The notes under the pieces: model-generated | Database searches by the model: none | What the model saw: the letters and a program-made list of their open reading frames with translations, nothing else | Told to the model about the DNA's origin: nothing | NCBI GenBank assembly: GCA_963724105.1 | Contig: CAVRTD010000002.1 | Span: 29,650-93,649 of the forward strand | Source: Terriglobia bacterium | Lineage (GTDB): Bacteria; Acidobacteriota; Terriglobia; Terriglobales; Acidobacteriaceae | DNA length: 64,000 nucleotides | Direction: 5' to 3' | In this document: positions 1 to 64,000 of the stretch, piece after piece | How positions within the stretch are numbered: position 1 is the stretch's first letter | Layout: each line of letters begins with the position of its first letter | Program-made: the position numbers and the translations under genes

Positions 1-497
1 TGCAAAAGAACGCAGCTAATAGCGCCTTGGTTAGGGCAGCTCGCGTGAGTGCCAGCCGGAATCGTGTGCAATGGTTGTGCCCACACCTTGCTGCTATCCA
101 GAGAGCTTTGCCATGTCGCACTGCCGAAGGGCAGCGGTTCGGGCGCGAACTCGTTGGGGCTGGTAACAGGGCTCAGGAAGTGAGTCATGATCTGATCAGA
201 ATGGCCTGGTACGCCGTTAAAGAGAGTGGCCTGTGGCTGGCTGCCATTGACCGTCCAGGAAACGCCTGTGCCTGTTGGAAGGCAGACATAGCGTTGAGTA
301 CCTACAGCGTGACCTATCAGGAATAGAGAGTTGCCTGACGGCGGCGTGATGCTGGCCGGCGTAATCGGCTCCGCGGTGCTTTGCGCTGCTGCTGTCCGTA
401 CGATGCCGAACGCGAACGCAAGAAGCAGGAGCCCAGCCGCCAGCATGAGCCGGATCTTCCCGTCGTCTCCAGGATGTTGATCCAGGTGGTAGCTCAT
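1..497 (-). CDS. secreted hypothetical protein, C-terminus lies outside the window (possibly DUF3455-like)
   Basis: ATG at 497 is preceded by GGAGAAAAATACAA (RBS). My translation is MSYHLDQHPGDDGKIRLMLAAGLLLLAFAFGIVRTAAAQSTAEPITP...GTQRYVCLPTGTGVSWTVNG..., with a signal-peptide-like N-terminus. It stays open to position 1. It is missing from the ORF track because it runs off the edge. The family call is from memory of the GxQxYxC-type motif only. Confidence 0.5.
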   Translation of the reverse strand, partial: MSYHLDQHPGDDGKIRLMLAAGLLLLAFAFGIVRTAAAQSTAEPITPASITPPSGNSLFLIGHAVGTQRYVCLPTGTGVSWTVNGSQPQATLFNGVPGHSDQIMTHFLSPVTSPNEFAPEPLPFGSATWQSSLDSSKVWAQPLHTIPAGTHASCPNQGAISCVLL

Positions 498-585
498 TTG
501 TATTTTTCTCCATTTCAGTGCGAGGTGGAATGTTGCTTTCCACCTCGCGGTTGGGTTTTGTTGGAATGAGAATGAAAGCATCCTG

Positions 586-1167
586 CTATTTGCGGTCTGC
601 GTCTTCGGTTTGTGGAATGCCGGCAGCGAACCAAACGCCACCAACGTTGCGGATCAGCAGCACTGGGGTGTCGCAGTTAGCCGGCGGAGCAGGAGCAAGG
701 AAATCGTCGATCCTGAAATCTCCATTGGCTTCAAGGGCGACGCCAGGCAGAGTCGTGCTATGGGCAGTCGCGGTCGCGGCCGGACCGCAAAAAAGTGTCG
801 CGTGGACGCTCTGGCCGGCGTTGGTTCCAATACCATTGCCGGATGCCAACAGCAAGCCGCGTCCTGCGACCTTAATATGCCCGTCAGCGCCTATCGCGGC
901 CTCGAGGCTTGCGATTCTCCAGGGCGCGCCGGGGGGCACACCCCGCACGACGTTAAGGTTGACTGTTCCATTGGCAGCGACGCCGGTAACAGTAATGACC
1001 CCGATGCCGCCTTTGAATTTCAGCACCGGCGCCGCAAAATTATCAGGGCTGTTTTGTGCGGAGGCGACACCACTGACCGCGAGAGCAAGGATGGTTACCG
1101 CCAACCCACGGAATATGTTGCTCACTGCCTTGCTGTTAGGACGTGTTGCGTTGTAATGATTAATCAC
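586..1167 (-). CDS. secreted hypothetical protein
   Basis: 193-aa ORF with an N-terminal signal peptide (LAVTILALAVSGVASAQN). The Gly/Ala/Val-rich mature part has two Cys. The overlapping plus-strand ORFs (518-1156, 610-1197) look like GC-driven shadows. Confidence 0.55.
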   Translation of the reverse strand: MINHYNATRPNSKAVSNIFRGLAVTILALAVSGVASAQNSPDNFAAPVLKFKGGIGVITVTGVAANGTVNLNVVRGVPPGAPWRIASLEAAIGADGHIKVAGRGLLLASGNGIGTNAGQSVHATLFCGPAATATAHSTTLPGVALEANGDFRIDDFLAPAPPANCDTPVLLIRNVGGVWFAAGIPQTEDADRK

Positions 1168-1216
1168 TTTTTTCTCCTTATTTATTTAGCGTTTTGAAAA
1201 GCCAGCTGTGAACAAG

Positions 1217-1420
1217 TCATCCGATCCAGTCCTCCTCATCGTTCAGCGCGTCGTGCAGCATCTTTTGCAAGAGCTGCGGCAATTCCTCAATCGACTGGAA
1301 GGTTGCCGTGCGCCCTGACGCCACATGCTCAACGCGTCCCGGAAGCTGTTCCGCGCGAGCTGTAGCTGAATCGCGAAACTGGATTACGAAGGCGTTTGTG
1401 TGCTGCCGTCCCTTCATCAC
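1217..1420 (-). CDS. small hypothetical protein (67 aa)
   Basis: ORF only; acidic C-terminus; no recognisable motif. Confidence 0.35.
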   Translation of the reverse strand: MMKGRQHTNAFVIQFRDSATARAEQLPGRVEHVASGRTATFQSIEELPQLLQKMLHDALNDEEDWIG

Positions 1421-1640
1421 GATCCCAAAATAGGCGATTCCAAGCAGGGAGTCATAACGTACCGGTGATCTTCAGGTGGTGTTTTGGTGGTGTGGAGCTG
1501 ACTGGAAAGCCCCCAGGACGAGTAGGGCACGTTTAACAGAACATTCATACGGAAAACAATATTTTGCGACCTGCACTCTTTCTGAGTAATCTAGGTATAA
1601 GTATTAGGCCCATCCGAATTCTTCTAGCTCGTGACAAATT

Positions 1641-4382
1641 GTGAACGACATCGCATTTGGACAGTTTCGGCTCGACCTCGGCAACGAGTGCCTGTGGCAA
1701 GGTGCGCGAGCGATATCTCTGCGTCCAAAAGCTTTTGCGGTCCTGAAAATCCTGCTTGAGCATGCCGGGCAGCTTGTCAACAAACAACAGGTGCTGGATG
1801 CAGTATGGCCGGGCACGTTCGTGGGCGATGCGGTTCTCAAAGACAACATCCGGCAGCTAAGAGAGGCGCTGAATGACGATGCCGGCTCTCCCCGTTACAT
1901 AGAAACAGCGCATCGACGTGGTTATCGTTTCATTGCGAAGATTTCTGAACCTAAAGATAGTGCCCTGAGTCCATCATCCTTTGGACTTGAGCTAAAACCC
2001 AGTGCAGGGATTCCAACGCCTCCGCCTGAACTCTCAATGCGTGTACTCGGCCGCGAAGCCGAGTTGGCTAAAATGCGAGCCTTGATGGAGCGGGTTCGCG
2101 CCGGTAAACGTCAAACTGTCTTTATCACTGGAGAAGCCGGGATCGGCAAGACCACGTTGGTCCAAGCCTTTTTGGATTATGCGGCGCAGATTCCAGGAAC
2201 GCTCATTGTGCGAGGGCAGTGCCTGGAGCATTTTGGATCATCGGAAGCGTATCTTCCGGTATTGGATGGTTTTTCCAGGCTATGTCGCTCGTCCGCCGGA
2301 CCTCAAGTCATTGATGTTGTACGACAACAAGCGCCTTCCTGGCTCGCCCATATGTCACCGATAAACCGGCAAGCGGAAAGAGGGGACCTTCAACCGCAGA
2401 TGGTGGGCACAACCCGCGAGCGGATGTTGCGTGAAATGGCGGAAGCAATTGAGAAGCTTGCGGAAAAATCTCCGGTATTGCTGGTTCTTGAAGATCTGCA
2501 CTGGAGCGACTACTCCTCGCTTGACCTTGTTTCCTATTTAGCCAGACGCCAGGATCCCGCGCACCTCATGGTGATTGGTACGTATCGCCCCGTTGATGTG
2601 ATTCTCGCTGGCCATCCTATCAAGAGTGTAAAGCGCGAACTCCAGGCACATCGCTTATGTCACGAGCTCCCGCTTGAGTACCTCACGGAAGAGGATGTTA
2701 CTCAATATCTTGCAGAACGTTTTCCGGGGCAATATCTTCCTAGCCGGTTGCGACGAACAATCTACCGGCGCACTGAGGGCAACCCCCTTTTCATGGTCAA
2801 CCTGGTTCAATACTTAATCGACCAGAAAGTAATAGCGCAAGAGCACGGAGCATGGAGTTTCTGTGTTGAGTGTTCCGAAGTCGAAAAGGGGATTCCCTCC
2901 ACCATAAAAGAGCTAATCGAAAAGCAAGTGGAGCGGTTGAGCGGGGACGAGCGTGCCGTGCTGGAAGCAGCCTCCTCGACTGGAATGGACTTTTCTACCG
3001 TGGCCGTCGCTGCGGGGCTTGATAAGCCGACCGAATGGGTTGAACGGCAGTGTGAGGAACTGGCTCGCCGCCACCAGTTTCTGTCACCTGCATGGCTTGA
3101 TGAACTGCCTGGCGGCATTGTTACTCCCCGGCACAGATTCAACCACGTGCTCTACCGTGAAGTGCCTTACAGCCTGATTCCCGCCATGCGGCGCGCGCAA
3201 ATACACCAGCGAATCGCCGAGCGTGCGGTGGAGATCTACGGAGAGGGCGCCAGCGAAATTGCAGCCGAGCTGGCCATGCATTTCGAGCAGAGCCGCGACT
3301 GGCCCCGCGCACTGCAATACCTTATCGAGGCGGCAGGAACCGCTGCTCATCGGTCTGCCCACCATGAAGCTGCAGAGCTCGCCAGGAGAGGACTGGAGGC
3401 GTTGAAGTCTTTGCCGCGGGATTCCGAGCGAGCGCGCCAGGAAATCACCTTACGCATGCTCCGGAGCACATCACTTATTGCGATCAGCGGTTTTGCCGCG
3501 GCTGAAATTGACAAAATTCGTACCCTCGCTGAAGAGCTACTCTGGATGAAAGAGCCGTCGCCGCAACTATTCAACATGCTCGTGCTGCTGGTGTTGTTTT
3601 ACAAGTTCAGTGGAAAAATGAGCTCTGCGCAAGAAGCCGCGGAACAATTGTTGCAGATAGCCGAAACACTCGGCGATTCTGCCTTGATCATGGAAGCACA
3701 TCGAGCTATGGGCTCGGCCCTGATCGAGCAGAACCACTGCGCCGAGGCACTCCGTCACTTTGATCGTGCGTCCAGCTTGTACGAGGCCAACCGCAATCAT
3801 CCTTACTCGCTGACCGTCGCTCATGACTGCAAAGTGGTCAGTGAATGCTTCGCGGCAAGAGCGTTGTGGGCGCTGGGCGATTCAGATGGTGCACTGAAAC
3901 GAATGCAAAGTGCATCGGCTTTTGCAGCAGAGCTCTCTCACCCTGCAAGCCGCGTATTTGTAGCTCACTTTGCCGTTCAACTTCATCAGATGCGAGGCGA
4001 AGTGGAGCTTGCCCACGAGCGGTCGAAGGAAGTTGTGAAGCTGGCAGACGAGTATGGACTCGATCTATGGCAAGCGCTTGGCAATATCGATCTGGGATGG
4101 GCGGAGGCGGCTACAGGAAACGCGCAATCAGGCATCGATCAGATGCAACGAGGCATAAAGGCCTACATGGCTGCCGGAGCTAAGTTGTGGTGCCCTTACT
4201 TTCTGGCGCTTCTGGCGGATCAACTGGGCAAAACGGGACGAACAGAAGAAGGCCTTAGTGTCGTCGCAGAGGCCTTGGCGCTTACGCGGGAAACGGGAGA
4301 AACGTACGCTCTTTCCGAGTTACATCGGATCAAAAACCATCTGCTAATCAGCGCAAGCAGTCCCTTATCTTCAGCGTGCTGA
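1641..4382 (+). CDS. large transcriptional regulator: OmpR/PhoB-type winged-helix + AAA/NTPase (Walker A) + TPR-like C-terminal region
   Basis: GTG start. The N-terminus FGQFRLDLGNECLWQGARAISLRPKAFAVLKILLEHAGQLVNKQQVLDAVWP is a typical trans_reg_C winged helix. Walker A is GEAGIGKTTL, Walker B-like is VLLVLEDLHWSD. A long helical repeat tail follows. Confidence 0.85.
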   Translation: MNDIAFGQFRLDLGNECLWQGARAISLRPKAFAVLKILLEHAGQLVNKQQVLDAVWPGTFVGDAVLKDNIRQLREALNDDAGSPRYIETAHRRGYRFIAKISEPKDSALSPSSFGLELKPSAGIPTPPPELSMRVLGREAELAKMRALMERVRAGKRQTVFITGEAGIGKTTLVQAFLDYAAQIPGTLIVRGQCLEHFGSSEAYLPVLDGFSRLCRSSAGPQVIDVVRQQAPSWLAHMSPINRQAERGDLQPQMVGTTRERMLREMAEAIEKLAEKSPVLLVLEDLHWSDYSSLDLVSYLARRQDPAHLMVIGTYRPVDVILAGHPIKSVKRELQAHRLCHELPLEYLTEEDVTQYLAERFPGQYLPSRLRRTIYRRTEGNPLFMVNLVQYLIDQKVIAQEHGAWSFCVECSEVEKGIPSTIKELIEKQVERLSGDERAVLEAASSTGMDFSTVAVAAGLDKPTEWVERQCEELARRHQFLSPAWLDELPGGIVTPRHRFNHVLYREVPYSLIPAMRRAQIHQRIAERAVEIYGEGASEIAAELAMHFEQSRDWPRALQYLIEAAGTAAHRSAHHEAAELARRGLEALKSLPRDSERARQEITLRMLRSTSLIAISGFAAAEIDKIRTLAEELLWMKEPSPQLFNMLVLLVLFYKFSGKMSSAQEAAEQLLQIAETLGDSALIMEAHRAMGSALIEQNHCAEALRHFDRASSLYEANRNHPYSLTVAHDCKVVSECFAARALWALGDSDGALKRMQSASAFAAELSHPASRVFVAHFAVQLHQMRGEVELAHERSKEVVKLADEYGLDLWQALGNIDLGWAEAATGNAQSGIDQMQRGIKAYMAAGAKLWCPYFLALLADQLGKTGRTEEGLSVVAEALALTRETGETYALSELHRIKNHLLISASSPLSSAC

Positions 4383-4513
4383 ACGTGCCTGACTGTAGAC
4401 GATTTTGTGCTGTGAAAACCTCCAGTTTCAGCTTAATCAGTGGGTCGAAAAGTTGGCTAAGAATTTGGTGAGCAAACCTGCTCCAGCATCGGGCAATCAA
4501 TAAGTCTGTTCGC

Positions 4514-4568
4514 TGGCATGTTTTCCCTGTTATCCCGCCTGTTATTTCCTGCTCATTCCCTGTTACGA
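4514..4568. repeat. copy A of a ~55-bp intergenic repeat containing three CCTGTTA units
   Basis: TGGCATGTTTTCCCTGTTATCCCGCCTGTTATTTCCTGCTCATTCCCTGTTACGA. By eye it is about 88 percent identical to 12002-12057. Both copies are in the same orientation and lie about 130 nt downstream of the stop of a plus-strand gene. Confidence 0.6.
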
Positions 4569-4640
4569 ACTCCGGCTGGCGGGTCTGAAACGGCCACTGA
4601 CATCTGGTTAGTCAAGACACTTGCTATCCTTACCACGATA

Positions 4641-7632
4641 TCAGTGGACGCGCGGCTCTATAGCAGGCCAGAGTACCGGCGAAACGAACGGCGTTGTGTG
4701 CGGCACTCGGTTTCCGAAGAGCGGTCTGGGCGACAAACGCAGGTTCCTGTCAGAAGCAGGCCTAAATGCGTTCCCCGCTGGTCGTGATGCCACTCCTTTC
4801 CAGGTTCGCGATGCAGTCCCTGCCACATTTCGTGATGCAAAGTTTACAGGTGTCCTGGCGCCAACCGTGGCAAACGGCAGAGGAAAAGGTTCGGGCAAGG
4901 AGGTTAGATCAAGAATCGCAATCTGACTGGCAAGTGAGCCGACAATACCTACCAGAACGTTATCCTTTCCATCGGCAACAAGGGCGTCATAGATGGGGGA
5001 AAATGAAATTGGCATGGCAATGCGGCTGCGCAAAGTTCCGAGCCGCCCATCAAACACATCCATTCCAGATGTTGACGGTTGGAAGAGCAGCGTGCCGTCC
5101 GGGCTCAGCTTCATGCCAAAGACGTAGGAAATGTTCAGGACCTCACGGTCGTTCAGCGTGGTAAAAGACTCGGCGTTCAGGTCGGCGTCATAATCAAAAA
5201 GAGCGGCGGCAAATTGCGTGTTGTTGCTGGAAAGCGCGAGATCCATCAGATCGATGTCGCAGCAAGGTGGGCCAACCGCCGCAATCTCGACCGTGTCCGT
5301 TGCCGTATCTACTGTGTATACCGAGCCGGCATTGTTAAAGTACACGCGCGCGCCGTCAGCGCTGATGGCCGTGCGCAGCAAAGCATCCGTTCGACCCGAA
5401 ACCGGGAGCGATAATGTTGTAGTCGGTGATCTTCTTCGTTGTGGTGTCCAGCTTGAAAAAGCCATGGAATCCGGTCCCGCCCTGATTGGTTAGGGTGTAG
5501 TAAACCATCCCAGCATTGCTGACGGAAACTCCGGCAGGATTGGCGATAACTCCCTGGACAGGAGGGAAAGAACCCGGAAGAGGAAAAGTGTTCACTGTGG
5601 CCGGCGTGTCGGGATTGAGAAGATAAATTGCATTTGCTGCAGCATCTGCAATGGCCAGCTTGCTGCCATCTGGAGAAAGAGCGATGCCCCACAAACGCTG
5701 GCTGGCAGGGATATCGATCGGCGCAAGGAGCCTGCCTTGCGTTTTGGAAAACACCAGCACCTGGGTAGCGCTGGTGAAGTAATACACATCCCGCAAATGG
5801 TCATAAATACCCTGGGCCAATTCTGTGGGGCCGGTATTAAATATCTGTATTGGGGGTAAATAGGAAAAGGCTGCGTTTGCCGTGGTTGTTCCCGAGCTGT
5901 TGCTGACCGTCACCGCGACGCTCGTACCTGCCGTGCCTGGCGGAATGCTAAAAGCAACGGCTTCCAATTGAAATGGCGGAGACGCTAATCCGTATGCACC
6001 GCTATTAAATCCCAGAATAGTTGCGGGTTGGCCGCCCACCGTGATGGTTAAATCCGCCGGAATAGTAGCGCCAGCCACCGGACCCAACCCGTATCCGTAG
6101 ATGATGCCCGTGCCTCCGCCTTCCGCAGTGGACGCGTTCGGCGTGACCTGAACGATCGTGGGACCATAGCTGAAGCCCTCAGGGAGCATCCATGCGCCTC
6201 CGTCATTCATCAGGACCGCAACATCCACTGGGCCGGGCGTTCCAGCTGGGGTGGTCATGGAGAGCAGATTTCCTTTTTGCGTTATGGAAGGTGATAGCTG
6301 TGCTCCGAAGTAAACCGCATTCACAGAGCCGATCGCCGGATTCGGATTACTCAAGGCCACCTTGGTGCCGCCAGCCACGGGACCCAGGGGAACGTCTAAA
6401 TATCCATTGAGGAATTGGGTTCCAACCGTACCTGCATGCATCGCCGCAACATCAAGAAATCCTACCCCTTCTTCCATTGGACCAGCCAGCAGGCCGTTGC
6501 CAACATCTACCAACGCAGGGCCTGTCGCGGGTCCAGTGAGAAAGCCGCCATTAACTGGCTCCAACACAAGGTTAGGCAACCAGCCGGTCTGCTGATGCGT
6601 GTTGACGTTGTAGGCGTAAACAATGCTCGGGGAAGTAACAAAGACCGTGCTGGAATCGGCACTGAAGGTAATCCAGTGGTCTGATGCAGTTTCTCCGCTC
6701 ACAGGAAATTGAGCCAGCACATTAAGAGTGTTCGCGTCAAATAAAAGCAGACTTCCGCCATTGCCACTGTTGAACTGCGGAATGGCAATATATTTTCCAT
6801 CAGGAGAGACGCTCACTCTTACGGGAAAGTTTGAGACCGTCGCAAAGTTATCAGCTCCGGTTGAAGCATCCACCGAACAGAGGGTGCTATCGCTATCCGC
6901 GCTTCCCAGAATAATCTTCTTGCGATCCGCGCTGCGGGTAAACCCAGCGATGTTCTCCAGCCCCGCACAGACAATGGTCGCTGGCAGTCCCCCGAAACTA
7001 GCGGTGAAAGGAGTCTCATAGATGGTGCTGGAGTTGTCTGCAGGGTTCCATACGATAAAAGCAGCGGAGCCATCCACGTTCGCAATTCCTCCGGCTGACC
7101 CAAGAAGAGCTAACCGGCCATCGCTGAGAACCAGTGCGATGGATCCCTGGAAACCAAAGGCGCCAATTTGTGAGGCCAAGAAACGTCCAGTTACAGTCAT
7201 GGCCACCGGATCAATGGTATAGACATCGCCGATGAGGGTTCCAACATAGATTTTTGTATGATCAGGCGTGTCGTCCATGCCAAACGCACCCGGGATGTCC
7301 AGAGTGGCAATTCTGGTTCGAGTGGTAGGGTCCAGCACCATCACGTGATTGCCGGTTGGATCGCTGACAAAGAGCCGGTTCGTGAGCGGGCTGTAGACAC
7401 TCCATTGCCGGTTAATAAAACCAAAATACTCTGTCACCGCATCTGTGCGCACGTACTTGGTTCGCGAAAGAGCGAAAGGCGCTGCACTTGAACCACCCCC
7501 ACCACCGCCACCGTTTCCAGGGCCACCAACGTTCCCTCCGCCGCCGCACCCCGCCAGTCCGGCTAGAACAACAAGAATACCGAGGAACCGCAGGGTACGC
7601 AGTCCAACATTCGACGATGAGTCCATGGTCAA
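4641..7632 (-). pseudogene. lipoprotein with beta-propeller-type repeats and IPT/TIG-like segment; reading frame broken near 5356-5410 (pseudogene or assembly indel)
   Basis: The 758-aa ORF (5356-7632) starts with a lipobox (LAGLAGCGGGG). It carries repeated S(P)DG..hy motifs and ends ...DYNIIAPGFGSNGCFAAHGHQR*. The -1-shifted ORF (4641-5465) continues with the same repeat type (TDALLRTAISADGARVYFNNAGSVYTVDTATDTV...). The 3' end near 4641 is uncertain because the last ~80 aa look non-protein-like. Confidence 0.55.
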
Positions 7633-7868
7633 GGGAACCAGTTTCCTTTATCAGTGAGAGTATGGGTTTGCAAGTATAAGAGATAGATAGTCCCATTGTC
7701 ACTACCAGTTTTCACGTAGATTTAAGAATTATCTACCCTCAGAGTGGCTATTAGTTCTGTCACAACTAAATACCGATTTTAGAAAGCCATAAGCATAGAA
7801 TTTATGGTTCCTAAGTAGTCTGGCGATATGCTATTTTTATAGAACCCCGATAATAGGATTGTCTAAAG

Positions 7869-10800
7869 GTGAGGTGTGCATTGCGTCGCATTGCGCTGGT
7901 GATCGTGGTTTGTCTGTCGATTGGATTCAAAGGTGGCGCTTTTGCACAAACCTTCAATAGTCCTCCGCTGTTACCTACGGCCTTTGATCCTGTGGCTGTT
8001 GCTACAGGTGACTTCAATCATGACGGCAATCCGGACCTGATTTATGTAGATGGAGCAGGCCAGACTCAGCACACTTTACATGTTCTCTTAGGGCGCGGGA
8101 ATGGCACGTTTTCACACGGACAAGACGTTCTTTTGCCGACAGGGATTTGTATATTCGCCTGCACGATCAATGTGGCCGATGTTTCAGCGGACGGGCTGCC
8201 CGACCTGATTATGGGGGGAAACATTGAGCTTACCGGTGAGGTTGCCGTGCTTGTGGGAAAAGCTGACGGCACTTTTCAAACGCCTATCATTTCCACGCTT
8301 CCGCCCAGCACACAGGGCTTTCCTTCTTTCGGTGGTGTAATTGCCGTCGCAGATTTCAATGGAGACGGCGCTCCTGATTTGGCAATGGGTGATCCTTCCA
8401 ACAGTGCAATCCATATCCTGTCCGGAGATAAGGCTGGTCATTTTACAGAAGCAGCCATCTTGCCCGATGACACCCGGTCCGGTGACCTTCACGCGATTGA
8501 TCTCAATCACGATGGTCATCTTGATCTTGTAGCACTCGGCAGCGCTTCTACTGGTGGGTTCGATGTCTTTTTCGGCAATGGCGATGGCACATTCCAATTT
8601 CGTGTCTTGCACGAACTGGGAGCCGGATTCAAGGGCTTTCTGGTGGATGCCGATGGCGACGGCCAGCCTGACATCCTGGCCCAGTTGAACACAACAGGAA
8701 CAGTCACCCAAATCATTTTTCTAAAGGGAAACCCTGACGGTACTTTTGCTCCGGCTCTTGCCATCGGCCAGCTTCCTGGCCAGCTTTCAGACAATATTGG
8801 GTTAGTTAGTATAGGTGACTTCAGTGGCGACGGTATTCTAGACCTGGAAGTAACCAACAAGACTGGTATTGGAATACTTCTTGGCCGGCCTGGTTTAACC
8901 TTTGGGCCCATGATTACGTCGCTTTCCGGAGGCACTTCGAATCCCTTTATAAACGCACAAGCGCAGGCTGACTTTAATAAGGATGGCCATCTGGATCTGG
9001 CCATGCCTTCCGAGGGCGGAATCGTGTTGCTGATGGGCAAAGGGGACGGTAGTTTCCAGAGCGGAGCCCAGGTTTACGACGTGGGTAGTCCCGTCACAAC
9101 GATTGCTGTCGCGGACTTTAACGGTGACAAACTTCCCGACATTGCTGTGGCCATTTCTGCGGCGATCCCACGTCTTCTGTTCGGCCAGGCGGATGGCACC
9201 TTTGTTCTGGAACCGGATCCTAATGCTACCCATGGCTCGGGCCCCGAGACCCTGGAGGTCGGCGATTTCAACGGAGACGGCAATGCCGATCTTTCTCTTG
9301 GTATCCCTTTCGGGCCCCATACCGTTTCATTCGGTGATGGACATGGAGGTTTCTCGGCGCCGCTGATCGTTCCAACCGGCGCTCCTGATATTGCTGACTT
9401 CAATGGTGACGGGCACAGTGACATGGCCATCATCAATGTTTCCGCCAACTGTTTTCCTGGTTGTCAGTTCACCGTTTCACTCGGCCAAGCCAACAAAACT
9501 TTTGTCACGAAGTCCACTACAATCCTGGGAATTACTGATGCCATTCTCACCGCTATTGGCGATCTCAATGGAGATGGCTTACCCGATGTAGTGCTGACCG
9601 GTGACGGCACTCTCCAGGTGTGGCTGGGCAAAGGCGACGGAACTTTCACGCTAGGCAGCTCGCTTAACATAGCCACCTTCAACGCAGGCAGCTTCGGCGT
9701 CAGTACCACGGCCGCTGCCACGGGCGCTGCCGTGGTGGATCTGGATGGCGACGGCAAGAAAGATCTTGTGTTGATGCCCGTAGTAGACCTTGCAAATCAA
9801 TTCTTTGTTCCGCCGCAGGCCCTGATGGTTTTGTACGGTCAAGGCGATGGCACATTTGAACCACCTGTTCTTGTTCCACTTTCCCACTACTACACCCAGA
9901 TTACGATTGCCGACGTGAACCAGGACCAACGGCCCGATCTGATCTTGAACGATGGCCTTGGAATCGCGGTGATTCTGAATCGGGGAAATCGGACCTTCGA
10001 AGAAGAAAGCCGCTATGTGGCCGGAACTTCCATCGCCGGGCTTACCGCTGTGGATGTGAACGGTGACGGCTTCCCCGACCTGGTTGTAGCAAATCCCGGC
10101 GGCACCACCGTTGCCGTCTTGCTAAACAATCCGACAGGCATTCCGCCTGGTGGCATTCACCCGCTTGCCTCTCTCAGTATCACGCCGGAACCTTCGGATT
10201 TCGCCGCTGCCTTCACTGCTACCGCCAGTGTTTCCGCCCCGAATTTGACCTCGCCTGCGCCGACGGGAAATGTCGACTTCATATTGGACGGAAGCCTTGC
10301 TGCAACTATCCCGCTTTCTTCTGGAACAGCCAGCTTTAGCTTCGCAAGCCCGCTTACGCCTGGGCTGCACCAGGTATTCGCAACCTATAACGGAGACTCC
10401 GTTTATGCGATGGCCTCCGTCAACCGGCCACACACGGTCAATCGGCAAGTCTTTGCCACAACAACCGCTCTAACGGCGACTCCATCAGTTGCTCTGGCCA
10501 GCCAAACCGTTCACTTGGAGGCCAACGTTTCTGCCGCCGGCGGCGCTACAGTGTGCCCCCCGATTATTGGGAATATTTGCTCCTGGGGCGTGGTGACATT
10601 CGTGGAAGGCACACAAACCTTGCACACTCAGTCTGCTGACGAAAACGGAAGAGCAGTCTTTGACACGGCATTGCTCTCCCCAGGCATACACTCGCTGTCA
10701 GCCATCTATCATGGATTTTCCAACGCCGCGCAGATCTTCCCGCAAAGCACTTCGGCCCCTGTCACAGTTACCGTCAACACTTTGCCCACGGCCACCACAG

Positions 10801-11876
10801 CGTCAGTATCGAGTAGCTCCACCACAGCGGGAACGGTTGTCACCATCAGCGCATCGGTTTCTTCCACTTCGGGAACACCGTTCGGCGGCGTAACGTTCTT
10901 TGCCGGCAATGTACCGTTAGGAACCGCGTCACTCCACGCTGATGGCACTGCCAGTTTCAGTACGGCCTCGTTGAGCACCGGAACACACACACTTTCGGCG
11001 AGCTTCAACGCCAATGCCACATTCGCTGGCAGCAGTTCCTCTGTTCCGGTAACACTTGTGGTAAATGCACCTTCTGCCACCGCCATACCAACTTTTGCGG
11101 CGCTCTCCACCAGTGTTCATCCTGAGAACGGAACCATGTCTTTTGTGGTCACCATGGCGGCTAACCATGGTTCACCGCAATCCACTGTGGTCTTTCTTGA
11201 CGGAGGCGTCATCCTGGGAAAGGCCATGACCGATTCGGCAGGCATTGCCACTCTCAACATTCCATTGCCCGGAAACGGCACTCACGATTTCCGCGCCAGT
11301 TTTAGCGGCGACTCCCAATTTGCACCCAGCGTTACTCCTGAGGCCCAGGAACTATGGCCAGACTCCGGACCAAACTTTTCTGTGGCCGTAAACCCTGTAA
11401 TCATCAAATTCAATGGCGAGAGTGCTGAAGGAGAAGTCTCCGTCACGGCCGCGAGCGCACTTCAGGATCCAATTCAACTCACTTGTGTCTCCGGACTTCC
11501 TGCCGGTTACTCCTGCAATTTTGAACCATCATCGTTGTCCCAGGGCGGCCTTTCACGTTTTTCCATTCGTCCTGCCACCATGAGTGGCAACGCCCTGCCG
11601 GATAATTCAGCATCGCAAAAGCGCAGTTTCAATTCGCTGCTGCGTGGCCTTGCTTTCGTCGTGGTCCCTCTGGTCGGCATCTTTGCCCTGCCTCGCCGAC
11701 GCATACCCGCACTCCTGGCTCTGCTGTGCTGCATAGGTTTGGGCGTACTCTGGGGATGTGGCGGCAGAGGGTTGCAGGCGGACAAGGCAGAAGTAGTCAC
11801 GATTCAGGCTATAGCCGGGAACGCCCAATCACGCTCGGTTCACTCGACTCAGTTGATTCTCATGGTTCCAAAATAG
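7869..11876 (+). CDS. giant FG-GAP/VCBS-repeat plus Ig-like-domain surface protein
   Basis: 1335 aa with a signal peptide. There are many (D)FN(G/H)DG.PDL repeats (FG-GAP/VCBS type) in the first ~750 aa. Serial Ig-like modules follow (..TATASVS.., ..ATYNGDS.., ..ASFSGDS..), then a C-terminal hydrophobic anchor with RRR. Confidence 0.85.
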   Translation: MRCALRRIALVIVVCLSIGFKGGAFAQTFNSPPLLPTAFDPVAVATGDFNHDGNPDLIYVDGAGQTQHTLHVLLGRGNGTFSHGQDVLLPTGICIFACTINVADVSADGLPDLIMGGNIELTGEVAVLVGKADGTFQTPIISTLPPSTQGFPSFGGVIAVADFNGDGAPDLAMGDPSNSAIHILSGDKAGHFTEAAILPDDTRSGDLHAIDLNHDGHLDLVALGSASTGGFDVFFGNGDGTFQFRVLHELGAGFKGFLVDADGDGQPDILAQLNTTGTVTQIIFLKGNPDGTFAPALAIGQLPGQLSDNIGLVSIGDFSGDGILDLEVTNKTGIGILLGRPGLTFGPMITSLSGGTSNPFINAQAQADFNKDGHLDLAMPSEGGIVLLMGKGDGSFQSGAQVYDVGSPVTTIAVADFNGDKLPDIAVAISAAIPRLLFGQADGTFVLEPDPNATHGSGPETLEVGDFNGDGNADLSLGIPFGPHTVSFGDGHGGFSAPLIVPTGAPDIADFNGDGHSDMAIINVSANCFPGCQFTVSLGQANKTFVTKSTTILGITDAILTAIGDLNGDGLPDVVLTGDGTLQVWLGKGDGTFTLGSSLNIATFNAGSFGVSTTAAATGAAVVDLDGDGKKDLVLMPVVDLANQFFVPPQALMVLYGQGDGTFEPPVLVPLSHYYTQITIADVNQDQRPDLILNDGLGIAVILNRGNRTFEEESRYVAGTSIAGLTAVDVNGDGFPDLVVANPGGTTVAVLLNNPTGIPPGGIHPLASLSITPEPSDFAAAFTATASVSAPNLTSPAPTGNVDFILDGSLAATIPLSSGTASFSFASPLTPGLHQVFATYNGDSVYAMASVNRPHTVNRQVFATTTALTATPSVALASQTVHLEANVSAAGGATVCPPIIGNICSWGVVTFVEGTQTLHTQSADENGRAVFDTALLSPGIHSLSAIYHGFSNAAQIFPQSTSAPVTVTVNTLPTATTASVSSSSTTAGTVVTISASVSSTSGTPFGGVTFFAGNVPLGTASLHADGTASFSTASLSTGTHTLSASFNANATFAGSSSSVPVTLVVNAPSATAIPTFAALSTSVHPENGTMSFVVTMAANHGSPQSTVVFLDGGVILGKAMTDSAGIATLNIPLPGNGTHDFRASFSGDSQFAPSVTPEAQELWPDSGPNFSVAVNPVIIKFNGESAEGEVSVTAASALQDPIQLTCVSGLPAGYSCNFEPSSLSQGGLSRFSIRPATMSGNALPDNSASQKRSFNSLLRGLAFVVVPLVGIFALPRRRIPALLALLCCIGLGVLWGCGGRGLQADKAEVVTIQAIAGNAQSRSVHSTQLILMVPK

Positions 11877-12001
11877 CAGCCTCGCATTCGGCTCCTTCTG
11901 TGAACGCTGTTGGAATCAGGGCAGATCATAATTCTGGCGAAACGCAGCTAGCAGAGCGAGTGCCGGGCAGCCTGATCCAGTCTCCAGGCTGCACAGTTCC
12001 G

Positions 12002-12057
12002 TGGCATGTTTTCCCGGTTATCTCTCCTGTTACTTCCCTGCTCAGTCCCTGTTACGA
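12002..12057. repeat. copy B of the ~55-bp CCTGTTA-containing intergenic repeat
   Basis: TGGCATGTTTTCCCGGTTATCTCTCCTGTTACTTCCCTGCTCAGTCCCTGTTACGA; see copy A at 4514-4568. Weaker similarity continues ~25 nt further (..AGAAAC..CACT.AC..). Confidence 0.6.
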
Positions 12058-12257
12058 TTTCAGGCCAGAAACCACTTACTCCAGCGTTTATGGGGGATAG
12101 GCACATCAGAACCACTCAACCGCCAAATTCCCCGTTAACCGGAATTTTCGAACAGAGATCAGTTCGCGGGTGACTACATCCACCGCCAGACAGTCTGCAG
12201 CATGACCATGTGACCTGGCGCGGACTTCCGTAACCCAATCAGGGCGGGCCATACAAC

Positions 12258-14576
12258 TCACTGCGGGCCTGCCGGGAGATGCTCGGTCAAATACCGCGTC
12301 AACAAGTGATACAGGTGCACGGTCGTGCCCGGGCCTTCATAGATGCCGTGAGTGCGATCGGGATAGGTCATGAAGTCGAAAGGTTTCCCGAGCGCGATGA
12401 GCTTGTTCACCAGCAGTTCCGTCCCCTGGTAGTGAACATTGTCGTCCCCGGAGCCGTGCACAATCAGCAGATGGCCCTTTAATCCTGCCGCGAAATTGAT
12501 CGCCGAACCCTGCTTGTAGCCGTCGACGTTGTCCTGGGGCAGCCCCATGTAACGCTCCTGGTAGATTGAGTCGTATAGGCGCTGGTCGGGCACCGGCGCC
12601 ACCGCCATGCCGACTTTATAGAGATCGGGCGAACGAAATATCAGGTTGAGAGTGTTGGTGCCGCCGCCGCTCCAGCCCCAGACGGCAACGCGATCCAGAT
12701 CGACGAACGCGTCCATTTTGCCGAGCGAACGAAGAGCCTGTGCTTGCTGCCTGGACGAGAGAACGCCGACATTGCCATAGATGGCCTTGCGCCATGCACG
12801 GCCGCGTGGCGCGGGAGTGCCGGAATTGTCGAAGCTGACCACGAGGTATCCGAGGGAAGCGATGTAGCGGTGGAAGAGCGTGCCGTTGCCGCCCCAGCGG
12901 TCGACCGTAGTTTGCGACGCTGGTTCGCCGTAGATATTCACCAGGACCGGGTATTTCTTCGAAGGATCAAAGTTGGGCGGCTTGATCATCCAGCCGTCCA
13001 CCATTACACCGTCGCCCGCATCCGCCTTGAAGAACTCCGCTGGCGGTGTGAGGAACTGCGCGATCTTTTTCCTGGATTCGGTGCTGTCGCCGCTCATACG
13101 TACGAGCTTGTGATTTGGCAGAGACACAAGTTCGCGCAGCCCAGGATCATTGATGCTGGAGAAATTGTGAAAGGCGTACTTCCCGTCGGGCGAAATGGTG
13201 TAACTATTGGCGCCGACGAAGCCGCCCGGAGTGACGCGCACCGGATCAGCCGAGCCATCGAGGGGTGAGCGATAGAGGTAGCGTTGAGTCGCGTTATCGG
13301 GAGACGCAATGAAATAGAGCACTCCTCCCTTTTCATCGACGCCCTCAATTCCAGCGGTATCCATGGCCCCGCGTGTAACCAGCGTTTCATGGCCGCTGCG
13401 ATCAATGGCCCACACGTGCATCCAGCCATCCTTTTCACTGACGGCGAGGAACTGGCGGCCCTCATGAATCGGCCGCGCTTCCGGCAGCCCCCCAAAGCCG
13501 ATGGTGATGAAGGCATCGTCGTGATCGCGCCACATCTGGTGGACAGCACCCGAGCTGGCGTCGGCCAGGAGATAATTGTCGGTGTTCTGTAGCCGATTGA
13601 GTTGCTGGATCAGAAGCGTATTGGCATCGGCCCACTGCATGCGCGCGATGTAGATCTGGCGCGGATCGCCAGGGACATCCATCCATTTCACGCTTCCCTT
13701 GCCATCGGCATTTACTACGCCGGCGCGTACGGCTGAATTTGTGGTCCCTGCCAGCGGATAAGGAACCTGCATCTCCACCGGATATGGGCCGGGCTGCGGA
13801 TATGGAATGTCCGTGACCACTTCGCGTTCTTTGCCGAGATAGTACATGAGCGCGAAGTCCCCGACCTTGTGCAGGTCAAATTGCCAGAACGCGATTCGCT
13901 TCCCGTCAGGGCTCCAGCGAAAACAGTCGTGCAAGTCCAACTCTTCCTCGTTCACCCAGTCAGAGCCGCCATTGATGATCAGATCGGAGCCGTCGTGGGT
14001 GATGCGTTGGATCTCTCCGCTCGCGAGGTCTTCAACGTATATGTCATTGTTCTTAACGTAAGCTGCCTTGGTCGCCTCGGGATTGAATTTGGCATACATC
14101 AGGCTGGCCTCTGCTGCATCTCCCCCCAGCTTCTTGAGCTTGCCGGTCGTGCGGTCAAACAACCAGTAGTCTCCGCGAGAATTGGTGCGCCATACACGGT
14201 GAGTATTCGAGAAAATCAGGACGCGCTGGTTGTCCTTTGACCAACTCAATCCCGCAATCTGTAGCGCCTCTTTCGCGCCTTCAGGCGTGACCTGCGCGGC
14301 CGTGATCAGGACCTCGCGGTTCTTGCCCGTCGCGGTGTCGTACTTTACCAGGTCACGTCCGTGGCCGCCGGCCGCTGGTTCCATCGCAATATAGGATTGC
14401 CCATCATCGAACCAGCGCGGTGGAGGCGAGGGACGCTCGCTGAATTCACCAGTGAAGATGCGGGTGATCGTGTCCTTTGGCGTTTCCTGCGCCGGTGCAG
14501 GTTGCTGCGCGGACGACACGGCAGACAACACCAGGATTGAAATAAACCCTAAGTAACGAAGGACACGCTGGTTCAT
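12258..14576 (-). CDS. dipeptidyl-peptidase IV-type (S9B) serine peptidase
   Basis: 772 aa with a signal peptide and a DPPIV N-terminal propeller-like region (GDYWLFDRTTGKLKKL). The catalytic nucleophile motif is GWSGGG, with downstream GSGDDNVH and DRTHGI (Asp/His of the triad). Confidence 0.9.
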   Translation of the reverse strand: MNQRVLRYLGFISILVLSAVSSAQQPAPAQETPKDTITRIFTGEFSERPSPPPRWFDDGQSYIAMEPAAGGHGRDLVKYDTATGKNREVLITAAQVTPEGAKEALQIAGLSWSKDNQRVLIFSNTHRVWRTNSRGDYWLFDRTTGKLKKLGGDAAEASLMYAKFNPEATKAAYVKNNDIYVEDLASGEIQRITHDGSDLIINGGSDWVNEEELDLHDCFRWSPDGKRIAFWQFDLHKVGDFALMYYLGKEREVVTDIPYPQPGPYPVEMQVPYPLAGTTNSAVRAGVVNADGKGSVKWMDVPGDPRQIYIARMQWADANTLLIQQLNRLQNTDNYLLADASSGAVHQMWRDHDDAFITIGFGGLPEARPIHEGRQFLAVSEKDGWMHVWAIDRSGHETLVTRGAMDTAGIEGVDEKGGVLYFIASPDNATQRYLYRSPLDGSADPVRVTPGGFVGANSYTISPDGKYAFHNFSSINDPGLRELVSLPNHKLVRMSGDSTESRKKIAQFLTPPAEFFKADAGDGVMVDGWMIKPPNFDPSKKYPVLVNIYGEPASQTTVDRWGGNGTLFHRYIASLGYLVVSFDNSGTPAPRGRAWRKAIYGNVGVLSSRQQAQALRSLGKMDAFVDLDRVAVWGWSGGGTNTLNLIFRSPDLYKVGMAVAPVPDQRLYDSIYQERYMGLPQDNVDGYKQGSAINFAAGLKGHLLIVHGSGDDNVHYQGTELLVNKLIALGKPFDFMTYPDRTHGIYEGPGTTVHLYHLLTRYLTEHLPAGPQ

Positions 14577-14811
14577 GAGATTCTCCTAATGAATTGAAAG
14601 GAGCGATGGTACGGGAGAGGAAGGGAGAATGCAATTTCTTAACCCCCGTCGAGAAACCCCGTCTTCATCCAAAGGTTCAAGACGATGCGGCCCGGGAGAG
14701 TGTCTGACGGCTCCACGTGTCCTCGGCGACAATCCTCATTCAACAAAAGCTCAGGAGGGACAGAACAAGCCGAGTTGGATGCTAGGACGAAATCATAAAT
14801 TTTGAATCTAT

Positions 14812-14831
14812 GGGATTACAGATATAATCTT
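14812..14831. promoter_or_regulatory. palindromic operator GGGATTA-N6-TAATCTT immediately upstream of the TetR-family gene
   Basis: GGGATTACAGATATAATCTT ends 8 nt before the ATG at 14839. A second copy with the same half-sites and spacing is at 15429-15448. Confidence 0.5.
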
Positions 14832-14838
14832 AAGAATC

Positions 14839-15414
14839 ATGCGTTATGGCCCCGATCACAAATCCAAAACCCGTCAGCGTATCGTAAAGAGCGCTTCCAG
14901 ACAATTTCGTGCCCAGGGGTTGGGTGGCCCCGGAGTCGCGCGTATTATGCGTGCCTCGGGCCTCACGGTGGGAGGATTTTATAAGCATTTTCGCACCAGG
15001 GACGACCTCGTTACCGAAGCCGTTGAAGAGAGCCTGCGCGATCTACGAGAACGGCTCCTTGGACCGGCCATGCATCTGCCCCCTGGAGATGCGTGGAAGC
15101 AGATCATTGCCAATTATTTATCCATCGAGCATTGCGAGCATGCTGATGTCGGCTGTCCGCTCGCCGCGCTTGCGCCTGAGATTTCCCGCACGAAACCGTC
15201 TGTCAAAAAGCGGATCGCGGGAATGTTGAAGCAGCACCGCGACGAAATCATGCCCTTTGTTCCTGGAAACAATGCCGCGGAGAAACAGAAAAACTTTATT
15301 GTGACTATGTCCACGATGGCCGGCGCAATTGCTTTTGCGCGTACCATGCAAGAGCCTGGGGACAAGCAGAGAATTCTTAATACAGTGCGAGATCACCTGT
15401 TGACCAGTTTGTAA
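14839..15414 (+). CDS. TetR-family transcriptional regulator
   Basis: The N-terminal HTH KTRQRIVKSASRQFRAQGLGGPGVARIMRASGLTVGGFYKHFRTRDDL is the classical TetR_N signature. Confidence 0.9.
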   Translation: MRYGPDHKSKTRQRIVKSASRQFRAQGLGGPGVARIMRASGLTVGGFYKHFRTRDDLVTEAVEESLRDLRERLLGPAMHLPPGDAWKQIIANYLSIEHCEHADVGCPLAALAPEISRTKPSVKKRIAGMLKQHRDEIMPFVPGNNAAEKQKNFIVTMSTMAGAIAFARTMQEPGDKQRILNTVRDHLLTSL

Positions 15415-15428
15415 TTTTTTTCGCACAT

Positions 15429-15448
15429 GGGATTATGACAATAATCTT
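15429..15448. promoter_or_regulatory. second copy of the GGGATTA-N6-TAATCTT operator, upstream of the membrane-protein gene
   Basis: GGGATTATGACAATAATCTT lies 40 nt upstream of the ATG at 15488. Confidence 0.5.
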
Positions 15449-15487
15449 ATTGCCTAACGCCTTCTAATTTCTAATAAGGAGTCCAAA

Positions 15488-16012
15488 ATGTCACCGCAAA
15501 TTATCTTCCTACTGCATCTTCTTCTGGGTTACGTTGCGTGCATGCTTTTTGTGAGCGTCTACGTACTGCCCAAACTCAAGTCGATGGATCGCATTGAGGC
15601 ACATCGCATCATCGCAACTATTCACAGCTTCCGCTTCTTCGGCCTGGTCTTTATCCTCCCGGGCGTGGTCGGCCCGAATCTCCCAGCAGGCTTCGCGATA
15701 TCCGCCGCTTATGGCGACTTTGCAACTGGAATTTTAGCCATCATCGCCCTTCTCACCGTAAGAATCCGCCCAGCTTTTTGGCTGTTCGTCGTCGCCTTCA
15801 ATCTAGTGGGGACGGTGGACCTTATACTCGCCTATTATCACGCCGTCCGGCTCGGACTTCCTGCGCTGGCGGGGCAACTGGGCGCCGCCTACGTGATCCC
15901 AATAATCTACGTTCCCTTTCTGATGATCACGCACATCGTCGCATTCTATTTACTGATGCGGCCTCATCCTAAAGCGGCTCGGGCCCTTGTCCAGGATGTG
16001 GTCGCATCTTAA
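15488..16012 (+). CDS. integral membrane protein of unknown function (probable TetR target)
   Basis: 174 aa with 4-5 hydrophobic helices. RBS AAGGAG is upstream. The gene is preceded by the operator copy. Confidence 0.6.
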   Translation: MSPQIIFLLHLLLGYVACMLFVSVYVLPKLKSMDRIEAHRIIATIHSFRFFGLVFILPGVVGPNLPAGFAISAAYGDFATGILAIIALLTVRIRPAFWLFVVAFNLVGTVDLILAYYHAVRLGLPALAGQLGAAYVIPIIYVPFLMITHIVAFYLLMRPHPKAARALVQDVVAS

Positions 16013-16047
16013 GATCGGATTCTCTGCATCACGAAGGGAGATTTCGA

Positions 16048-16398
16048 ATGTCAGATCCGGCGGATTTCTTAAAACGTGTTTACGACCTTTTCAACGCTCG
16101 TGATATGGAGACAGTACTCGCAGCCATGCACGAGGATGTCATTTGGGCCAACGGCTTTGAAGGCGGCCATGTCCACGGACGTAGCGGAGTGCGCAGCTAC
16201 TGGACACATCAGTGGGCGACGATCAACCCGCACGTCGAACCGCTCGCGTTTGCCTGCGGCCCCGAAGGAGAGGTGGTTGTGGAAGTCCATCAAGTCGTGC
16301 GTGACCTCAAAGGGAATCTTCTGGCGGACCAGATGGTCGGTCATGTGTTTCGAATTGAAAATGGCTTGATCAAGCGCTTTGATATCCGCGACGTATAG
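16048..16398 (+). CDS. SnoaL/NTF2-like small protein
   Basis: 116 aa. The pattern VYDLFNARDMETVLAAMHEDVIW...G...H.R..V..YW is typical of the SnoaL-like/ketosteroid-isomerase-like fold. Family-level call only. Confidence 0.65.
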   Translation: MSDPADFLKRVYDLFNARDMETVLAAMHEDVIWANGFEGGHVHGRSGVRSYWTHQWATINPHVEPLAFACGPEGEVVVEVHQVVRDLKGNLLADQMVGHVFRIENGLIKRFDIRDV

Positions 16399-16555
16399 TT
16401 CCCCGCTCCGCGCCATGAACGCAGATAAAAACGGCAATTATTAGAAGATACACATTTGACTGCGCCGGTTCGATGGCGGCTTCGCACAGGTATAGAATGT
16501 GAGTCAATTTGAGGCCGGCTCCACATCGCGATACTTGATTGACGGAGGCTGAAAG

Positions 16556-17995
16556 ATGACAGGCAGCAAGCCAAAGCAGATTCTTGCTCGCATACGCTCT
16601 AGAGCCACAAGGGTTTCGGCGCTATCCATTGTAGGATCCGCATTGCTTGGGCTGATGGTTCCGATTTTTGCTGCGGGACAGACAACTCAGCCATCAGCTA
16701 ACTTCGGTAGCATCCCCAGCGGAACGGCAAGCAAAGAAGTTCTGCATCTCACCCTTCGCGATGCTATCACCATGGCGCTACGCTACAACCTTGGCCAGAT
16801 TGAAAGCGGAGAGAATGCACGCATAGCGCGCGGGCAGCGGCTTCGCGCAATGAGCGCGCTTCTACCGCAGATAAGCGCAGGGGCTGCGGAAAACGTGGAG
16901 CAATTCAGCGCATCCACACTGGGCATCAAGATTCCTCAAGTCCCTGCCGTAATAGGGCCGTTTAGCTTCTCGACTGCACAGGCGAACGCCAGTCTAAACC
17001 TCTTCAATTTCGAATCGATACAACGCTTCCTTGCTGCCCGCAACAACGAGCAAGCTGTTCAGCTTACATACAATGACACGCTCGACGTCATCACGCTGAT
17101 CGTGGGCAATGCTTACCTCGAGGTGATTCAGGCGAAATCACGCATTGAGGCGGAACAAGCGCAGGTAAAAAATGCGCAGGCGCTCTATGACCAGGCCGTG
17201 GACCAGCTTCAGTCCGGCACGAGCACGAAAATTGATGAAACCCGCAGCGGCGTGCAACTGCATACAGAGCAGTACAACATGAGCATTGCGGAGAACAACT
17301 TTGCAATCGCGAAGCTAAACCTCTCGCGTGCTATTGGCCTGCCGCTCGGTCAGGCTTTCGACCTTGCCGATCAACTGCCGTACGCGGACATGAATCCACA
17401 GACCGTCGAAGATGCTCTGAACACTGCTTATAAGACTCGCAGCGATTTCCGGGCCGCTCTCAGTGTAGTAAAGTCCGCCCAGCAGCAGCTTTCTGCAACT
17501 CGCGGAGAGCGTTACCCGGTGCTGGCGGCCAACGGTGACTACGGCGTGCAAGGCCCCAATCCTGGCACCCTCCATGGCGCCTTTACTTTTCAAGCAGGAG
17601 TGAGCGTTCCAATTTTCACCAGCGGACGAATCAAGGGCGATATAGCCGAAGCTGAGGCAGCGCTTCGCCAACGCCGGGCGGAAGCTGAGAACCTGCGCGG
17701 GCAGATCGACTATGACGTTCGCACCGCATTTCTGAATCTGCAGGCAGCCCGGCAGCGGGTAACGGTCGCGAAAGAGAATGTGGATCTCGCTAATGAAAAT
17801 CTCTCTCGCTCGCAGGAGCGCTTCGCCGCCGGCGTGACAGACAGTGTGGAAGTCGTGCAGGCTCAGCAGGCATTAGCAAGCGCGAATGATCAATATATTT
17901 CGGGCCTCTACAGCCACAATTTGTCAAAACTACAGCTTGCCCGGGCATTGGGCGTGGCGCGAACCAATTACAACCAGTATCTCGTTGTGCAGTAA
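16556..17995 (+). CDS. TolC-family outer-membrane efflux protein
   Basis: 479 aa with a signal peptide. It has two OEP-type repeats (LTLRDAITMALRYN..., ...LNTAYKTRSDFRAA...). It is first in the operon with the HlyD and MFS genes. Confidence 0.85.
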   Translation: MTGSKPKQILARIRSRATRVSALSIVGSALLGLMVPIFAAGQTTQPSANFGSIPSGTASKEVLHLTLRDAITMALRYNLGQIESGENARIARGQRLRAMSALLPQISAGAAENVEQFSASTLGIKIPQVPAVIGPFSFSTAQANASLNLFNFESIQRFLAARNNEQAVQLTYNDTLDVITLIVGNAYLEVIQAKSRIEAEQAQVKNAQALYDQAVDQLQSGTSTKIDETRSGVQLHTEQYNMSIAENNFAIAKLNLSRAIGLPLGQAFDLADQLPYADMNPQTVEDALNTAYKTRSDFRAALSVVKSAQQQLSATRGERYPVLAANGDYGVQGPNPGTLHGAFTFQAGVSVPIFTSGRIKGDIAEAEAALRQRRAEAENLRGQIDYDVRTAFLNLQAARQRVTVAKENVDLANENLSRSQERFAAGVTDSVEVVQAQQALASANDQYISGLYSHNLSKLQLARALGVARTNYNQYLVVQ

Positions 17996-18015
17996 CCAAT
18001 AAAGGGAGTATTGCA

Positions 18016-19263
18016 ATGGCGACTCAACCTCATCCTGACGTAGAAAAGCCCGAAGACGCGGACGACAAAAGTGGGGTATCAAGGCGCGATACCGTCAGGC
18101 GATCGCGCTTCAAGTTCCGCCGTATTTATCTCATTCCGCTTGCATTGCTGTTGATCATTGGGGCTGTTTTCTTATGGTTTTATTTTGCAAGCTACGAATC
18201 TACAGATGATGGGCAAGTGGATGTGCACCTCTATCCTGTGAGCTCACGCGACTCTGGCTACGTCATTAAAGTAAACGTCAATGACAATCAGTATGTGCAG
18301 CAGGGGACCGTGCTCGTCGAGATCGATCCTAAGGATTATGAGGTTGCCGTTGCAAAAGCACGCGCGGACCTGGCGAATGCGGAAGCGACCGCAAAGTCTC
18401 TTAATATTAATGTTCCCATAGCATCTGTAAATACCTCGAGCCAACTGCGATCGGCAGCATCCGATGTGAGCAATACCACCGCAGGCATTATTACTGCTCA
18501 GAAGCAGCTCGCCGCTGCGCAAGCCCAGGTGGAACAGGCTGAGGCCAATGACGTAAAAGCCCAGGATGACTTGAAACGGTACAAAAGGCTGGTAGACAAG
18601 CAAAACGTTTCTGAGCAGATCTATGACCAGGCAGTGGCCGCAGCGAAGGCCAGCACCGCCAATGTGTCTGCAGCCAGGGCCAATGAAGCGGCAGCGGAGC
18701 AGGCAGTCCAACAGGCGAAAGACCGGCTCGCGCAGGCTGAAGCGAACCATCGGTCTGCGGAAACTGGCCCCCAGCAAGTGGCTTCAACAAACGCCCGCGC
18801 CCTCGCTGCCGTGGCGGATGTCCAGCAGAAGCGCGCCGCTCTGGAACAGGCAGAGCTTAATCTGCTGTACACAAAAATTCTCGCGCCAGTCAACGGTGTG
18901 GTGAACAAGAGCGTCGTGGTCGGGTTGAACGTGCAGCCCGGCCAGCAGTTATTGACCGTCGTTCCGCTGGACGAGGTCTGGATCACTGCCAATTTCAAAG
19001 AAACACAGCTCAGGCATATGAAAGTTGGACAAAAGGCAAAAATCTATGTGGATTCAACAGGCACGACCCTGCGTGGACACGTTGACAGCATTGCCGGCGC
19101 AACGGGTCCTACATTCAGCTTGCTTCCACCGGAGAATGCCACCGGAAACTTCGTGAAAATTGTTCAGCGGGTTCCGGTAAAGATTGTTCTTGAGCCTGGA
19201 GAAAACAGTGACCATCGGCTGCGGCCAGGAATGAACGTTGTGCCCAGAGTAGAACTGCGATGA
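18016..19263 (+). CDS. HlyD/EmrA-type membrane fusion protein
   Basis: 415 aa with an N-terminal TM and the lipoyl-like motif GTVLVEIDPKDYEVAVAKARADLANAEA. A long coiled coil follows, then ..LNLLYTKILAPVNGVV... Confidence 0.9.
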   Translation: MATQPHPDVEKPEDADDKSGVSRRDTVRRSRFKFRRIYLIPLALLLIIGAVFLWFYFASYESTDDGQVDVHLYPVSSRDSGYVIKVNVNDNQYVQQGTVLVEIDPKDYEVAVAKARADLANAEATAKSLNINVPIASVNTSSQLRSAASDVSNTTAGIITAQKQLAAAQAQVEQAEANDVKAQDDLKRYKRLVDKQNVSEQIYDQAVAAAKASTANVSAARANEAAAEQAVQQAKDRLAQAEANHRSAETGPQQVASTNARALAAVADVQQKRAALEQAELNLLYTKILAPVNGVVNKSVVVGLNVQPGQQLLTVVPLDEVWITANFKETQLRHMKVGQKAKIYVDSTGTTLRGHVDSIAGATGPTFSLLPPENATGNFVKIVQRVPVKIVLEPGENSDHRLRPGMNVVPRVELR

Positions 19264-20855
19264 GTTCAGCTGCCCTCACACTTGACCAGGACGTTTGGAA
19301 GCCAAAGTTCAACCCCTGGCTCATTGCTGTTGTTGTCGCGCTGGGGGCGTTCATGGAGGTGCTTGATACCAGCATCGCCAATGTTGCATTGCCGTATATG
19401 GCAGGAAGCCTGGCGGCAAGCAATGATCAAAGCACCTGGGTCCTGACTTCTTATCTCGTCTCTAACGCCATCGTCCTTCCGATCAGCGGCTGGCTCGCGG
19501 TGAGATTTGGACGTAAGCGGTTTTTCATGAGCTGCCTCGCCGTCTTCACGGTGAGCTCGTTGCTATGCGGTGTTGCTCCCAACCTTGGTTTTCTTCTGCT
19601 CTTCCGAGTTCTGCAAGGAGCAGGCGGAGGTGGTCTGCAGCCCATGGCGCAAGCCATCCTGGCGGATACGTTCCCCCCACATCAACGAGGATTGGCATTT
19701 GCCCTTTACGGAATAACTGCTGTCATGGCTCCCACGATCGGCCCCACTCTGGGCGGATGGATCACATTCAACTACTCCTGGCGCTGGATCTTCTATATCA
19801 ATGTTCCCGTCGGCATCATGACATGGCTTCTCGTTCGGCGCTTCGTTGAAGACCCCCCATATTTAGCGCGGCTCAAAAGAGCAGGCATCAAATTGGACTA
19901 TATCGGCATTGCTCTTCTGGCAATCGGGATTGGTGCGTTGCAAATTCTATTGGACAAAGGTCAGGAAGAGGATTGGTTCGGCTCGAACTTCATCACCACT
20001 TTGGTCATTGTGTCAGGCGCGTGCCTGATCTCGCTGGTGATCTGGGAGTGGTTTCACAAAGCGCCCATTATCGATGTTCACTTGTTCAAGTCTTTCAATT
20101 TTGCCAGCGCGAACGTGATGATGTTCATGCTTGGAGTTTTGTTGTTCAGCAGCCTGGTTCTGATGCCACAGTTCCTGCAAACGCTCCTTGGGTACACTTC
20201 AGAGCTTGCTGGCCTGGCTCTTTCGGCCGGAGGGCTCATCTTGCTCTTCGAAATGCCGCTCATAGGACAGCTGTCAAGGAAAATTCACGCGCGCCGGCTG
20301 ATCGCCTTTGGCTGGCTGGCATTGTCTGTGGCCATGTTTTATTCCACGCGTCGAATCGACCTGCAGATGAGTTTCACTGCGGCCACGTGGCTGCGCATAG
20401 CTCAGGTAATCGGATTGGGGTTCTTGTTTGTACCCATCAATCTCGCCGCCTATGTGGGAATTGCGCCAGAGAAGAATAATGCAGTCGCCGGCCTCGTAAA
20501 CTTCATGCGGAACATGGGCAGCAGTGTCGGAACTTCGCTGGTGACCACGGTGATTGCGCGCCGGTCTCAATTCCATCAAGGAAGACTCGCGGAGCAAACC
20601 AGGATTGACAATCCAAATTTTGCCAATACGGTGCAAGGTCTGACGCAGCACTTCGCGAATGGCGGGTTGAGTAGACATGAGGCGTCTGCCACCGCCTTTG
20701 CCAGTATTTATCGGTCCATTCAGGCGCAGGCGGCTAGTCTGGCCTACATCGATACGTTCAAGGTTCTTGGCGTTTGCGCCGCAGTGATGTTCTGCGTGTC
20801 ATTCTTTCTTAAGAAAAATGATCTCGGCGGCGGTGGTGGTACGATTGCGGAATGA
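19260..20855 (+). CDS. DHA2 (EmrB/QacA-type) 14-TMS MFS efflux transporter
   Basis: 531 aa. Motifs LDTSIANVALPYM and GWLAVRFGRKRFF (MFS motif A). The start overlaps the HlyD stop (ATGA). Confidence 0.9.
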   Translation: MSSAALTLDQDVWKPKFNPWLIAVVVALGAFMEVLDTSIANVALPYMAGSLAASNDQSTWVLTSYLVSNAIVLPISGWLAVRFGRKRFFMSCLAVFTVSSLLCGVAPNLGFLLLFRVLQGAGGGGLQPMAQAILADTFPPHQRGLAFALYGITAVMAPTIGPTLGGWITFNYSWRWIFYINVPVGIMTWLLVRRFVEDPPYLARLKRAGIKLDYIGIALLAIGIGALQILLDKGQEEDWFGSNFITTLVIVSGACLISLVIWEWFHKAPIIDVHLFKSFNFASANVMMFMLGVLLFSSLVLMPQFLQTLLGYTSELAGLALSAGGLILLFEMPLIGQLSRKIHARRLIAFGWLALSVAMFYSTRRIDLQMSFTAATWLRIAQVIGLGFLFVPINLAAYVGIAPEKNNAVAGLVNFMRNMGSSVGTSLVTTVIARRSQFHQGRLAEQTRIDNPNFANTVQGLTQHFANGGLSRHEASATAFASIYRSIQAQAASLAYIDTFKVLGVCAAVMFCVSFFLKKNDLGGGGGTIAE

Positions 20856-20894
20856 CCTGCTTATCGCTTAATCCAGAGGCTCAGAAAAGGCAGC

Positions 20895-21530
20895 ATGAGT
20901 ATGATCAAAATCATCACCATTGAACGGGAATACGGATGCGGAGGAGGCGAGATCGCCCAACTGGTGGCGAAGCGCCTTGGCTGGAAGCTTTGGGACCAGG
21001 CGTTGACCGAGGAAATCGCGCGGCTGGCCAAGTGTCCCACGACGATAGTCGAAAATCGAGAGGAACGGACCGATCCTCTCTACTATAGGCTTTTCAAATC
21101 TTTTCTCCGTGGAAGCTATGAGGGCAGCCTCAATGCGCCCAAACTTAACCTTGTAGACAGCGAGACGATTCTCGCTACTACCCGCCGGGTGGTGGAAAAC
21201 GCTGCCACGCATGGAAATGGCGTCATCGTCGGTAGAGGTTCGCAGCAGTTTCTCAAGGACCGGCCAGATATATTGCGCGTCTTCCTGTATGCGCCAAGAG
21301 AAAACAAAATCCGTCGCTTAGTGGCCCGCGGCAAAACCGAGAAGGAAGCGGAAGAACTGATCGATACGGTCGACAACGAGCGCGCCGATTTCATTAAGAA
21401 ATACTTCGACGTGGAATGGCCTGATCGCGCAATCTACCACGCCATGATCAACACCAGCTGCGGAGATGAGGCTACGATGCGCATGATCCTGAACTTTATG
21501 GACGCCTATGCCCCGTGCGCGATTGCATAA
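20895..21530 (+). CDS. cytidylate kinase-like family protein
   Basis: 211 aa. IITIEREYGCGGGEIAQLVAKRLGWKLWD is the characteristic N-terminus of the cytidylate-kinase-like (Cytidylate_kin2) family. Confidence 0.7.
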   Translation: MSMIKIITIEREYGCGGGEIAQLVAKRLGWKLWDQALTEEIARLAKCPTTIVENREERTDPLYYRLFKSFLRGSYEGSLNAPKLNLVDSETILATTRRVVENAATHGNGVIVGRGSQQFLKDRPDILRVFLYAPRENKIRRLVARGKTEKEAEELIDTVDNERADFIKKYFDVEWPDRAIYHAMINTSCGDEATMRMILNFMDAYAPCAIA

Positions 21531-21779
21531 GTTTACTTTTACATCCTCATTCCCTCGCAAAGGATCGTTTCAGACCAAAACAACGTCACAATCGGCGCAT
21601 CTGGCCGTCCACTCAACGTCTTCCGCAGGGATCTCAGATACCGCTTAAGGACCTAAGCCATTCGGAACGCCCGCAGGCAGCTCAGGGCGAACACAATCAT
21701 ATTTTTAGCAAACTCGGCCAACCAGCACTGGTTTTTAACACATCATAGCTTCCGGTCATTGCTTCCGGGAGTGTAGCCC

Positions 21780-23198
21780 ATGAACAGGCGAAGCATATCG
21801 TTTCTTGTGGTGATAGCCAGTATTGGTGTGATGACCTCATGCCAGGGGCTGGGCTCCAACGCCGCCCCTCAACCCTTGCCAACTCCCGCTGGTAGCATTA
21901 CATCGGTAAATCACATCATCATCATGGTGCAGGAAAACCGTTCCTTTGACTCTTATTTTGGCAACATGACGGCCTTCCGCCAGCAAAGTAACCCGCCGAT
22001 TCCGATCAACAGCAGCGACGGGAAGATCAACGATTTAAGCAATGCCGTTGGCTTTGTAAACCACAACGGCGCCGGGAACATGAACATTGCGCCATTTCGC
22101 GCCGGTTCCGTGTGCACCGAGAATTTGAGTCCGGACTGGGAAGAGCATCACTTGCAGATCAACCATGCGAACCCGGCGGCTGCTTCGCCCACGAACGCAC
22201 CCATGGATGGGTTCGCGGCGGTGGCTTTCGATGAGGGTACGGCCTTTGCCACTCACGGTATTTTTCTGGTTGACCAGACCGGACGCAGGGCCATGGGCTT
22301 CTTTGATGAAACACAGCTCAATTACTACTATTTCATGGCTGCGAATTTTGGCATGAGTGACAACTTACATTCCCCGCTGCCGGCCAATACAACTCCCAAT
22401 CGTATGTTTCTACACGGCGCCACGTCACAGGGCTTTGCTCATATACCCTCGCGTCTTCTCACATCCAAGACGATTTGGCAGGAACTTGATGAAAAAGGCA
22501 TCTCCTGGAAGATCTACGTAACCGATTTCAGCAGAAGCTTTAAGACTTACCTATCATTCTTTACCTACATCAATCAGCCCGGAGTGCAAGCGAAGATTGT
22601 GCCGCTCTCAGAATATTTCACCGATCTCCAGGCAGGAACGCTGCCTTCAGTATCAATGATTGAGGCCGGTTATTTCAGCGGGCTAGATGAGCACACCAGC
22701 AACATCAATCCCACCGCGGGCGTCGCAAGCCCCATCAACGTACAAGCAGGCGCGGCCCAGGTGGCTTCAATTCTTACCCCGCTGCTGACCAGCACTTCCT
22801 GGAAAGATACTGTTTTTCTATTTTCTTTTGACGAAGGAGGCGGAGCTTTTGACCATGCTCCACCCGTCCCAGTGCCCAACCCAGACGGCATTCCGCCCCA
22901 GGACTTGATTGCCGGCAAAGACGTTGCGGGCGATTTCACCATGACAGGTGTTCGGGTCCCCAACATGATCGTTTCGCCGTTTTCCAAGAAGAACTTTGTT
23001 TCGCACACGCCAATGGACTATTCCGCGTTCTTGAAATTCATTGAAACACGGTTCGGGCTGTCCGCGCTCAATGCGCGTGACGCCTCTATGCCGGATATGA
23101 CGGAATTTTTTGATTTCACCAATGGCGGGCCGTGGGCTGCGCCTCCAACCCCGCCAGCCCAACGCCGTAATGGCGTTTGCAATTTCGCAGCAGAATAG
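21780..23198 (+). CDS. secreted phosphoesterase-family protein (phospholipase C / acid phosphatase type)
   Basis: 472 aa with a signal/lipobox-like N-terminus. HIIIMVQENRSFDSYFG is the hallmark of the phosphoesterase family (PF04185-type). Confidence 0.8.
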   Translation: MNRRSISFLVVIASIGVMTSCQGLGSNAAPQPLPTPAGSITSVNHIIIMVQENRSFDSYFGNMTAFRQQSNPPIPINSSDGKINDLSNAVGFVNHNGAGNMNIAPFRAGSVCTENLSPDWEEHHLQINHANPAAASPTNAPMDGFAAVAFDEGTAFATHGIFLVDQTGRRAMGFFDETQLNYYYFMAANFGMSDNLHSPLPANTTPNRMFLHGATSQGFAHIPSRLLTSKTIWQELDEKGISWKIYVTDFSRSFKTYLSFFTYINQPGVQAKIVPLSEYFTDLQAGTLPSVSMIEAGYFSGLDEHTSNINPTAGVASPINVQAGAAQVASILTPLLTSTSWKDTVFLFSFDEGGGAFDHAPPVPVPNPDGIPPQDLIAGKDVAGDFTMTGVRVPNMIVSPFSKKNFVSHTPMDYSAFLKFIETRFGLSALNARDASMPDMTEFFDFTNGGPWAAPPTPPAQRRNGVCNFAAE

Positions 23199-23227
23199 CC
23201 CTGAGCCAATGGCTGCATAGCTAGGGC

Positions 23228-24662
23228 TCAGTCTGGGTCCATGACCCCAGTGTCATATTGTGTGATTGGCTTCATGGGCATAGGCGGGTGGTCTTTATCG
23301 CGCCAGAATGTAGTGAAGCACTCCCCTTCTTCACGAGGTTCCCACTTGGTGTTGTCGGCAAATGTGATGCTTGCCGGATAGAAAATCCATCCCTGAATGG
23401 TTTCACTCTTAAACAACCAGTCCTCGCGCTCGAAGGAGACTTCAGCTCCCGCGGCAAGCTCTTTGTCGGAGGCCGCCTGAAATGGAACTGGATAAACATA
23501 GCCGGGAATCGTAAATGCCTCTGAGGCAAGCCGGAACGCCCGGATGGTTTTTGTACCGCTGTTCCTTACGGTCAGGCGGAACTTGCCATTGCGTTTTTGC
23601 CAGAAGTCGCCCTCCAGAAATTCAAGCGGGCAGGGGCGCGGACGGGGACGGATCGTATAGGTCGTCATCATGCCCGCCTCCATGTGATCGGAGACCTGGC
23701 AGTGAAACAGCCATGTACCGGGATTGTCCGCCAGCATATCCACGCTGACCATGCTGGCCGGCAGCAGCTCTATTACATCTGTCCTGGTGCCTTCTCAGAC
23801 GAACCGTTTTACCGTGCCAATGCGGCGTGTGCAGGTCGCGCTCATTGCCCATGGCCATAAGGTGCCAGCGTACGCGCTGGCCATCGCGCATAACCAACCC
23901 TTGCAAGTTGCCGAAAATCAATCCATTGATCGCATGCATCAGCCCGGCTTCCTTCTTGTCCATTTCATCGAAGATCATGAACGCCGCCACGAACTCCTGA
24001 TCAACGTCTTTTGGGGTTGCGTCCGGGTGAGCATGCCCTGCGCGACTAATAATGATGGGACCAAGCAGCCCGCGATTGGTCTCCAGGCCTTCCTCTACAT
24101 GCGGGTGATACCACCACACAACCGAGTCGCCATCCTCCGGGCTGGGACCGCTGTCTTGATCTGCGTGCCACGTGTAGACCCAACTCTTCCCTGGGGGAAC
24201 AATCGCACCCCGGCGCTGCGGAAGGTAGTGCGCGCCCTCACTGTCCTTATCGTAGCGGAGACCATGTGGATGCAGGTTGTGCGGGAGTTTTGACCGGTTC
24301 AGGAAATGGACTTTGATCGTGTCGCCTACCTCAGCCCGGATTACAGGCCCAAGAATACCCAGCCACAAAGGCTGCGGCTTGACGACGTTAAAGTTCTCAT
24401 CCGTGTATTCGATGAAGCGTGTCTTTTCCCAACGGGTATGGCCGGCATAAAGAGGAGGAATCGGTGCACCATCGAGCAGGTCGCGCCCCGTGGGTGCGTA
24501 ATCCCACATCACTTCTTCGGCCGCGATGTAATAGTGCCGCACCTTTGGTGCGACAGGCCGTTTTGCCTGCTTCCCGGTGGCTGCCTTTAAGAGAGCGGGC
24601 ACGGCAAGCAGAAATGACAAAAACGTGCGCCGTGTCAGGTGGTTTTTGCTTTGCATTGGCAT
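23228..24662 (-). pseudogene. ceruloplasmin-like multicopper oxidase with extra C-terminal domain; frame broken near 23780-23810
   Basis: The upstream ORF has HPHGLRYD, WWYHPHV and HTPHWHGKTV, then runs into nonsense. In the other frame the sequence continues GTRTDVIELLPASMVSVDMLADNPGTWLFHCQVSDHMEAGMMTTYTI, the type-1 Cu motif. I re-translated the junction by hand: frame 2 is closed by TGA (23795-23797), directly upstream of its open stretch beginning EGTRTD. Confidence 0.6.
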
Positions 24663-25060
24663 GTCTTCTCAACGTCGTGGCAAGAAATAATTCATGAGGG
24701 TTAGTTTCGAATCCTATCACCTTGTTTCGGTGATTATAACTAGGAGGAGCCTAAATTCGCAGTTACGCTCACGTCTCTTCAGGTTGGGCAAAAGAGGCAC
24801 GTTGCCGCCACTCTCGAACCGACCACCGCATACGGTCTTGCAGATTAGAGAATTCTTCTCTGCGCTTTTTATCGATCAGGCACATGACGCCTTCAGGTAC
24901 TCTGACTTTCTTCGTGCACGGTCAGGTTTCAGGTTGCGCTTTTCGCGCGAATATAAGAACCTTGTGTGTTGATACCGGAGGACTGGCCGTCCTCTGGGGT
25001 CTTGCTCAGCGTGAACGTTGCTTCCGGACGCTGTTCCGCCACTCGGGCGAAAAAGGATCC

Positions 25061-27451
25061 ATGATCCAGCCATCTGAGAATGAGAAAGTCACGCCCCATG
25101 CGATCGGAAAGTACATCGCGCAAATCACGATTGTCTTTGTAGCGTTTTTCATCGCCGGCAAAATCGGCCAGGCCACCACCAACATCAGGAGCGGGAATAT
25201 CGGGCCGGTTTGGCCTGCCTACGGGATCGCGCTTGCCGCGGTTTTGCTATGCGGCTATCGGGTTTGGCTCGGGATCGCCGCCGGCGCATTTCTTATCGCC
25301 TTTTTGAGTCCGGTTCCTCTCATCGCCGCCGTGGGGCAGGCGGCCGGATCAACGCTGGCCGCGTTGACGGGTGCTTACCTCCTTCATCGTATCTCCAGGT
25401 TTCAGCCTTCTTTCTCACGCTTGCGGGATGCGCTGGGGATGATTGTATTCGGTGCGTTTGGCAGCGCCGTGGTGAGTGCCTCCATCGGAGTTTCAGTTTT
25501 ATACGCGACTCACGTGCAAGCCTATTCCGGACTTGGTCATGCCTGGCTGATCTATTGGTTTGGAGACAGCACGGGAGGGTTGTTGATAACCCCTCTCGTA
25601 TTGACGTTCCTCGGCCTGCTGAAGATTCGTCCTTCGGTACGAGCCGCGGAATTTGGCGCGCTTCTATTCCTTCTCACGATGACATCACTGCTCATCTTTT
25701 CCGACCACTCTCTGCTGCCGGTAAAACTCCATGTTATGGCTTTCGCAGTGCTTCCATTCGTGATCTGGGCAGCCATACGCTTTGGCATGAGCGGCGCCGC
25801 GCTCGCAACTTTCATCGTTGCTGCCATCGCAACAGTAGAGACCGGCTACGGCGCCGGGCCTTTTGCGCAGAACACCCCATTCACCAACGCAGTACTGCTG
25901 GATGTTTTCTTTGCGGTGATTTCGGTATCGGGAATGATATTGGCAGCCGTCATCGCGGAACGGGAACAGGCCCAGAGGGAACGCGAGAAAGTTGTTCGTG
26001 AACAGGCTGGCATGGAGGCCCGCCTTCGCCTGGCCGCCATTATGGAATCATCCGACGACGCGATCATCGGAACGGACACGGCCGGAACAATTACGAATTG
26101 GAACAAAGGTGCGGAGCAGCTTTACGGCTATTCCGCGGATGAGGTAATCGGGGCGCTGATTTCCATCCTTATACCACCCGGGCGCGGCGGCGTTTGTGCC
26201 AAGATCATGAACGAGGTGAGGCTGGGAACCTCGGTCAAACACCACCAGACGGTGCGACGGAAAAAAGATGGCACGCTTGTTGAAGTTTCACTCACTGGTT
26301 CGCCAATACTCACCATGGACGGCCAGGTTGTAGGACTATCAGCCATAGAACGCGACATTACGGAAAGCAAGCGCCAGGAGACCATCCTGCGCGACAGTGA
26401 AGAGCGCTTTCGCATGGCAGCGCACGCCGGAAAAATGTTTGCTTATGAGTGGGATGCCGCTACCGACGTAATTGTGCGCTCGGAAGAATCTACCAAGGTT
26501 CTCGGCATCGATGAATCTGTGCCCCTTACCGGTGGGCAAGCGCTGGGCAGGGTCCACCCAGACGACCGGGAAAGACTTCTGGCCGCCATTGCCGCGTTGG
26601 CTCCTGAGAAGCCTCATCTTCAGATCAGTTATCGCATCATGCGTCCGGACGATACCGAGATTTGGGTGGAGAGAAACAGTCTTGCGCATTTTGACGCACA
26701 AGGCAAAGTTCTGCGGATCGTGGGCATGATAGCGGACATCACGGAACGCAAACGGGCAGAAGTGGCCCTCTCCAACGCCAGGCTCAAGTTGGTTGAAGCT
26801 CAGGAACTGGAACGCAGGCGGATTGCCAGAGAGCTTCACGACGACATCGGTCAACGCCTCGCGCTGCTGACCGTTGAACTGGATCTCCTGCGGAAGAATG
26901 CCCCCGATTTGGCGGACGCAGTCCGATCCGGCTTGGGCGAGGTACGAGAGCAGGCCGCCGAGATCGCGGCTGATATCCAGTCTTTGTCGCATGAGTTGCA
27001 CTCTGCAAGAGTGGAGTATCTGGGAATCGCCCCCGCTATGCAGGGTTTCTGCCGTGGATTCGGAGAGAAACAAGGGGTAGAGGTTGATTTCAAGGCACAC
27101 GATTTGCCGGGATCATTGTCGCCGGAAGTTTCCCTTTGCCTCTTCCGCGTCCTGCAGGAATCCCTCCATAACTCGGTCAAACACAGCGGAGCGGAAAGCT
27201 TCAAAGTGCGGCTGTGGGGAACGCCGAATGACATTTACCTCACGGTCAGCGATTCAGGCGCGGGCTTCGACAGTGAAGCCGCCAAAGAGAGTCGCGGCAT
27301 TGGGCTCATCAGCATGGAGGAGCGGTTGCGATTGGTGAACGGAATGTTTTCCATCGAATCGCACCCCAACCGCGGCACCACGATCCACGCGCGCGTGCCC
27401 CTCTCTTCCGGACGCGATTCCACCTCTGATTCAATGTCCGCTACCGGCTAG
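25061..27451 (+). CDS. MASE1 - PAS - PAS - HisKA_3/HATPase sensor histidine kinase
   Basis: The likely start is MIQPSENEK (RBS AAAGGA). The track ORF start at 24884 is probably an upstream extension. There are about 8 TM helices (MASE1-like), then two PAS segments (..IIGTDTAGTITNWNKGAEQLYGY.., ..RMAAHAGKMFAYEWD..). The H-box is ELHDDIGQRLALL. The G-box region is DSGAGF...GIGLISMEERL. Confidence 0.85.
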   Translation: MIQPSENEKVTPHAIGKYIAQITIVFVAFFIAGKIGQATTNIRSGNIGPVWPAYGIALAAVLLCGYRVWLGIAAGAFLIAFLSPVPLIAAVGQAAGSTLAALTGAYLLHRISRFQPSFSRLRDALGMIVFGAFGSAVVSASIGVSVLYATHVQAYSGLGHAWLIYWFGDSTGGLLITPLVLTFLGLLKIRPSVRAAEFGALLFLLTMTSLLIFSDHSLLPVKLHVMAFAVLPFVIWAAIRFGMSGAALATFIVAAIATVETGYGAGPFAQNTPFTNAVLLDVFFAVISVSGMILAAVIAEREQAQREREKVVREQAGMEARLRLAAIMESSDDAIIGTDTAGTITNWNKGAEQLYGYSADEVIGALISILIPPGRGGVCAKIMNEVRLGTSVKHHQTVRRKKDGTLVEVSLTGSPILTMDGQVVGLSAIERDITESKRQETILRDSEERFRMAAHAGKMFAYEWDAATDVIVRSEESTKVLGIDESVPLTGGQALGRVHPDDRERLLAAIAALAPEKPHLQISYRIMRPDDTEIWVERNSLAHFDAQGKVLRIVGMIADITERKRAEVALSNARLKLVEAQELERRRIARELHDDIGQRLALLTVELDLLRKNAPDLADAVRSGLGEVREQAAEIAADIQSLSHELHSARVEYLGIAPAMQGFCRGFGEKQGVEVDFKAHDLPGSLSPEVSLCLFRVLQESLHNSVKHSGAESFKVRLWGTPNDIYLTVSDSGAGFDSEAAKESRGIGLISMEERLRLVNGMFSIESHPNRGTTIHARVPLSSGRDSTSDSMSATG

Positions 27452-27909
27452 ACACCAAAAGCCCCAGGACGAATCTGCCCTTCTACTGCGCTGACAAACT
27501 GCCCGCCTTCACGCACTGCTTCCAAGGCAGGTAGCAACTCGCCTTCCGCGCGTGACTTGATAAGGTAACCCTGTCCGCCCAGGCTTAGTGCGGCTTCAAC
27601 GATTTCGGCCGAGTATTCCTGGGTCAGGAAGATTATTTTGCATTCGGCGTGAAGCGCCAGAATACGGCGCGCCGCGGCGATTCCGTTCAGACCTGGGAGC
27701 CCAATGTCCATTAGGATCACGTCCGGCGCCAGTTCCTTGGCTTTCTGAACTGCATCCAGTCCATCAGAAACTTCCCCAACCACCTGGAAATCCGTTCTCT
27801 TTTGCAGCATCGAACAGATACACTGCAGAAACGGCGCGTAATCCTCCACCACCAGAACCCGAGTCAACAACATACCTCCATCGCCCGCAATATGAGAGGT
27901 CTGAACCAT
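27448..27909 (-). CDS. stand-alone receiver-domain response regulator
   Basis: VLVVEDYAPFL...DVILMDIGLPGLNG...IIFLTQ is a CheY-like REC domain with no output domain. It is convergent with the kinase and overlaps it by 4 nt. The start could be the internal MLLTRV (27873). Confidence 0.8.
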   Translation of the reverse strand: MVQTSHIAGDGGMLLTRVLVVEDYAPFLQCICSMLQKRTDFQVVGEVSDGLDAVQKAKELAPDVILMDIGLPGLNGIAAARRILALHAECKIIFLTQEYSAEIVEAALSLGGQGYLIKSRAEGELLPALEAVREGGQFVSAVEGQIRPGAFGV

Positions 27910-28084
27910 AAACCTGGAGTGATCATAAATGAAGATGGGTTCCTAAAAGCCCCAAAACTTCATGTTTTATCTGCCTTAGGAAATCACCAACGCTCACAGC
28001 TGCTTCCATTTTTTGCCGGCACTCGCGCAGGGCGGCATTCGCATCCTCGTTTGGGCCACCTCATAAAGAAAGTGACACATTCAT

Positions 28085-28099
28085 TGACTTACTAAGTCA
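28085..28099. promoter_or_regulatory. perfect 15-bp palindrome TGACTTA-C-TAAGTCA upstream of the NHLP precursor/export operon
   Basis: Seen directly in the sequence, ~175 nt upstream of the ATG at 28274 in a 364-bp intergenic region. Function is not established. Confidence 0.3.
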
Positions 28100-28273
28100 G
28101 TAATTCAATGGAGTTTTTCAGTTGTTCCCGCCCCGGGCAAGCAGCAATCTATCTATGCAACTGGAACACAGCGGGCCGAAGCAATCTCGGCGCGACGACC
28201 AGTTCTCATTTTCGATTGGCCTCCGCATTGCGGTTCATGCGGGATGAACAAACTCAGAAGGAGATTCGGCAAG

Positions 28274-28555
28274 ATGAGCCATCACGACCCTCAATTTCAA
28301 TCGGCTATTCGCCAGGTACTCCGGCGATCCGCCATAGATCAGGATTTTCGCCAGTTGGCGCTGAAAGATAGCACGGCGGCTTTCGCTAAATTTGGCATCG
28401 TTCCGCCTGCGGACGTCACGGTGGATTTCATTGACAACTTCGGGAAGCCGAGGAAGACCATTGTGCTCCCTGACCCAGTGGCACAGGTAGAGGAACTAAC
28501 AGACGAGGACTTAGAGGAAGTAGCCGGGGGATGTGTCCTGGCAAGCACCATCTAG
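28274..28555 (+). CDS. NHLP/Nif11-type RiPP precursor peptide: 86-aa leader ending VAGG, 7-aa core CVLASTI
   Basis: Start chosen at MSHHDPQF (RBS GAAGGAG 8 nt upstream). The leader reads ...AIDQDFRQLALKDSTAAFAKFGIVPPADVTVDFIDNFGKPRKTIVLPDPVAQVEELTDEDLEEVAGG|CVLASTI. It has the nitrile-hydratase-like leader layout with a classical double-Gly cleavage motif. The NHLM-type export genes follow directly. Confidence 0.8.
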   Translation: MSHHDPQFQSAIRQVLRRSAIDQDFRQLALKDSTAAFAKFGIVPPADVTVDFIDNFGKPRKTIVLPDPVAQVEELTDEDLEEVAGGCVLASTI

Positions 28556-28650
28556 TTCATACGATGAATTCATGAGTCGGAGTGCAGAAGTGCTTCTGCA
28601 AGCTGAGAGCTGCTTCTGCACATTCGAACAAAAAATGGCGCGGGACAGAA

Positions 28651-30330
28651 ATGCGTGAAGCAAATAATACCGGAACTATCGGGGCCAACAGATTCGGCCC
28701 GGCAACATTCATTCCTCGGTTGAAGGGTATCTGCACCATAGCGTTCTTCGCACTGATTCTGGCCCCTCTGGGCATTTCGCCTATGCTCGTAGCGCAGACG
28801 CAGAAGGACGAAACCCGCGTTGCCATGCCGGGCCTGGCCAAACCCGTAACGCTGGCGGATGCTTTGCGGGCCACATTGGAATATCATCCTACCCTTCTCA
28901 TACAGCGCCAGGAAGTTACCGTTGCGCAAGCGCAACGGCAAGTGGCGAGCAGCCAGTTTGACTCAACGTTTGGCAGCAATTTCGGCCAGCAAAGTGTAAC
29001 CACGCCGCTTTCCAGGCTTGAGCAAAGCCAGCTGCCTACCGGGATACAGGGAGCAGAGACCAACCAGAATCTGACTGCCTACGGACTCAATATCACAAAG
29101 CAGTTCCGGGACGGAATCTCCATTAATACATTCACCAACATCAATAGGAATATTGACAATCTGACAAATACGTCCGGTCTAAATACTTCACAGACTGGCG
29201 TCCAGTTGGTTTTTCCCTTGCTACAGGGCAGAGGTAGAAATGTTGTCGCTGCTAAAGAGCGAGCGGCGGCAATGGAGGTAGGTTCACGCCAGCTCGATGT
29301 GCGCAGCTTTGCAGAAGACTTGTTGGCGAAGACGGCCGTTAGCTACTGGAATCTGGTCGCTGCCCATGAAAATTTATCCGTCGCCATGGATTCGGAAGGC
29401 CGCAGCAAGGTGCTGCTCGAAACGGTGAACGCATTAATAGAGGCCGACCAGCGTCCTCGTATCGATATGTATGAGGTTAAGGCAACGCTGGCATCACGCA
29501 TCGCTGACCGCATAGCAGCGCAACAGGCGCTGGGACAGGCACGGAAGCAATTGGCGCTGGATATGGGCTTGCCCTCCACTGAGATTCTGACCGTTGGCGA
29601 TCCAGAGGATGATTTCCCCACGGTTAGTAGCGCCATCAAGTCTATTGATGGAGAAGTACTCCAGCAATATATAGACATTGCCCTTCAGAATCGTCCTGAT
29701 GCTATTGCTGCTAAGGAGCGCATCACCCAGGCCAAAGTGCTTTTGTACTCGGCGCAACGCCTCACCAAACCCCAGATCAACTTCCAATTCAGCAGTGGCT
29801 ATACGCAGCTGGCGGAAGGCGGAGCATTCAGTAACTTCCTTGGCTCCTGGTTCTCCACGCTGCACCGCCCTGATATGCAGACAGGCCTGGTCTTCCAGTT
29901 CTCGCGAGGCAACAATCTCGCCCAGGGCCAGAAATTGGAGGCGCAGGCCAAAAGCAGAGAAGCTGAGCTGCAGCTCTCACAACTGCATCGGATAATCACC
30001 GGCAGCGTGGCCATTGCCGCCGAGAGCGTGCAGGATTCCGTTCTTCGGCTGCAGAATCTCCGCGAAGCAGTGGCCGCGTTCGTTAGCACCGTGGAGGGAC
30101 TGCGGGAAAAATACAGGCTCGGTGAAGCTTCGCTCACGGAATTAACGACTGTTGAAGATCGCTTGAATGCCGTGCGTTCAAGCTACGTTCAAGCTGAATT
30201 GGACTATGCGGTTGCTCTTGCCAATCTTCGGCTCGCTACCGGCACATTGCTGCGGAGTACCGATCCACTCGGTGCTGATGCAAGCGTTTTTTCAACATTG
30301 CCTGACGCAGGCCTGGAGACAAAACGCTAA
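28651..30330 (+). CDS. TolC-like outer-membrane factor of the peptide export system
   Basis: The OEP-type repeats begin LADALRATLEYHPTLL. The signal-like segment is ICTIAFFALILAPLGISPMLVAQ. Start set at MREANN (28651); the track start at 28582 is possible. Confidence 0.8.
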   Translation: MREANNTGTIGANRFGPATFIPRLKGICTIAFFALILAPLGISPMLVAQTQKDETRVAMPGLAKPVTLADALRATLEYHPTLLIQRQEVTVAQAQRQVASSQFDSTFGSNFGQQSVTTPLSRLEQSQLPTGIQGAETNQNLTAYGLNITKQFRDGISINTFTNINRNIDNLTNTSGLNTSQTGVQLVFPLLQGRGRNVVAAKERAAAMEVGSRQLDVRSFAEDLLAKTAVSYWNLVAAHENLSVAMDSEGRSKVLLETVNALIEADQRPRIDMYEVKATLASRIADRIAAQQALGQARKQLALDMGLPSTEILTVGDPEDDFPTVSSAIKSIDGEVLQQYIDIALQNRPDAIAAKERITQAKVLLYSAQRLTKPQINFQFSSGYTQLAEGGAFSNFLGSWFSTLHRPDMQTGLVFQFSRGNNLAQGQKLEAQAKSREAELQLSQLHRIITGSVAIAAESVQDSVLRLQNLREAVAAFVSTVEGLREKYRLGEASLTELTTVEDRLNAVRSSYVQAELDYAVALANLRLATGTLLRSTDPLGADASVFSTLPDAGLETKR

Positions 30331-30343
30331 TGGAGGTAGAAGC

Positions 30344-31591
30344 ATGAATATTTTTCGAAAAGTCTCTCTTGACAGGCTTTCATCGCCTGAGCAACTCGAT
30401 GAGCTAATGCACGTGACTAGCCTGCACGGCTGGCTGGCGCTTATGGCGCTGTTATTGCTCGTGATATCTGGAGTGATATGGGGGTTCGAAGGCAGCATTC
30501 CCACCACGGTTTCCGGCGAGGGCGCCATCGTTCGCCAGGGTGGAATCATGAATGTCGTAACTCGAGGGTCAGGACTTCTACTTGAACTCAATGTGCACGT
30601 CGGCGACAGGGTAGCCGCCAATCAGGTCGTGGCTCGCGTTGGACAGCCCGCCATGGTTGAGAAGCTCCAACTCACACGCCAAATGCTGGATAGAGCCAGG
30701 CTTGAGCGCGGAGAATCTCTCGCGCTCCATTCCAATCAGGCGCGTTTGCGGGTGGAAGCCGTGGACCGCCAGCGCCAGAACGATGAACGCCAGATCAAAG
30801 ACCTGCAAGAGCAGGCAAAACTAGCAGCTGAACAAGTCAAGATCACCGATGAATTGTTGACCCGGGGACTGGTCACGCGACAACAAACCATTACAGCGCG
30901 ACAGAACCTCAAGACCATCGAGGGGCAGATTGCGGCCCAGCAGGCAGATATCAAGCAACTGGAGGCGCAACGGTCTGAATTTGCCTCCAAGCCGGGAGAA
31001 ACCGATACGGAAGTACGGAGCCGCATTACCGAACTTGAACACAATCTCATTGAGATGGAAAAAGATCTGGAGCTCAATAGCAGTGTTGTGAGCCCTTACG
31101 CCGGTGAAGTGATCGAACTCAAAGCTTATCCTGGAAGCACGGTTGCGGCGGAAACGCCGGTGCTGAGTATCCAGCCGGAAAATGACAACCTGGAAGTACT
31201 GGCTTACGTGCCGTCATTGCGCGCCAAAGAAATCCGGACACAAATGGAGGCGCAGGTTTCTCCTTCAATTTTCAATCGCGAGGAATACGGTTTCATTCGC
31301 GGGCAGATTGTTCATGCGGCTGATTTTCCATCCACCAAAGCCGCGTTGATGCGGAACTTTGAAAATGAGGCTTTAGTTAGTTCTCTGACTGCCGGTGGAC
31401 CCGTAACTGAAATTACCGTGCGCATGACTCGCGATCCGAAAGCTCCCAGCGGGTTTCGCTGGTCTTCCTCGCAGGGACCGCCGCTACGCCTTTCTGGCGG
31501 GACCTTGTGCACCCTTCAGGTTGTAACGATGAGGCAAAGGCCCATCGCCTTGCTGTTGCCTTTTCTCAAATCCAAGCTGGGAGTTGACTAA
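30344..31591 (+). CDS. HlyD-family secretion protein (NHLM bacteriocin-system type)
   Basis: Start MNIFRKVSLDRLSSPEQLDELM with RBS GGAGG. This N-terminal motif, one TM, a coiled coil and the C-terminal beta-barrel are typical of bacteriocin-export HlyD proteins. Confidence 0.85.
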   Translation: MNIFRKVSLDRLSSPEQLDELMHVTSLHGWLALMALLLLVISGVIWGFEGSIPTTVSGEGAIVRQGGIMNVVTRGSGLLLELNVHVGDRVAANQVVARVGQPAMVEKLQLTRQMLDRARLERGESLALHSNQARLRVEAVDRQRQNDERQIKDLQEQAKLAAEQVKITDELLTRGLVTRQQTITARQNLKTIEGQIAAQQADIKQLEAQRSEFASKPGETDTEVRSRITELEHNLIEMEKDLELNSSVVSPYAGEVIELKAYPGSTVAAETPVLSIQPENDNLEVLAYVPSLRAKEIRTQMEAQVSPSIFNREEYGFIRGQIVHAADFPSTKAALMRNFENEALVSSLTAGGPVTEITVRMTRDPKAPSGFRWSSSQGPPLRLSGGTLCTLQVVTMRQRPIALLLPFLKSKLGVD

Positions 31592-33910
31592 GTGCCTGCC
31601 TTATTCAACGAGTCTTTCTCCGTGCGCAACATCCTTCAGTCGGGGAAAGTGCGGCTGCAGGCATTCAGGCACAAGGTTATTCCGCGTCAATCGGCGAACT
31701 TGCCGGAACCTGAGCCGGGGCAGGCTCCGGCCTCTACTTTCGCAAATACAGCCTTTAAGACCAGCCGCAAGAAAACTCCTACTGTCTTGCAAATGGAGGC
31801 GGTGGAATGCGGAGCCGCGGCGCTCGCCATCATTCTTGGATACTTCGGCCGCTTTGTCCCACTGGAGGAATTGAGAATTAGCTGTGGTGTTTCCCGCGAC
31901 GGCAGCAAGGCTAGCAATGTGGTAAAAGCAGCGCGCACCTATGGACTCGCCGCAAAGGGTTACAAAAAAGAACCGCAGGAATTGCGTGATGTTCCCCTGC
32001 CTGCAATCATCTTCTGGAATTTCAATCATTTTCTTGTACTCGAAGGGTTTGGCAAAAAGAAAATCTACCTGAATGATCCGGGATGCGGCCCCCGAACCGT
32101 GAGCTACCAGGAATTTGACGAAGCATTCACCGGAGTAGTTCTGGCCTTTGAAAAGACGCCTGCGTTCGAGCCTGAGGGACGCAAAGCAAATATCTTCAAA
32201 TTCCTGAAGAGCCGCCTTCCGGGTAGCCGTCTCGCTCTCGCCTATATCATTGTGAGCACTCTGGCGCTGGCCGTGCCCAATTTAGTCATTCCAATTTTTT
32301 CCAAGATATACGTCGATAACTTGCTGATTGGTGAGATGAAGAGCTGGCTGGCGCCGCTCGTCACAATCATGGTACTGGTGGCCCTGCTGAAGGGAACACT
32401 TACGTATTTGCAGCAAAAAGCGCTGCTCCGTCTGGAGATGAAATTATCGCTTGGCGCTTCGGGAAAGTTCTTCTGGCACGTGCTTCGTCTGCCCATGGAT
32501 TTTTTTTCCCAGCGGATGAGCGGCGAAATTTCCCAGCGCGTGGACATCAATGACCAGGTGGCCATTTTGCTTTCCGGTGACGTGGCCACCAACATGGTGA
32601 ACATTTTGCTGATCGGCTTTTATGCTGCACTGATGTTGCGCTATGACGCGGGCCTCACTTTCATCGGCATTGCCATCTCGCTGTTGAATTTAGCTGCTCT
32701 TCGTTACGTCTCTCGCAAAAGAGTGGATAGCAATCGCAAACTGCTGATGGACCAGGGCAGGATGATGGGAACCGCCATGATGGGACTACAGAGCATTGAC
32801 ACCCTCAAAGCAACCGGTGGCGAAGCACACTTTTTTGCCCGCTGGGCCGGGTACCAGGCAAAGGTGGTCAATGGACAGCAGGAGTTAGGTGTCTCATCAG
32901 TATGGCTCTCCGCCGTCCCTCCCTTTTTGACCGCGCTCAATTTCACCGCCGTTCTGGCCATTGGATCCGTTCGAGTGATGAACGGAGTTCTGACTGCTGG
33001 CATGCTGATCGCTTTCCAGAGCTTGATGGGTAGTTTTATTGATCCGGTGAACAAGCTGGTCGATCTTGGCAGCAAACTGCAGGATGCGCACGGCAGCATG
33101 CTGAGACTTGATGACGTTGCTAACTATCAGGCAGATCCGCAGGTCCCGGCGACAGTGAACGCATCCCCGGAGCCGGAAGAAGTTCAGCGCCTGGCCGGAT
33201 ACCTTGAGCTGCGCGGAATAACCTTCGGATACAGCCGGCTTGATCCTCCACTGCTCAAGAACTTTGACATCAGCATTAAGCCCGGTCAAAGAGTGGCCCT
33301 GGTTGGCGGCTCTGGAAGCGGAAAGTCCACAATCGCCAAGATCGCTGCCGGCCTGTATATCCCGTGGGAAGGGGAAATCCTGTTTGACGGTAGAGCGCGC
33401 AACACGCTTCCCAGAACTGTGCTGGCCAATTCCATTGCTGTTGTTGATCAGGACATCTTCTTATTTGAAGGGACACTGCGAGACAACCTCTCCATGTGGG
33501 ATAACACGATCGAAGAGGAATCATTGGTTACCGCGGCCAAAGATGCCTGCATCCATGATGAGATTACCCGTCGTCCTGAGGGATATGACTCCATTGCGAT
33601 GGAAGGGGGAAAGAATTTCTCAGGTGGGCAGCGGCAAAGATTGGAGATTGCCCGGGCGCTGGCTTCTGATCCCAGGATCCTGATTCTGGACGAGGCCACC
33701 AGTGTTTTAGATTCAGAAACTGAAAAAATTATCGATGATCATTTGCGCCGGCGCGGCTGCACTTGCCTGATCGTTGCTCATCGCCTCAGCACTATCCGTG
33801 ATTGCGATGAAATCATCGTTCTCCAACGTGGGCAAGTTGTCCAGCGGGGCACCCACGACGAACTGGTTAAGGCCGGCGGGGCCTATTCCGAACTGATTAA
33901 GGCGGCTTGA
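31592..33910 (+). CDS. C39-peptidase-domain ABC transporter (double-glycine leader cleavage/export)
   Basis: The C39 motif is [21 protein letters not shown] (catalytic Cys), followed by ..NHFLVLEG... A 6-TM domain follows. Walker A is GGSGSGKST, the signature is FSGGQRQR and Walker B is [12 protein letters not shown] start right after the HlyD stop. Confidence 0.9.
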
Positions 33911-33912
33911 TT

Positions 33913-36819
33913 ATGGCGAGCGTATCTACCCACACAACAAACGGAAATGGGCGACCGCAGCATGCAGTCCGGGACCGGCACTTCCCTATCCATGACAGTC
34001 GAAAAATCTGGATCGTAACCCGCGGCAAAATTGATGTATTTCTTCAAATCGTCGATGAAGACCACCGGGCAGGTGCCCGGTTCCATGTGATGCGCGCGGA
34101 AGAAGGGCAGGCAATTCTTGGTATCGACCTGAGTGAGAGGCCATACGTCAACTTGATCGCGTGCCCGCATCCCAACTCAGAGTTCTCATGCCGGGCCTTG
34201 GGAGATGTTTTCAATCCGCATCAGGTTGAGAACAATGCACAAGCTTTGGGCCTGCTGGAACAATGGATTGCCAGTCTCTACATAGCGGCGGAAGAAGAGA
34301 TGGTTCCCCGGAACTCGGTGGTCCTGCATCCCGGTGAAACACTTCCCATCACTGACCAGGTCGCGATTGTGCCCGGCGAGCAGCTCGTCTGGGGCAGGCA
34401 TTTAAAAGGTGAATCGCAGTTCCTCGGTCACGATATTGTGGTTGGAGATGGAGAACCCTTCCCCATTTCCAAACAAGGCAGAGGCTGGCTACTGGCGGCC
34501 AAAAACAGCATTCTGGAAGGCCTGGACTTCGCTACGGTGATGCAGGAAGATCCAGGATGGCGCTGGCTGCGAAAATTCCACTCCGCTGCCTTGACCTGTC
34601 TCCTCGTCAACCGCGAACGCCGTGATTCCACGAAGCGACAAGGAATCATAAAACAACAGCAGTCAGACGCCGCATTGATACACAGAAGCCTTCTGGGCCT
34701 GGCCTCTCCTCTGAATAAAGAGGTTGCAGAACGTGCGGGAAATGCCGGCGCCGCGAGCGATCCTTTGCTGCTGGCGTGCCAGAAAATTGGATCTGAGATT
34801 GGAGTAGATTTTCAGAGCGCATCGGGCGACTCACAGGATGGCGATCAGGCGCACGCGGTTGAGATCATTGCCAAGGCAGCCAGTGTTCGTCATCGCCGAG
34901 TGCTCCTGCGCTCCAACTGGTGGCACCAGGAAAATGGCCCTCTGCTGGGGTTTGTACGCGCAACAAGCCGCCCTGTGGCCTTGCTGCCTCGGCGCGGAGG
35001 GTATCAAGCTTACGATCCGGTTGCAGGCACTTCTACACGAATCAAAGATGCATCATGGCTGGAGCCGTTTGGGTACAGCTTTTATCGCCCTTTCCCGCTC
35101 AAAAAATTAGGCAGCCGTGATCTGCTTCTCTTTGCATTCCGAAGCGTGAAAACCGACTTCATGATGATTGTCCTCATGGGAATTGCAGGGGGCCTCGCCA
35201 GCCTTGTCGTGCCGGTTGTAACCGGACTTATCTTTGATTCCGTAATTCCCGGCGCAGACCGTGGGGAGCTGTTTCATCTGACCGGATTTCTGCTGGTAGC
35301 AGCTTTGGCAACGGCACTGTTCTCCCTGGTGCGCAGTTTCGCCGTAATTCGCATGGAAGGCCGCATTGATTCGGTAGCCCAGCCGGCCATGTGGGACCGC
35401 GTGCTCCGTCTCCCAGTTCCCTTCTTTCGCAATTACAGTGCCGGCGATCTTGCCGTAAGAAGTCTGGCGGTCAATCAGATTCGACAGGTCCTTACCAACT
35501 CGACTCTGTCGTCGATTCTTTCCGGCATCTTCTCGGTATTCAGCTTTGCTTTGCTCTTCTATTACAGCTGGAAACTTGCATTATTTGCGACTGCTCTGGT
35601 TGGAGTAGGAGTGGCCGTGTCTATGGTCTGCGCTTATTTGCAACTCCGTTCCCTGCGCCAGATGACACGCATGCGCGGAAAGCTCACCTCAATGGTGCTG
35701 CAATTCATCAATGGCGTAGCCAAGTTCCGGATCTCAGGATCTGAAAAGAGAGCTTTTGCAGCGTGGTCTACGGTGTTCGCAAATCAGAAACGGCTCTATT
35801 TAAACGGACGACGCGCCAGCAATGCCCTGGCAGTATTTCAGTCGGCGTTTCCCATTCTCGCCTTCGCCGTGATTTTCGTGGTAACTTCCGGGAAGGTTGG
35901 CCAATCGACGGATTCTACTCTCTCTACGGGAGCGTTCCTGGCTTTCCTGGTGGCCTTCACGCAACTCCTGAGTTCCACCATGCAGTTGAGTTCGTCTGTG
36001 AGCTCGATTCTGAACGTGGTACCGCTCTACGAGCGAGCGCTGCCAATCCTTCAAACATTGCCAGAGGTGGATGAAAACCAGACCAGCCCGGGTGAGTTAA
36101 AAGGCGGTATTGAGGTAACAAACGTCAGCTTCCGCTATACACCGGACGGACCGCCAACCCTGCACGATGTTTCCTTCAGCATAAAGCCTGGTGAATTCGT
36201 AGCATTTACCGGACCTTCCGGTAGCGGGAAATCCACTTTAGTGCGGCTCCTGCTCGGATTTGAGACGCCGGAATCAGGAACTATTTCCTACGATGGCCAG
36301 GATGTAACCGGTGTTGATATTCAGGCTGTACGCCAGCAAATTGGAGTGGTAATGCAAAGCGGCAGGCTAACCTCCGGCAGCATTCTGGAAAATATCATCG
36401 GCTCGTCACATCTCACTGTGGACCATGCGTGGGCGGCCGCGCGTCTTGCGGGCCTGGATCGCGATATACAAGCCATGCCGATGGGAATGCACACAATGGT
36501 CAGCGACGGAGGTGGCGGTTTTTCCGGAGGCCAGCGCCAGCGTTTGATGATTGCTCGCGCTGTCGCCAGAAAACCTAGAATTCTCTTTTTCGATGAAGCC
36601 ACCAGCGCTCTCGACAATCAGACCCAGGCTATCGTCAGCAATAGTCTGGAAACACTGCAGGCCACTCGTGTAGTCATCGCACACCGTTTAAGCACCATTA
36701 TGAACGCAGACCGGATTTTTGTTTTTGACCGCGGCGGTATCGTGCAATCCGGGAAATACCACGAACTGGCGGAGCAGCCAGGCCTGTTTCGCGATTTAGT
36801 TCGGAGGCAGGTGGCTTAA
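33913..36819 (+). CDS. second ABC transporter ATP-binding/permease protein with ~400-aa N-terminal extension (NHLM ABC2-like)
   Basis: Walker A GPSGSGKST, signature FSGGQRQR, Walker B ILFFDEATS. The N-terminal extension contains a beta-roll-like segment (KIWIVTRGKIDVFLQIVDEDHRAGARFHVMRAEEGQAILGI). A later segment resembles a non-catalytic C39-like domain. Domain calls for the extension are inference. Confidence 0.85.
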   Translation: MASVSTHTTNGNGRPQHAVRDRHFPIHDSRKIWIVTRGKIDVFLQIVDEDHRAGARFHVMRAEEGQAILGIDLSERPYVNLIACPHPNSEFSCRALGDVFNPHQVENNAQALGLLEQWIASLYIAAEEEMVPRNSVVLHPGETLPITDQVAIVPGEQLVWGRHLKGESQFLGHDIVVGDGEPFPISKQGRGWLLAAKNSILEGLDFATVMQEDPGWRWLRKFHSAALTCLLVNRERRDSTKRQGIIKQQQSDAALIHRSLLGLASPLNKEVAERAGNAGAASDPLLLACQKIGSEIGVDFQSASGDSQDGDQAHAVEIIAKAASVRHRRVLLRSNWWHQENGPLLGFVRATSRPVALLPRRGGYQAYDPVAGTSTRIKDASWLEPFGYSFYRPFPLKKLGSRDLLLFAFRSVKTDFMMIVLMGIAGGLASLVVPVVTGLIFDSVIPGADRGELFHLTGFLLVAALATALFSLVRSFAVIRMEGRIDSVAQPAMWDRVLRLPVPFFRNYSAGDLAVRSLAVNQIRQVLTNSTLSSILSGIFSVFSFALLFYYSWKLALFATALVGVGVAVSMVCAYLQLRSLRQMTRMRGKLTSMVLQFINGVAKFRISGSEKRAFAAWSTVFANQKRLYLNGRRASNALAVFQSAFPILAFAVIFVVTSGKVGQSTDSTLSTGAFLAFLVAFTQLLSSTMQLSSSVSSILNVVPLYERALPILQTLPEVDENQTSPGELKGGIEVTNVSFRYTPDGPPTLHDVSFSIKPGEFVAFTGPSGSGKSTLVRLLLGFETPESGTISYDGQDVTGVDIQAVRQQIGVVMQSGRLTSGSILENIIGSSHLTVDHAWAAARLAGLDRDIQAMPMGMHTMVSDGGGGFSGGQRQRLMIARAVARKPRILFFDEATSALDNQTQAIVSNSLETLQATRVVIAHRLSTIMNADRIFVFDRGGIVQSGKYHELAEQPGLFRDLVRRQVA

Positions 36820-37991
36820 TGGATAACCTACTGAAGTTTCGCGCCGAAGTACTAAACTCTTGCGGAGCCAGCAGTTCAGAAACCCAGGAACTCCTTGCCT
36901 ATAGTGATAACCGCTTTGACCACGCAGGGCTGGCGGAGATCGTGTTTCCTCTTGCTGATGAACCTTTTGTGAAATCCTGGAAAGCCTATGGAGAAGAGGT
37001 TACAGCAGCGGGCACTTTCTCAATCCTTGCGAAATACCTCGTCCAGTTACGGTTTCCCATCAGGACAGGCATGAGTCAGGATCCTGATTATCTTGCGGCT
37101 ACCACCAGAGGCACAGGCTTTGCAACGGATGGGCCCCTGGGTCTTCCACTGATCGCACCAGAGAAATGCCACGTTGTCCTGCACCCGACTCCGGCCGGCC
37201 ACATACCATTGTTGATTGCTGAAGAGCGCATGGACTTCGTATTGCTGGTACAGGCACTTGCCAGGCGCAACGAACCGACTCCTATTCCGGCTTCCATGGG
37301 CGCCTGCATGGTCAGCGGCTACAACAACTGGGATCGAGTCTTCCAGGTTGTCCAGAAAGATGGAGCGGCACGATCCCTGAATCCTTCCGATTATCAGGAT
37401 CGTTTTATCATTCTTAGCAAAGGCTACTATAGCGGGGTGGAGCCTGCCGCTATGTCTCTCCAGGAACGCGAGTGGCGTGAACTATCCTTGATCATTCGGC
37501 GAGAACATGAGTCAACGCACTACTTTACGCGGCGGGTATTCTCCTCCATGCGTAATAATTTGCTCGACGAAATCCTCGCTGATTATTGTGGGGTTGTTAC
37601 AGCTACAGGCCGCTTCCTTCCAGACTGGATGCTCCGCTTCTTTGGCCTGGAACATTTTCCGCACTATCGTTCAGGCGCAAGGCTGGAGAACTATAAGGGT
37701 AAACCGGCGCTTTCCGCTGGCGCTTTTTTGGTTTTGCAAAAGCTCGTCAAGCAGGCGATTGACAACCTGGGCGCCATGAATGCCCCGATAGCAAAGAGTG
37801 ACTGGCAAAGCTCTCCATTCCCGCTGCTTGGGTTGCTGGCCTTGTCCAGGTTCACGCTGGAGGAGCTGGCTTCCGGCGACGCGCCCGATCTAATACAGGC
37901 TGAACTCTTGCGCCTGGAAACTGCCGGCATCGGCTCGCGTCGATCCATCAACTACGATCCACACACAACATCATTAGGCCAGGCTGGGTGA
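36819..37991 (+). CDS. unknown protein with HExxH motif, translationally coupled to the ABC2 gene
   Basis: 390 aa. The ATG shares a base with the upstream TAA (TAATG). The sequence REHESTHYFTRRVFSSMRNNLLDEILADY contains HESTH plus a downstream Glu, compatible with a gluzincin-like site. There is no signal peptide or TM. Confidence 0.5.
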   Translation: MDNLLKFRAEVLNSCGASSSETQELLAYSDNRFDHAGLAEIVFPLADEPFVKSWKAYGEEVTAAGTFSILAKYLVQLRFPIRTGMSQDPDYLAATTRGTGFATDGPLGLPLIAPEKCHVVLHPTPAGHIPLLIAEERMDFVLLVQALARRNEPTPIPASMGACMVSGYNNWDRVFQVVQKDGAARSLNPSDYQDRFIILSKGYYSGVEPAAMSLQEREWRELSLIIRREHESTHYFTRRVFSSMRNNLLDEILADYCGVVTATGRFLPDWMLRFFGLEHFPHYRSGARLENYKGKPALSAGAFLVLQKLVKQAIDNLGAMNAPIAKSDWQSSPFPLLGLLALSRFTLEELASGDAPDLIQAELLRLETAGIGSRRSINYDPHTTSLGQAG

Positions 37992-38010
37992 CACACGAAA
38001 GGACAATGTT

Positions 38011-38550
38011 ATGAGAAAAATTTTTTACATCATGGGTATTTTGGAAGACAGTGATATGGATTGGCTTGCCGCACATGGAACGGCGAAGTTTTTGGAGCCG
38101 GGCACTGTGCTGGTGCGTGAAGGTGAGCCCATCGACTCCGTTTACATTCTGCTTGATGGCCATCTATCTGTCATTAGCCAGCGTCTGGACCGGGAAATCG
38201 CGTCTCTTTCTTGCGGAGAAATGCTCGGGGAGATCTCATTTGTCGATTCCCGTCCCCCCTCGGCATCAGTGGTAGCTGGTCGGGAATCCTATGTGCTGGC
38301 TTTGTCACGCGATGTTTTGACTACTAAGTTAGGAGATGATTCAGGTTTTGCAGCCCGCTTTTATCGCGCGGTAGCTACGCTGCTGGCAGATCGCCTGCGC
38401 ACGACTGTGGGCCAATTGGGTTATGACATGCAAAAGCAGACAGCAGACAGTGATTATCTGGACGATGACTGGATGGAAAACATCTCATTCGCAGCGGCCC
38501 GGTTTGATCAGTTGCTCAAGAAATTCGGTTTAGGCCAGCCAGCGGCATAG
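38011..38550 (+). CDS. cyclic-nucleotide-binding domain protein without DNA-binding domain
   Basis: LEPGTVLVREGEPIDSVYILLDGHLSVI...GEMLGEISFVDSRPPSASVVA is a canonical cNMP-binding (CAP_ED) motif. At 179 aa it has no HTH tail. Confidence 0.85.
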   Translation: MRKIFYIMGILEDSDMDWLAAHGTAKFLEPGTVLVREGEPIDSVYILLDGHLSVISQRLDREIASLSCGEMLGEISFVDSRPPSASVVAGRESYVLALSRDVLTTKLGDDSGFAARFYRAVATLLADRLRTTVGQLGYDMQKQTADSDYLDDDWMENISFAAARFDQLLKKFGLGQPAA

Positions 38551-38569
38551 CACACGCGAGCGCGGTGTG
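38551..38569 (+). terminator. GC-rich hairpin directly after the last plus-strand gene (weak terminator candidate, no U-tract)
   Basis: CACACGCG-AG-CGCGGTGTG starts 1 nt after the TAG at 38548-38550, in the 92-bp convergent gap. Confidence 0.3.
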
Positions 38570-38642
38570 ACATCCAAATGGCACTGGAGAATTCGCTGAG
38601 ATTCTGAGGGTGGACTCGATGTGGAATAAATGCGGGGAGCAA

Positions 38643-39872
38643 CTAGCCGAGGATGGCAGGCAGCGCGCTGGCAGGTCTGTCTGGTAAATCGAAACCTGTT
38701 GAAATAGGCATGGAAGGACCTAAGTAGCGCAACGTAAGCACGGTTATATCGTCAGACTGAGGGGCGCCAGCTGAGAACTCACGAATAGACTTCAGAAGTC
38801 CTGCGACCACTTCTTCCAACGGCAAGGTACTCGTTTCCTCTAAAAGAGTCTGCAGGCGCTCACCTGAAAATTCATTCTCTTCCGTGTCAAAAGCTTCCGT
38901 GACGCCATCTGTATAAAGAAAGAGACCCTCGCCCGGTTTTAAGCAGAGCTTTTCTGTAGGGTATGTTGCACCCTCCAAAACTCCTAGGACCGGCCCTCCA
39001 TCGCCGCTGGTAAGTTGGGCATGGCCGGCGAAGAAGCGATAGGGCATACTGTGACCGCCTACGCTGAATTCCAGCTCTCCGGAAACGGTGTTCAGAACTC
39101 CATAGAACATCGTGACGAACATTGCGGGCACATTTTCTCTGCACAACAGCTCATTTACGATGCTCAGGCAATCACCCGGGGAAGAAGATCGACCTGCCGT
39201 GGCGCGCATCAGGGCCCGGGTCGCAGTCATGAACAGGCCTGCCGGGACGCCTTTGCCGGCAACGTCGCCAATCACAAAGCCAATTCTTTCCGCATCGATT
39301 GGAAAGTAGTCATAGAAGTCGCCACCGACCATGCGGGCTGTGATCATCTCCGCGCAAAGCTCCAGGCCGGATCCTTTCATTCCTGGTTGCGAAATCTGTG
39401 GCAGCATTGCGTGCTGAATTCGAGATGCCAGATCAAGCTCACACTCCACCGCCATCAGCTGCTTGTGTGTTCTCGCGGCCTCTTTGATCCGCTGCAGTTC
39501 CCGCACGGTTTTTTGAAGGGTAGATTCGACATCAGTGAAATCAATGGGCTTGGTCAAAAAATCAAAAGCACCGCGGTTCATCGCGGCGCGGATATTCTTG
39601 AGATCGCCATAGGCGGAAACCACAATTGTCTTGAGGGAGCGCGGCATTTCAGTCAAATGCGATAGCAGCGTCAAGCCATCCATCTCCGGCATATTCAGGT
39701 CGCTGAGAACAATTTCAATAGAAGGGTCTTCCCGCAGGGCTTCTACGGCGTTGCGCCCGTTGCTGGCAAAGCGGAACTCAAACTCTTTGCTTTCAATCTG
39801 CCGCCGAAACTTTCTCCTGACAAGAACTTCCAGGTCAGTTTCATCGTCCACAACAAGTATTCGAACTGGCAT
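38643..39872 (-). CDS. response regulator with PP2C/SpoIIE-type phosphatase output
   Basis: Start [11 protein letters not shown] (RBS AGGAG; the ATG lies 1 nt after the upstream TGA). REC motifs are present (..[12 protein letters not shown]..). The PP2C part reads GGDFYDYF...[17 protein letters not shown]...DGVTEA...DDITVL. Confidence 0.85.
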
Positions 39873-39873
39873 C

Positions 39874-41430
39874 TCAACTCCTGGGTAGGCGTATAACAAA
39901 CTCGGCGAATTCACCATCGGTGGAGTTCAACAACAATTGTCCCCGGTGGCCGCGGGTCACAATGTCATGGCTGATGGAGAGCCCCAACCCCGTTCCCGAT
40001 CCTGCAGGCTTGGTAGTAAAGAACGGCTCAAAAATCTTTTCCCGAATGGATTGCGGTATCCCATTGCCGTTGTCGCGCAATACGATTTCCACTGACTTTT
40101 CCAGGTTTCGCGTGCTCACCCGAATCCTGGGAGTGAACTGGGCGCAACTTTTCTTCTTTTCCAGAACAGCCTGATAGGCATTCATTGCCAGGTTCAGGAC
40201 AACCCGGCCAAGGTCCGTGGGACGGCAGAGCAGTTTGCTGAGCGTGACATCGTAGTCAGTCTCAAGCACGACCTCGCTATTCGACCCGCCGCCTGTCGCG
40301 GTGGCGCGGGCAAAGTTAAGGTAGCGCGCAATCACCTCGTTGATATCGGCAAGCTCCGCTTCACCAGCGCCTGAGTTGCAGTGCAGCAACATGCCATTCA
40401 CAATCTCGTTTGCCCGTGCGCCGTGTTCTCTTATCTTTTGCAAGTCCTCGGTTAAATCGGCGAGATGCTCTCGAATCGCTGGCGCCGAGGGACCCAGCTC
40501 TCGATCTATTTCCTGGACGGTATCTGCCGCCGTGATTGCGAAATTGATGACAAAATTAAGAGGATTTTTGATCTCATGAGCTACCCCTGCAGTAACTTCT
40601 CCCAGTGATGCCAGGTGTTGCTGAACCAGGATCTGGCGGCGGTACCTCTGTTTATCCAGCGCCGAGGAGATACGCGCCCGCAGCAACACGGATTCAAAAG
40701 GCTTCTGGAAGTAATCTTCTGCGCCCATGGAAATGCACCTCACTACGCTTTCCATGTCGTTGAGCGCAGAAATTACAATAATGGGCAGGTCTGGCTTTGC
40801 GGATTTCAGGTGTTTCAATACCTCATATCCGTTAATGCCGGGCATAAGTATATCCAGCAGGACCAGGTCGTATGCATTTTTACTGGCAAGATCAATGGCC
40901 TCAGCTCCATCGGCTGCCACGGAAACGCGGTACTTAAGCCGCTGAAGCATGCGCGCCAGCACATCACGATTCGCCGAGTCATCATCGACCACCAGCAAAT
41001 GACCGAGTGAATCAGACATCTCCGCCTTGGCGGCTGCAGGGCTCGCCACCACGGGGCCATTCAGGGAGCCTGTTTGCACAAATCTCGTAAGTTTTCCGGT
41101 GGCTTGCAGCAGTCGTTGCACATCGGCGAATTGAGGGGAAGATTTGTCCAGCGGTCGCGAAATCAAAGACTCGTAGATTTTCTCCAGTCGTGGCTTGAGA
41201 TTCTCACGCAAGTCCGAGACCCGCTGCTCTGTCGCATCTTTCTCAGAAGATGGAAGCGACAGCTCTATCTGGTTCAGAATATCTTTGCCCAAGACAGCAA
41301 TCTGCTCGAAATAGATCACGTCATCGCTCGCGCCGGCTTCCAGTGCATCTTCAATCAGCAACTGGCTGTAACCGAGAAGATGGTTCACCGGCGTGCGGAG
41401 ATCGTGTCGTAGTAGCTGCGTTTGTAACAT
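39874..41430 (-). CDS. hybrid histidine kinase: N-terminal extra H-box segment - REC - HisKA - HATPase
   Basis: The N-terminus [19 protein letters not shown] looks like a DHp H-box. REC is [14 protein letters not shown]...[13 protein letters not shown]. The second H-box is [12 protein letters not shown]. The ATPase part is DNGNGI...GTGLGLSI. Confidence 0.85.
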
Positions 41431-41497
41431 TGTCCTGTCGGGATTAAAAACTTATTGGAATCAAGAGCAAGAAAAAGACCGGCGCTTGGGAGACCGG

Positions 41498-41875
41498 CTA
41501 GACCTGGCTCTTGGCGGCAAGAAGCCTGTCCATCTTTTCCAACAGTCGAGGTAGTTCGATTGGCTTGGTATCGTAATCGTCGCAACCGGACTGCAACGCA
41601 CGTTGCCGGTCGCTTTCCATAGCGTGCGCCGTAAGCGCGATAATGGGAATGGAGTTTACCAGCGGATTCCCTTTAATCGCAGACGCTGCCTCCCATCCGC
41701 TCATCTTAGGCAGGCTCATATCCATCAGAATGAGGTCGGGTTTGGCAGTCTGCGCCATGGCGACTCCTTCCACGCCGTCGATGGCTATTTGAACCTCAAA
41801 GCCTTTGCGCAGCAGGCGCCGCGATAACATGTCGCGATTCATCTCGTCATCTTCAACAATCAGTATGTTGGGCAT
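41498..41875 (-). CDS. CheY-like single-domain response regulator
   Basis: MPNILIVEDDEMNRDML...LILMDMSLPKMSGWE...IIALTAHAM; 125 aa. Confidence 0.9.
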   Translation of the reverse strand: MPNILIVEDDEMNRDMLSRRLLRKGFEVQIAIDGVEGVAMAQTAKPDLILMDMSLPKMSGWEAASAIKGNPLVNSIPIIALTAHAMESDRQRALQSGCDDYDTKPIELPRLLEKMDRLLAAKSQV

Positions 41876-41901
41876 TGGGATTCCTCACAGTCTTTGTTTC
41901 A

Positions 41902-44900
41902 TTAAATTACAGGCACTGCAGCTGGGATATCGGCAGGCCTGTTCATCGAACGTGCCAGCACAGCGATCAGTTCCTTCCGGGAGACGGGCTTGAGCAGATA
42001 GTCGTTCGCTCCCATGGAGAAAGCAAAGTTTTTGTCGTCAACAATGGACATCATGATGACAGGAATGGATGAGAGAGCAGGATCGTTTTTCAGTTCGCGC
42101 AGAAGCGACCAGCCATCCATGCCAGGCATGATTACGTCCAGCGTAACGGCGGACGGTTTAAGCTCGCGGGCTTTCCGCAGCCCTTCCTCGCCAGTGTACG
42201 CCGACTCCAGGCGAAGTCCCGCGCGGGAAAGATAACGACTGATCAGGTCATGCATGACCGGATCATCGTCCACCACGAGCACAGTTTGTTCGTAATTTTC
42301 AAATGTTACGTCTGGTTCCATTTCCGCCAACTCCTTTTTGTATTGAGATACCGCAGCCGGCAACTTCACGTGGAAAGCACTTCCCTCGCCCGGCCGGCTA
42401 TTCACGACGATGTCACCACCCATCATTTGGCAGAACTGCCGGCTAATGGCCAATCCAAGACCGGTCCCGCCGTACTTCCGGGTAACAGAAGAATCAGCCT
42501 GCTGAAAGGGTACAAATAACTTGCTTAGCTGTTCCGGCGTCATGCCAATGCCGGTATCACGGACGGTAAAGCACACCCAATCTCGCCCATCCACGCTGTA
42601 TTTGTTTGCGCCGATGGTAAGGACCCCATTGAAAGTGAATTTGGCCGCGTTGCTGGCCAGATTCAGCAGCACCTGCCGCACCTTGGTGACATCCGCCTCC
42701 ACGCTTCCAATCCCTGCGGGAATCTCCATCTGCACGGCGTTCCCGTTCTTGCCGATAAGAGGAGCGGCCACGGCGAGCACTTCTCTTAAAAGGGTTTCCA
42801 CCGAAAAAACCTCAAGGTACAGCTCCATCCGCCCTGATTCGATTTTTGCAATGTCAAGAATGGAATTGATCAGGCTTAGCAAATGCTTCCCCGCATGATG
42901 GATCTTTTCCAGGTCAGAAACGAACGCCGTTGCATCCGTTTCTTCCGCTTCCTCTTTCAACATCTCGCTGTATCCGATGATGGCATTCAGCGGTGTACGC
43001 AATTCATGGCTCATGCGCGCTATGAATTCACTCTTGGCCCGATTCGCCTGTTCCGCCGCGGTTTTTTCGGCGCTCTTCCTTTCGCGTTCCTGTATCTCAG
43101 CTGAGAGCTGTGAAAGTAAGCGCGTATTTCCGATCGCCAGGCTACTTTCATTGGCAACCGCCTGCAGCAAACGCAGGTCTGACGATGTGTATGGATGGTC
43201 GAATCGTTTTGGCCCCAGGCTGATGATCCCAATGAGATTGGCGGCGCTCATCAGCGGCAGCAGCAATTGCGCATGCAAAGTCTTGAGGGCTTCCTGTTCT
43301 TCCATTGGCAGCGTATGCACGGTTGAACCAGGATCGTCAAAATAAATGAGCATCGGTCCGCCATTTTCCGAGAGCAGCTCAAACACTTTGCTTTGCTCCT
43401 CCAGGTGCAGCATCGTCGCGGATGCGTGGCCTGTCCAGTGCTCCAGACAGTAGCGATTTTGTTTTTCCAGAAGCACCGCCACATAGGAAATACCCAGAGC
43501 AGACGTAAGATGAGCACTCACCGCATCCAGCAATGCCTTTGTCTCGCGAAAAGTCCCTGCCGTATCCAGAAACGTAGCCAGGGTCTGCTCCGATCCATAG
43601 TCTTCTGGAAAAAAGCGGCGATCCATCCATGAATTGGCCTTTTGCAGGACCGGTGACTGCAACACAATGAGCAGGACCATCCCGCCGATTAAGCTCTGCA
43701 ACTGCACAGCCTTTGAGAAATAGAGAAGAGATGCCAGCAAGAGACAGACCGTGGCGATTTTAAGTGTCGAGATGCTCCGCTGATCAAGGGCATATTTAAG
43801 GCTTTGGCGAACCAGCCCGCGGACTTCCGGCGAGCGATGAACCACAATGACATAGGCCAGCGTGCAGGGAAAAAGCACCAGCGAACATAACGCGGTGGCC
43901 GCAAATGACCAGGGAACTGCCTGAAATGCAGATTTGCCGCGAACCAAAGCGATGACAATCCACAAACACGCAGGCCCAAGACTGGCCAGTGTGCCGAGCC
44001 ATATCAGCTTAAGCCTGCGATACTCATCGCTCCCGCGTGGGACCTGCAGCAGTTTCAGCAGCAGGGTAATGAAACAAACGGCAATTGCTGTGGCGGTTAG
44101 ATACTGAATGCTGTGCTGAAGTTCAGGATAACCAAGCCTTACCGTCCGCATTCTTGCGAAATTGGTTTCCTCCGCCGCAACCGCAATTGCGTCTGCTGCC
44201 ACGTTGACGGCGATGGGAACAATCAATATCCACTTAAGCCAGGGAATCCGTCTATTCCATCCAGCAGGACGAGGGAAATAAATTCCAAACAGCAATAGCC
44301 AGATGCCGAATGATTCCGGCACTACGCTTTCATAGATGAATGCCGGAACACGCAATCCGGTTTCCCATCCTGGCTGCACGGCAAGCAGAGAGAAACTTAA
44401 CAAGAGTGCGAGCAACAGCCACGCAAGAGGATCATACGAGCGCTCAAATGTCACCCAGAATCCCAGGAACAAGCAGAACGCGGGCAGCACGATCTGCGTA
44501 ACAATCAGAATTGTAAGAGTGTCTGACTTGGGCGGCGCCGGGCGCTTGGGTTGCAGAGTAATTTCAAAATGTGAGAGCGTCCTGTCTGCGTGTTGTACTT
44601 GCACTTTCAGGTGATCGCCGGGATTCAAGTGCTCCACGGAGCCATGCAGGATTGAATCGCTATAGAAGCGCTTTCCATCGATTTCTGTCAGCGTGTCGCC
44701 GGGGCGCAAACCGGCGCTCTTGCTTTCCGGCAGAGCGTAAGTAATCGTCTGCTTTTGGTCATAGATGAATGGCTCGCGAGCGCGCGAAGTAGCATAACGA
44801 ATCTCATTTACGATGTGCAGCACATAGAACCACTGGAAGCCGGCTGTTACAACCAGCATCAGGGCCAAAAGACAGTAACGCACTATACGTGCGTGTGATT

Positions 44901-44958
44901 TCAAAAACATCAAACGACGGTCCATGAGATCCATTGAATCGGAATCAAGCGTGTTCAC
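41902..44958 (-). CDS. large hybrid sensor kinase: PDZ-like - multi-TM - GAF-like - HisKA - HATPase - REC
   Basis: The PDZ-like segment is [41 protein letters not shown]. About 10 hydrophobic helices follow. The H-box is [19 protein letters not shown]. The ATPase part is DTGIGM...[11 protein letters not shown] is [13 protein letters not shown]...[13 protein letters not shown]. Confidence 0.85.
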
Positions 44959-46700
44959 GGTCGTTCCTGCCTTGTATCCAACTCAGCAAGTTGCGACGGG
45001 CTTGTTGCAAAAGAACTTCCATCGGCGTTCAACCGCGGAGGAAATGCGCGCAGCTCTCTCTGGAAATAGCGGCTGTACCGCTCGCGGAATGGTGCAGGGC
45101 GGTCTGAAGCTTTTTCTTCCAGCAGCGACGGCAAAACATCGTCAACAAAATACATTTCGGCCTGGCGGTTCCCTTTTATTCCGACCAACCCGCGCGGCGT
45201 GCAGGAAAAAAAATCCTTCAACCGCTGAAAAGCACGCTCTGAGACATTAATCTTGTTGGCCGCGCCTGACATCACCATGCGCGATGCGAAATTAACAGCA
45301 TCACCCCACACATCAAAAGCAAATTTGCTTGTTCCAACCACGCCCGCGATTACAGAACCTGTGTGAATGCCAATTCTCATGGACCAGCCGGGATGGGGCC
45401 GGCTCTGCTGAGCGGCCATCACATACTGCAGCATTTCTATCGAAGCCAGCAGCGCGTCAACCGGGTGAGATGGCGTGCGCTCGGGGAGACCAGACAGAAA
45501 AATGTAGCTGTCGCCCACCGTTTTCAGCTTCTCCAGGCCGTAACGATCAACGATGGTGTCGAAAGCCGTGAAATATTCGTTTAACAGTGTAACCAGTTCA
45601 TCGGCCGTAAGTTTTTCCGTGGACGACGTGAAACTCACAAAGTCGGTGAAAATGATGGTGACATCCTCGAAATAGGTTGGCGAGACCGAACCGCGAAGCT
45701 GGAGTTCCTCGCACACCTTCCTGGGAAGAATACTCAAGAGCAGCTTCTCGGTGGTTTGTCTCTCGGCCTCAAGTTGAAGCAGGGCAGCTTTTAGCTGCTC
45801 AGTTTGTTCTCTTTCGAGATCACGTGACTGTTTACGGTCCAGCAGAGCGCGCACACGAGTGCGAAGAAGTGTGGCGTTAAAAGGCTTCAGAACGTAATCG
45901 TCCGCTCCTGTTTCGATGCAGGCGACAACTTTCTCGGTGTCGTCGACACCTGAAATCATGATAATGGGTATGTCTTTTGCAGGCTGGCCAGACTTTGCTG
46001 CCCGAAGAACTTCGAACCCGCTGGCTCCCGGCATCACCAGATCAAGAAGGACCAGATCGATGCGCCTCTTGTCGATCATTTGCAGAACTTCATGGCCATT
46101 CACCGCGAATATTACATCGTACTTGTCGCGGCGAAGTATGCGCGCGAGCAAATCGCGGTTTGCCTCGTCGTCATCAGCAACCAGTACAACCTGTTTTTCA
46201 CCTGCAATGGAAAGCCGCGCGTCGTCAGGAGTAAGTAAACCCGGCACAAGCCGCGGAGCTTCCGCCACTGGAGCGATGATCTGCTCAAACAACTTCAAAA
46301 ACTGGTGGACGGTGAATTCAAGTTCCAGAAGATCTTCGATCATGCCGGGATCCGCGTGGCCGCGCACCATAACTTGAATTTGCCTGATTCTTTCCTGAGT
46401 CTCTTTAGCGCGCAACAAAAGCCTCTGCCCTTGTGAGGGATCGCCGTCAACTCGCTGTCCGGAGCGGCCGGGTGCGGTCATCTGAAGGTCTTGCAGCAAT
46501 GACACTGCCTCCGCCTTTAGCTGGTCTAAAGGTCCGGCCAGCCCAGCCTCGCCTGCCGCTTGTCCAATTTCCATCTTCAGCAACTCACAACTGGTGACTA
46601 TATGGTTGACGCAGTCTCGAAGTTTAAGTTGGGCATCACCAGATAAGGCTGTCGATTCAGCCGGCAAGCCTGATTTCGAAGATGTGGAGGTGAAGTTCAT
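44955..46700 (-). CDS. response regulator with class III adenylate/guanylate cyclase output
   Basis: REC is [15 protein letters not shown]...[14 protein letters not shown]. The cyclase part is [16 protein letters not shown]...KTVGDSYIF...[16 protein letters not shown]...[13 protein letters not shown]. The stop overlaps the next gene start by 4 nt, and the ATG lies 2 nt after the lanC stop. Confidence 0.85.
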
Positions 46701-46702
46701 TT

Positions 46703-47992
46703 TTACTCCCAGGAAAGTACAGAAGGTAGTAATTCCGGTTTCGCCGCCCTAAGGAGTTGATAACCGATGCCCGCGAGGCCCTTGTGAAATGTAAGAGGGG
46801 TATTGTCATTGCTGCGACCGAATCCGTAGCGCCCCCTGGTGATGGCGCGGCGCGCAACGGAGTTTGCCAACAGGACGGCCTGTTGCTTATGGCGCTCGAT
46901 TCCAAGTTTGCGCGCAGCCTCAAGAAAAAATTCGACACGTCCCAAAGTCCCACAGCACGGAAAATCGATATGGCTCAGCGTGCCAGACTTAGCTGCTGCT
47001 CGAAGGCATCGGTCAATATCCGCGCTGACCTCCGCCTGATCGAGACAAGAGCTATTGAGCCTGCCAAGGCCAATTCCTGGAGCGCCATTGCACCAGCTAT
47101 TCCAGCATTGATAGCCGCCCTGCTCCCGGGGCAGCAGTAGATGCGGCCAATTCCCTTCATCCTCACAGTAAAGGCTGTTCTCATAAGCCAGGGCTTCCGC
47201 TGCAGCATCCCGAAAGCTTGACTCTCCCGTAATCTCAAAGAGCCGGCAGAGAGCTTGAATTATTCCCGCAGCGCCATGCGCGTATCCGGTTTGGCACTTG
47301 CCTGGTGAAGTTTCCCATGCCCTCAGACCAGACGAGGTAGTAATGCGGGCGCGGAGCAGATGTTTACCCCATAGGGCTGCCTGTTCGATCATCCACGGTT
47401 CGGGAGCAAGACTATGAAGTGATGCACAAACTAATGCGCAGCCAGCGGATCCTCCCATCAGATCGACTCCACGCGCATTAACGATTCTCTGGTGAGGAAA
47501 ACGGCGTGCAATTCGGATTGCGGCTGAAAGCAACTCCTCATCGCCCATAAACGTGGCGATTCGCGCAAGGGAGTAGATGATCGAAAATGATCCCGTTCCG
47601 GCGCCTACGCCATCCCGCGCAAGCCAATCATCAACCTGTGTCGACGAAAGAGTGCGCAGCGGCTGCACTACGGCGCAAACCAGTGACCGGTACTCAGTTT
47701 TTTCAGAGATGTGGTCTAAAGCGGCAAGAAACAAACAAATTCCGTATGTTCCACCATACAAGTCGTGGCCAGAGAACTCTCGTCCACCGGACCAAGGATC
47801 ATGTTGCAGACGCCCTGTCCACGGAGCTATTCCACCCTCCGCAAAACTGGGCGATTGGGACACGATCGCACCAATGGCTGCGGCTTCATCAAGCAGCAAG
47901 CAATGAGCCCGACTAGCTTCTTCCTGATGGACTTCTGACGCGAACTCATTACTGTCGCGTTTATGAGTAGGCAACTCGATGATAGTTTTCAT
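46703..47992 (-). CDS. lanC: LanC-type lanthionine cyclase with Cys-Cys-Gly zinc motif
   Basis: Start at MKTIIELP (47992); the track ORF is extended upstream. Motifs are GYAHGAAGI, NSWCNGAPGIGL and FPCCGTLGRVEF, the last at the position of the usual CHG. Repeated GxxG helices are also present (GGTYGICLFL, GLAGIGYQLL). Confidence 0.85.
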   Translation of the reverse strand: MKTIIELPTHKRDSNEFASEVHQEEASRAHCLLLDEAAAIGAIVSQSPSFAEGGIAPWTGRLQHDPWSGGREFSGHDLYGGTYGICLFLAALDHISEKTEYRSLVCAVVQPLRTLSSTQVDDWLARDGVGAGTGSFSIIYSLARIATFMGDEELLSAAIRIARRFPHQRIVNARGVDLMGGSAGCALVCASLHSLAPEPWMIEQAALWGKHLLRARITTSSGLRAWETSPGKCQTGYAHGAAGIIQALCRLFEITGESSFRDAAAEALAYENSLYCEDEGNWPHLLLPREQGGYQCWNSWCNGAPGIGLGRLNSSCLDQAEVSADIDRCLRAAAKSGTLSHIDFPCCGTLGRVEFFLEAARKLGIERHKQQAVLLANSVARRAITRGRYGFGRSNDNTPLTFHKGLAGIGYQLLRAAKPELLPSVLSWE

Positions 47993-48020
47993 AAGGACAG
48001 ATCCGCAAAAAAATCTGCGA

Positions 48021-49382
48021 TCACATCCGAGATTCAGTTTGGCCAGGTTTCCAGAAAGACACTTTCGGCCTCCACCTGGCGTCGGAGCCCGATGGTAGGC
48101 TCTTTGATTCGAAAATGTCACTTCCGCTTCGAAGGAGAATCGATGCAAGCCTTGTAGTCTCCTGAGAGATGGCTGGATCGATTGGCGCACCATCCGTCAA
48201 GTCAGACCAAAACGCACTTTTTTTGCGTAGATCTACATTCAACACAAAAAGGTATGCGGCCGAAGCCAAAACAAGGTGGTGATGGAACCCTTTCCATGAC
48301 CGTCCCTGGTAGCAGCCCAGATCCAGATCACGTTCAAGACAGCCCTGGTACTGCTCCTGATACGAACGATGCCGGCTCAACCGGAGGCACATGGTTTCAG
48401 TTGGCCGTTTGTGGAAACGCGCGAGGTAACAACGATAAGGTTGTGCCTGCCCGTCGGGCCAATCGACAACAAACCAGAGTCTTTGGAGGCTGCTACTTAT
48501 CCCATGTAGACCGGAATCCAGGAAGACCTCGCGAATTGCAAGCCGCGTTTGCCGTGAAGTACCTTCACGCGTAGCCCAGGAGCAGCGCGACCATTCTGCG
48601 GCCCCGATTTTTTGCATGATTTTTTCCAGCGTGTATGGATGCGGCTGCAGGCTCGAATTCCATTCAGGCGTGTTGGACTGAAAATCCCAGGCAATATTCG
48701 TTTTTGGATCCACTTCCAGAAAGAATTCCATTCCAGCGTGCAATAAGGCTGAACGAAAATCGGCGTCGTTGCCGTAAGCAGCATCGCCTACCAGCGGCTT
48801 GGGATGGAGCCCGTCACCGGTCACTTCCCGCAATAGTGCTAGCACAAGGGATGACCGTGAGGGAAAACATGCATCCTTGGGGACCCCGGACCGCGACAGT
48901 CTCGATGACTCGGCAGCCCAGTCTGGCGGGAGATACAGCCGTGCAGCAAGCGGCGCCGCGAACGATCCATCACTGGCCAGTATCTCCACGCTGATCTGGC
49001 AACGGGACTTCTTGCCATCCGCGCCACATCGCTGGTTTGATACGCCGACAGATTCATTCCCCTGCTTTGTCCATGCTCTCTCATTCACCACCCAGCGATC
49101 GACCGGTTCAATAGTGGGAATGATTGCTCTACGTATGCGCGTCCAAACCTGTTGATCGTCCCATGGGCTGTTTGCAATCGTCTGATGCAGGCTCTGGGAG
49201 TCTACTTGCAGCCGCTCGGCAAGAGGACGAATGAATTTTCTTCTTCCGGGCAGCAGCAGGCCTTCAATGTATCTGGCGGTGGCGACCCGCCGCTCCTGCC
49301 TGCCGATGCTTTCCAGCAGCGTGGAGAGATAGCGAGTCAGGTAGGGAATATTTTCTTTATATGTTGCCAGTTCCCACTTCAT
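48021..49382 (-). mobile_element. IS701-family-like DDE transposase gene, apparently degenerate, no terminal inverted repeats found
   Basis: Start MKWELATYKEN with RBS GGAGG. The sequence WVVNERAWTKQGNESVGVSNQRCGADGKKSRCQISV...ARLYLPPDWA...VGDAAYGNDADFR...GCYQGRSWKGFHHHLVLASAAYLF follows the IS701 DDE_5 layout. The first catalytic position reads N-E-R where I expect D-D-T (motif recalled from memory). Confidence 0.65.
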
Positions 49383-49452
49383 AAATTCACGACCTCCCCT
49401 TCCGACCCACATCATGGTTCCCGAATTTCCGCGGTCTGGGCGAACATAGCGT

Positions 49453-50535
49453 CTAAGCAGACGCCTTCCACAAGATCGGCGACCGCATTGCGAACTCTAA
49501 AACCTCATCCATCGACTGATCCTGAATGGGAACGGGAAGCGCCGAATGGCGCAGCCACAGGAGACGCCATGTTCCGGGATACCATTGGCGCAACCTCTCG
49601 ACCCCGCGCCACAACAGTCGCGAGAGGTACACCTCTTCAGGGTTGTTCAATCCAATCCGATTGGCAGTCATGTGAATGTGGCTTGACGTAATGGGCCAGT
49701 GGGCTTGCCGGGAAAGACCGCTGATCTCAGCAGCCAGGCCCCGGCTAATATTCACCAGGCTGGACGGCTCACAATTTTTGCTGGCACACACGGACTCAAG
49801 CTCTGCGATTACTAATTCTGTAATCTGCTTTTCCTGCCGCGAAAACACAAGATCAGCCTCCCGAATACAAGGCTCCAGCGAATCACCCCATGCCTCTGAG
49901 GCATACGCGGCGAGCCGGACAAAATCTTCTTCGTCACCCGCCAGTCCCCAGGCAAGTTGGAGGGCCAGACGCATCATCGCGGAGTTAATCCAGTCACGAC
50001 GGGAATTGCCGCGTTCATCCAGCATTTTCAGGATAGCCAGACTGGAGATGCAAAAAAGATCAATCGAGGCGCCGATATGGTCTGCGCCTCCATAGCGATT
50101 GATTTCAAACACAGGGGTAAACTGCCGCCATGAATTGTCCGCGTAGACACGACTAACGTCCGCTCGTGCTGCCGGATCAGTGGTTGCAATCGCCCGGTTC
50201 GTAGCCAGGATCTGGTCCTGAGCAACCGGCGCTTTAGAAGGATACTTGTCAAAAAAACCGGCAGCGCGCTTTTGTAGAACTTCCTCCGCGCGTCCACTGG
50301 TATTTTCATCTTTCAATCGCCAGCGCAAACGGAGATGAGGGCCTCCAAGCGAGTACCGGACAAAATAAAACCGGTCGATCACTCCCAGGCTAGCCAGTTC
50401 GAGCATGAGCGGCCACGCCAGTTCCCGCAACATTCTGTCGCGATCGGCATGATAGAACACGTGGTATGCGCGCCAGCGCAGCAATGAATCTGGGCACGTG
50501 CCACCATTAGATTGACCTATAAGTTGCGTTGCCAT
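49453..50535 (-). CDS. stand-alone LanB C-terminal (SpaB_C / thiopeptide-type) elimination-domain protein
   Basis: LLRWRAYHVFYHADRDRMLRELAWPLM...IDRFYFVRYSLGGPHLRLRWRL and the C-terminal SSHIHMTANRIGLNNPEEVYLSRLLW match the Lant_dehydr_C / TIGR03891-type pattern (W..Y...; FF.RY..GPHLRLR; H.h.NR). Confidence 0.8.
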   Translation of the reverse strand: MATQLIGQSNGGTCPDSLLRWRAYHVFYHADRDRMLRELAWPLMLELASLGVIDRFYFVRYSLGGPHLRLRWRLKDENTSGRAEEVLQKRAAGFFDKYPSKAPVAQDQILATNRAIATTDPAARADVSRVYADNSWRQFTPVFEINRYGGADHIGASIDLFCISSLAILKMLDERGNSRRDWINSAMMRLALQLAWGLAGDEEDFVRLAAYASEAWGDSLEPCIREADLVFSRQEKQITELVIAELESVCASKNCEPSSLVNISRGLAAEISGLSRQAHWPITSSHIHMTANRIGLNNPEEVYLSRLLWRGVERLRQWYPGTWRLLWLRHSALPVPIQDQSMDEVLEFAMRSPILWKASA

Positions 50536-51395
50536 GCGTAGAGAATAATTGGGATTTCTTGTAATACGATTTGCCCCAATTGCAGCAGAGTGAAGTGGTT
50601 GATCGAGCGCAGGAGACCGAACCCCTGAGCGAGAGAAGACTTTGATTGCGAGACGATCAGGAGAACCAGTCCGTCCACGTCCACCGAGAGGTCAGTTTCT
50701 TCATTCCATATTTCGGAAAAGAATTTCTGATTTGCCCGCGAGACGGCTTTTTGCAGCCATTCGCTTGACATCTCTGGCCGTTCCTTGATGCTTTGCTCCA
50801 GCCCGAACAGAAGACTTCCAGCATGGAAGCGCCAGTAGTCCGCGGGCGGAATTTTTTGCCTTTTCAATGATCGATCAACCGCTGCCAGCCAGCGAACCGC
50901 TGCTCGTGAGACGTTGCCGCCAGCTTGCTCCAAGGCCCAGAAACATACCTGGTCGATGCGCTCCCAGAGTTCATCTGCCGCAGCAACGCCGGCATTGAGC
51001 AGAAAGGGATAGCCATTGTGTTCATGCTCAAAAATCTGAAAGGAGTTGTTCAGGGCTGAACCTGGCTCTCGATCAGCCAGATTCATCGTCCTGCCCCTGC
51101 ACCCGCCGTGCCGTTCAGACACTTCCTGAGCGCTAAGTTGTGCGTGGCTTGGATAACGGGTAATAAATTTCTGAATATTGTCCTGGAGATAGGTCTTAAC
51201 GCAGTCTCCTCCGGCGGTTGTGGTGGTGAAGATGCCGAAGACGTGCGGGCTCCGCGCGTCATACGGGCAAAACCAGAGCCGCTGCAGCAATCCCTGCCGA
51301 CGGACATCGTGCGCCCACGCGTTGAGTCCGTGTTGCAGGAGGCGCTGCTGGTCCTCCATTCCCCAATAATAGATATTAAATCCGATATTCGTCAT
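50517..51395 (-). CDS. divergent SpaB_C-like paralogue (start uncertain)
   Basis: NIGFNIYYWGMEDQQRLLQHGLNAWAH...LQRLWFCPYDARSPHVFGIF and the C-terminal LLRSINHFTLLQLGQIVLQEIPIILYAW are collinear with the SpaB_C pattern. The canonical GPHLRLR and H..NR residues are replaced. Candidate starts are at 51395, 51419 or 51359. Confidence 0.5.
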   Translation of the reverse strand: MTNIGFNIYYWGMEDQQRLLQHGLNAWAHDVRRQGLLQRLWFCPYDARSPHVFGIFTTTTAGGDCVKTYLQDNIQKFITRYPSHAQLSAQEVSERHGGCRGRTMNLADREPGSALNNSFQIFEHEHNGYPFLLNAGVAAADELWERIDQVCFWALEQAGGNVSRAAVRWLAAVDRSLKRQKIPPADYWRFHAGSLLFGLEQSIKERPEMSSEWLQKAVSRANQKFFSEIWNEETDLSVDVDGLVLLIVSQSKSSLAQGFGLLRSINHFTLLQLGQIVLQEIPIILYAWQRNL

Positions 51396-52077
51396 AGATG
51401 CCGGGGCCGCTCGACTCATAATCGATCGCAATAGTCTCAAAACGAAAGAAGCTGCGGATAACACGATCGTAGAAAGGCATTCTTCGCTCTTCTTCCATGA
51501 CCATGCATAACTCTTCAAAGAAGGCAACGTTGGGCTGGCGAATCGAAAGAAAAAGACTACGGAGCGTCGAATAAAAAACGGCTGGACCGTGGGGCGTCTC
51601 GCAAAGAGGGGTGCGGTCCGTAAGCATCGCCTGCACGCGGCTGATGTGGCTATGCATTTCTTCCCATTTGCGCTGATTGCGCGCCACGCGAGCCTGGTTA
51701 ATACACAGGTCGGGACACTGCAGGGCGAATGGAATCAGGAATTCATATTCCTCTGCGGCCATGGCGACGGCCCTGTGTGCCCATTTCATCGACTCGCTTG
51801 CGCTCGCGAAATCTCCTGCTCGGTAGTGGTATAGGCCAAGAGTCTTGTAGTAAGACTGGTCAAGCACAACTCGAACCGAATTGGGTATGTCGACAGCTTC
51901 CAGAGCGCCACCGGCTTTCTGCAGAATGTTTCCGGCTTCCTTTATTTTGTGCGAACGAAGAAGCGGCATCGCGCTGTTGATCAGGCGCAAGATGTGGCAG
52001 TGACGTTTATATTCCCCAACCCATGCGAGCCCGGCATCACCGGTGCGCTCGATAAATTCAATCAGGATATCTGCCAT
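51376..52077 (-). CDS. unknown helical-repeat protein, paralogue 2 of a tandem pair
   Basis: 233 aa. It shares blocks with 52138-52809: YHYRAGDFASASESMKWAHRAV vs YFYSVGNFQQARESMNQAHDAV; QARVARNQRKWEEM vs QARIARNQRRWPEM; FYDRVIRSFFRFETIAIDYES vs LFDQFVRRMLRFQEIGIEYQS. No TM or signal peptide. Confidence 0.6.
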   Translation of the reverse strand: MADILIEFIERTGDAGLAWVGEYKRHCHILRLINSAMPLLRSHKIKEAGNILQKAGGALEAVDIPNSVRVVLDQSYYKTLGLYHYRAGDFASASESMKWAHRAVAMAAEEYEFLIPFALQCPDLCINQARVARNQRKWEEMHSHISRVQAMLTDRTPLCETPHGPAVFYSTLRSLFLSIRQPNVAFFEELCMVMEEERRMPFYDRVIRSFFRFETIAIDYESSGPGIYDEYRI

Positions 52078-52137
52078 CTCTTTAGCTCAACTGTTGCTCA
52101 AGAATTGACTGGTTTCTGCCTTGGTGGAATTTCACTA

Positions 52138-52809
52138 TCAAGATTGATATTCGATGCCAATTTCCTGGAATCGCAGCATGCGCCGGACAAATTGGTCGAA
52201 GAGGCGGCTTCGTTCTTCCTGGTCTACTATTTTGGCGGCTACACTGGATTCTTCAGTCGTCATGTCGCCGATCTGCGCAAAAAAACTACGAAACGCGGAA
52301 AAATATATTTTTTGACCATTGATTTTTTCGCACAAAGGAACATGGTCCAGCATCATTCCCTGTGCCTGCGCGACGAACGTATTCATTTCAGGCCAGCGGC
52401 GCTGGTTGCGCGCGATTCGCGCCTGATGAAGACAGAATTCCTGACAGTGCACCGCCAGCATGATCAACCAGTCCGCACTGCTGATGGCTCTTTTCACGGC
52501 GTCATGCGCCTGGTTCATTGATTCGCGGGCCTGCTGAAAGTTGCCCACGGAATAGAAGTAATAGCCGGCAACGCCGTGGTGCCAACGGTAGAGCACTGCG
52601 CTCACAGAATCTTGTTCGCCTCTCATCGCGGACAGATGATGCGCAAATTCCCGCAGCACTCTTCCCCCTTCTTCAATCTCGCCCTTGCGCATCAGAGCCA
52701 GCGCGCGATCGCTGAGTGCAACGGCAGGCAAGTGCCGGCGATAGGCGGCAGCCCAATCCTGGCCAGCGCTGCCAGTACGCTCGGCAAAATGAAGCCAATC
52801 ACATGCCAC
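52138..52809 (-). CDS. unknown helical-repeat protein, paralogue 1 of a tandem pair
   Basis: 223 aa; see the paralogue at 51376-52077. It is the first gene after the precursor-gene terminator. Confidence 0.6.
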   Translation of the reverse strand: MACDWLHFAERTGSAGQDWAAAYRRHLPAVALSDRALALMRKGEIEEGGRVLREFAHHLSAMRGEQDSVSAVLYRWHHGVAGYYFYSVGNFQQARESMNQAHDAVKRAISSADWLIMLAVHCQEFCLHQARIARNQRRWPEMNTFVAQAQGMMLDHVPLCEKINGQKIYFSAFRSFFAQIGDMTTEESSVAAKIVDQEERSRLFDQFVRRMLRFQEIGIEYQS

Positions 52810-52886
52810 GATTCAATTCCTCAATTCCCGCTGGATTCACGGTAGTCACTTTTTGACATCAACAGGTCCATTGGATAGATAAAAGC

Positions 52887-52920
52887 CTCTGGGACAGACA
52901 TCAAACCGCCTGTCCCAGAG
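52887..52920 (-). terminator. intrinsic terminator/attenuator hairpin after precursor gene A1
   Basis: CTCTGGGACAG (52887-52897) pairs perfectly with CTGTCCCAGAG (52910-52920), giving an 11-bp stem and a 12-nt loop. On the minus-strand RNA the hairpin begins 35 nt after the TGA and is followed by GCUUUUAUCUAU. Confidence 0.55.
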
Positions 52921-52954
52921 AAAACAAACAACTTGCAGCCTGGCGAACGAGATA

Positions 52955-53110
52955 TCAGCCAGAGCAGACGTTAGCGGAGCAGGATGCGATCGGGCAAGGT
53001 TCAAGAACGCCGCCGGAAACATCTTCCAGCGCCTGATCGGACAGTGGTTCAATCTCAACATCTTGTTTTTTTTCTGGAATTGCATTTGGATTGGTAGCTT
53101 TGTCAGACAT
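52955..53110 (-). CDS. lanA: lanthipeptide-type precursor A1 (51 aa), not in the ORF track
   Basis: Hand translation: MSDKATNPNAIPEKKQDVEIEPLSDQALEDVSGG|VLEPCPIASCSANVCSG*. RBS AAAGGAAAAAAC precedes the ATG. The leader is double-Gly type and the core has 3 Cys and 3 Ser. The 79-aa track ORF 52846-53085 is the wrong frame. Confidence 0.8.
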   Translation of the reverse strand: MSDKATNPNAIPEKKQDVEIEPLSDQALEDVSGGVLEPCPIASCSANVCSG

Positions 53111-53171
53111 GTTTTTTCCTTTCTATTGGATTTACTGTTGGTGGAGTCAATTTTTGCTTTGCGACAGGGCT

Positions 53172-53238
53172 CTCTTCTGAAGCCGGTTTAACTGGTACCA
53201 ACCGGTTCTTTGGGCCAGTCGAGTTGATCTCAGAAGAG
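53172..53238 (-). other. nested RNA stem-loop structure in the spacer between precursor genes A2 and A1
   Basis: The outer 9-bp stem is CTCTTCTGA (53172-80) / TCAGAAGAG (53230-38). The inner 6-bp stem is CCGGTT (53183-88) / AACCGG (53200-05). No U-tract follows on the minus strand. Confidence 0.4.
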
Positions 53239-53295
53239 CATGGCCCGTGTGAACCTCGGTGCAACCCAGCTATAGCCTGGATTGAAGCGATCCGG

Positions 53296-53451
53296 CTACG
53301 CTAGGTCGCCAGAGCAAACATTTGCGGAACATGAAGCGATGGGGCAGCCACCGGAAGCATCTTCGAGCGACTGGTCGGAAAGTGGTTCGATCTGAACGTC
53401 ATCCTGTTTCTTTTCGGGGACTACATTTGGTTTATTGGGAGTGTTAGCCAT
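53296..53451 (-). CDS. lanA: lanthipeptide-type precursor A2 (51 aa), not in the ORF track
   Basis: Hand translation: MANTPNKPNVVPEKKQDDVQIEPLSDQSLEDASGG|CPIASCSANVCSGDLA*. RBS AAAGGAACAACCATC precedes the ATG. It shares the CPIASCSANVCSG core block with A1. Confidence 0.8.
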   Translation of the reverse strand: MANTPNKPNVVPEKKQDDVQIEPLSDQSLEDASGGCPIASCSANVCSGDLA

Positions 53452-53642
53452 GATGGTTGTTCCTTTCGGTTTGTGTTTTTTGAATTCGGCCTTGCGGCCG
53501 TTGCTGCCGTTAGACGCCCACCACAGGTAAACGCCTAATCTCTTAAAAATTCTGGAAACTCAATGGAGAGGCCTGCCTTTAGCGTCACAAAAGTGAACGA
53601 CATGATTGGGCTCTGGTTCTTATAGCGTTCAACCCGGGCACT

Positions 53643-56399
53643 CTACCTTGTTGCGGCTTGCTCATCGCGTTGACGTAACCGAGATGACTCCCGGCTGGAA
53701 AACACATCGAGCGAAAACATGGCGCGCTCATCCACAGGCGATTGCAATGCAACCGCATCAACCAGCAATTCAACCGCCCACCTTTGCCCTTTGGAATCTC
53801 TGGGCATCATCTCCGGTTCGGGCAATGTTTCCACCAGCACAAGGGACCCTTCGGCTGCGAGCGCGATGGAGTGCAGGATCGAGATGAACAATGGTGAGCT
53901 CAGGTCCAGATATTGCGGCTTGTGGTATTTTCCCCGCGGGAAAGAATTAAGCTTCTCAGCCACAAACAAACGGGTTGGAATCTCGAACTTCCGGAGGAAA
54001 CGATGCAGCCGCTCAAACGCCTCTGGGCTCCCAGGGTCTTCCAGAATGCGCCGCAGATCTAGAGCTGGAACACTCCAACTCTTGCGCATAAGCACTACAT
54101 TTCCGATGCGCGTCCGCTCGCGGACGGTGATGCCATCGACCTCTCGCTGTAAGCGTTCGGGATAGAGGGGAATCGTATCTGTTGGTCCGAACGCACACAA
54201 AAACTTCACCAGAGTTGGCAGGTAAGTGGAGCCAGCAAGGCCGATATAAGACGCCAGGTAGCGCTGTCCACTGCGATCCTGCAGCCTGGGCCATCCATCT
54301 TCACCCACTGTAACAAACAGCTCTGCCAAAGAAAGGCGCCGTTCGGGCGCTATATCCATATGGGTTGCCGGCAGCACCAGGACTTTTGGGGTTTGTGGCG
54401 CATGCACGTTGAGCGTGTCACCACTCACGCAATGAATGTCCAATATCTGCAAGCATTCGTCGTTATCCAAAATTACCGCTCGCCGCGCTAACCCGTCAGC
54501 ATACTGATGGCGGAGCGGAGCCGGCATCAACGGAGTGTAACGGCTGGACATCCGGCCCGTTCCTTCTTTCAACCGGTTGAGCACCCACAGAGAACCATCC
54601 GCTGTAGCCGGTTGGAGAAAAAGGCAGCCGCCTCCCTGGTACTTCTTGAATGCGTCAGGTATCTCGTCCAGGAGAAGGTTAAAACGGCTTATCGAGATTG
54701 TGCGGCCCTGCGCATCATCCATCCAACAATTGCGCAAAGATTCGCGGGCAGCAGTGCGTACCGATAGCAAATGATCCAGCACATCCAGACCCAGCGGATT
54801 CCAGGTTGAATGCTGCTCCTCAGTGGACCTGATCGCGGACTCATGAGAAACGTATTCCTGGAACAAATCCCGCACAGCGTCAAACGCACTGAGAAGATCC
54901 AGCCTGCAGTGCTTCCCTTTACTTTTTTCGAGAACAGAGCCAACGCTGAATAGAAGATCAAGGCGGCGGTCAAACAAGCGTGAGTATCGTAAAAGTGGCT
55001 CTGCGCTCCGTTGGGCCTGTTCCATGGCCGTCCTTCCAACACTCACGACTGGAAGACCCTTATCGGATTTGGGAGAACACCAAACATCCTGATAAATATC
55101 GTGCCCGGGAATATGCGACGCCGTTTTCGTATTGGTCGGGAGTTGAGCAATACGAGTGGCGCTGAACACCATTTCGTCCATCGTTTGCTGCATGCGCAAG
55201 AGCGTTTGTCCCGGTTCATTTGCGGAAAAAAGATTTCCTTCCAGAAGCACTAACCGCTCCAGAAGTTCAATGAAGTTTTGCAGCGCCGGGTCATGCGGCA
55301 ACAGCTGGAGCTTTTGCAGGACCATTTTCTCAAGGTGCCCTTCATCGGCGCTCCAGGGCAACGCCAGATACAGAAACCCCAAATCAATCAGACTGTCTAT
55401 TTCTTCTTTGATCGACTCGGAATGCGCATCCATTTCATCTTCGATCAGCTTAAGTAGCTCAACATAATTGAGCGGACCGCTAGCCAGAAGTGATTGCAGG
55501 CGCTGGACGAGAGGCCCCTGAAGCCTGGCGCGAACAAGTGACTCGCGGTAGTAACGGATCTCCTTGGTATCTTCGTCCACTCGATACTGCCCGGGACGGC
55601 GGTGAAGAGTCCGTCCGTCCTCGAGTTTCGAAACTGAATCGTTAATCGCTACCGAAAGCGTGCGCCGCCACGGTTCATAAAGACATAACGCATCGGTACA
55701 CCGGTCAAGAATGTGTCTACGTACGCGCACTAGAGAATGCTGATCCCATTCACCAGGCAACAATCTCAAAGGCTCCGAGCCGCCTTCCACGCGACACAAC
55801 CCGACCGGAGTGAAAGTCGAGAATGGAGACAGTTTGAGAGAAGCCCGGCTGGCGTAACGCAATACTGTCGCGGCCAGGCGTTTTTCCCGGCGACCATAAT
55901 CTTCCGGCGCTTTCACTTTCAAACGGCCGGACTCGCTGGCCACTGTATTGCTTGCCACTGCCAGCCCGCAGCGGAACATGGGATTATCAATCAGCCCAGC
56001 GACACAGTGATACTGCCTTGTTGTTTCATCTCCGTGGGCTTTTACAAACTCTTGCTTTTGATGAGCGAGGTTCTCTTCCAGCTCAATCACTTGTTCCGCC
56101 AGCGCCGGAGCGGCTTGTTTTATGAGCATCCAAACCAGCTTCGTGCGATAGCGGGTTAGTGGACGTCCATTAAAGCAATCACGCTTGACTTCCAGGAGAG
56201 CGTGTCGTTTCTCGGTCGGAGCATTATGAATAGCCGCGTGAAGCTGTTCAACAAGTTCATTACGAGCGTTGGATAAATTAGCTTCGAGCTTTGCTATCGC
56301 ATTCAGAATATCGCCCAACCGGCTGGAAAAATCCTCCATTGTGCTGGCGGGGAGTCCGCTCAATCGGGCTATAAGTAGGGCTGAATTGCTCGTCGTCAC
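53643..56399 (-). CDS. lanB: LanB-type dehydratase, N-terminal (glutamylation) part only, no fused elimination domain
   Basis: 918 aa. MTTSNSALLIARLSGLPAST..., KRDCFNGRPL and LKLSPFSTFTPVGLCRV follow the Lant_dehydr_N pattern. The protein ends without a SpaB_C-like region. Confidence 0.85.
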   Translation of the reverse strand: MTTSNSALLIARLSGLPASTMEDFSSRLGDILNAIAKLEANLSNARNELVEQLHAAIHNAPTEKRHALLEVKRDCFNGRPLTRYRTKLVWMLIKQAAPALAEQVIELEENLAHQKQEFVKAHGDETTRQYHCVAGLIDNPMFRCGLAVASNTVASESGRLKVKAPEDYGRREKRLAATVLRYASRASLKLSPFSTFTPVGLCRVEGGSEPLRLLPGEWDQHSLVRVRRHILDRCTDALCLYEPWRRTLSVAINDSVSKLEDGRTLHRRPGQYRVDEDTKEIRYYRESLVRARLQGPLVQRLQSLLASGPLNYVELLKLIEDEMDAHSESIKEEIDSLIDLGFLYLALPWSADEGHLEKMVLQKLQLLPHDPALQNFIELLERLVLLEGNLFSANEPGQTLLRMQQTMDEMVFSATRIAQLPTNTKTASHIPGHDIYQDVWCSPKSDKGLPVVSVGRTAMEQAQRSAEPLLRYSRLFDRRLDLLFSVGSVLEKSKGKHCRLDLLSAFDAVRDLFQEYVSHESAIRSTEEQHSTWNPLGLDVLDHLLSVRTAARESLRNCWMDDAQGRTISISRFNLLLDEIPDAFKKYQGGGCLFLQPATADGSLWVLNRLKEGTGRMSSRYTPLMPAPLRHQYADGLARRAVILDNDECLQILDIHCVSGDTLNVHAPQTPKVLVLPATHMDIAPERRLSLAELFVTVGEDGWPRLQDRSGQRYLASYIGLAGSTYLPTLVKFLCAFGPTDTIPLYPERLQREVDGITVRERTRIGNVVLMRKSWSVPALDLRRILEDPGSPEAFERLHRFLRKFEIPTRLFVAEKLNSFPRGKYHKPQYLDLSSPLFISILHSIALAAEGSLVLVETLPEPEMMPRDSKGQRWAVELLVDAVALQSPVDERAMFSLDVFSSRESSRLRQRDEQAATR

Positions 56400-56615
56400 A
56401 GAACTGCTCCAGAAACTGCGTTATTGAGCTTTACCTTCAGGGCTGTGTCGAGAACTTCCACATGATGCCGGCAGCTCACGAAATCTCGCAAAGTGGAAGC
56501 GGACGTGCGCGGCCGGCACAAATGCAGTCGATTCAAACAGGCAAAATTGGATGGAGAAATCGTTTCAGGAATTGGTTAAATCTCGCGCCAGGCAATGGCG
56601 GTGATCAAGCGCAGC

Positions 56616-56765
56616 TCACCCTAAGTCTGGAGGCCCACACAAGGGTGAACCAGTTTCAGTACCGCCTGAAACTTCCTCAAGAGCGGCGTCGGAAAGGGGT
56701 TCGATTTCAGCGTCTTTCCGGCTCTGAATTGACTTGCCAGGCTGTTTTTTTTCCTCGTTTGGCAT
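56616..56765 (-). CDS. lanA: third precursor A3 (49 aa) with the same leader box, different core
   Basis: MPNEEKKQPGKSIQSRKDAEIEPLSDAALEEVSGG|TETGSPLCGPPDLG*. Start at the internal ATG 56765 of track ORF 56616-56810, with RBS GAAGGGA upstream. Confidence 0.7.
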   Translation of the reverse strand: MPNEEKKQPGKSIQSRKDAEIEPLSDAALEEVSGGTETGSPLCGPPDLG

Positions 56766-56831
56766 TTTTTTATCCCTTCGTAATAGATTTATGGGGCCTT
56801 GTGGTCGCAAATGAAACGCTCGTTGATGGAC

Positions 56832-57854
56832 TTACACCCGCGCAAGCTCCTGCGCAGGCACAAGACTATGATCTTCTACCGCTTTAATCAGAAGATGGTG
56901 CACATAGGCCTCATGCAGAGGTGTTACCCCAAATTGATTCGCCATTCCGTGCAACATCTTGAACAGAGGCGGAAAGTTCACGTTCGTAGTGAACGGATCA
57001 ATCTGATGTTCGCCGGAGCCGGCAAAAGATTGCGTATAAGCTGACAATGCCGCAAAGGTCCGCAACCACGGCTCTACTTCCTGGGCGCCGCTGTTGCGCG
57101 CCCACTCTTCATCACTGAGCTGCGCCAGCTTTGTTCTGGCAGTGCTGGAACCGGCTTGGGCATCAAAATGTGCACGAATCTCCAACTCTTTGCTGGATTC
57201 GGAAATGAAAAACCGCAAAAGCCAATCGCGATGAAAGGCAAGATATTCTGTCGCGCTGGTTCGATCACCAAGGCCAGAAGCACCCAGAGCCGAGATCAGG
57301 CTTTTTGCCAACAGAGATTGCTTGCTGCCATCCGAAAGCTCGCCCTGCTCATCTACGGCGGTGAGGAACACGCCAGTTGTTGCCGCAAGGCAACGACAGG
57401 CAAGGGCGACAAAATTTTCGTCTTCGAGCCAGGGTGACGCAGGAAGCGACACGTAGCTGCGTCCATAGGTTGTGGCGAGAAAGTTACGATCGGCGAAATC
57501 AGAATCTACTTTGTCTTCAGCGTCAATGGGTGGGGCCTTGGGATTACTTACACGAGGATCAGCCGCCAGGTAAGTGCGCGCTTTCTCGATCCACTTTTCT
57601 ACGTGGCTGTGCAGCAAAGGCCTCAGTGAATCCACCACAGCCCGCTCACCGTGAAGCCGAATCTTGAGGTGCTCCCCACCACGCGCGTAACGCATAATCC
57701 AAAGCCAACAATCCCCATCTGGCCGGACGCCCTGCATGTCACGCCAGAACGGCACAATCCCTTGCTGCAACAGGTTGTCCACCAGGCCGCTGGCATAAAT
57801 ATTTGCGGTTAAGATTGGATCTGCCGAATTGAGTGAATTAAGCATGTCCTTCAC
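56832..57854 (-). CDS. third SpaB_C-like (LanB C-terminal-type) paralogue
   Basis: ILTANIYASGLVDNLLQQGIVPFW...CWLWIMRYARGGEHLKIRLHG and the C-terminal LFKMLHGMANQFGVTPLHEAYVHHLL are collinear with the SpaB_C pattern. Confidence 0.65.
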   Translation of the reverse strand: MKDMLNSLNSADPILTANIYASGLVDNLLQQGIVPFWRDMQGVRPDGDCWLWIMRYARGGEHLKIRLHGERAVVDSLRPLLHSHVEKWIEKARTYLAADPRVSNPKAPPIDAEDKVDSDFADRNFLATTYGRSYVSLPASPWLEDENFVALACRCLAATTGVFLTAVDEQGELSDGSKQSLLAKSLISALGASGLGDRTSATEYLAFHRDWLLRFFISESSKELEIRAHFDAQAGSSTARTKLAQLSDEEWARNSGAQEVEPWLRTFAALSAYTQSFAGSGEHQIDPFTTNVNFPPLFKMLHGMANQFGVTPLHEAYVHHLLIKAVEDHSLVPAQELARV

Positions 57855-57932
57855 TTCCTATGGATGGTGGAACTGCTCTACTCTGAACGCCCCGCGGATC
57901 AAACCAGCGACTTGTTACGAGCAAAGCGGAAA

Positions 57933-58472
57933 TCAGGCCACGGAAACGTTTTGAAAATGTTGCTCAGGCGCGGGCAAGGGAACGTACCCACCGAGATCGA
58001 CAACGACGGAACTGCGAACGACTTCAATCGATAGAACCAGCCGATGCTGATTACGGTGACTCTCAACAACGCCTTCAATCCCATCAAAAGGGCCACCAGT
58101 AATCCGCACTCTGGAACCAATCTCTGCATACTCGCACGGTTGCATCTGGTATCCAGACTTGACAGCTGATTGAATTGCGCTGATTTCGTGGTCAGGGATG
58201 ATAGCTGGAGATTTAGCAGTACCGAGAATACGTATGACGCCTGGGGTCAACAGGATGGGACCGCTACCCATAGCCTTGATGCGACAAAATACATATCCGG
58301 CAAATAATGGAAGCTGTATTTCCTTCCATCGATCAGACCAGCGCCTGCGTACAACATAAGAAGGAGCAAATGTCTCGTAATTCTTTTCCGACAGGAGTCG
58401 CGCAGCAGTGAATTCATGCTGGTACCGTACGTAGATCGCACACCATGCGCTGTCATACTGGCTGAGGTCCAT
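57933..58472 (-). CDS. specialised NusG paralogue (RfaH/LoaP/UpxY-like antiterminator), first gene of the operon
   Basis: Start MDLSQYDSAW with a strong RBS GAAGGAG. The NGN-like N-terminus is WCAIYVRYQHEFTAARLLSEKNYETFAP. The KOW motif is IGSRVRITGGPFDGIEGVVES. Confidence 0.8.
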   Translation of the reverse strand: MDLSQYDSAWCAIYVRYQHEFTAARLLSEKNYETFAPSYVVRRRWSDRWKEIQLPLFAGYVFCRIKAMGSGPILLTPGVIRILGTAKSPAIIPDHEISAIQSAVKSGYQMQPCEYAEIGSRVRITGGPFDGIEGVVESHRNQHRLVLSIEVVRSSVVVDLGGYVPLPAPEQHFQNVSVA

Positions 58473-58921
58473 ACCGTCTCCTTCGGTCAACGTGAGTTTG
58501 CCGATACAGATGAATCGCACACTCTTCACCTCAAGCGGATGGAAAACAGCAGGACGTAATCTTTGTATAGAGGTGTGAGGGAGCCACCGGTTGCGGCAAG
58601 GCAGGCTGCCGCCATTTTGAGTCCCAACTTCTTACTCATTCACTAACCCTTACCGGGCCAGTCACAGTGAGAATTAGCAATGCCATTGCCAAAGCATGCG
58701 TTCTATGAAGAACCGTGCTTTCCATTGTGCATTTTGATTCACAATGATTATGTTTGTGATGGTGATTCCCACTTTGAAATTATGGATCCGCTGCTCGTTC
58801 CGCTTTTAGTTGGAGTTCAACGACTATCATTTCCATTCTGGTTGACGATTGCTGCGGTGCCGGACAGGAACAACCGTAAAGGTGGCAAATTTAATTTTGT
58901 CCGACTTATCCTCAGCCAGGC

Positions 58922-58957
58922 ACGACTAAGGTGTCCGCCAGCGGAAAAATATGTCCA
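58922..58957. promoter_or_regulatory. tandem palindromes TGTCC-N6-GGA(A/C)A spaced 20 bp apart, in the long region upstream of the NusG-led operon
   Basis: TGTCCGCCAGCGGAAA (58922-58937) and TGTCCAGCGGTGGACA (58942-58957). The 3' part GTCCAGCGGTGGACACCTTT is repeated exactly at 63739-63758. Confidence 0.4.
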
Positions 58958-59068
58958 GCGGTGGACACCTTTCGGCGGCAATCGTGAGAGAAAGACCTTT
59001 GAATGGAAGCCGCCCGGGGTAAGATCGCATTAGAAGCTGCCGGTGGAGCGCGGTCCCGTGTAAAAGAA

Positions 59069-60331
59069 CTATTGGATGGGGGTTGACGGCGTGAATTTTG
59101 GAACCATAATCACGATGTCATATCCAAAAATAAGCCGCTCCAGCTCTTCATCAACTGGGCCAAGCGCTTTAAATCTCCGGCGAAGGCCGCGAAGATCGTA
59201 GAGAGTCCAGCCTTCCGGCAATCGATGGTCCACCAGCGGCTTAATGAAAGAAACCGCAGAACTTGTATCCTGTACCAGATCAAAATTCTCCAGTTGCGGT
59301 GGCTGGCCGGGCGCACCAAAACTGATCTCTGCTCCCTTCACTCCAATGATGTTGATATGAAGAGAGGTGGAATGATGGCCTTCTGCCAATTCAGCCACAA
59401 AATTGCCCAGATCGTCGTTATGTAGAGGATTAATCCCCTTATAAAGGTGGGCGGAGCCAAACTTGAGCAAGACTTTGGCGGGTTTTCCCTCAGCCCGCGT
59501 CTGGTCATCATAATAACGGGCGAACAACGCCTTCATCATTAGCGCCCGCTGAAGGTTGGAATCATAAGCTTCACCCTGCAGATATTTGTGGTAGATATCG
59601 CGGCTTTCGATGAAGGCATTCAGAATGGCTTGCGAAGCCGGATTCCCTTCCCGAGCCACCGAGTTCTTAAGTTCCAGAATCTCGCTGTCCGGCACAGACA
59701 GCATAAAAATATCGTTCACTTTCCCCGAAGCCACGGTCCGCGCATAGGCTTGATCATTTTCGCGGAACATCTGGCGTATTTTGGCAGCCGCCGCCTTGCC
59801 GGGATGAGAATTCAAGAGGCTCTGTAGCAAAAACCTGGACTCTCCGTAAAACTCCTGATCAAGCCCCCATATATGGAATTTTTCATTTTCCGCAGTATGG
59901 CTGCAATGGGCCAACAGATCTGTTTCCTCCTGAAGACGATAGAATGGGAGGGCGTCTGGAAATTCTTTCTGAAACTCAGCAACCTGGTGGCGTGAATCCG
60001 TGGAGCGGGCCCACTTCTCTAATTGGCCGGCCATCATTGGGCCGGTTTCAATTGCCATGGAATGAAACCCTTGCGGAACGGCAAGGTCACATATTGCAGA
60101 AGAGAACTCGGGGGTTTCCGCATTGCCGTGTTGTTCACCGATGAGCACAAACTGGGCGGAGGCAATGGCCTTGCGCAGAACCTCAGCTCCTGCGCCAGAT
60201 AAATGCCCATCCTTCAGGTTGAGATCATAGCGGTTCTCAAGAAGTTGTTTTCCGAGTTGTTCCTGCGCCAACATACATCCAAGGCCGGCAATTCCTAGAA
60301 ATACCACAGCCGCCAGTTTGGTGATCACCAA
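59069..60331 (-). CDS. secreted Tiki/ChaN/erythromycin-esterase-superfamily-like protein
   Basis: 420 aa with a signal peptide (AAVVFLGIAGLGCMLAQ). FVLIGEQHGNAETPEFSSAICDLAVPQGFHSMAIETG resembles the GE.H(G)..E...Gf...E N-terminal signature of that superfamily (recalled from memory). The gene follows lanKC by 80 nt. Confidence 0.45.
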   Translation of the reverse strand: MVITKLAAVVFLGIAGLGCMLAQEQLGKQLLENRYDLNLKDGHLSGAGAEVLRKAIASAQFVLIGEQHGNAETPEFSSAICDLAVPQGFHSMAIETGPMMAGQLEKWARSTDSRHQVAEFQKEFPDALPFYRLQEETDLLAHCSHTAENEKFHIWGLDQEFYGESRFLLQSLLNSHPGKAAAAKIRQMFRENDQAYARTVASGKVNDIFMLSVPDSEILELKNSVAREGNPASQAILNAFIESRDIYHKYLQGEAYDSNLQRALMMKALFARYYDDQTRAEGKPAKVLLKFGSAHLYKGINPLHNDDLGNFVAELAEGHHSTSLHINIIGVKGAEISFGAPGQPPQLENFDLVQDTSSAVSFIKPLVDHRLPEGWTLYDLRGLRRRFKALGPVDEELERLIFGYDIVIMVPKFTPSTPIQ

Positions 60332-60411
60332 TATCGTCCTCAGTTCGCAAGATAGCCAGTTCAGCGGGGATAACGGCCACCCTGGTCATCTCGAAAGGCA
60401 CGAAGCCCAGA

Positions 60412-63111
60412 TCAGGATCCGACGTGCATTGCAACCAGCGCCTGTTCTTCTTCCGAGAATAAAGTACCATCTCTTGCAAACAAGGAGTCAAGCATAAAAT
60501 CGTTTTGCTGATTTCCAAGCAGGCGGTTAAGAAATAGAGCAATGCCTGCGCTTCCTGTACCGAAATCACATGACAGCCTGAATAGTGAATTTCCGGGAAA
60601 TGCGATTCCCTTCCGTTCCACACGGAAATTCATTATTCCCTCTGCAAGTCTGGCAGCACTTTCCCGATACCGGGAGTGTGCGGTCAGGTCGTGCATGTCG
60701 AGAAGAAACTCGCCGATGCCTGCCAGGCCAGTGAATCGTCCTGCAAAAACCGCGTATTTCCGGTCGGTATCCAGATAGATCTTATCCAAAACCTGTTCAT
60801 AGCAGGATTCACCGAGCAGTCGGTAGTAGCGCGCCGTTGCAATCCCGATTCCAGCACTCCCGTGCTGCCAGTATGGATAGACCGGCGACGTTGATCCGGT
60901 TGACATGGGCCACGTAAGTCCCGCATCTTTATTTTGCAATCCGAAACTCAGATCAAAGTCCAAAGCACGCCGCCCAACATAAAGAAAGCGCTCATTCTTT
61001 GTTGCGAGATAGAGGTAGAGCAGGAACAGAGCAATGCCGGAAGATCCGCGGGCAAGGCCGAGAGGCGCACCTTCGCGTTCACCCCAGTAGCAGCCGCGTC
61101 CGTCTTCTTTACACTGCTCGACAAGGTGATTCCCGGCTTGCACGGCGTGCGCAAGGTAAACTCTGTCGTTCGTAGCCATCCAGAAACGCAGGTCTGCCAT
61201 CCCCCACCCGGAAACGCCATGGAAGAGATCGCAAGCATCAAAAGCCAGGGGATGTGTATGGACCTGGCGCATTGCAGTCTCTGCTTCTGCCTGCAACCCC
61301 ATTTCAAGCAGACTCCATGCAATTCCAGCGAGCCCGATATACAGACCTGGAGCATATGTCCCATGCGTCAAACGCTTGTTGCTGATCCACTGCAGAACAC
61401 GGGAGGGCACGCCTCCTGTGATTTTGTGCCATGCATAAGCCACACCACATGCCCCAAAAGCGAGGCTGAGCGGGTTGGTAGCAAAGAGCCTGGCATCGGC
61501 CGGAAACAGCCTATCTTCGCGTTCATACGTTACCGTACTCTTCCAGTGGTCGACGATGCGCTCCAACACGCAAGGGTAGTTCTCCCGCCTGAGTTCATGC
61601 ACGGGCTCCACTTCGACGCTGGAATCTTCATCCATCAGGCAACCGAGACGGGCGGGTGTTGTAGGCTGACCTGGATCATGATTCATCAATCCAATAATCA
61701 TGCTTGTGATTGATCTGGGCAGTCGAGAATCCTTGCGTATCGATTCCATCAGCTCACGAATCGCTTCTCTTTTAAGTTGAATGAGGCCATTCCAGGGAAA
61801 AAGGTAGGCAAACAGGACCGCTCCAAGCGAATAGTAATCACTTTCAATGTCGGCAGGCATACCCTGGAGTCGATTCGGCGAGACGAATCCAGGAGTAAAA
61901 AGATTGGTGGGACGATCAATCTCTTTCTGGTAAGCACCTTCGAAGTCGATAAGCTTCAGGGAAGTGCCGCCGGCCAATACCATCACATTATTCGCGGAGA
62001 GATCCGCGAAGACGATGCCACGGCTATGCAATACTTCGATCATCCGGATGAGATTCAGAGAGATTTCAACAAAGGTCCGCTGCCATTCGACATAGTCTGT
62101 CTGCAAAGGCCTGGTGCGGAGCAAAATATTGTGCGCCGCGGAGTAACGGCCCAGTACCATTCCGTCAATGTATTCTTCAACTAGGAACCAATGCTCCCAA
62201 TCCTGGAAGAGATCCACGGGTTGCGGGGCTATTCCTGTATCGGCGATGACTGTGAGCAGGCGGTGTTCCTTCTTGAGCAGTTCCACCGCATCGTAACCGT
62301 CAAACGATTCATTCACGAACGGCCGGGCTTCCTTGATCACGACGGGCTGCCGGGTGAGATGGTCAAACGCCTTATACACGCCTCCGGCATTGGAAAAATC
62401 AATTACACTTTCGATCGTATAACGCCCTTGCTTAAGAGTTGGGCTGGCTTCGTTGTTGTCCGCTGGCTCGTCTGGAGCCAGTGGACCACATACCCAGTCC
62501 GGCGTAATGGGATACGGAAGCCTCTGATCGGGGACTGAACTCCCGTCAGGGGTGATAAGAACGGGAACACTCTCGCCTTTTACATTCAGCTTCTCACGGA
62601 GGCGCATTCCACCGTATCGATAGAAAACAACGCCACTATCTTTATAACGGCGATCTGAGAGAATGTAGGGCCCCTGGAATCCCTTAAGTTCTTGACGCAG
62701 GGATTCAATCAGTTCCAGAAAGCAATGGTCATTTTGAGGGTAGATGGTAATGAATTTGGAAGATCCCCCTCGAGGGAAGTTTTTGCCGTTCACAAGCTGC
62801 AATACCCGCAGATCCAGGGAAAATTTAAACGTGGTGTCCTGACGCTGGAGGAGCAGTGCGCTCACGCGATCCAGCACTTCACGCGCATTTGCCAGCGAGC
62901 TGGAAACATGTATCTTCCAACCCTGGTATGGACAGAGATTTTGTTGTGAGGAGCAAACAAACCAGAGCTGTTGCCGGCGAATCTCCCATCCCCCTGACAA
63001 CCGAGACGAGACTAGGTCATAAAAATCCTTAGTGCGCGGCACATAGTAGTCAAATGTTTCGTCATAATCGCTTTGCACCAGGCTATAAAGCCCATATGCT
63101 CTGGTTCGCAT
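60412..63111 (-). CDS. lanKC: class III lanthipeptide synthetase (lyase - kinase - Zn-ligand-less cyclase)
   Basis: The lyase motifs are QGWKIHVSS and SKFITIYP. The kinase motifs are GGVYKAF..VVIKEA, FADLSANNVMV and KLIDFEGAY. The C-terminal LanC-like repeats (GSSGIALFL, YWQHGSAGIGIA, CDFGTGSAGIALFL) lack the WC and CH zinc ligands. The probable start is MRTRAYG (63111, RBS GAAGGGA); the track gives a TTG at 63132. Confidence 0.85.
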   Translation of the reverse strand: MRTRAYGLYSLVQSDYDETFDYYVPRTKDFYDLVSSRLSGGWEIRRQQLWFVCSSQQNLCPYQGWKIHVSSSLANAREVLDRVSALLLQRQDTTFKFSLDLRVLQLVNGKNFPRGGSSKFITIYPQNDHCFLELIESLRQELKGFQGPYILSDRRYKDSGVVFYRYGGMRLREKLNVKGESVPVLITPDGSSVPDQRLPYPITPDWVCGPLAPDEPADNNEASPTLKQGRYTIESVIDFSNAGGVYKAFDHLTRQPVVIKEARPFVNESFDGYDAVELLKKEHRLLTVIADTGIAPQPVDLFQDWEHWFLVEEYIDGMVLGRYSAAHNILLRTRPLQTDYVEWQRTFVEISLNLIRMIEVLHSRGIVFADLSANNVMVLAGGTSLKLIDFEGAYQKEIDRPTNLFTPGFVSPNRLQGMPADIESDYYSLGAVLFAYLFPWNGLIQLKREAIRELMESIRKDSRLPRSITSMIIGLMNHDPGQPTTPARLGCLMDEDSSVEVEPVHELRRENYPCVLERIVDHWKSTVTYEREDRLFPADARLFATNPLSLAFGACGVAYAWHKITGGVPSRVLQWISNKRLTHGTYAPGLYIGLAGIAWSLLEMGLQAEAETAMRQVHTHPLAFDACDLFHGVSGWGMADLRFWMATNDRVYLAHAVQAGNHLVEQCKEDGRGCYWGEREGAPLGLARGSSGIALFLLYLYLATKNERFLYVGRRALDFDLSFGLQNKDAGLTWPMSTGSTSPVYPYWQHGSAGIGIATARYYRLLGESCYEQVLDKIYLDTDRKYAVFAGRFTGLAGIGEFLLDMHDLTAHSRYRESAARLAEGIMNFRVERKGIAFPGNSLFRLSCDFGTGSAGIALFLNRLLGNQQNDFMLDSLFARDGTLFSEEEQALVAMHVGS

Positions 63112-63226
63112 ACATAATCCCTTCGTGCTCAATACTTGTAGCGAATCCTAAATACAATTTTGCGGCCGGCGATCTGGCGCCGAATATTCAACCTTGCTCC
63201 TGTTTTTCATTTCCAATTCCTGCAAA

Positions 63227-63263
63227 CCGTTCCGAACGATTGCCAGCAAGAGGTTCAGAACGG
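63227..63263 (-). terminator. imperfect hairpin after the class III precursor gene (attenuator candidate)
   Basis: CCGTTC-c-GAAC ... GTTC-a-GAACGG gives 10 paired bases with one mismatch pair and a 15-nt loop. On the minus-strand RNA it starts 15 nt after the TAA and is followed by UUUGCAGG. Confidence 0.4.
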
Positions 63264-63277
63264 TCGCTAGAATCGAT

Positions 63278-63418
63278 TTACTCATGATGAAGTGGACTGG
63301 CCTCTTCTGCTTGTACCGTAGGACAAATGCCGCTCGCTGTACTCATCAACATCTCTTCTCCAGCTATAACGTCCGGGGCCCATGTGGTCAACTTTTGCAG
63401 CGCAAGGATGTTACCCAT
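63278..63418 (-). CDS. class III lanthipeptide precursor (46 aa), not in the ORF track
   Basis: Hand translation: MGNILALQKLTTWAPDVIAGEEMLMSTASGICPTVQAEEASPLHHE*. A strong RBS AGGAGAAAAATCT precedes the ATG. ILALQKL matches the class III leader ILxLQ box. STASGIC is a Ser-x-x-Ser-x-x-Cys unit. Confidence 0.75.
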   Translation of the reverse strand: MGNILALQKLTTWAPDVIAGEEMLMSTASGICPTVQAEEASPLHHE

Positions 63419-63716
63419 AGATTTTTCTCCTGATTTGAGATGCGTGAAAATGCTTTGCAGCCTACTTTTTCTGCTATGGCCAGGAGATATGCAAGAAAAT
63501 AGCCATTCTTATCGATGCAGGCATGGAGGTAGCTCAAACTACAACCGGAAATAATCATCACCCGCTGGTTACGATGCTTCAGAACCGCTCTTATCGCGCG
63601 GCAGCAGTTGGATAAAACTCGCTTCGTTCAAGCTGTTCCGTTTCGGAAAATTGCCGCAAATTTTACGAAAAGAAAAATTACCGCGAGCGTTTATTGCAGG
63701 AGGAAAGCGTTACCTC

Positions 63717-63753
63717 TGTCCGCAGGTGGACAACCAGCGTCCAGCGGTGGACA
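63717..63753. promoter_or_regulatory. tandem palindromes TGTCC-N6-GGACA / CGTCC-N6-GGACA spaced 21 bp apart, upstream of the class III precursor operon
   Basis: TGTCCGCAGGTGGACA (63717-63732) and CGTCCAGCGGTGGACA (63738-63753), about 300 nt upstream of the ATG at 63418. The layout matches 58922-58957. Confidence 0.4.
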
Positions 63754-64000
63754 CCTTTTGCCGGGCGATTTACGGTTTTTCCAGTGGACGAACAGCATTA
63801 TTCCACGGCATATTAGAGCCCGTGCACTTAAGCGAACTTCGGATCGGATGGCCTAATTGTTTTGCTGGGATAAATTGTTCAAGACTTCACAGAGTTTCAT
63901 ATCGGTAAATTTCATAAGTTACGTGGTTCTGAATTGGCCAGACAAGTGCATCATTCATGGTTTTCTGCATTCATGCATTGCGGGGCAGCCGAGCCAGTAC

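What the first reader, a model, noticed from the sequence alone, without database searches (positions are those of the whole stretch)
52955..53451. Two tandem, unannotated 51-aa precursor genes sharing the core block CPIASCSANVCSG
Neither gene is in the ORF track because both are under 60 aa. Each has a good RBS and the conserved leader box (V/Q)IEPLSDQ(A/S)LED(V/A)SGG. The core is Cys/Ser-rich, with 3 Cys and 3 Ser each.

The cores are offset variants: VLEP-CPIASCSANVCSG versus CPIASCSANVCSG-DLA. This suggests two related products, or a two-component pair, from one enzyme set. The SCS and CS juxtapositions and a Cys directly at the predicted cleavage site (A2) are unusual for class I lanthipeptides.
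Basis: seen in the sequence. Interest (0 to 1): 0.85.

Follow-up and report, generated by a model that had tools for sequence, protein, structure and literature searches.

The report
Precursor genes of an uncharacterised lanthipeptide-like family
The two 51-codon genes are real and conserved: with a third one nearby they encode the precursor peptides of a widespread soil-bacterial family of enzyme-modified peptides, built on known lanthipeptide enzymes plus three conserved proteins of unknown role, that I found described in no paper or curated library I could search.

Summary
Observation confirmed. Two 51-aa ORFs lie on the minus strand: A1 at 53451..53296 and A2 at 53110..52955. Both have good ribosome-binding sites and share a leader box and the block CPIASCSANVCSG. 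In that block 7 of 13 codons differ between the copies, all synonymously. Across four lineages the count is 17 synonymous changes to 1 conservative replacement.

A third precursor, A3 (56765..56616), has the same leader and the core TETGSPLCGPPDLG.

The genes sit in a module conserved in Acidobacteriota, Gemmatimonadota and unassigned metagenome contigs: LanC, E1, LanB-N, precursors, TPR-like H, E2, E3, and often a C39-peptidase exporter. A profile search finds 470 unnamed peptides with a near-invariant double-glycine leader. Of 115 non-redundant ones, 108 carry C-S-x3-C-S.

E3 is a canonical glutamate lyase. LanB-N is closest to thiopeptide TbtB. LanC has a ProcM-like CCG zinc site. E2's predicted fold is closest to the [4+2] pyridine synthases TbtD and PbtD. 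H resembles only generic peptide-binding TPR modules.

Most likely these are split-LanB, class-I-type lanthipeptide precursors giving two products with one modified 13-residue block and different flanks. A true two-component pair is not supported. Extra chemistry by E1, E2 and H remains open. Novelty: a new variant of a known kind.

The parts
53296..53451 (-). Precursor A1 (51 aa). Leader ...VQIEPLSDQSLEDASGG; core CPIASCSANVCSG plus C-terminal DLA.
   Evidence: RBS, synonymous-only core differences; homologues; in public collections, unnamed; orthologue differences mostly at third codon positions.
52955..53110 (-). Precursor A2 (51 aa). Leader ...VEIEPLSDQALEDVSGG; core is N-terminal VLEP plus CPIASCSANVCSG.
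   Evidence: (P0009 is identical).
52886..52921 (-). Terminator/attenuator-like hairpin after A2: 15-bp stem followed by CUUUUAUCUA.
   Evidence: scan; the 81-nt stretch 52876..52956 containing it folds at -30.1 kcal/mol, z = -3.5 against shuffles.
56616..56765 (-). Third precursor A3 (49 aa). Same leader box (AEIEPLSDAALEEVSGG); core TETGSPLCGPPDLG; RBS GAAGGGA.
   Evidence: Conserved in L004 and as P0017, P0031, P0042 and P0100.
53643..56399 (-). LanB-N: split-LanB glutamylation subunit (918 aa).
   Evidence: Pfam Lant_dehydr_N 4e-23. Closest solved sequences are TbtB 6EC7 (3e-24) and the goadsporin protein 9JHQ.
56832..57854 (-). E1: diverged SpaB_C-fold protein (340 aa), function unknown.
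   Evidence: Pfam Lant_dehydr_C 2.9e-11 over the full length. hhalign to E3 gives probability 83% over the full length. The motif RGGEHLKxRxHG is kept. Conserved in all family loci.
52138..52809 (-). H1: family-specific TPR-like helical protein (223 aa).
   Evidence: AF2 pLDDT 93, all-helical. Foldseek finds only generic peptide-binding TPR modules, best E = 3.5e-3. 55 unnamed homologues. Present in L011-L014.
51376..52077 (-). H2: paralogue of H1 (233 aa, 36% identity).
   Evidence: The duplication is seen in the Acidobacterial loci (window, L004, L010, L018, L019); there is a single copy in L011-L014.
50517..51395 (-). E2: SpaB_C-fold protein (292 aa) whose predicted fold is closest to [4+2] pyridine synthases.
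   Evidence: AF2 pLDDT 96.5. Foldseek: TbtD and PbtD at E about 4e-8, TM 0.60-0.65, versus MadB/NisB/MibB at 3e-4 to 4e-3, TMq about 0.5. The deep profile hits only TbtD and PbtD in PDB sequences. It has lost the Arg pair of the elimination site. 157 representatives at 50% clustering.
49453..50535 (-). E3: canonical anti-type glutamate lyase (elimination subunit of the split LanB, 360 aa).
   Evidence: Pfam Lant_dehydr_C 2.3e-32. The profile matches NisB 821-975 at 8e-5, with equivalents of R786, R826 (EVERYGG) and H961 invariant in the family. The criterion comes from PMC9486935.
46703..48193 (-). LanC cyclase of LanM-cyclase type with a CCG zinc motif. The true start is probably near 47990; the ORF maximum is given.
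   Evidence: Pfam LANC_like 1.2e-50. NCBIfam LanM C-terminal half 1e-81. Motifs GYAHG, WCNG and FPCCG. Relatives are called at 411-446 aa.
57933..58529 (-). NusG-family paralogue at the head of the operon; candidate antiterminator for the long operon (inference).
   Evidence: Pfam NusG 1.7e-15. Same position in L004.
31592..33910 (+). C39-peptidase ABC transporter: candidate leader peptidase/exporter cutting after GG.
   Evidence: Pfam Peptidase_C39, ABC_membrane and ABC_tran. 50% identical to the in-cluster exporter of L012. Flanked by OEP 28582..30330, HlyD 30167..31591 and a second ABC protein 33907..36819, the last 42% identical to L012's second ABC protein.

Best explanation
A1 and A2, with A3, are genuine precursor genes of an uncharacterised RiPP family built on split class-I lanthipeptide machinery.

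Proposed pathway:
1. The near-invariant double-glycine leader (x-IEPLSD-xx-LE-x-V/A-x-GG) docks the peptide on the enzymes.
2. LanB-N glutamylates the core serines using Glu-tRNA.
3. E3 eliminates glutamate to give dehydroalanines.
4. The CCG-type LanC adds the cysteine thiols to form thioether rings within the compact block C-P-I-A-S-C-S-A-N-V-C-S-G. One ring is predicted as Ser7 to Cys11, with nisin ring-A spacing. At least one other ring must have its Cys on the N-terminal side of the Dha.
5. A C39-peptidase ABC exporter, with HlyD and an outer-membrane factor, cuts after GG and secretes the product.

A1 and A2 would then give two products with the same modified 13-residue block, carrying either a C-terminal DLA tail or an N-terminal VLEP extension. 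E1, E2 and H are conserved accessory proteins that perform or organise one or more further steps, currently unknown.

Shown here: gene reality, purifying selection, synteny, family breadth, and the identities of LanB-N, E3, LanC and the exporter. Inferred: every chemical step, the ring pattern, the cleavage site, and the use of the distal exporter.
For: Coding and selection:
-. The core block shows 17 synonymous versus 1 conservative codon difference between paralogues in four lineages.

Conservation and synteny:
-. The module LanC, E1, LanB-N, precursors, H, E2, E3 is constant across Acidobacteriaceae, Longimicrobium and metagenome loci.
-. There are 470 leader-box peptides, and 108 of 115 non-redundant ones carry C-S-x3-C-S with Cys2, Ser3, Cys7 and Ser8 invariant.

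Enzymes:
- Searches identify LanB-N.
- Searches show E3 has the NisB R786, R826 and H961 equivalents.
- Searches show LanC has His and Cys ligands with a ProcM-like CCG motif, which is associated with substrate promiscuity.

Leader and export:
- The GG motif precedes the variable spacer.
- A C39 exporter is in-cluster in L012 and fused to E3 in L014.
- An orthologue-level exporter lies in the window.
- There are weak hits to generic double-glycine bacteriocin models only.
Against: - No product or transcript data exist.
- Three conserved proteins (E1, E2, H) have no role in the canonical class I pathway.
- E2's fold is closer to [4+2] aza-cyclases than to elimination domains, and LanB-N is closest to thiopeptide TbtB. 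The chemistry may therefore go beyond lanthionine.
- With Cys at core position 1 and Ser as the last conserved residue, not all three Cys can pair in the usual Dha-before-Cys direction.
- The window's exporter is 19 kb away and has its own NHLP-type GG peptide upstream. Its assignment to A1-A3 is an inference.
- No sigma-70-like promoter was found directly upstream of A1 or A2.
Confidence: 0.72

Rival explanations
1. Hybrid or aza-cycle chemistry. E2 (possibly with E1) catalyses a thiopeptide/pyritide-like formal [4+2] cyclisation between the dehydroalanines made from the two invariant serines (S-x4-S; Ser7 and Ser12 in A1). This would give a six-membered nitrogen heterocycle, with LanC adding thioethers elsewhere. 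The N-terminal part is either expelled, or retained as in dehydropiperidine-type thiopeptides.
For: - E2's model is closest to TbtD and PbtD: E about 4e-8, TM 0.60-0.65, versus about 0.5 for LanB elimination domains.
- The deep E2 profile hits only TbtD and PbtD among solved-structure sequences.
- E2 lacks the Arg pair of glutamate lyases.
- LanB-N is closest to TbtB.
- The S-x4-S spacing equals Ser1/Ser6 of pyritide precursor MroA1, whose pathway needs no azoles (PMC9247985).
- Both invariant Ser are preceded by Cys. From my own knowledge, the pyridine-forming Ser of thiomuracin and GE2270 sits in a ...CCSCS... context.
Against: - No azole-forming enzyme is present in any locus.
- LanC is universal in the family.
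- Expelling everything N-terminal of the first Ser would discard the invariant Cys, and in the window the strictly conserved C-P-x-A-S-C.
- In a low-scoring part of the PbtD alignment, E2 has a near-invariant His where PbtD has a Tyr that is replaced by Ala in a deposited variant. His is the residue type found at this position in glutamate lyases.
- No stand-alone glutamate lyase such as TbtC appeared among the solved structures, so the structural ranking may simply reflect 'stand-alone protein versus domain'.
Confidence: 0.13
2. A1 and A2 are the two components of a synergistic two-peptide lantibiotic.
For: - The N-extended/C-extended pair recurs in the window, L004, L010 and L018.
- The Acidobacterial clusters also carry two H paralogues.
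Against: - The two cores are identical over 13 residues. From my own knowledge, known two-component lantibiotics use structurally distinct alpha and beta peptides.
- Other family loci have 2-6 near-identical precursors.
- L019 has three copies with N-, C- or both extensions.
- Gene order of the two forms is reversed in L018.
Confidence: 0.08
3. Redundant copies. The variable flanks are trimmed after modification (N-terminal trimming; tail loss at the last Ser/Dha). Both genes then yield the same mature 13-residue product, and duplication serves dosage.
For: - Flanks vary freely between lineages while the block is invariant.
- Family-wide, the GG-to-motif spacer is 4-20 aa, and the tail after the last Ser is 0-24 aa with 7 zero-length tails.
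- From my own knowledge, C-terminal Dha residues are removed to leave amides in some thiopeptides.
Against: - No trimming protease or dealkylase was identified.
- Persistence of both forms in several lineages suggests the flanks matter.
- Pro before the block in A2 (VLEP, FLSP, VAP, IAP) is semi-conserved.
Confidence: 0.17
4. Chance ORFs or a non-coding element.
For: The ORFs are short, and no sigma-70-like promoter was found nearby.
Against: - Third-position bias and synonymous-only core differences.
- Good ribosome-binding sites.
- 470 homologues.
- Leader-box count versus shuffles.
- No Rfam match.
Confidence: 0.01

Closest known systems
Split-LanB class I lanthipeptides (pinensin; SapT/Spt; Coi systems)
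   Same: - The glutamylation and elimination functions are on separate proteins, together with a LanC.
- More than one SpaB_C-type protein in one cluster has precedent: anti- and syn-glutamate lyases acting at different sites (PMC9486935; PMC7268733).
   Different: - Here three SpaB_C-fold proteins plus a TPR-like protein are constant across phyla.
- Only E3 has the full lyase site.
- The conserved substrates are Ser, for which syn/anti elimination makes no difference.
- The precursors carry a double-glycine leader and a C-S-x3-C-S core not reported for those systems in the papers I could search.
Thiopeptide and pyritide pathways (TbtB/TbtC/TbtD; MroB/MroC/MroD)
   Same: - LanB-N is closest to TbtB.
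- E2's fold is closest to TbtD and PbtD.
- The S-x4-S spacing matches MroA1 Ser1/Ser6.
- Pyritides need no azoles.
   Different: - No YcaO or azole enzymes.
- A LanC and several Cys are always present.
- The first Ser is not at core position 1.
- E2 has His at the position a low-scoring alignment equates with a mutated PbtD Tyr.
Prochlorosin-type systems (ProcM, CCG cyclase; GG leaders; PCAT export)
   Same: - A CCG zinc motif in the cyclase, which is associated with promiscuity.
- Many precursors per enzyme set.
- A double-glycine leader with C39 exporter.
   Different: - The cyclase here is a stand-alone LanC, working with a tRNA-dependent split LanB rather than a LanM dehydratase domain.
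- Cores are short and share one tight motif, instead of being hypervariable.
Cinnamycin/duramycin core N-terminus (C-x-x-S-C-S...) and nisin rings A/B (own knowledge)
   Same: - Cys at core position 1 and an S-C-S run in which all three residues are cross-linked, including rings with Cys N-terminal to the dehydro residue.
- S-x3-C (Ser7 to Cys11) has nisin ring-A spacing.
- A3's S-P-L-C resembles nisin ring B (T-P-G-C).
   Different: - Cinnamycin is a class II (LanM) product of 19 residues with lysinoalanine.
- There is no sequence homology.
- The resemblance is a lead recalled from memory and was not tested here.

Membership tests
Class I lanthipeptide (LanB/LanC type) | Glutamyl-tRNA-dependent dehydratase: glutamylation domain | tested here: met
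   Lant_dehydr_N 4e-23; TbtB 3e-24.
Class I lanthipeptide (LanB/LanC type) | Glutamate-elimination domain with catalytic Arg/Arg/His | tested here: met
   E3 has R71, R147 (EVERYGG) and H288, equivalent to NisB R786, R826 and H961 and invariant in 7 orthologues.
Class I lanthipeptide (LanB/LanC type) | Stand-alone LanC cyclase with zinc ligands | tested here: met
   LANC_like 1.2e-50. Motifs GYAHG, WCNG and CCG; the third ligand is Cys instead of His.
Class I lanthipeptide (LanB/LanC type) | Precursor with a leader and a Ser/Thr- and Cys-containing core next to the enzymes | tested here: met
   A1, A2 and A3. Conserved synteny.
Class I lanthipeptide (LanB/LanC type) | Lanthionine or methyllanthionine in the mature product | not testable with these tools
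   Needs MS and NMR of the product.
Double-glycine-leader peptides exported by C39-peptidase ABC transporters | Leader ending in GG (or GA/GS) with the L-S-x-x-E/D-L-x-x-V/I-x-G-G pattern | tested here: met
   The pattern is read directly in 100+ members. Curated GG-leader HMMs give only sub-threshold hits.
Double-glycine-leader peptides exported by C39-peptidase ABC transporters | Cognate C39-ABC transporter | tested here: met
   In-cluster in L012 and fused to E3 in L014. In the window at 31592..33910, 50% identical to L012's. That it serves A1-A3 is an inference.
Two-component lantibiotic | Two structurally distinct peptides (alpha and beta) | tested here: not met
   The cores are identical over 13 residues.
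Two-component lantibiotic | Synergistic activity | not testable with these tools
   Needs a bioassay.
Thiopeptide | Azole-forming cyclodehydratase (YcaO) and dehydrogenase | tested here: not met
   No such Pfam family in the window cluster or in loci L001-L014.
Thiopeptide / pyritide | [4+2] aza-cyclase (TbtD/PbtD/MroD type) | tested here: inconclusive
   E2's fold and profile are closest to TbtD and PbtD. However, NCBIfam NF045556 scores 19.5 bits against a cut-off of 325, and the tentatively aligned active-site position differs.
Pyritide | Two Ser positioned for macrocyclisation, with no Cys cross-links | tested here: not met
   S-x4-S is present, but several invariant Cys and a LanC accompany it.

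The most novel reading that the evidence does not exclude
The family makes a new hybrid scaffold. The two invariant C-S dipeptides are turned into a small nitrogen heterocycle-bridged or otherwise non-lanthionine cross-linked ring by the aza-cyclase-like E2 (with E1 and H), combined with LanC-made thioethers. This would be a 'lanthi-pyritide' made without azole chemistry, widespread in Gemmatimonadota and Acidobacteriota.
Probability: 0.12. Interest if true: 0.9.

Novelty: new variant of a known kind. Interest (0 to 1): 0.62.

Why it matters
Acidobacteriota and Gemmatimonadota are abundant soil phyla from which few natural products have been characterised.

This locus defines, from sequence alone:
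- a precursor family of several hundred members with a near-invariant export leader;
- a compact hallmark core, C-S-x3-C-S;
- a fixed six-protein enzyme module.

Three proteins of that module have no assigned role: E1, the aza-cyclase-like E2 and the TPR-like H. The module gives a direct handle on what 'extra' SpaB_C-fold proteins do in lanthipeptide clusters, a question a 2020 genome-mining survey called open (PMC7268733).

The near-invariant leader together with variable flanks makes the system attractive for engineering small, highly cross-linked peptides. If E2 performs cyclisation chemistry, it would link the lanthipeptide and thiopeptide/pyritide worlds.

Tried and rejected
- Full-text searches for the peptide strings (EPLSD, IEPLSDQ, CSANVCSG, SCSANVC, CCSCSNCS, CCSCSDCS) found no relevant paper. 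The 'CCSCS' search was swamped by 'colorectal cancer stem cells'.
- Searches for Acidobacteria/Gemmatimonadota class I lanthipeptides, and for aza-cyclase plus LanC hybrids, found no description of this family.
- Pfam and NCBIfam give no family for A1-A3 or H.
- Single-sequence searches of E1, E2 and E3 against solved structures gave nothing useful. Small orthologue profiles gave only marginal TbtD hits for E1 and E2 and nothing for H.
The exhaustive-search hits were accepted instead.
- The 420-aa upstream protein has no relative in the Longimicrobium locus and no Pfam family.
- The sigma-70 promoter scan found no site near the precursors.
- The A1-A2 spacer has no significant RNA structure.
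- The sliding DNA identity plot against L004 was confounded downstream of A1 by L004's extra gene and is not used.
- The idea that the IS-like DDE_5 gene disrupted a LanM was rejected. No LanM dehydratase half lies on the other side, and LanC is intact.
- The metagenome-contig scan was not used, because the protein searches already gave enough members.
Full report
**1. The observation**

Reading the window shows two 51-codon ORFs on the minus strand at exactly the stated coordinates.
- A1, 53451..53296: MANTPNKPNVVPEKKQDDVQIEPLSDQSLEDASGG-CPIASCSANVCSGDLA.
- A2, 53110..52955: MSDKATNPNAIPEKKQDVEIEPLSDQALEDVSGG-VLEPCPIASCSANVCSG.

Each has AAAGGAA 7-8 nt before its ATG.

Aligned as DNA, the two copies are similar only inside the ORFs. 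Of the 27 codons that differ, 16 are synonymous, and 21 of 31 base differences are at third positions. Within the shared 13-residue block, 7 codons differ and all are synonymous.

The back-translated EPLSD box occurs three times in the 64-kb window, all on the minus strand and in small ORFs. Chance expectation is 0.28, and no shuffle of 100 reaches three. No Rfam family matches the locus.

A 15-bp hairpin followed by a U-rich stretch lies just after A2. The 81-nt stretch containing it folds at -30 kcal/mol, z = -3.5.

**2. A third precursor**

The third EPLSD match belongs to a 49-aa ORF, A3, at 56765..56616 between the first SpaB_C-like gene and LanB-N. Its sequence is MPNEEKKQPGKSIQSRKDAEIEPLSDAALEEVSGG-TETGSPLCGPPDLG, and it has a GAAGGGA ribosome-binding site. 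It is conserved in relatives as ...TGSPLC(T/P/A)PPD....

**3. Surroundings in the window**

All of the following are on the minus strand:
- a 420-aa protein without family;
- a NusG paralogue;
- E1, a 340-aa SpaB_C-fold protein;
- A3;
- LanB-N, 918 aa (Lant_dehydr_N);
- A1 and A2;
- H1 and H2, 223 and 233 aa, paralogues at 36% identity;
- E2, 292 aa, with weak SpaB_C/TbtD-like hits;
- E3, 360 aa (Lant_dehydr_C, 2e-32);
- a DDE_5 transposase-like gene;
- LanC.

About 19 kb away on the plus strand lie an outer-membrane factor, a HlyD adaptor, a C39-peptidase ABC transporter and a second ABC protein.

**4. Relatives**

A single-sequence search found 11 clusters of 50-70-aa peptides, all with CP(I/V/L)ASCSANVCS(G/T).

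Their contigs show the same gene order. The closest named genome is an Acidobacteriaceae MAG.

N-extended and C-extended copies co-occur in the window, L004, L010 and L018. Comparing the two paralogous 13-codon blocks within each of these four lineages gives 17 synonymous and 1 conservative (I/V) difference. This means selection on the peptide in both copies and excludes recent gene conversion. Orthologue comparisons with L004 show 22-29 of 34-47 base differences at third positions.

A Longimicrobium MAG (Gemmatimonadota) has LanC, E1, LanB-N, six precursors, H, E2 and E3. Its precursors have the leader VEIEPLS(D/E)xDLEGVAGG and cores ending ...SCCSCSxCS....

A profile of 18 peptides retrieved 470 small proteins, all unnamed or 'hypothetical'. 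Among the 120 listed:
- The leader is almost invariant.
- 108 of 115 non-redundant sequences carry x-C-S-x3-C-S, with Cys2, Ser3, Cys7 and Ser8 invariant.
- Position 1 is Cys (90) or Ser (18), and position 4 is mostly Cys (81) or Ala (13).
- The spacer after GG is 4-20 aa, and the tail after the last Ser is 0-24 aa.

The window's S-C-S-A-N-V-C-S is therefore a divergent subtype of a large family.

Three further loci (L012-L014) show the same module. L012 adds a C39-ABC exporter and a second ABC protein. In L014 the exporter is fused to E3. No locus has a YcaO or other azole enzyme.

Distant E2 relatives sit in related clusters. One has precursors again showing C-S-x3-C-S (TCSYWCCSG; L017).

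**5. The proteins**

LanB-N is closest, among solved structures, to the thiopeptide glutamylase TbtB (3e-24) and the goadsporin enzyme.

E3's profile aligns to NisB residues 821-975 (8e-5). It carries equivalents of Arg786, Arg826 (shared EVERYGG motif) and His961, all invariant among seven orthologues. Arg826 is the published marker of anti-eliminating glutamate lyases (PMC9486935). E3 is thus the elimination partner.

E1 aligns to E3 over its full length (hhalign probability 83%). It keeps the RGGEHLKxRxHG and LHGLANQ motifs.

E2 differs from both:
- It aligns to E3 only over the first ~116 residues and has lost the Arg pair (GPHVFAIF).
- It forms a discrete family of 157 representatives among 1.84 billion proteins.
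- Its AlphaFold model (pLDDT 96.5) is closest to the pyridine synthases TbtD and PbtD: E about 4e-8, TM 0.60-0.65. The MadB/NisB/MibB elimination domains score 3e-4 to 4e-3 with TMq about 0.5.
- The deep E2 profile matches only TbtD and PbtD among solved-structure sequences.
- A caveat: no stand-alone glutamate lyase structure appeared among the matches for comparison.
- In a low-scoring stretch, E2 has a near-invariant His where PbtD has a Tyr that is Ala in a deposited variant.

H has 55 full-length, unnamed homologues. Its confident all-helical model (pLDDT 93) resembles only generic peptide-binding TPR modules, with no match at E <= 0.001.

LanC scores 1e-81 against the C-terminal half of the LanM model. 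It has GYAHG, WCNG and C-C-G where classic cyclases have C-H-G. The CCG motif is seen in most family LanCs checked. It is the ProcM-like feature associated with substrate promiscuity (PMC13509491).

The window's C39 transporter is 50% identical to L012's in-cluster exporter, and its partner ABC protein is 42% identical. This is the same divergence as E1-E3.

**6. How it most likely works**

The evidence shows the following:
- A1-A3 are coding genes under purifying selection.
- They belong to a large leader-defined family.
- They are fixed next to a split LanB (LanB-N plus E3), a LanC and, family-wide, a C39 exporter.

The following steps are inferred:
1. The leader recruits the enzymes.
2. Core Ser residues are glutamylated and eliminated to Dha.
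3. LanC adds Cys thiols.
4. The exporter cuts after GG.

With three Ser and three Cys in thirteen residues, a tricyclic product is expected. Ser7 to Cys11 has canonical S-x3-C spacing. Cys1 lies N-terminal to every Ser, so if it is cross-linked it must add to a Dha on its C-terminal side.

A1 and A2 would yield the same modified block with different flanks. The very variable spacers and tails in the family suggest that the flanks are either tolerated decoration or are trimmed.

E1, E2 and H are conserved across phyla, so they must matter. Candidates are:
- a second, site-specific lyase (E1);
- a leader- or core-binding scaffold or chaperone (H; the E2 N-terminal region);
- a further cyclisation (E2).

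The NusG paralogue and the hairpin after A2 suggest high precursor expression with controlled read-through. This too is an inference.

**7. Comparison with what is known**

The machinery meets every sequence-testable criterion of class I lanthipeptide biosynthesis in its split-LanB form.

Several glutamate lyases in one cluster are known from the SapT and Coi systems. There they control Dhb geometry, which cannot apply to Ser.

The leader and exporter are of the double-glycine/PCAT type, and the cyclase is ProcM-like.

The two-component idea fails its one testable criterion, since the peptides are not distinct.

Thiopeptide membership fails because no azole enzymes are present. Pyritide membership fails because of the Cys residues and the LanC. 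Still, the TbtB-like LanB-N, the TbtD/PbtD-like E2 and the S-x4-S spacing (identical to MroA1 Ser1/Ser6) keep a hybrid chemistry possible.

No paper or curated HMM library available here describes the leader, the core motif, H or E2. A 2020 survey explicitly left the role of extra elimination-domain homologues open.

**8. Verdict**

The finding is real. The two-component suggestion is not. The system is best classed as a new variant of a known kind, with a modest chance of new chemistry.

Noticed in passing
window 48021..49415 (-); L004 13719..15107: A DDE_5 'transposase' gene sits between E3 and LanC at the same position in a diverged relative. It is 81% identical there, more conserved than the flanking enzymes (62-68%). 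No terminal inverted repeats of 12 bp or more lie within about 300 bp. It is absent from the Longimicrobium-type clusters. It could be a domesticated transposase or an old insertion.
   Followed up: partly
window 28274..28555 (+): A 93-aa peptide has a nitrile-hydratase-like (NHLP-type) leader (NHase_alpha 1e-5, below cut-off). It ends ...ELTDEDLEEVAGG-CVLASTI and lies immediately upstream of the OEP/HlyD/C39-ABC operon. It is a fourth GG-leader peptide with a 7-residue core.
   Followed up: partly
window 60412..63132 (-): A class III/IV-type lanthionine synthetase (RamC_N + kinase + LanC-like, 906 aa) lies just upstream of the cluster. Its LanC-like part lacks the zinc-ligand motifs I searched for. 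It is absent at this position in L004. Its own precursor was not looked for.
   Followed up: no
L004 9660..9827; also P0019 and P0030: Between the two CP..CSG precursors of L004 lies a leader-box ORF whose core has no Cys (AGGATGAGALGLEQSEEETQI). A similar Cys-less peptide exists in another lineage. It may be a decayed precursor or have a non-substrate role.
   Followed up: no
L014 12030..15389: The glutamate lyase E3 is fused to the C39-peptidase ABC exporter in one 1119-aa protein. This links modification physically to leader cleavage and export.
   Followed up: no
window 52138..52809 and 51376..52077 (-): The TPR-like protein H is duplicated (36% identity) in the Acidobacterial clusters, which also have two precursor classes (CP..CSG and TGSPLC). 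It is single in the Longimicrobium-type clusters. A one-H-per-precursor-class relationship is possible but untested.
   Followed up: partly
L015 1101..1337; L017 1439..1564 and 1850..1999: Near distant E2 relatives there are GG-leader peptides, one with a Nif11-type leader, whose short cores start with Trp and are Gly-rich and lack Cys or Ser (GG-WDGQGGGGG, GG-WTEGGGG, GG-WAEKTDG). Their relation to the E2 family is unexplained.
   Followed up: no
window 59069..60331 (-): A 420-aa protein without any Pfam or NCBIfam family is conserved upstream of the NusG paralogue in the Acidobacterial clusters (419 aa in L001-L009). It is not found in the Longimicrobium locus.
   Followed up: partly
window 36819..37991 (+): A DUF7005 protein (5e-124) directly follows the two ABC transporter genes. 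Its role is unknown.
   Followed up: no

Follow-up and report, generated by a model that had tools for sequence, protein, structure and literature searches.

Does the short open reading frame between a SpaB_C-like gene and lanB encode a third lanthipeptide-type precursor, with the leader of its neighbours A1 and A2 but with an unrelated core, and if so, which enzymes act on it? The window (the whole stretch of 64,000 nucleotides analysed here) contains this ORF, A3, on the minus strand at exactly the coordinates proposed by a sequence-only reading, the stop codon being counted (Table 1). Its neighbours are also those named in that reading: a Lant_dehydr_C gene lies directly 5′ of it and a Lant_dehydr_N gene directly 3′. 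The start codon had been left to the conservation of an upstream extension (MRPQGPINLLRRDKK). This extension is not conserved, which settles the start as the ATG at 56765: in-frame stops interrupt it within 6–10 codons of the ATG in the related loci L003 and L079, and the TTG start of the window falls out of frame with the A3 ORF in L001. A ribosome-binding site (GAAGGGA) precedes the ATG, with AAAGGAA at a similar spacing in A1 and A2, and the relatives have theirs at the same place as A3 (AAGGA in L001, AAAGGA in L003 and GAAGGGGGAG in L079). The upstream TTG start was ruled out on these grounds.

Table 1. Positions in the window of A3, its parts and the genes discussed in the text
Feature	Position	Strand	Remarks
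Candidate class III precursor	63278..63418	-	MGNILALQKL...MSTASGICPT; ILxLQxL leader, S-x2-S-x2-C core; kept in L083
LanKC	60412..63132	-	RamC_N-kinase-LanC enzyme (class III/IV-type synthetase)
420-aa secreted protein	59069..60331	-	No family match
UpxY-family NusG-like antiterminator	57933..58529	-	Operon head; NF033644, 109.6 bits (cutoff 100)
SpaBC340	56832..57854	-	SpaB_C-fold, 340 aa, directly 5′ of A3; Pfam Lant_dehydr_C, E 2.9e-11
Opposite-strand ORF	56462..56887	+	141 aa
A3 ribosome-binding site GAAGGGA	56773..56779	-	7 nt 5′ of ATG; read directly
A3 precursor gene	56616..56765	-	49 codons + stop (ATG at 56765, TGA at 56618-56616); leader aa 1-35, core aa 36-49
A3 leader MPNEEKKQPGKSIQSRKDAEIEPLSDAALEEVSGG	56661..56765	-	Double-glycine-type box, ends at predicted cleavage site
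A3 core TETGSPLCGPPDLG	56619..56660	-	
Core motif T-G-S-P-L-C-x-P-P-D	56625..56654	-	Invariant in all 7 A3-type sequences; predicted Ser40-to-Cys43 lanthionine within
LanB glutamylation-domain protein	53643..56399	-	918 aa, directly 3′ of A3; Pfam Lant_dehydr_N, E 4e-23
A1 precursor	53296..53451	-	Core CPIASCSANVCSGDLA
A2 precursor	52955..53110	-	Core VLEPCPIASCSANVCSG
Hairpin terminator, 15 bp	52886..52921		3′ of A2; strong hairpin
223-aa protein	52138..52809	-	
233-aa protein	51376..52077	-	Paralogue of the 223-aa protein, 36% identity
SpaB_C-like protein, 336 aa	50517..51527	-	Third, divergent; weak Pfam and NCBIfam matches
SpaB_C-like protein, 360 aa	49453..50535	-	Pfam E 2.3e-32; TIGR03891, 81 bits
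DDE_5 transposase	48021..49415	-	
LanC cyclase	46703..48193	-	Pfam LANC_like, E 1.2e-50; WCNG + CCG zinc-ligand motifs
C39-peptidase ABC transporter (PCAT)	31592..33910	+	Candidate GG-leader protease/exporter, 20 kb from A3
HlyD	30167..31591	+	Export set with PCAT
OEP	28582..30330	+	Export set with PCAT
NHLP-type peptide	28244..28555		Unrelated further match of the six-frame leader scan

The leader that A3 was said to have in common with A1 and A2 is borne out by a box found in all three, EIEPLSDAALEEVSGG, and by BLASTP, which aligns A3 with A2 over the leader with an E value of 8e-10, the alignment stopping where the core begins. A degenerate back-translation of the box matches A3 and A2, with 0 matches expected (100 shuffles). 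A six-frame motif scan of the window found this leader type in A1, A2 and A3 only, the one further match being an unrelated NHLP-type peptide. At the level of sequence, the resemblance between the three leaders is beyond chance. Double-glycine leaders follow the consensus L(−12) S(−11) x x E(−8) L(−7) x x I/V(−4) x G(−2) G(−1). The A3 segment L-S-D-A-A-L-E-E-V-S-G-G fits six of the seven positions of this consensus (LSxxELxxIxGG), namely L(−12), S(−11), L(−7), V(−4) and the two glycines. None of the A3, A1 and A2 precursors matched a Pfam or NCBIfam family. The core of A3 has, as previously counted, two Thr, one Ser and one Cys, and it was essentially right to see no likeness to the CPIASCSANVCSG block: the block is absent and there are only faint echoes, in that x-P-[I/L] follows the first nucleophile and the C-terminus has a D-L-x as in A1 (CSGDLA versus PPDLG). 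A3 is probably derived from an A1-type gene.

Homologues of A3 were sought by a protein search, by locus searches and by a profile search run exhaustively over 1.84 billion representatives; all of the relatives are metagenomic. The first protein search returned three homologues, with the same start called in all of them. Seven distinct A3-type sequences (soil metagenomes) keep the leader box and the motif T-G-S-P-L-C-x-P-P-D, with the same start and frame. Their cores (TETGSPLCGPPDLG, TDTGSPLCIPPDIV, NETGSPLCAPPDLV, GDPTGSPLCGPPDIV, ADQAPTGSPLCTPPDGA, ADQAPTGSPLCPPPDEA and GDPTGSPLCPPPDTL) vary in the 2–5 residues after the Gly-Gly and in the last two residues (LG, IV, LV, IV, GA, EA and TL). 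Residues T38, S40 and C43 are invariant in the seven sequences; the first core Thr of A3 is not conserved. Codons were compared with those of L079, a locus with enzymes about 64% identical to those of the window. In TGSPLCxPPD three codons are identical, six are synonymous and one (at position x) is non-synonymous; the corresponding numbers are 6, 10 and 2 for the leader box and 4, 2 and 11 for the N-terminal part of the leader. In L003 (12 identical, 14 synonymous and five non-synonymous codons) the A3 ORF aligns with that of the window and the flanking intergenic DNA does not. The codon pattern is unlike that expected from a gene on the opposite strand, where a 141-aa ORF is found. Taken together, these comparisons indicate that selection acts on the peptide sequence of A3, and that it is purifying and concentrated in the leader box and the core motif. 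Moreover, gene callers pick the same ORF independently in other assemblies. The junction spacer in related clusters, which had been proposed as a check, contains the ORF conserved and in frame within a narrow clade. The comparative evidence thus indicates that A3 is a real gene, conserved in evolution.

The surroundings of A3 are those of a LanA. It lies among same-strand Lant_dehydr_N, three Lant_dehydr_C-like and LANC_like genes with synteny kept, and its T38, S40 and C43, with the S-P-L-C spacing, are placed for a thioether. The 918-aa protein is one half of a split LanB, again with conserved synteny in the relatives. That a LanB can be split is established (PMC9890492), and the separation of transferase and lyase is documented (PMC7268733; PMC9890492). 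The presence of three SpaB_C-fold proteins per cluster is an odd feature of the family. The comparison by hhalign of a 340-family profile with the 360- and 336-aa paralogues gave only weak, N-terminal similarity, and the three proteins are therefore old paralogues; phmmer searches with all three against PDB sequences returned nothing usable. The LanC gene, which is parted from the operon by a transposase gene and probably starts at Met68 (position 47992), encodes a protein resembling the C-terminal domain of LanM (275 bits). Its CCG motif, present in 29 of the 29 LanC homologues of the family, corresponds to the three-Cys zinc site of the ProcM type, a proposed basis of promiscuity (PMC10783134). 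With this motif and its likeness to LanM cyclase domains, the LanC of the window looks promiscuous. The PCAT of the window adjoins a different, NHLP-type precursor. Finally, the 420-, 223- and 233-aa proteins gave only sub-threshold TPR matches when Pfam was searched under relaxed settings.

The cluster family defined by SpaBC340 extends over Acidobacteriota (Thermoanaerobaculia, Candidatus Angelobacter and Holophagales) and Longimicrobiaceae. Its usual gene order is LanC, SpaBC340, LanB-N, precursors, at least one gene of the 223/233 type, SpaBC336 and SpaBC360, the 336- and 360-aa genes staying together in related loci. SpaBC340 is present in all of the related clusters of the family (L087, a locus with a Pro-rich core, is without the 340 type). 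The leaders follow the pattern ..[LI]E[IV]EPLSD..LE.VAGG, and the cores almost always contain C-S-x3-C-[S/T], as in CSANVCS (A1 and A2), CSCSSCS, CSWDDCS, CSQQLCS and CSGRDCS. We could observe 49 SpaBC340-to-LanB junctions, some of them on redundant contigs. Among the complete junctions, an A3-type gene occurs only where SpaBC340 is at least 64% identical to that of the window; on a 522-bp contig (L089) it lies between SpaBC340 (68%) and LanB (68%). Two contigs, L082 (56%) and L083 (52%), end inside a leader-like ORF at the A3 position, and L084 (52% identity) has no A3-type gene at the junction. In about 40 more distant loci SpaBC340 is present with no peptide at its junction with LanB. Two C-S-x3-C-S precursors occupy the junction in the distant locus L028, and a SpaBC336-type gene does so in L030 and L059; the remaining junctions have no precursor ORF, with gaps of 24–190 nt in most (124 nt in L084 and L085).

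In every A3-position locus with its upstream region on the contig, a NusG/UpxY gene lies directly 5′ of SpaBC340, where other clusters have LanC, and the 420-aa gene is also present where the contig reaches further upstream. A3 therefore arrived with a clade-specific rearrangement. The distribution as a whole indicates that A3 was added, in one clade, to an old and widespread family of Acidobacteriota/Gemmatimonadota clusters with cores that are usually of the C-S-x3-C-S type. Related Pro-rich cores are found at other positions. In L086 and L090 (LanB 64% and 58% identical, respectively) the cores DITPLCSPDCPPVG and TDPGVLCSPDCPPVT are encoded directly after LanB, ahead of the C-S-x3-C-S precursors. 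In L087, TVVKSGLCIPPTTGVGS is the core of the sole precursor, beside LanB, a SpaB_C protein of the 360 type (the only type in this locus) and an OEP–HlyD–PCAT set, which lies about 1 kb downstream of the A3-like precursor with one NHLP-type gene between; no LanC was found within 8 kb. The [S/T]-P-x-C spacing recurs in the related Pro-rich cores, as TPLC and SPDC in P0047 and as SPDC in P0049. Every A3 relative found adjoins a LanB gene, and clusters with two core types recur in the family.

On balance, and with moderate confidence, we favour A3 as a genuine, translated precursor in a lanthipeptide pathway of the class I type (split LanB plus LanC) of an uncultured member of the Acidobacteriota. 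We infer all of the chemical steps, the position of the ring and the choice of lyase from sequence. The leader box EIEPLSDAALEEVSGG would dock A3 onto the same modification enzymes as A1 and A2. The 918-aa glutamylation protein would then activate Ser40, and probably Thr38, with Glu-tRNA, and a stand-alone SpaB_C-type lyase would eliminate glutamate to give Dha/Dhb. The most likely candidate for this lyase is the 360-aa paralogue, because it has the strongest Lant_dehydr_C match of the cluster and its type is present in L087. The ProcM-like ‘CCG’ LanC would add Cys43 to Dha40, closing a four-residue lanthionine ring (Ala-Pro-Leu-Ala), a placement supported by the recurrence of [S/T]-P-x-C in the related Pro-rich cores. 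The C39-peptidase ABC transporter would finally cut after Gly-Gly and export a peptide of about 14 residues made up of one ring and a Pro-rich tail. Since A3 has a single Cys, one conserved Ser and one conserved Thr, it can form at most one ring; a ring from Thr38 to Cys43 would be the alternative. The shared leader, the CCG LanC and the recurring clusters with two core types indirectly favour the earlier suggestion that divergent substrates may be served by one enzyme set. Verified multi-precursor clusters have leaders in common (PMC7268733). Shared machinery acting on divergent cores is thus the favoured arrangement.

We may nevertheless wonder whether A3 is modified at all. It could be exported and cut as a double-glycine peptide, neither dehydrated nor cyclized, to give an unmodified bacteriocin-like or signalling peptide with its Cys free or in a disulfide, the leader being shared for export only; such a peptide might act with the UpxY-type antiterminator in regulating the cluster. 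The Gly-Gly leader and the PCAT are compatible with this, as are the short, Pro-rich core with one Cys, the constant company of a NusG/UpxY gene and the gene for the secreted 420-aa protein at A3-position precursors, and the lack of a nearby LanC in L087. Yet A3 lies within the modification operon, flanked by two dehydratase components; its Ser, Thr and Cys are invariant, with the classic S-P-x-C ring spacing; and LanB adjoins every relative. We regard an unmodified A3 as unlikely.

Slightly less likely still is that the family is not a plain lanthipeptide family, the TbtD-like 340/336-aa paralogues carrying out new chemistry on the C-S-x3-C-S cores and A3 being a second, distinct product. The starting point is the AF2 model of SpaBC340 (pLDDT 92.8), for which the best Foldseek matches are the pyridine synthases TbtD and PbtD (E value 7e-9, TM scores of 0.6–0.69), with the elimination domains of MadB, MibB and NisB ranked behind them; one of the TbtD entries matched is a complex with a leader fragment. 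As modelled, SpaBC340 is structurally nearer to pyridine synthases than to LanB elimination domains, so that the chemistry of the family may be other than plain lanthionine formation. A3 could then be one partner of a two-component activity, or a signal secreted in connection with the co-inherited UpxY antiterminator and the secreted 420-aa protein; the paralogues that process it would form another subset than those acting on A1 and A2.

It is about equally improbable that the adjacent 340-aa paralogue has A3 as its dedicated substrate and carries out a core-specific step on it, for instance an elimination at Thr38 with another stereochemistry or a reaction other than lanthionine formation. 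This specific pairing, which the sequence-only reading had offered as an option, draws on the immediate adjacency of the two genes and on the ability of SpaB_C-fold proteins to bind leaders and do other chemistry, TbtD being the best structural match of SpaBC340. Distinct lyases are also known for syn and anti elimination at Thr (PMC9890492), and the A3 motif has a conserved Thr, whereas there is no Thr in the A1 and A2 cores. However, the position of the precursor relative to SpaBC340 is not fixed, and the pairing is therefore unsupported: the 340 type adjoins LanB in the roughly 40 loci without a junction peptide, with cores that are mostly Ser-only, the related Pro-rich precursors follow LanB in L086 and L090, and L087 has an A3-like core with a 360-type SpaB_C only. 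The adjacency itself can be explained by insertion of a gene into a pre-existing SpaBC340–LanB junction. We thus rejected the pairing on distribution, and return to the shared enzyme set as the preferred reading.

It is very unlikely that the class III/IV-type synthetase encoded upstream acts on A3, even though the two genes share strand and region and the A3 core has Ser, Thr and Cys. LanKC has its own precursor, kept in L083, which shows both the ILELQ-type leader helix and the S-x2-S-x2-5-C core of class III precursors, whereas A3 has neither the ILxLQxL leader nor the S-x2-S-x2-C core. Moreover, L079 has A3 and no LanKC homologue in its 21-kb locus. A3 was rejected as a LanKC substrate for these reasons. 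It is hardly credible that the ORF is spurious or merely a regulatory upstream ORF of lanB without peptide function: the ORF is short and the 216-nt intergenic region before lanB is long, but the purifying selection at the amino-acid level and the independent gene calls speak against it, as does the spacer between A3 and lanB, in which we found no attenuator or other significant RNA structure (folding z = −0.8), no meaningful Rfam match and, in a consensus scan, no terminator.

A3 is thus most likely a precursor of the lanthipeptide type, one of several in its cluster and divergent in its core, and a useful and unsurprising addition to a known kind of pathway. Literature searches for its leader (IEPLSD and variants), for its core (TGSPLC and variants) and for Acidobacteria split-LanB clusters returned nothing specific. 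What A3 brings is a conserved, previously undescribed core motif, TGSPLCxPPD, among lanthipeptide-type precursors of uncultured soil Acidobacteriota, and a natural test case in which one split LanB/LanC set faces two unrelated cores behind the same leader, of use for work on enzyme promiscuity and for peptide engineering. The cluster family at large, with its three SpaB_C-fold proteins, CCG-type LanC and C-S-x3-C-S cores, appears to be uncharacterized and is probably a more interesting target than A3 itself. Being short and with a single Cys, A3 would be the easiest substrate for assigning the roles of the paralogues; its value lies mostly in the handle that it gives on this unstudied Acidobacteriota family.

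How does A3 compare with known systems? It does not resemble the scaffold peptides of PEARL systems, in which a LanB-like ligase extends a conserved C-terminus and the cluster has no elimination domains: its last two residues vary and three elimination-type proteins are present. Thiopeptide and pyritide systems with TbtD-like [4+2] aza-cyclases share with the A3 cluster a split LanB and the fold of SpaBC340, which is TbtD/PbtD-like. Their reaction requires two Ser converted to Dha; TGSPLCxPPD has one conserved Ser only, which makes a [4+2] cycloaddition impossible for A3, and the cluster genes that we examined include neither YcaO nor azole machinery. Such a reaction might be open to the C-S-x3-C-S cores of the family. 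In nisin and epidermin, ring B is Thr-Pro-Gly-Cys, with an i to i+3 spacing and Pro at ring position 2. The S-P-L-C of A3 has an equal spacing and Pro at the same position. On the other hand, A3, with its one Cys, has neither the ring A of nisin nor its lipid II-binding pyrophosphate cage, so that a functional analogy is not implied.

The leader of A3 also sets it apart from the curated class I leader families (e.g. the FNLD box of gallidermin and nisin), being of the double-glycine type instead. The closest class I parallels are the LanAs of split-LanB clusters such as pinensin and SapT, in which, as for A3, a small leader–core gene lies among Lant_dehydr_N, separate Lant_dehydr_C and LanC genes and Ser/Thr stand N-terminal to Cys in the core. 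A3 differs from them in its double-glycine rather than FNLD-type leader, in the three SpaB_C-fold paralogues of its cluster instead of one, in a LanM-like LanC with a CCG motif and in a very short, Pro-rich core with one ring at most. Compared with the prochlorosin systems, in which one promiscuous enzyme (ProcM/SyncM) serves many precursors, the A3 cluster has only three precursors with two core types, its leader is short and neither NHLP nor Nif11, and dehydration is predicted to be by a tRNA-dependent split LanB and not by the kinase-type domain of a LanM. The likenesses are nonetheless several: a conserved leader before divergent cores, the CCG three-Cys zinc motif in the cyclase (PMC10783134), NHLP-type peptides nearby and, as predicted for A3, cleavage of the leader at Gly-Gly with export by a C39 ABC transporter.

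The 420-aa protein encoded upstream of the gene for a NusG/UpxY-family antiterminator has no match in Pfam or NCBIfam. It is kept at this position in the related loci L079 and L083, with 49–67% identity, and the contig P0002 has a 422-aa gene at the corresponding position. The occurrence of this gene follows the clade containing A3, the third precursor, whose core is Pro-rich.

L079 also carries the DDE_5 transposase (18752..20140), at the same position as in the window and with 80.6% identity to the window copy, compared with only 57–68% for the flanking biosynthetic genes. Either the transposase was inserted long ago, is strongly constrained and has perhaps been domesticated, or it is tied to the relocation of LanC in this clade. 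The ORF of the window copy overlaps LanC at its annotated start; the true start of the cyclase is probably Met68 (47992).

Features of the window and of related loci
Feature	Location	Strand	Remarks
46-aa ORF, MGNILALQKLTTWAPDVIAGEEMLMSTASGICPTVQAEEASPLHHE	63278..63418	-	directly 5′ of RamC_N-kinase-LanC gene (60412..63132)
420-aa protein	59069..60331	-	N-terminal signal-like segment; 5′ of NusG/UpxY gene
Two paralogous proteins (223/233-type)	52138..52809 and 51376..52077	-	36% identity; TPR matches sub-threshold only
DDE_5 transposase	48021..49415	-	between 360-aa SpaB_C gene and LanC
NHLP-like precursor, 103 aa	28244..28555	+	TIGR03793 39.7 bits, below cutoff
Precursor-like ORF	L079 14693..14860; also L035 5468..5635		between two A1-type genes

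Two further candidate precursor types are encoded in the window. The leader of the 46-aa ORF is of the class III type (ILxLQxL) and the core follows the pattern S-x2-S-x2-C; the peptide is probably the RamC_N-kinase-LanC enzyme's own precursor. A conserved counterpart is present at 2064..2207 of L083, with ...EDMLMSTASGICPT as the sequence of its core region. The NHLP-like precursor ends in ...LTDEDLEEVAGG|CVLASTI and is directly followed (28582..37991) by genes for OEP, HlyD, a C39-ABC transporter, a second ABC protein (970 aa) and DUF7005. Similar NHLP peptides, with Pro/Gly-rich cores (DDGWGGGTTPPPGGGG, SNTPPPPPPDPPVGLS), are found near related clusters (L012, L023, L027, L030–L032, L084 and L087).

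Among the related loci, the leader of the precursor-like ORF in L079 is degraded (TELSDQALEHVSGG) and the core lacks cysteine (AGGATGAGALGLEQSEEETQI); this ORF is possibly a decaying paralogue. In the distant cluster of L028 (1305..1707 and 4920..7375), eight precursors with three kinds of core are spread over three positions, and two of these precursors lie between SpaBC340 (the 340-aa SpaB_C-fold protein) and LanB. This shows that the cluster family repeatedly gives rise to arrays with several kinds of core.

Window positions 46703..57854 and loci L005–L090 form one cluster family, present in Acidobacteriota and Longimicrobiaceae and apparently uncharacterised. Its parts are a CCG-type LanC, LanB-N (the Lant_dehydr_N protein), three SpaB_C-fold paralogues, 223/233-type TPR-like proteins and precursors, the cores of which bear the hallmark C-S-x3-C-[S/T]. 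The 223/233-type proteins, present in one to three copies in most related clusters whose contigs reach the region 3′ of the precursors, might act in leader binding or as a scaffold. For the 340-aa SpaB_C paralogue, the top structural matches are the thiopeptide pyridine synthases TbtD and PbtD.

Follow-up and report, generated by a model that had tools for sequence, protein, structure and literature searches.

The tandem palindromes upstream of the two minus-strand RiPP operons of this genomic island are probably the upstream activator sequences of a GAFTDA-type, NtrC-class enhancer-binding response regulator; we put the probability of this reading at roughly 80%, with binding predicted from the sites, the promoters, and their conservation. 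The window, i.e., the whole stretch of 64,000 nucleotides that was analyzed (G000:C2:29650-93649), comes from an assembly of 5.05 Mb with 54% GC. An earlier note on the same DNA had linked the two operons through shared regulator-binding sites, and this link was supported by our results, the binding itself being a prediction.

Sequence reading and pattern searches confirmed that both upstream regions carry two 16-bp palindromes 20 to 21 bp apart, as had been claimed, with start-to-start spacings of 20 bp at site A and 21 bp at site B (Table 1). The earlier coordinates were right for site B (63717-63753), while site A, placed before at 58922-58957, lies 10 bp higher, at 58932-58967. The 20-nt stretch described as identical between the two regions, GTCCAGCGGTGGACACCTTT, was also recovered, at 58953-58972 and 63739-63758. 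Beyond the tandem, alignment of the two upstream regions revealed no similarity.

Table 1. Positions of the tandem palindromes, predicted promoters, and associated genes (window coordinates, or contig coordinates where preceded by C2)
Feature	Position	Strand	Sequence or detail
Site A palindrome, promoter-distal	58952-58967	none	TGTCCAGCGGTGGACA; exact, obeys TGTCC-R-N4-Y-GGACA
Site A palindrome, promoter-proximal	58932-58947	none	TGTCCGCCAGCGGAAA; one mismatch
Site B palindrome	63717-63732	none	TGTCCGCAGGTGGACA; exact
Site B palindrome	63738-63753	none	CGTCCAGCGGTGGACA; the palindrome farther from the LanKC promoter and nearer to the divergent permease promoter
Promoter A, predicted sigma-54 -24/-12	58676-58691	-	TGGCAATGGCATTGCT; 241 bp downstream of tandem A
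Promoter B, predicted sigma-54 -24/-12	63490-63505	-	TGGCTATTTTCTTGCA; 212 bp downstream of tandem B
Divergent sigma-54-type promoter, predicted	63935-63950	+	TGGCCAGACAAGTGCA; ~182 bp from tandem B, reads toward the ADOP permease
UpxY-family NusG paralogue	57933-58475	-	First gene of the split-LanB operon behind promoter A
ops-like element	58602-58613	-	GGCGGCAGCCTG; leader A, ~+50 from the predicted start, before the NusG-paralogue ATG
Class III lanthipeptide precursor, 46 aa	63278-63418	-	MGNILALQKL...
Class III lanthionine synthetase LanKC	60412-63132	-	NF038151, 753 bits (cut-off 575)
ADOP-family duplicated permease	C2:93739-96174 (start at window 64090)	+	TIGR03434, 727 bits (cut-off 622)
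Response regulator	C2:96263-97663	+	REC, Sigma54_activat (208 bits), AAA_lid_14, HTH_8
Histidine kinase	C2:97632-99047	+	Adjoins the activator

The core pattern GTCC-N6-GGAC was found four times in the window against 0.70 expected, a count reached in none of 100 shuffles, and three of the four matches fell inside the two tandem regions. Genome-wide, there were six exact TGTCC-N6-GGACA sites, two of them in the two tandems. Sites A and B were also the only tandems with 0 to 1 core mismatches in the genome, every other one having 2 to 3. Based on the 111 sites with ≤1 mismatch in 5.05 Mb, approximately 0.005 pairs spaced by 20 to 21 bp would be expected, compared to the two observed. The genome-wide search that had been proposed as a check on the motif thus returned near-unique sites, and six exact sites without any further good tandem in 5.05 Mb rule out a dispersed repeat.

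Tandem A as a whole (58928-58971) forms a larger dyad made up of the outer halves and their flanks, AAGGTGTCC...GGACACCTT. In the relatives described below, the outer T/A flanks were conserved in 82% and 78%, with lower values for the inner flanks. The larger dyad and the conserved outer flanks suggest a symmetric dimer-of-dimers complex. Between tandem A and promoter A, we also observed everted extra half-sites on the plus strand (GGACA at 58862-58866 and TGTCC at 58902-58906), as well as a -24-like CGGCAC in 58855-58908 without a correctly spaced -12 element.

Since TGTCC-N6-GGACA is at the same time TGT-N10-ACA, the form of NifA-type enhancers, sigma-54 promoters were sought. Promoters A and B have the exact -24 GG/-12 GC spacing (TGGCAC-N5-TTGCW) and lie on the strand of the downstream gene. 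The pattern TGGC-N7-TTGC had only two matches on the minus strand of the 64-kb window, each of them between a tandem and its first gene. With a genome rate of 1.76e-5 per bp per strand for TGGC-N7-TTGCW, approximately 0.005 to 0.008 matches would be expected per region. Genome-wide, however, TGGC-N7-TTGC was no more common than the corresponding N5 to N9 spacings; single promoter matches are therefore weak, and it is their position, strand, and conservation that carry weight. Transcription from promoter A would start near 58665, and the predicted start of promoter B lies near 63479, approximately 61 nt ahead of the precursor ATG. For the divergent plus-strand promoter, a start near 63961 is predicted.

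No sigma-70-type promoter was found in 58450-59100 or 63250-64000, nor did either local region contain a -24/-12 element at the canonical distance of ~74 bp from the tandem. The sequence CGGCACCGCAGCAAT at 58869-58855, considered as a closer promoter A, was rejected due to wrong spacing. The local site-to-promoter distances (212, 241, and 182 bp) are longer than the 61 to 78 bp typical of the relatives, which counts against the enhancer reading. The IHF consensus WATCARNNNNTTR had no match between the sites and the promoters. A/T tracts are present there, and it can be speculated that these bend the DNA in place of IHF.

In leader A, a 37-aa ORF (MSKKLGLKMAAACLAATGG..., 58639-58526) was seen just after the predicted start. 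It overlaps both the ops-like element and a terminator-like hairpin (58593-58612), and it is therefore probably leader RNA, not a precursor gene. On the minus strand, the operon behind site B has the order 46-aa precursor, LanKC, and a 420-aa protein.

To see the architecture across relatives, 400 genomes of the same order were scanned for GTCC-N6-GGAC-N{4,8}-GTCC-N6-GGAC, using the reversed pattern as a control. The tandem was found in 37 of the 400 genomes, and the control gave sparse hits. A 6-bp gap separated the palindromes in 20 of the 30 tandem loci listed. Using a relaxed -24/-12 scorer with a background of 0.00104 per bp per strand on 29 loci (own locus excluded), we observed an element starting 70 to 78 bp from the tandem in 15 loci and 61 to 64 bp from it in another 6, i.e., 21 of 29 with a phased -24/-12 element where ~0.8 would be expected by chance. 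The 61 to 64 bp class is one helical turn shorter than the 70 to 78 bp class. The genes behind these promoters encode ADOP permeases or MacA-like adaptors. In two loci, L045 and L100, the tandem is followed by a promoter at 72 to 74 bp and then by a tightly packed single operon encoding MacA, an ATPase, a protein X, an enhancer-binding protein (EBP), and a histidine kinase (HK).

The extended consensus from these loci was T-GTCC-R-N4-Y-GGAC-A, in which the R and the Y, positions never imposed by the search, were each 93% conserved. All four local sites obey this R/Y rule. As for the other exact single sites in the genome, the one at C1:445545 sits in a longer and different palindrome, the one at C6:88935 lies within an ORF, and two more break the R/Y rule. 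The longer perfect palindrome, GCTTATGTCCGATATCGGACATAGC (G000:C1:445530-445575, outside the window), contains the 16-mer and is a different, single site; it is found in a divergent intergenic region beside a small REC-like ORF, with no sigma-54 promoter nearby.

Site B occupies a divergent intergenic region, and on its plus-strand side are the genes for an ADOP permease, an EBP, and an HK (G000:C2:93739-99047). The island had been described before as lacking a DNA-binding regulator. This reflects the window boundary at position 64000: an activator with REC-AAA+-HTH_8 build, together with its adjoining kinase, is encoded in the operon that diverges from site B, the activator gene lying 2.5 kb from site B and beyond that edge. 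The kinase has hydrophobic segments at approximately residues 22 to 45 and 53 to 78 with a short loop between them, i.e., two membrane helices. Its signal probably reaches it by way of the permease, on the model suggested for BceS/BceB and VfmI/VfmG (PMC9306890). The genome has one rpoN (Sigma54_DBD at C10:1209121, E = 4e-59) and 18 full sigma-54 activators.

The sigma-54-contact loop of the C2:96263 activator reads GAFTDA, not the canonical GAFTGA, a point against the enhancer reading. GAFTDA was found in all 77 subfamily hits (Acidobacteriota MAGs, conserved-tier loci L079-L158), always with the REC-AAA+-HTH_8 build; the other EBPs of the genome had G[AS]F[TS]GA in the 11 where the loop was found. 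The constant link of the tandem to -24/-12 promoters argues that the GAFTDA loop is functional. The activator scored below the cut-off for the GlrR equivalog (304 versus 763 bits) and also for the NifA and NtrC models.

Three genomes of the same genus (G376, G365, and G347) keep LanKC (53 to 57% identity), the intergenic region, the ADOP permease, the EBP (73 to 74% identity), and the HK. In all three, a -24/-12 element lies 50 to 75 bp ahead of the ATG of a homologous precursor (MPNILKLQTL..., MSNVLRLQRL..., and MSSILHLQQL..., respectively), and the tandem follows 97 to 266 bp further upstream, in a degenerate form in G347. G376 and G365 have a second tandem, 86 and 70 bp, respectively, from the divergent permease promoter. 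Because the surrounding sequence has diverged, the tandem and promoter elements stand out as phylogenetic footprints. Matches to the strict tandem within the genus were confined to the three genomes that have the 74% activator orthologue. For site A, the best match to the NusG paralogue in the genus was 50% identical, and 18 unrelated UpxY-led loci that were examined had no tandem. LanB_C relatives were set aside for promoter comparison, being 31 to 35% identical and from other phyla.

The activator most likely to be the preferred binder of the tandems is the adjacent one, C2:96263-97663. Its closest paralogue, C4:438176-439516, is 62.7% identical and encoded in an operon with the order ADOP-like, ATPase, EBP, HK; all other activators of the genome are ≤40% identical to the adjacent protein. 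We consider it unlikely that the sites, as sigma-54 enhancers, are bound by this paralogue or by both proteins instead of by the adjacent activator alone. Both have GAFTDA and nearly the same recognition helix (SRSALYRRMQKYG in the C4 paralogue versus SRGTFYRRMEKYG in the adjacent activator), the pattern LGLSRGxxYRRMEKYG being common to both activator tiers and absent from six other activators of the genome. Furthermore, at L045 and L100, the canonical tandem stands at the head of operons that encode activators of the 57 to 65% identity tier, which is widespread in Acidobacteriota. However, the adjacent activator, the tandem, and LanKC co-occur in all four genomes of the genus having them, and a MacA-like efflux operon elsewhere in the genome is preceded by a diverged tandem. 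At that operon (G000:C10:1499534-1499660, outside the window), two dyads 20 bp apart have the same layout, with the sequences TGTGC-N6-GAACA and then ATTGC-N6-GAACA, ending 75 bp before the -24 box. Together with the differences in the C4 helix, the genus co-occurrence and the diverged tandem suggest separate specificities, and the latter suggests, without proving it, that each of the GAFTDA paralogues is insulated from the other.

The spread of the 57 to 65% tier within Acidobacteriota also puts the organism in Terriglobales/Acidobacteriaceae. The tandem adjoined this tier in 2 of 80 loci, and single sites were not enriched there. A general adjacency of the tandem to this tier across the phylum was therefore dropped, and the specific operons L045 and L100 were kept. 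Given how rarely the tandem adjoins this tier, the assignment of the activator to the motif rests on six operons from three lineages.

The sites had previously been assigned to the CRP/FNR family, with a cNMP-responsive regulator encoded elsewhere that would link the REC-cyclase and the cNMP-binding protein of the island to RiPP expression. The 5-N6-5 geometry stands, and both signaling genes were confirmed. They belong to a group at 38011-46700 encoding a cNMP-binding protein without an HTH (179 aa, 38011-38550), a REC-PP2C protein (38643-39917), two hybrid kinases, and a REC-adenylate/guanylate cyclase (44955-46700). The genome also encodes six CRP/FNR-type (HTH_Crp_2) proteins, all elsewhere and none in or beside the island. 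The half-sites TGTCC/GGACA, however, match neither CRP (TGTGA/TCACA) nor FNR (TTGAT/ATCAA), the search for a sigma-70 promoter at class I or class II distance was negative, and the sites lie 212 to 241 bp from the minus-strand sigma-54 promoters; the CRP/FNR assignment is therefore unsupported. In addition, the tandem of the relatives is helical-phase-locked to -24/-12 elements, its linked genes are those of NtrC-type activators instead of CRP proteins, and the cNMP-binding protein of the island has no HTH. We regard direct control by a CRP/FNR protein as very improbable. The Dickeya regulator VfmH interacts with CRP (PMC10714721), a precedent for cNMP cross-talk that, with the six CRP-type genes, leaves room for an indirect cNMP input, though nothing found here points to it.

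It is just as improbable that the palindromes are operators for a dimeric repressor of the PadR or TetR type, independent of sigma-54. Palindromic 16-mers in a divergent intergenic region beside an ADOP permease would suit such a repressor, and PadR-ADOP gene pairs are numerous in Acidobacteria. Yet no PadR- or TetR-type gene adjoins either site, the palindromes lie 180 to 240 bp upstream of the promoters and do not overlap them, and the fixed offset of 61 to 78 bp upstream of the -24 element in the relatives is the geometry of an activator. Structural hairpins instead of protein sites, whether a REP-like element or the intrinsic terminator of the LanKC operon upstream, are scarcely credible: the distal palindrome of site A with the adjoining ATTTTT was picked out as a terminator-like structure of the minus strand, ~100 bp past the final gene of the LanKC operon, but site B has neither an upstream minus-strand gene nor a T-run, the element is near-unique in the genome, the tandems of the relatives lie upstream of promoters, and an Rfam search gave no credible match.

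The reading as sigma-54 enhancers has clear parallels in known systems. In NifA and NtrC control (glnAp2), a pair of sites facing the same side of the helix, ahead of a -24/-12 promoter, activates transcription by looping. The NifA upstream activator sequence is TGT-N10-ACA (PMC2820453), and the local sites have the same outer triplets and spacing, whereas their inner bases, CC-R...Y-GG, are specific, and the local activator is a REC-type response regulator where NifA is of the GAF type. In Enterobacteriaceae, the GlrK/GlrR system (QseE/QseF) controls glmY and glmZ through several TGTCN10GACA dyads far upstream of a sigma-54 promoter; fusions reached -238 to -303, and the sites and promoter were conserved across species (PMC3045617). 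The NtrC-class response regulator, the TGTC/GACA half-sites, and the distant sigma-54 promoter are shared with the island. The local dyad, TGTC-N8-GACA within TGTCCR-N4-YGGACA, is, however, shorter by 2 bp, the sites number two instead of three, no IHF consensus lies between them and the promoter, and the targets are RiPP operons.

The Vfm system of Dickeya also resembles the island operon. An ABC/FtsX-type permease is encoded there together with a two-helix kinase with a short loop (PMC9306890, PMC10714721), and the REC-AAA+-Fis-HTH regulator VfmH has GAFTDA, not GAFTGA; a pull-down detected no interaction of VfmH with sigma-54 (PMC10714721). Sensing through the Vfm permease is a hypothesis only, for which the Bce analogy was drawn (PMC9306890). 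VfmF/G/H/I and the local module share the permease, the minimal-loop kinase, the GAFTDA regulator, and a location beside genes for secreted small molecules, a likeness of domain and operon build. The local permease is, in contrast, a duplicated ADOP protein whose island copy lacks a neighboring ATPase, and while Vfm acts through the AraC regulator VfmE with sigma-54 dependence unproven, the local -24/-12 promoters are explicit.

In the NisRK and SpaRK systems, as is proposed for the island, a two-component system beside the lanthipeptide genes controls biosynthesis and its own operon by autoinduction. Their regulators are of the OmpR type and act at sigma-70-family promoters, whereas the local regulator is predicted to be an AAA+ enhancer-binding protein working on sigma-54. 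The lantibiotic and Bce systems of Firmicutes are like the island in that a MacB/FtsX-type permease is a possible co-sensor for an intramembrane-sensing kinase. In Myxococcus, polyketide and non-ribosomal peptide genes are under the direct control of EBPs and -24/-12 promoters (PMC7910581), and sigma-54 control of FtsX permeases has been described in general terms (PMC12316311). Neither of these papers mentions lanthipeptides or Acidobacteria, nor does the former mention RiPPs. We found no published account of sigma-54 or enhancer control of lanthipeptide genes, nor of the motif. The mechanism proposed here would be canonical, with lanthipeptides as a new target class and a newly defined motif.

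According to this mechanism, the kinase, sensing its presumed signal probably through the permease, would phosphorylate the regulator. One regulator dimer would then settle on each palindrome of a tandem; the 20 to 21 bp spacing would place both dimers on the same helical face, where they would nucleate an active AAA+ ring. DNA looping over 180 to 240 bp would carry the ring to sigma-54 RNA polymerase at the -24/-12 promoters, which would be opened when ATP hydrolysis remodels the holoenzyme. The NusG-paralogue/split-LanB operon, the LanKC operon, and the operon of the regulator itself would thereby be co-induced, the latter as positive feedback. A more far-reaching version is possible but doubtful: the ADOP permease, the kinase with almost no loop, and the activator with its GAFTDA motif may form a Vfm/Bce-like peptide co-sensor for one of the lanthipeptides made by the island itself. 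The tandems would then complete an autoinducing, quorum-sensing-like sigma-54 loop that switches on both RiPP operons along with the sensor operon, and the diverged half-site (GTCC/GGAC versus GTGC/GAAC) would insulate it against the paralogous efflux regulon. Were this so, GAFTDA-type activators, including VfmH of Dickeya, would be genuine sigma-54 partners.

Motif scans agreed with the earlier note that the tandem motif is absent upstream of the export operon. A strict sigma-54 element, TGGCCTCCGCATTGCG, was observed at 28217-28232 (+), ~43 bp before an unannotated 92-aa ORF (28275-28553), and the export operon also seems to depend on sigma-54. The ORF resembles an NHLP-type leader ending in EEVAGG, followed by the 7-aa core CVLASTI. 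Roughly 120 bp upstream of the sigma-54 element lies a perfect palindrome, TGACTTAcTAAGTCA (~28086-28100), with no GTCC tandem; this may be the enhancer of a different activator.

RiPP clusters of acidobacteria are mostly silent in culture. With the CRP assignment replaced by a specific circuit in which the sites and the activator-kinase-permease operon are named and three promoters are predicted, the switch that is now proposed offers a possible route to turning silent clusters on, e.g., by supplying a laboratory host with an activator that is phosphomimetic or lacks its receiver. The constant pairing of the GAFTDA activator with -24/-12 promoters bears on the sigma-54 question for VfmH in Dickeya. 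Finally, the order-wide motif and its fixed offset of 72 to 74 bp provide a regulon predictor for a widespread, uncharacterized activator subfamily that is wired to MacAB/ADOP exporters.

Follow-up and report, generated by a model that had tools for sequence, protein, structure and literature searches.

A predicted two-gene class III lanthipeptide operon with a sigma-54-type promoter and a conserved acidic precursor tail in Terriglobia

Two minus-strand genes, a small lanthipeptide precursor gene (lanA) and, 166 nt downstream of it, a large synthetase gene (lanKC), lie together in the window, by which we mean the whole 64-kb stretch of DNA that was analysed. Their features are as follows.

63278–63418, minus strand: lanA, 46-aa class III precursor, translation MGNILALQKLTTWAPDVIAGEEMLMSTASGICPTVQAEEASPLHHE
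63426–63431, minus strand: lanA ribosome-binding site, AGGAGA, 7 nt 5′ of the ATG, read directly
63214–63275, minus strand: long hairpin, beginning 3 nt past the lanA stop, with no U-tract
60412–63111, minus strand: lanKC, class III lanthipeptide synthetase, 899 aa from ATG 63111 (full open reading frame 60412–63132)
~62452–63015, minus strand: LanKC lyase domain (RamC_N, residues 40–227, 190 bits, Pfam)
~61666–62391, minus strand: LanKC kinase domain (Pkinase, residues 248–489, 61 bits, Pfam)
~60499–61374, minus strand: LanKC zinc-less cyclase domain (LANC_like, residues 587–878, 88.5 bits, Pfam)

The first-pass annotation had proposed a 46-aa reading frame with a strong ribosome-binding site and an ILALQKL leader recognition box, and each of these elements was recovered: the translation is as described, the gene is on the minus strand, AGGAGA precedes the ATG, and the box occupies residues 4–10 (ILALQ at 4–8) of a leader comprising residues 1–25. 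The leader is followed by the ring motif S26-T-A-S29-G-I-C32 and by a 14-residue acidic tail, P33–E46 (PTVQAEEASPLHHE), which ends in L-H-H-E; no in-frame start was present upstream of the ATG. The precursor thus carries the LxLQ-type box, the S-(x)2-S-(x)2-5-C core and the adjoining same-strand LanKC by which class III precursors are defined in PMC7268733 and PMC8960859, and it is the sole small reading frame in the window that combines ILxLQ with S-xx-S-xx-C. The identical 46-aa protein has already been called, without a name, in the NCBI, ENA and Logan gene sets, and the identical lanA sequence occurs in at least five independent assemblies. It had no match at E ≤ 0.01 in Pfam or NCBIfam, including curated precursor models such as those of the SapB/AmfS type, and its subfamily is without a curated model. 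Homology searches with the peptide recovered the query and one or two near-identical calls but nothing else; because lanA is too short for such searching, its family was recovered by scanning the DNA beside LanKC homologues.

Approximately 40 Terriglobia loci whose LanKC is at least 50% identical were examined in this way, and each encodes one precursor with an S-x-x-S-x-[IVM]-C core. Among 37 distinct orthologous precursors the core is invariant, the Cys is followed by Pro in 30, and the acidic tails of 11–17 residues end in F-[EQK]-[MLIT]-[EQDN], again in 30 of the 37. The end is F-E-M-E-like in most relatives, as opposed to L-H-H-E in lanA, and His is missing from most family tails, while the rest of the peptide is conserved. 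On sequence grounds, lanA is far beyond a chance reading frame, since every related locus examined has, at the corresponding position, an orthologous small gene with this leader box and core, and the conservation pattern marks the tail as a selected part of the precursor family. The combination of a single motif with a 14-residue acidic tail had been called unusual; the tail is real, but it is a hallmark shared across the Terriglobia subfamily and not a quirk of this locus, and single-motif cores, while less common, are already known from the bacinapeptins and paenithopeptins (PMC8960859) and from noursin (PMC10206099). More broadly, the locus stands for a large subfamily of soil metagenomes, with over 2,600 LanKC relatives at E ≤ 1e-20, and the more distant loci (≤48% identity) have multi-ring precursors and are without the sigma-54 promoter and the regulator described below.

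The synthetase most likely starts at ATG 63111, which is favoured by its agreement with the public gene call P0001 and with the homologue alignment; the ribosome-binding site GAAGGGA (63118–63124) serves this ATG, and the alternative start, TTG 63132, would yield 906 aa. The Pfam check proposed earlier found all three expected domains. LanKC scores 753.2 bits against the NCBIfam class III equivalog NF038151 (cut-off 575), over model positions 3–833 of 833, and among solved structures class III LanKCs, 8sao for example, come closest to it. The location of the zinc site was examined with hhalign against the window's own LanC, whose ligand columns were located by alignment to LicM2 (6st5), and with a MAFFT alignment that included five stand-alone LanCs. 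The ligand positions in LanKC are occupied by Q, F and T, while at these alignment positions the stand-alone LanCs retain C, C and C. The loss of the zinc ligands, read earlier from the motifs WQHG and CDFG, is therefore correct as a conclusion and in its first half, WQHG being the true equivalent of WC.G, but the equivalent of CCG/CHG is FTG, within GRFTGLAG, whereas SCDFGTGSAG corresponds in the alignment to the final GxxG repeat of LanC. Across 22 family members the motifs QGWKIH, VIKEARP (with its Lys), DLSxNN and IDFE do not vary, and they can be aligned with the ThurKC-type structures; residues K260 and D370/N375 and the DFE are likewise invariant in the family.

The region upstream of lanA holds the following elements, of which the promoter and the enhancer had been overlooked in the first-pass annotation.

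63490–63505, minus strand: sigma-54-type −24/−12 promoter, TGGCTATTTTCTTGCA, 87 nt upstream of the lanA ATG
63718–63752: lanA enhancer (UAS), two GTCC-N6-GGAC palindromes, 63718–63731 and 63739–63752, 21 bp apart
63935–63950, plus strand: weaker sigma-54-like element, TGGCCAGACAAGTGCA, facing the divergent ADOP gene

The lanA promoter has the −24 GG and −12 GC with canonical spacing at the conserved distance, and an equivalent element with the consensus TGGCA-N7-TTGC[AT] lies 56–99 nt before the precursor in all 33 tabulated loci, against a background rate of 5e-4 per nt per strand (binomial P ~3e-49, for loci that are not independent of one another). A simple promoter scan found no sigma-70 promoter for lanA. 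The enhancer palindrome occurs four times in the window, where 0.7 matches are expected, and 56 times in 14.7 kb of upstream regions, with matches in 28 of 30 clade loci, often as pairs 20–21 bp apart, an enrichment of more than 100-fold. This enhancer is presumed to be the candidate binding site of the adjacent NtrC-type activator.

The genes for that activator, for an ADOP (MacB/FtsX-type) permease and for a histidine kinase adjoin lanA just past the end of the window, out of sight of the first-pass annotation; their sequences come from this contig as deposited in public assemblies. The divergent ADOP gene starts ~140 nt beyond the window end, and its product scores 727 bits against TIGR03434 (cut-off 622). 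Of 28 loci, 13 have an element similar to the one that faces it 94–175 nt before ADOP, and 14 have one somewhere in the 300 nt searched, compared with ~4 expected by chance. The regulator (466 aa) consists of receiver, Sigma54_activat and HTH_8 domains, with GAFTDA in place of the canonical GAFTGA in its sigma-54 contact loop, and the kinase has two transmembrane helices with 12 residues between them. Wherever a locus has enough flanking sequence, ADOP and a sigma-54 response regulator are neighbours, and their adjacency is kept despite rearrangement of gene order in L010, L011, L023 and L100.

The same type of control region precedes a second RiPP system in the window, a split-LanB cluster led by an UpxY-like gene.

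58932–58966: second enhancer, GTCCAGCGGTGGAC with a one-mismatch partner 21 bp off, upstream of the UpxY-like gene
58676–58691, minus strand: second sigma-54-type promoter, TGGCAATGGCATTGCT, preceding the UpxY/NusG-like gene
57933–58529: UpxY/NusG-like antiterminator gene, leading the split-LanB cluster
46703–48193: LanC of the probably co-regulated neighbouring cluster, 12 kb from lanKC, past a transposase gene

A 20-nt core of the second enhancer, AAAGGTGTCCACCGCTGGAC, is identical to the lanA enhancer, and the arrangement of enhancer and sigma-54 promoter before the UpxY-like gene recurs in L166–L169. Because the same enhancer and promoter type stands before both RiPP systems, lanA-lanKC and the split-LanB cluster probably form one regulon. 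A neighbouring class I-like system had been noted earlier as remarkable, and the shared control elements make it more than coincidence. An adjoining NHLP system had also been claimed; no nitrile-hydratase-like leader was found, and the nearby peptides carry GG-type leaders. A set of C39-ABC, HlyD and OEP export genes is located at a distance of 25 kb.

We consider it likely that lanA and lanKC, in that order, make up a functional two-gene class III operon under sigma-54/enhancer control in a Terriglobia ('Candidatus Angelobacter'-like) host. By analogy with the established class III mechanism, LanKC would bind the ILALQKL helix at the N-terminus of the precursor, its kinase domain would phosphorylate Ser26 and Ser29, and possibly Thr27, Thr34 and Ser41 as well, and its lyase domain would eliminate the phosphate to leave dehydro-residues. 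The zinc-less cyclase domain would then add Cys32 to Dha29, giving a lanthionine, or a labionin through a second Michael addition onto Dha26, so that the product would consist of a small N-terminal ring and the 14-residue acidic tail once an unlinked protease had removed the leader. Transcription of lanA, as read at the sequence level, would initiate at the sigma-54 promoter and require the neighbouring NtrC-type regulator bound to the paired GTCC-N6-GGAC sites; the regulator would be controlled by the histidine kinase with the minimal 12-residue outer loop, whose gene appears to share one divergent operon with that of the ADOP permease, a likely exporter, immunity factor or co-sensor. The UpxY-led split-LanB cluster would be driven by the same type of enhancer and promoter. 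In summary, lanA-lanKC is a new member of an uncharacterised class III subfamily with distinctive regulation, of which standard chemistry is expected.

It is extremely improbable that the synthetase is instead a class IV LanL or the small reading frame a product of chance. The class IV model NF038150 still gives 574 bits, a score that reflects the kinase and lyase domains common to both classes, but the cut-off of that model is 650, whereas the class III score exceeds its own cut-off, the zinc ligands are absent from the alignments, and the reading frame is conserved in ~40 loci together with its ribosome-binding site, promoter and position; the class III assignment made earlier is upheld on these grounds. 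Less remote, though still unlikely, is that the LanKC cyclase is inactive or insufficient, such that LanKC only dehydrates and the ring forms spontaneously or through a zinc LanC, e.g. that at 46703–48193, to give lanthionine and not labionin. At the position equivalent to the LanC active-site acid, LanKC has Arg, whereas His is retained in ~105 of 120 family members, and with Arg in place of this conserved His the competence of the cyclase is not guaranteed. A zinc-type LanC overlaps or directly follows the lanKC stop in at least seven sister loci, which hints that the LanKC cyclase is perhaps not always sufficient, and a LanC is also present in the probably co-regulated cluster of the window. 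However, that His is not general in class III, ThurKC-type structures having Asp-Gly, the remainder of the cyclase domain is well conserved, as its 88.5-bit match to LANC_like indicates, and the window LanC is 12 kb away with a transposase gene between. A noursin-like product, in which His44 or His45 would add to a dehydrobutyrine derived from Thr27 or Thr34 to yield a histidinobutyrine cross-link and metal binding, seems very unlikely. The tail does contain His-His, Thr27 and Thr34 lie in the core and tail, and LanKC enzymes that make His-to-butyrine links exist (PMC10206099), but most family tails have no His, and the His of noursin sits within a labionin ring in an S-x3-S-T-x2-H-x3-C frame that is absent from lanA. 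The lanA His residues lie 12–13 residues past the Cys, the core S-T-A-S-G-I-C has none, and NorKC-type cyclase domains form a separate Actinobacterial cluster.

A further reading, possible but not the one we favour, is that the lanthipeptide serves mainly as a signal and not as an antibiotic, being sensed through ADOP and the intramembrane-type kinase so that the regulator autoinduces lanA together with the split-LanB cluster, in a loop that would resemble nisin autoinduction through NisRK or the Bce-type sensing modules. SapB and similar class III peptides act as morphogens, not antibiotics. The permease, minimal-loop kinase and regulator are tightly and persistently linked to lanA-lanKC, the second RiPP cluster has the same enhancer, and the C-terminal motif is conserved, as expected of a receptor-recognised ligand. 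Against this, the basis is gene neighbourhood, Acidobacteria have very many ADOP paralogues, no partner ATPase was observed, and the module could just as well serve export or immunity in response to an unrelated signal. We would speculate, with still less confidence, that the Terriglobia FEME-tail peptides as a group are secreted signals whose tail is read by ADOP and the intramembrane-sensing kinase, the NtrC-type activator and sigma-54 auto-inducing the peptide and co-inducing the split-LanB cluster; if true, cells of a soil phylum that is largely uncultured would communicate by lanthipeptide through a circuit wired to sigma-54.

Returning to the preferred reading of a sigma-54-controlled class III operon, the locus resembles the LabKC/labyrinthopeptin and CurKC/curvopeptin systems of Actinobacteria in its tri-domain lyase-kinase-cyclase enzyme without zinc ligands, its N-terminal (I/L)LxLQ box, its S-xx-S-x(n)-C ring motif and the absence of a clustered leader protease. 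It differs from them in its Acidobacteriota host, its x2/x2 ring spacing, its single ring with a conserved acidic tail of 11–17 residues, its sigma-54 and enhancer control and its linkage to an ADOP permease; in addition, lanA lies upstream of lanKC, whereas in many Streptomyces loci it lies downstream. A sole S-(x)2-S-(x)2-5-C core motif is shared with the bacinapeptins, paenithopeptins and noursin, which, according to the excerpts of PMC8960859 and PMC10206099, come from Firmicutes or Streptomyces and are matured by M16B or S9 peptidases, noursin having an intraring His cross-link (PMC10206099); neither a conserved F-E-M-E-type tail nor sigma-54 control is described in those excerpts. The best structure matches over the three domains are ThurKC-type LanKCs (8sao, 8sam, 8sap) and 9wj0 (E 1e-75 to 1e-77), which align at QGWKIH and the kinase motifs but are distant relatives, with cyclase matches of 58–88 bits and differences at the former zinc and acid positions. 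As in SapB/RamC-RamR and nisin-NisRK, a lanthipeptide operon appears to be wired to an adjoining response regulator or two-component system, and as in BceAB-BceRS modules an FtsX-type permease would work with a minimal-loop histidine kinase. Unlike RamR, NisRK and BceRS, the regulator is a predicted sigma-54 enhancer-binding protein that would act on a −24/−12 promoter, and unlike BceAB the permease is of the orphan duplicated ADOP type.

The literature searched held no characterised class III lanthipeptide from Acidobacteriota; searches pairing Acidobacteria or Angelobacter with LanKC or class III lanthipeptides gave no relevant result, nor did those pairing sigma-54 or rpoN with lanthipeptide or lantibiotic, and the RODEO supplement, in the version searched, has no Acidobacteria entry and no FEME-tail peptide. 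The predicted product is compact, with one ring and a conserved acidic tail, the regulatory switch is fully readable as an enhancer, a sigma-54 promoter and a putative cognate two-component system, and a regulatory link to a second RiPP cluster is probable; together these properties make the locus a tractable target for heterologous production. Expression of an activated form of the regulator would offer a concrete route to waking silent acidobacterial clusters.

The hairpin between lanA and lanKC may act as an attenuator or transcript-stability element. Its structure is local, the spacer as a whole folding no better than shuffled sequences (z = −0.28), and a promoter and terminator scan detected no terminator of canonical form downstream of lanA; of 31 related loci, ~12 have a comparable hairpin after the stop codon, a count that is suggestive only. 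An Rfam scan of 56000–64000 gave nothing meaningful. On the other side of lanKC lies one further gene.

59069–60331, minus strand: orf419, signal-anchored, erythromycin-esterase fold, 80 nt downstream of lanKC

The analysis found no leader peptidase, and orf419, considered as a leader peptidase or core partner, was dropped as a firm component. Its predicted structure (AF2 pLDDT 90.8) matches EreC 6xcs (E 1e-11) and 3b55 (E 5e-13) in Foldseek, and it follows LanKC in L005, L166 and L167 but precedes the UpxY/LanB cluster, with LanKC absent, in L168 and L169. It may be co-transcribed with lanKC, but whether it belongs to the class III system is doubtful.

Based on its sequence, the lanA-lanKC pair forms a genuine operon for a class III lanthipeptide, a member of an uncharacterised Terriglobia subfamily, and the class III assignment made in the first-pass annotation was borne out overall. 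The precursor gene lanA is followed on the same strand by a large ORF (60412-63132), in which the synthetase LanKC is better started at the ATG at 63111, because the GAAGGGA site, the 899-aa public gene call for this protein (P0001) and the N-termini of homologues agree.

63278-63418, minus strand: lanA, translation MGNILALQKLTTWAPDVIAGEEMLMSTASGICPTVQAEEASPLHHE
63214-63275: long hairpin that starts 3 nt past the lanA stop codon and has no U-tract
60412-63111, minus strand: lanKC from its preferred start ATG 63111, ribosome-binding site GAAGGGA at 63118-63124

The 46-aa ORF and the strong ribosome-binding site claimed for it could be read directly in its translation, in the AGGAGA sequence at 63426-63431 with the ATG 7 nt on, and in its position upstream of LanKC; an in-frame start farther upstream was looked for and none was found. 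A six-frame scan of small ORFs over all 64 kb for [ILV][LF]x[LIM]Q combined with S/T-xx-S/T-x(2-5)-C returned, besides lanA, one obvious chance match. Because the same DNA is present in at least five independent assemblies, the lanA sequence is not an assembly artefact. The precursor had been called unannotated, which holds at most for its function, as the identical 46-aa protein is already among the NCBI, ENA and Logan gene calls, where it carries no name; it matched no curated HMM of Pfam or NCBIfam. Hairpins like the one following lanA were found in approximately 12 of 31 loci. Attenuator or stability elements are common between lanA and modification genes, and the hairpin is compatible with such an element between lanA and lanKC.

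Pfam assigned the three domains that the first-pass annotation had supposed in LanKC, namely RamC_N (lyase), Pkinase and LANC_like, and the lyase and kinase signatures QGWKIH, VIKEARP, DLSxNN and IDFE are invariant across the LanKC family. The distinction from class IV was upheld by the NCBIfam equivalogs, since LanKC scored 753 bits against the class III model NF038151 (cut-off 575) and 574 bits, below the cut-off of 650, against the class IV model; its closest solved structures are the class III LanKCs 8sao/8sam/8sap and 9wj0 (E about 1e-75). The zinc-ligand columns were located by aligning the stand-alone LanC of the window (46703-48193) to LicM2 (6st5), by comparing the LanKC family profile with this LanC using hhalign, and by a MAFFT alignment in which five stand-alone LanCs were set beside LanKC cyclase domains.

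LanC AHG: ARG in the window LanKC, active-site acid position
LanC WC.G: WQHG in the window LanKC, zinc ligand lost
LanC CCG/CHG: FTG, within GRFTGLAG, in the window LanKC, zinc ligands lost

The absence of all three zinc ligands confirms class III. Of the two motifs on which the first-pass annotation had relied, WQHG is indeed the equivalent of WC.G, but CDFG belongs to the last GxxG repeat (SCDFGTGSAG), the CHG site being occupied by FTG. The Arg equivalent to the LanC active-site acid position lies at about 61020-61040, in the residues GLARGSSG; about 105 of 120 family members retain the AHG His, Arg occurring in this set only in the window enzyme, and structure comparison shows that the His is not conserved throughout class III enzymes.

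More than 2,600 relatives of LanKC were found at E 1e-20 or better, the nearest at 51-67% identity, those that carry a name coming from metagenome-assembled genomes of "Candidatus Angelobacter", Acidobacteriia or Terriglobales; a literature search for LanKC in Acidobacteria found no paper. When the DNA adjoining LanKC was scanned in 165 fetched loci, every locus with a LanKC of at least 50% identity had one small same-strand gene just upstream. Among the 37 distinct precursor peptides used for family statistics, a leader of 24-25 residues runs up to the first Ser, the core S-x-x-S-x-[IVM]-C does not vary, Cys is followed by Pro in 30 and is the only Cys in 32, and the tail measures 11-17 residues, with a net charge of -2 to -4 in 30 peptides. 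The C-terminal end reads F-[EQK]-[MLIT]-[EQDN], typically FEME, FQME or FELD, in 30 of the 37. The window LanA, with a leader of 25 residues and a tail of 14 residues and charge -3, falls within this frame, so its acidic tail is a family trait and no local peculiarity; on this comparative evidence the long tail is real and under selection. It ends in L-H-H-E, so that position -4 is still hydrophobic and the last residue still Glu, while that of its closest relative (locus L005, LanKC 67% identical) ends in L-Y-V-A. The combination of a single motif and an acidic tail had been considered unusual; the tail stands, but it is shared by the subfamily, and single-motif class III peptides have already been described, PMC8960859 setting them against peptides with the more usual two or three motifs, and PMC10206099 dealing with noursin. 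Where LanKC identity is 48% or less, the precursors are multi-ring and end in Trp, and the loci have neither the sigma-54 promoter nor the regulator.

The lanA gene is preceded by a sigma-54-type promoter and an enhancer of paired GTCC-N6-GGAC sites, which the first-pass annotation had missed.

63490-63505, minus strand: sigma-54-type element TGGCTATTTTCTTGCA, 87 nt upstream of the lanA ATG
63718-63731 and 63739-63752: enhancer, paired GTCC-N6-GGAC palindromes, upstream of the lanA promoter
63935-63950, plus strand: weaker sigma-54-like element, towards the divergent ADOP permease operon

Transcription from the lanA promoter would be expected to start about 12 nt downstream of 63490. Each of the 33 tabulated loci has a counterpart of this promoter 56-99 nt upstream of its precursor gene, with T1, G2, G3, T13, G14 and C15 invariant; given a background of 5e-4 per nt per strand in these loci, the binomial P for 33/33 is about 3e-49 under a naive model that treats loci as independent. 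GTCC-N6-GGAC occurs four times in the window versus 0.7 expected, and 56 times in 14.7 kb of clade upstream regions (28 of 30 loci), typically as pairs spaced 20-21 bp apart.

Just past the window end, on the same contig, lies a divergent operon encoding the duplicated permease ADOP (TIGR03434, 727 bits, cut-off 622), a sigma-54 response regulator of the NtrC/AtoC type whose sigma-54 contact loop is GAFTDA, and a histidine kinase in which no more than 12 residues lie between the two transmembrane helices. In 13 of 28 loci, elements similar to the one at 63935-63950 precede ADOP by 94-175 nt. All clade loci whose flank is long enough have both permease and regulator, which might reflect inherited synteny; the other, co-directional order of these genes in four loci (L010, L011, L023 and L100) favours a functional link instead. 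A literature search did not find the tail motif, sigma-54 enhancer control or ADOP/two-component linkage described for the Terriglobia LanKC subfamily. Two public assemblies of this organism each have one gene split into two ORFs, ADOP in L001 (6895-9329) and lanKC in L002 (10308-13008); because both genes are intact in the other assemblies, these splits are probably assembly indels and not pseudogenes.

The neighbouring split-LanB cluster carries regulatory elements of the same kind.

58932-58966: second enhancer, upstream of the UpxY-like gene
58676-58691, minus strand: second sigma-54-like promoter TGGCAATGGCATTGCT, upstream of the UpxY-like gene
57933-58529, minus strand: UpxY/LoaP-like NusG paralogue (NF033644, 110 bits), heading the cluster
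56832-57854: Lant_dehydr_C
53643-56399: Lant_dehydr_N
49453-50535: second Lant_dehydr_C
46703-48193, minus strand: stand-alone LanC
56616-56810, 53296-53451 and 52955-53110, all minus strand: three GG-leader precursor genes among the split-LanB genes

The first-pass annotation had found the proximity of a class III to a class I-like system notable, and the two enhancers indeed have an identical 20-nt core, AAAGGTGTCCACCGCTGGAC, each with a sigma-54-type promoter. Such elements make a shared sigma-54 regulon the best explanation of this adjacency. In L166-L169, including genomes without LanKC, the UpxY-like gene likewise has this enhancer and promoter ahead of it.

Established at the sequence level are the gene pair, the class of the enzyme and the absence of its zinc ligands, the family to which the precursor belongs, the arrangement of promoter and enhancer, and the gene neighbourhood. 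By analogy with the known class III mechanism, LanKC would recognise the leader box of LanA, Ser26 and Ser29 would be phosphorylated and then undergo elimination, and Cys32 would attack Dha29 to form lanthionine or, with a second addition to Dha26, labionin; the leader would be taken off by an unlinked protease. The calculated monoisotopic mass of unmodified LanA is 4889.375 Da, which would fall to 4853.354 Da with the loss of 2 H2O and to 4799.322 Da with the loss of 5 H2O. The genomic context suggests that the adjacent regulator activates through sigma-54, that ADOP may serve in export, immunity or sensing, and that lanA-lanKC may be co-regulated with the LanB cluster.

Two further kinds of gene accompany lanKC.

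59069-60331, minus strand: orf419, signal-anchored, erythromycin-esterase (EreC/Bcr135) fold, between lanKC and the UpxY-like gene
L104:7709-8980, L166:5981-7258, and in L008, L086, L091, L096 and L103: lanKC-linked zinc-type LanC of sister loci

The orf419 model (AF2 pLDDT 90.8) matched EreC in Foldseek at 1e-11, and across 32 homologues neither GE-x-HG nor a number of His/Glu positions vary; a hydrolase or an immunity role are possibilities for the modelled protein. It follows LanKC in L005, L166 and L167 and also flanks the LanB cluster where LanKC is absent; it was not counted as a class III component. In at least seven sister loci a zinc-type LanC (WC.G, CCG) overlaps or directly follows the lanKC stop, so that this subclade pairs a class III synthetase with a class I-type cyclase; the window locus has no zinc-type LanC in this position.

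The third motif of the window LanC is Cys-Cys-Gly, i.e. it has three Cys ligands, as do ProcM-type enzymes. A DDE_5 transposase ORF (48021-49415, minus strand) overlaps the 5′ end of this gene, between it and a Lant_dehydr_C gene, and occupies the same position in L168 and L169. Homologues of the UpxY-like NusG paralogue directly follow lanKC in several sister loci (L094:7758-8315, L117:7740-8369, L095, L089, L136 and L093); the genes after them there are metabolic and unrelated (aminotransferase, aldolase, HSP90), not LanB genes. The three split-LanB peptides share the leader end IEPLSDxxLExxSGG and have Cys-rich cores, e.g. CPIASCSANVCSG; an NHLP-type assignment was rejected for them, since their leaders are GG-type. 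On the plus strand at 28582-37991, the window encodes an outer-membrane efflux protein, an HlyD-like protein, a C39-peptidase ABC transporter, a second ABC transporter and DUF7005, a set for GG-leader peptide export that the split-LanB peptides may use and that is probably what the first-pass annotation called an NHLP system.
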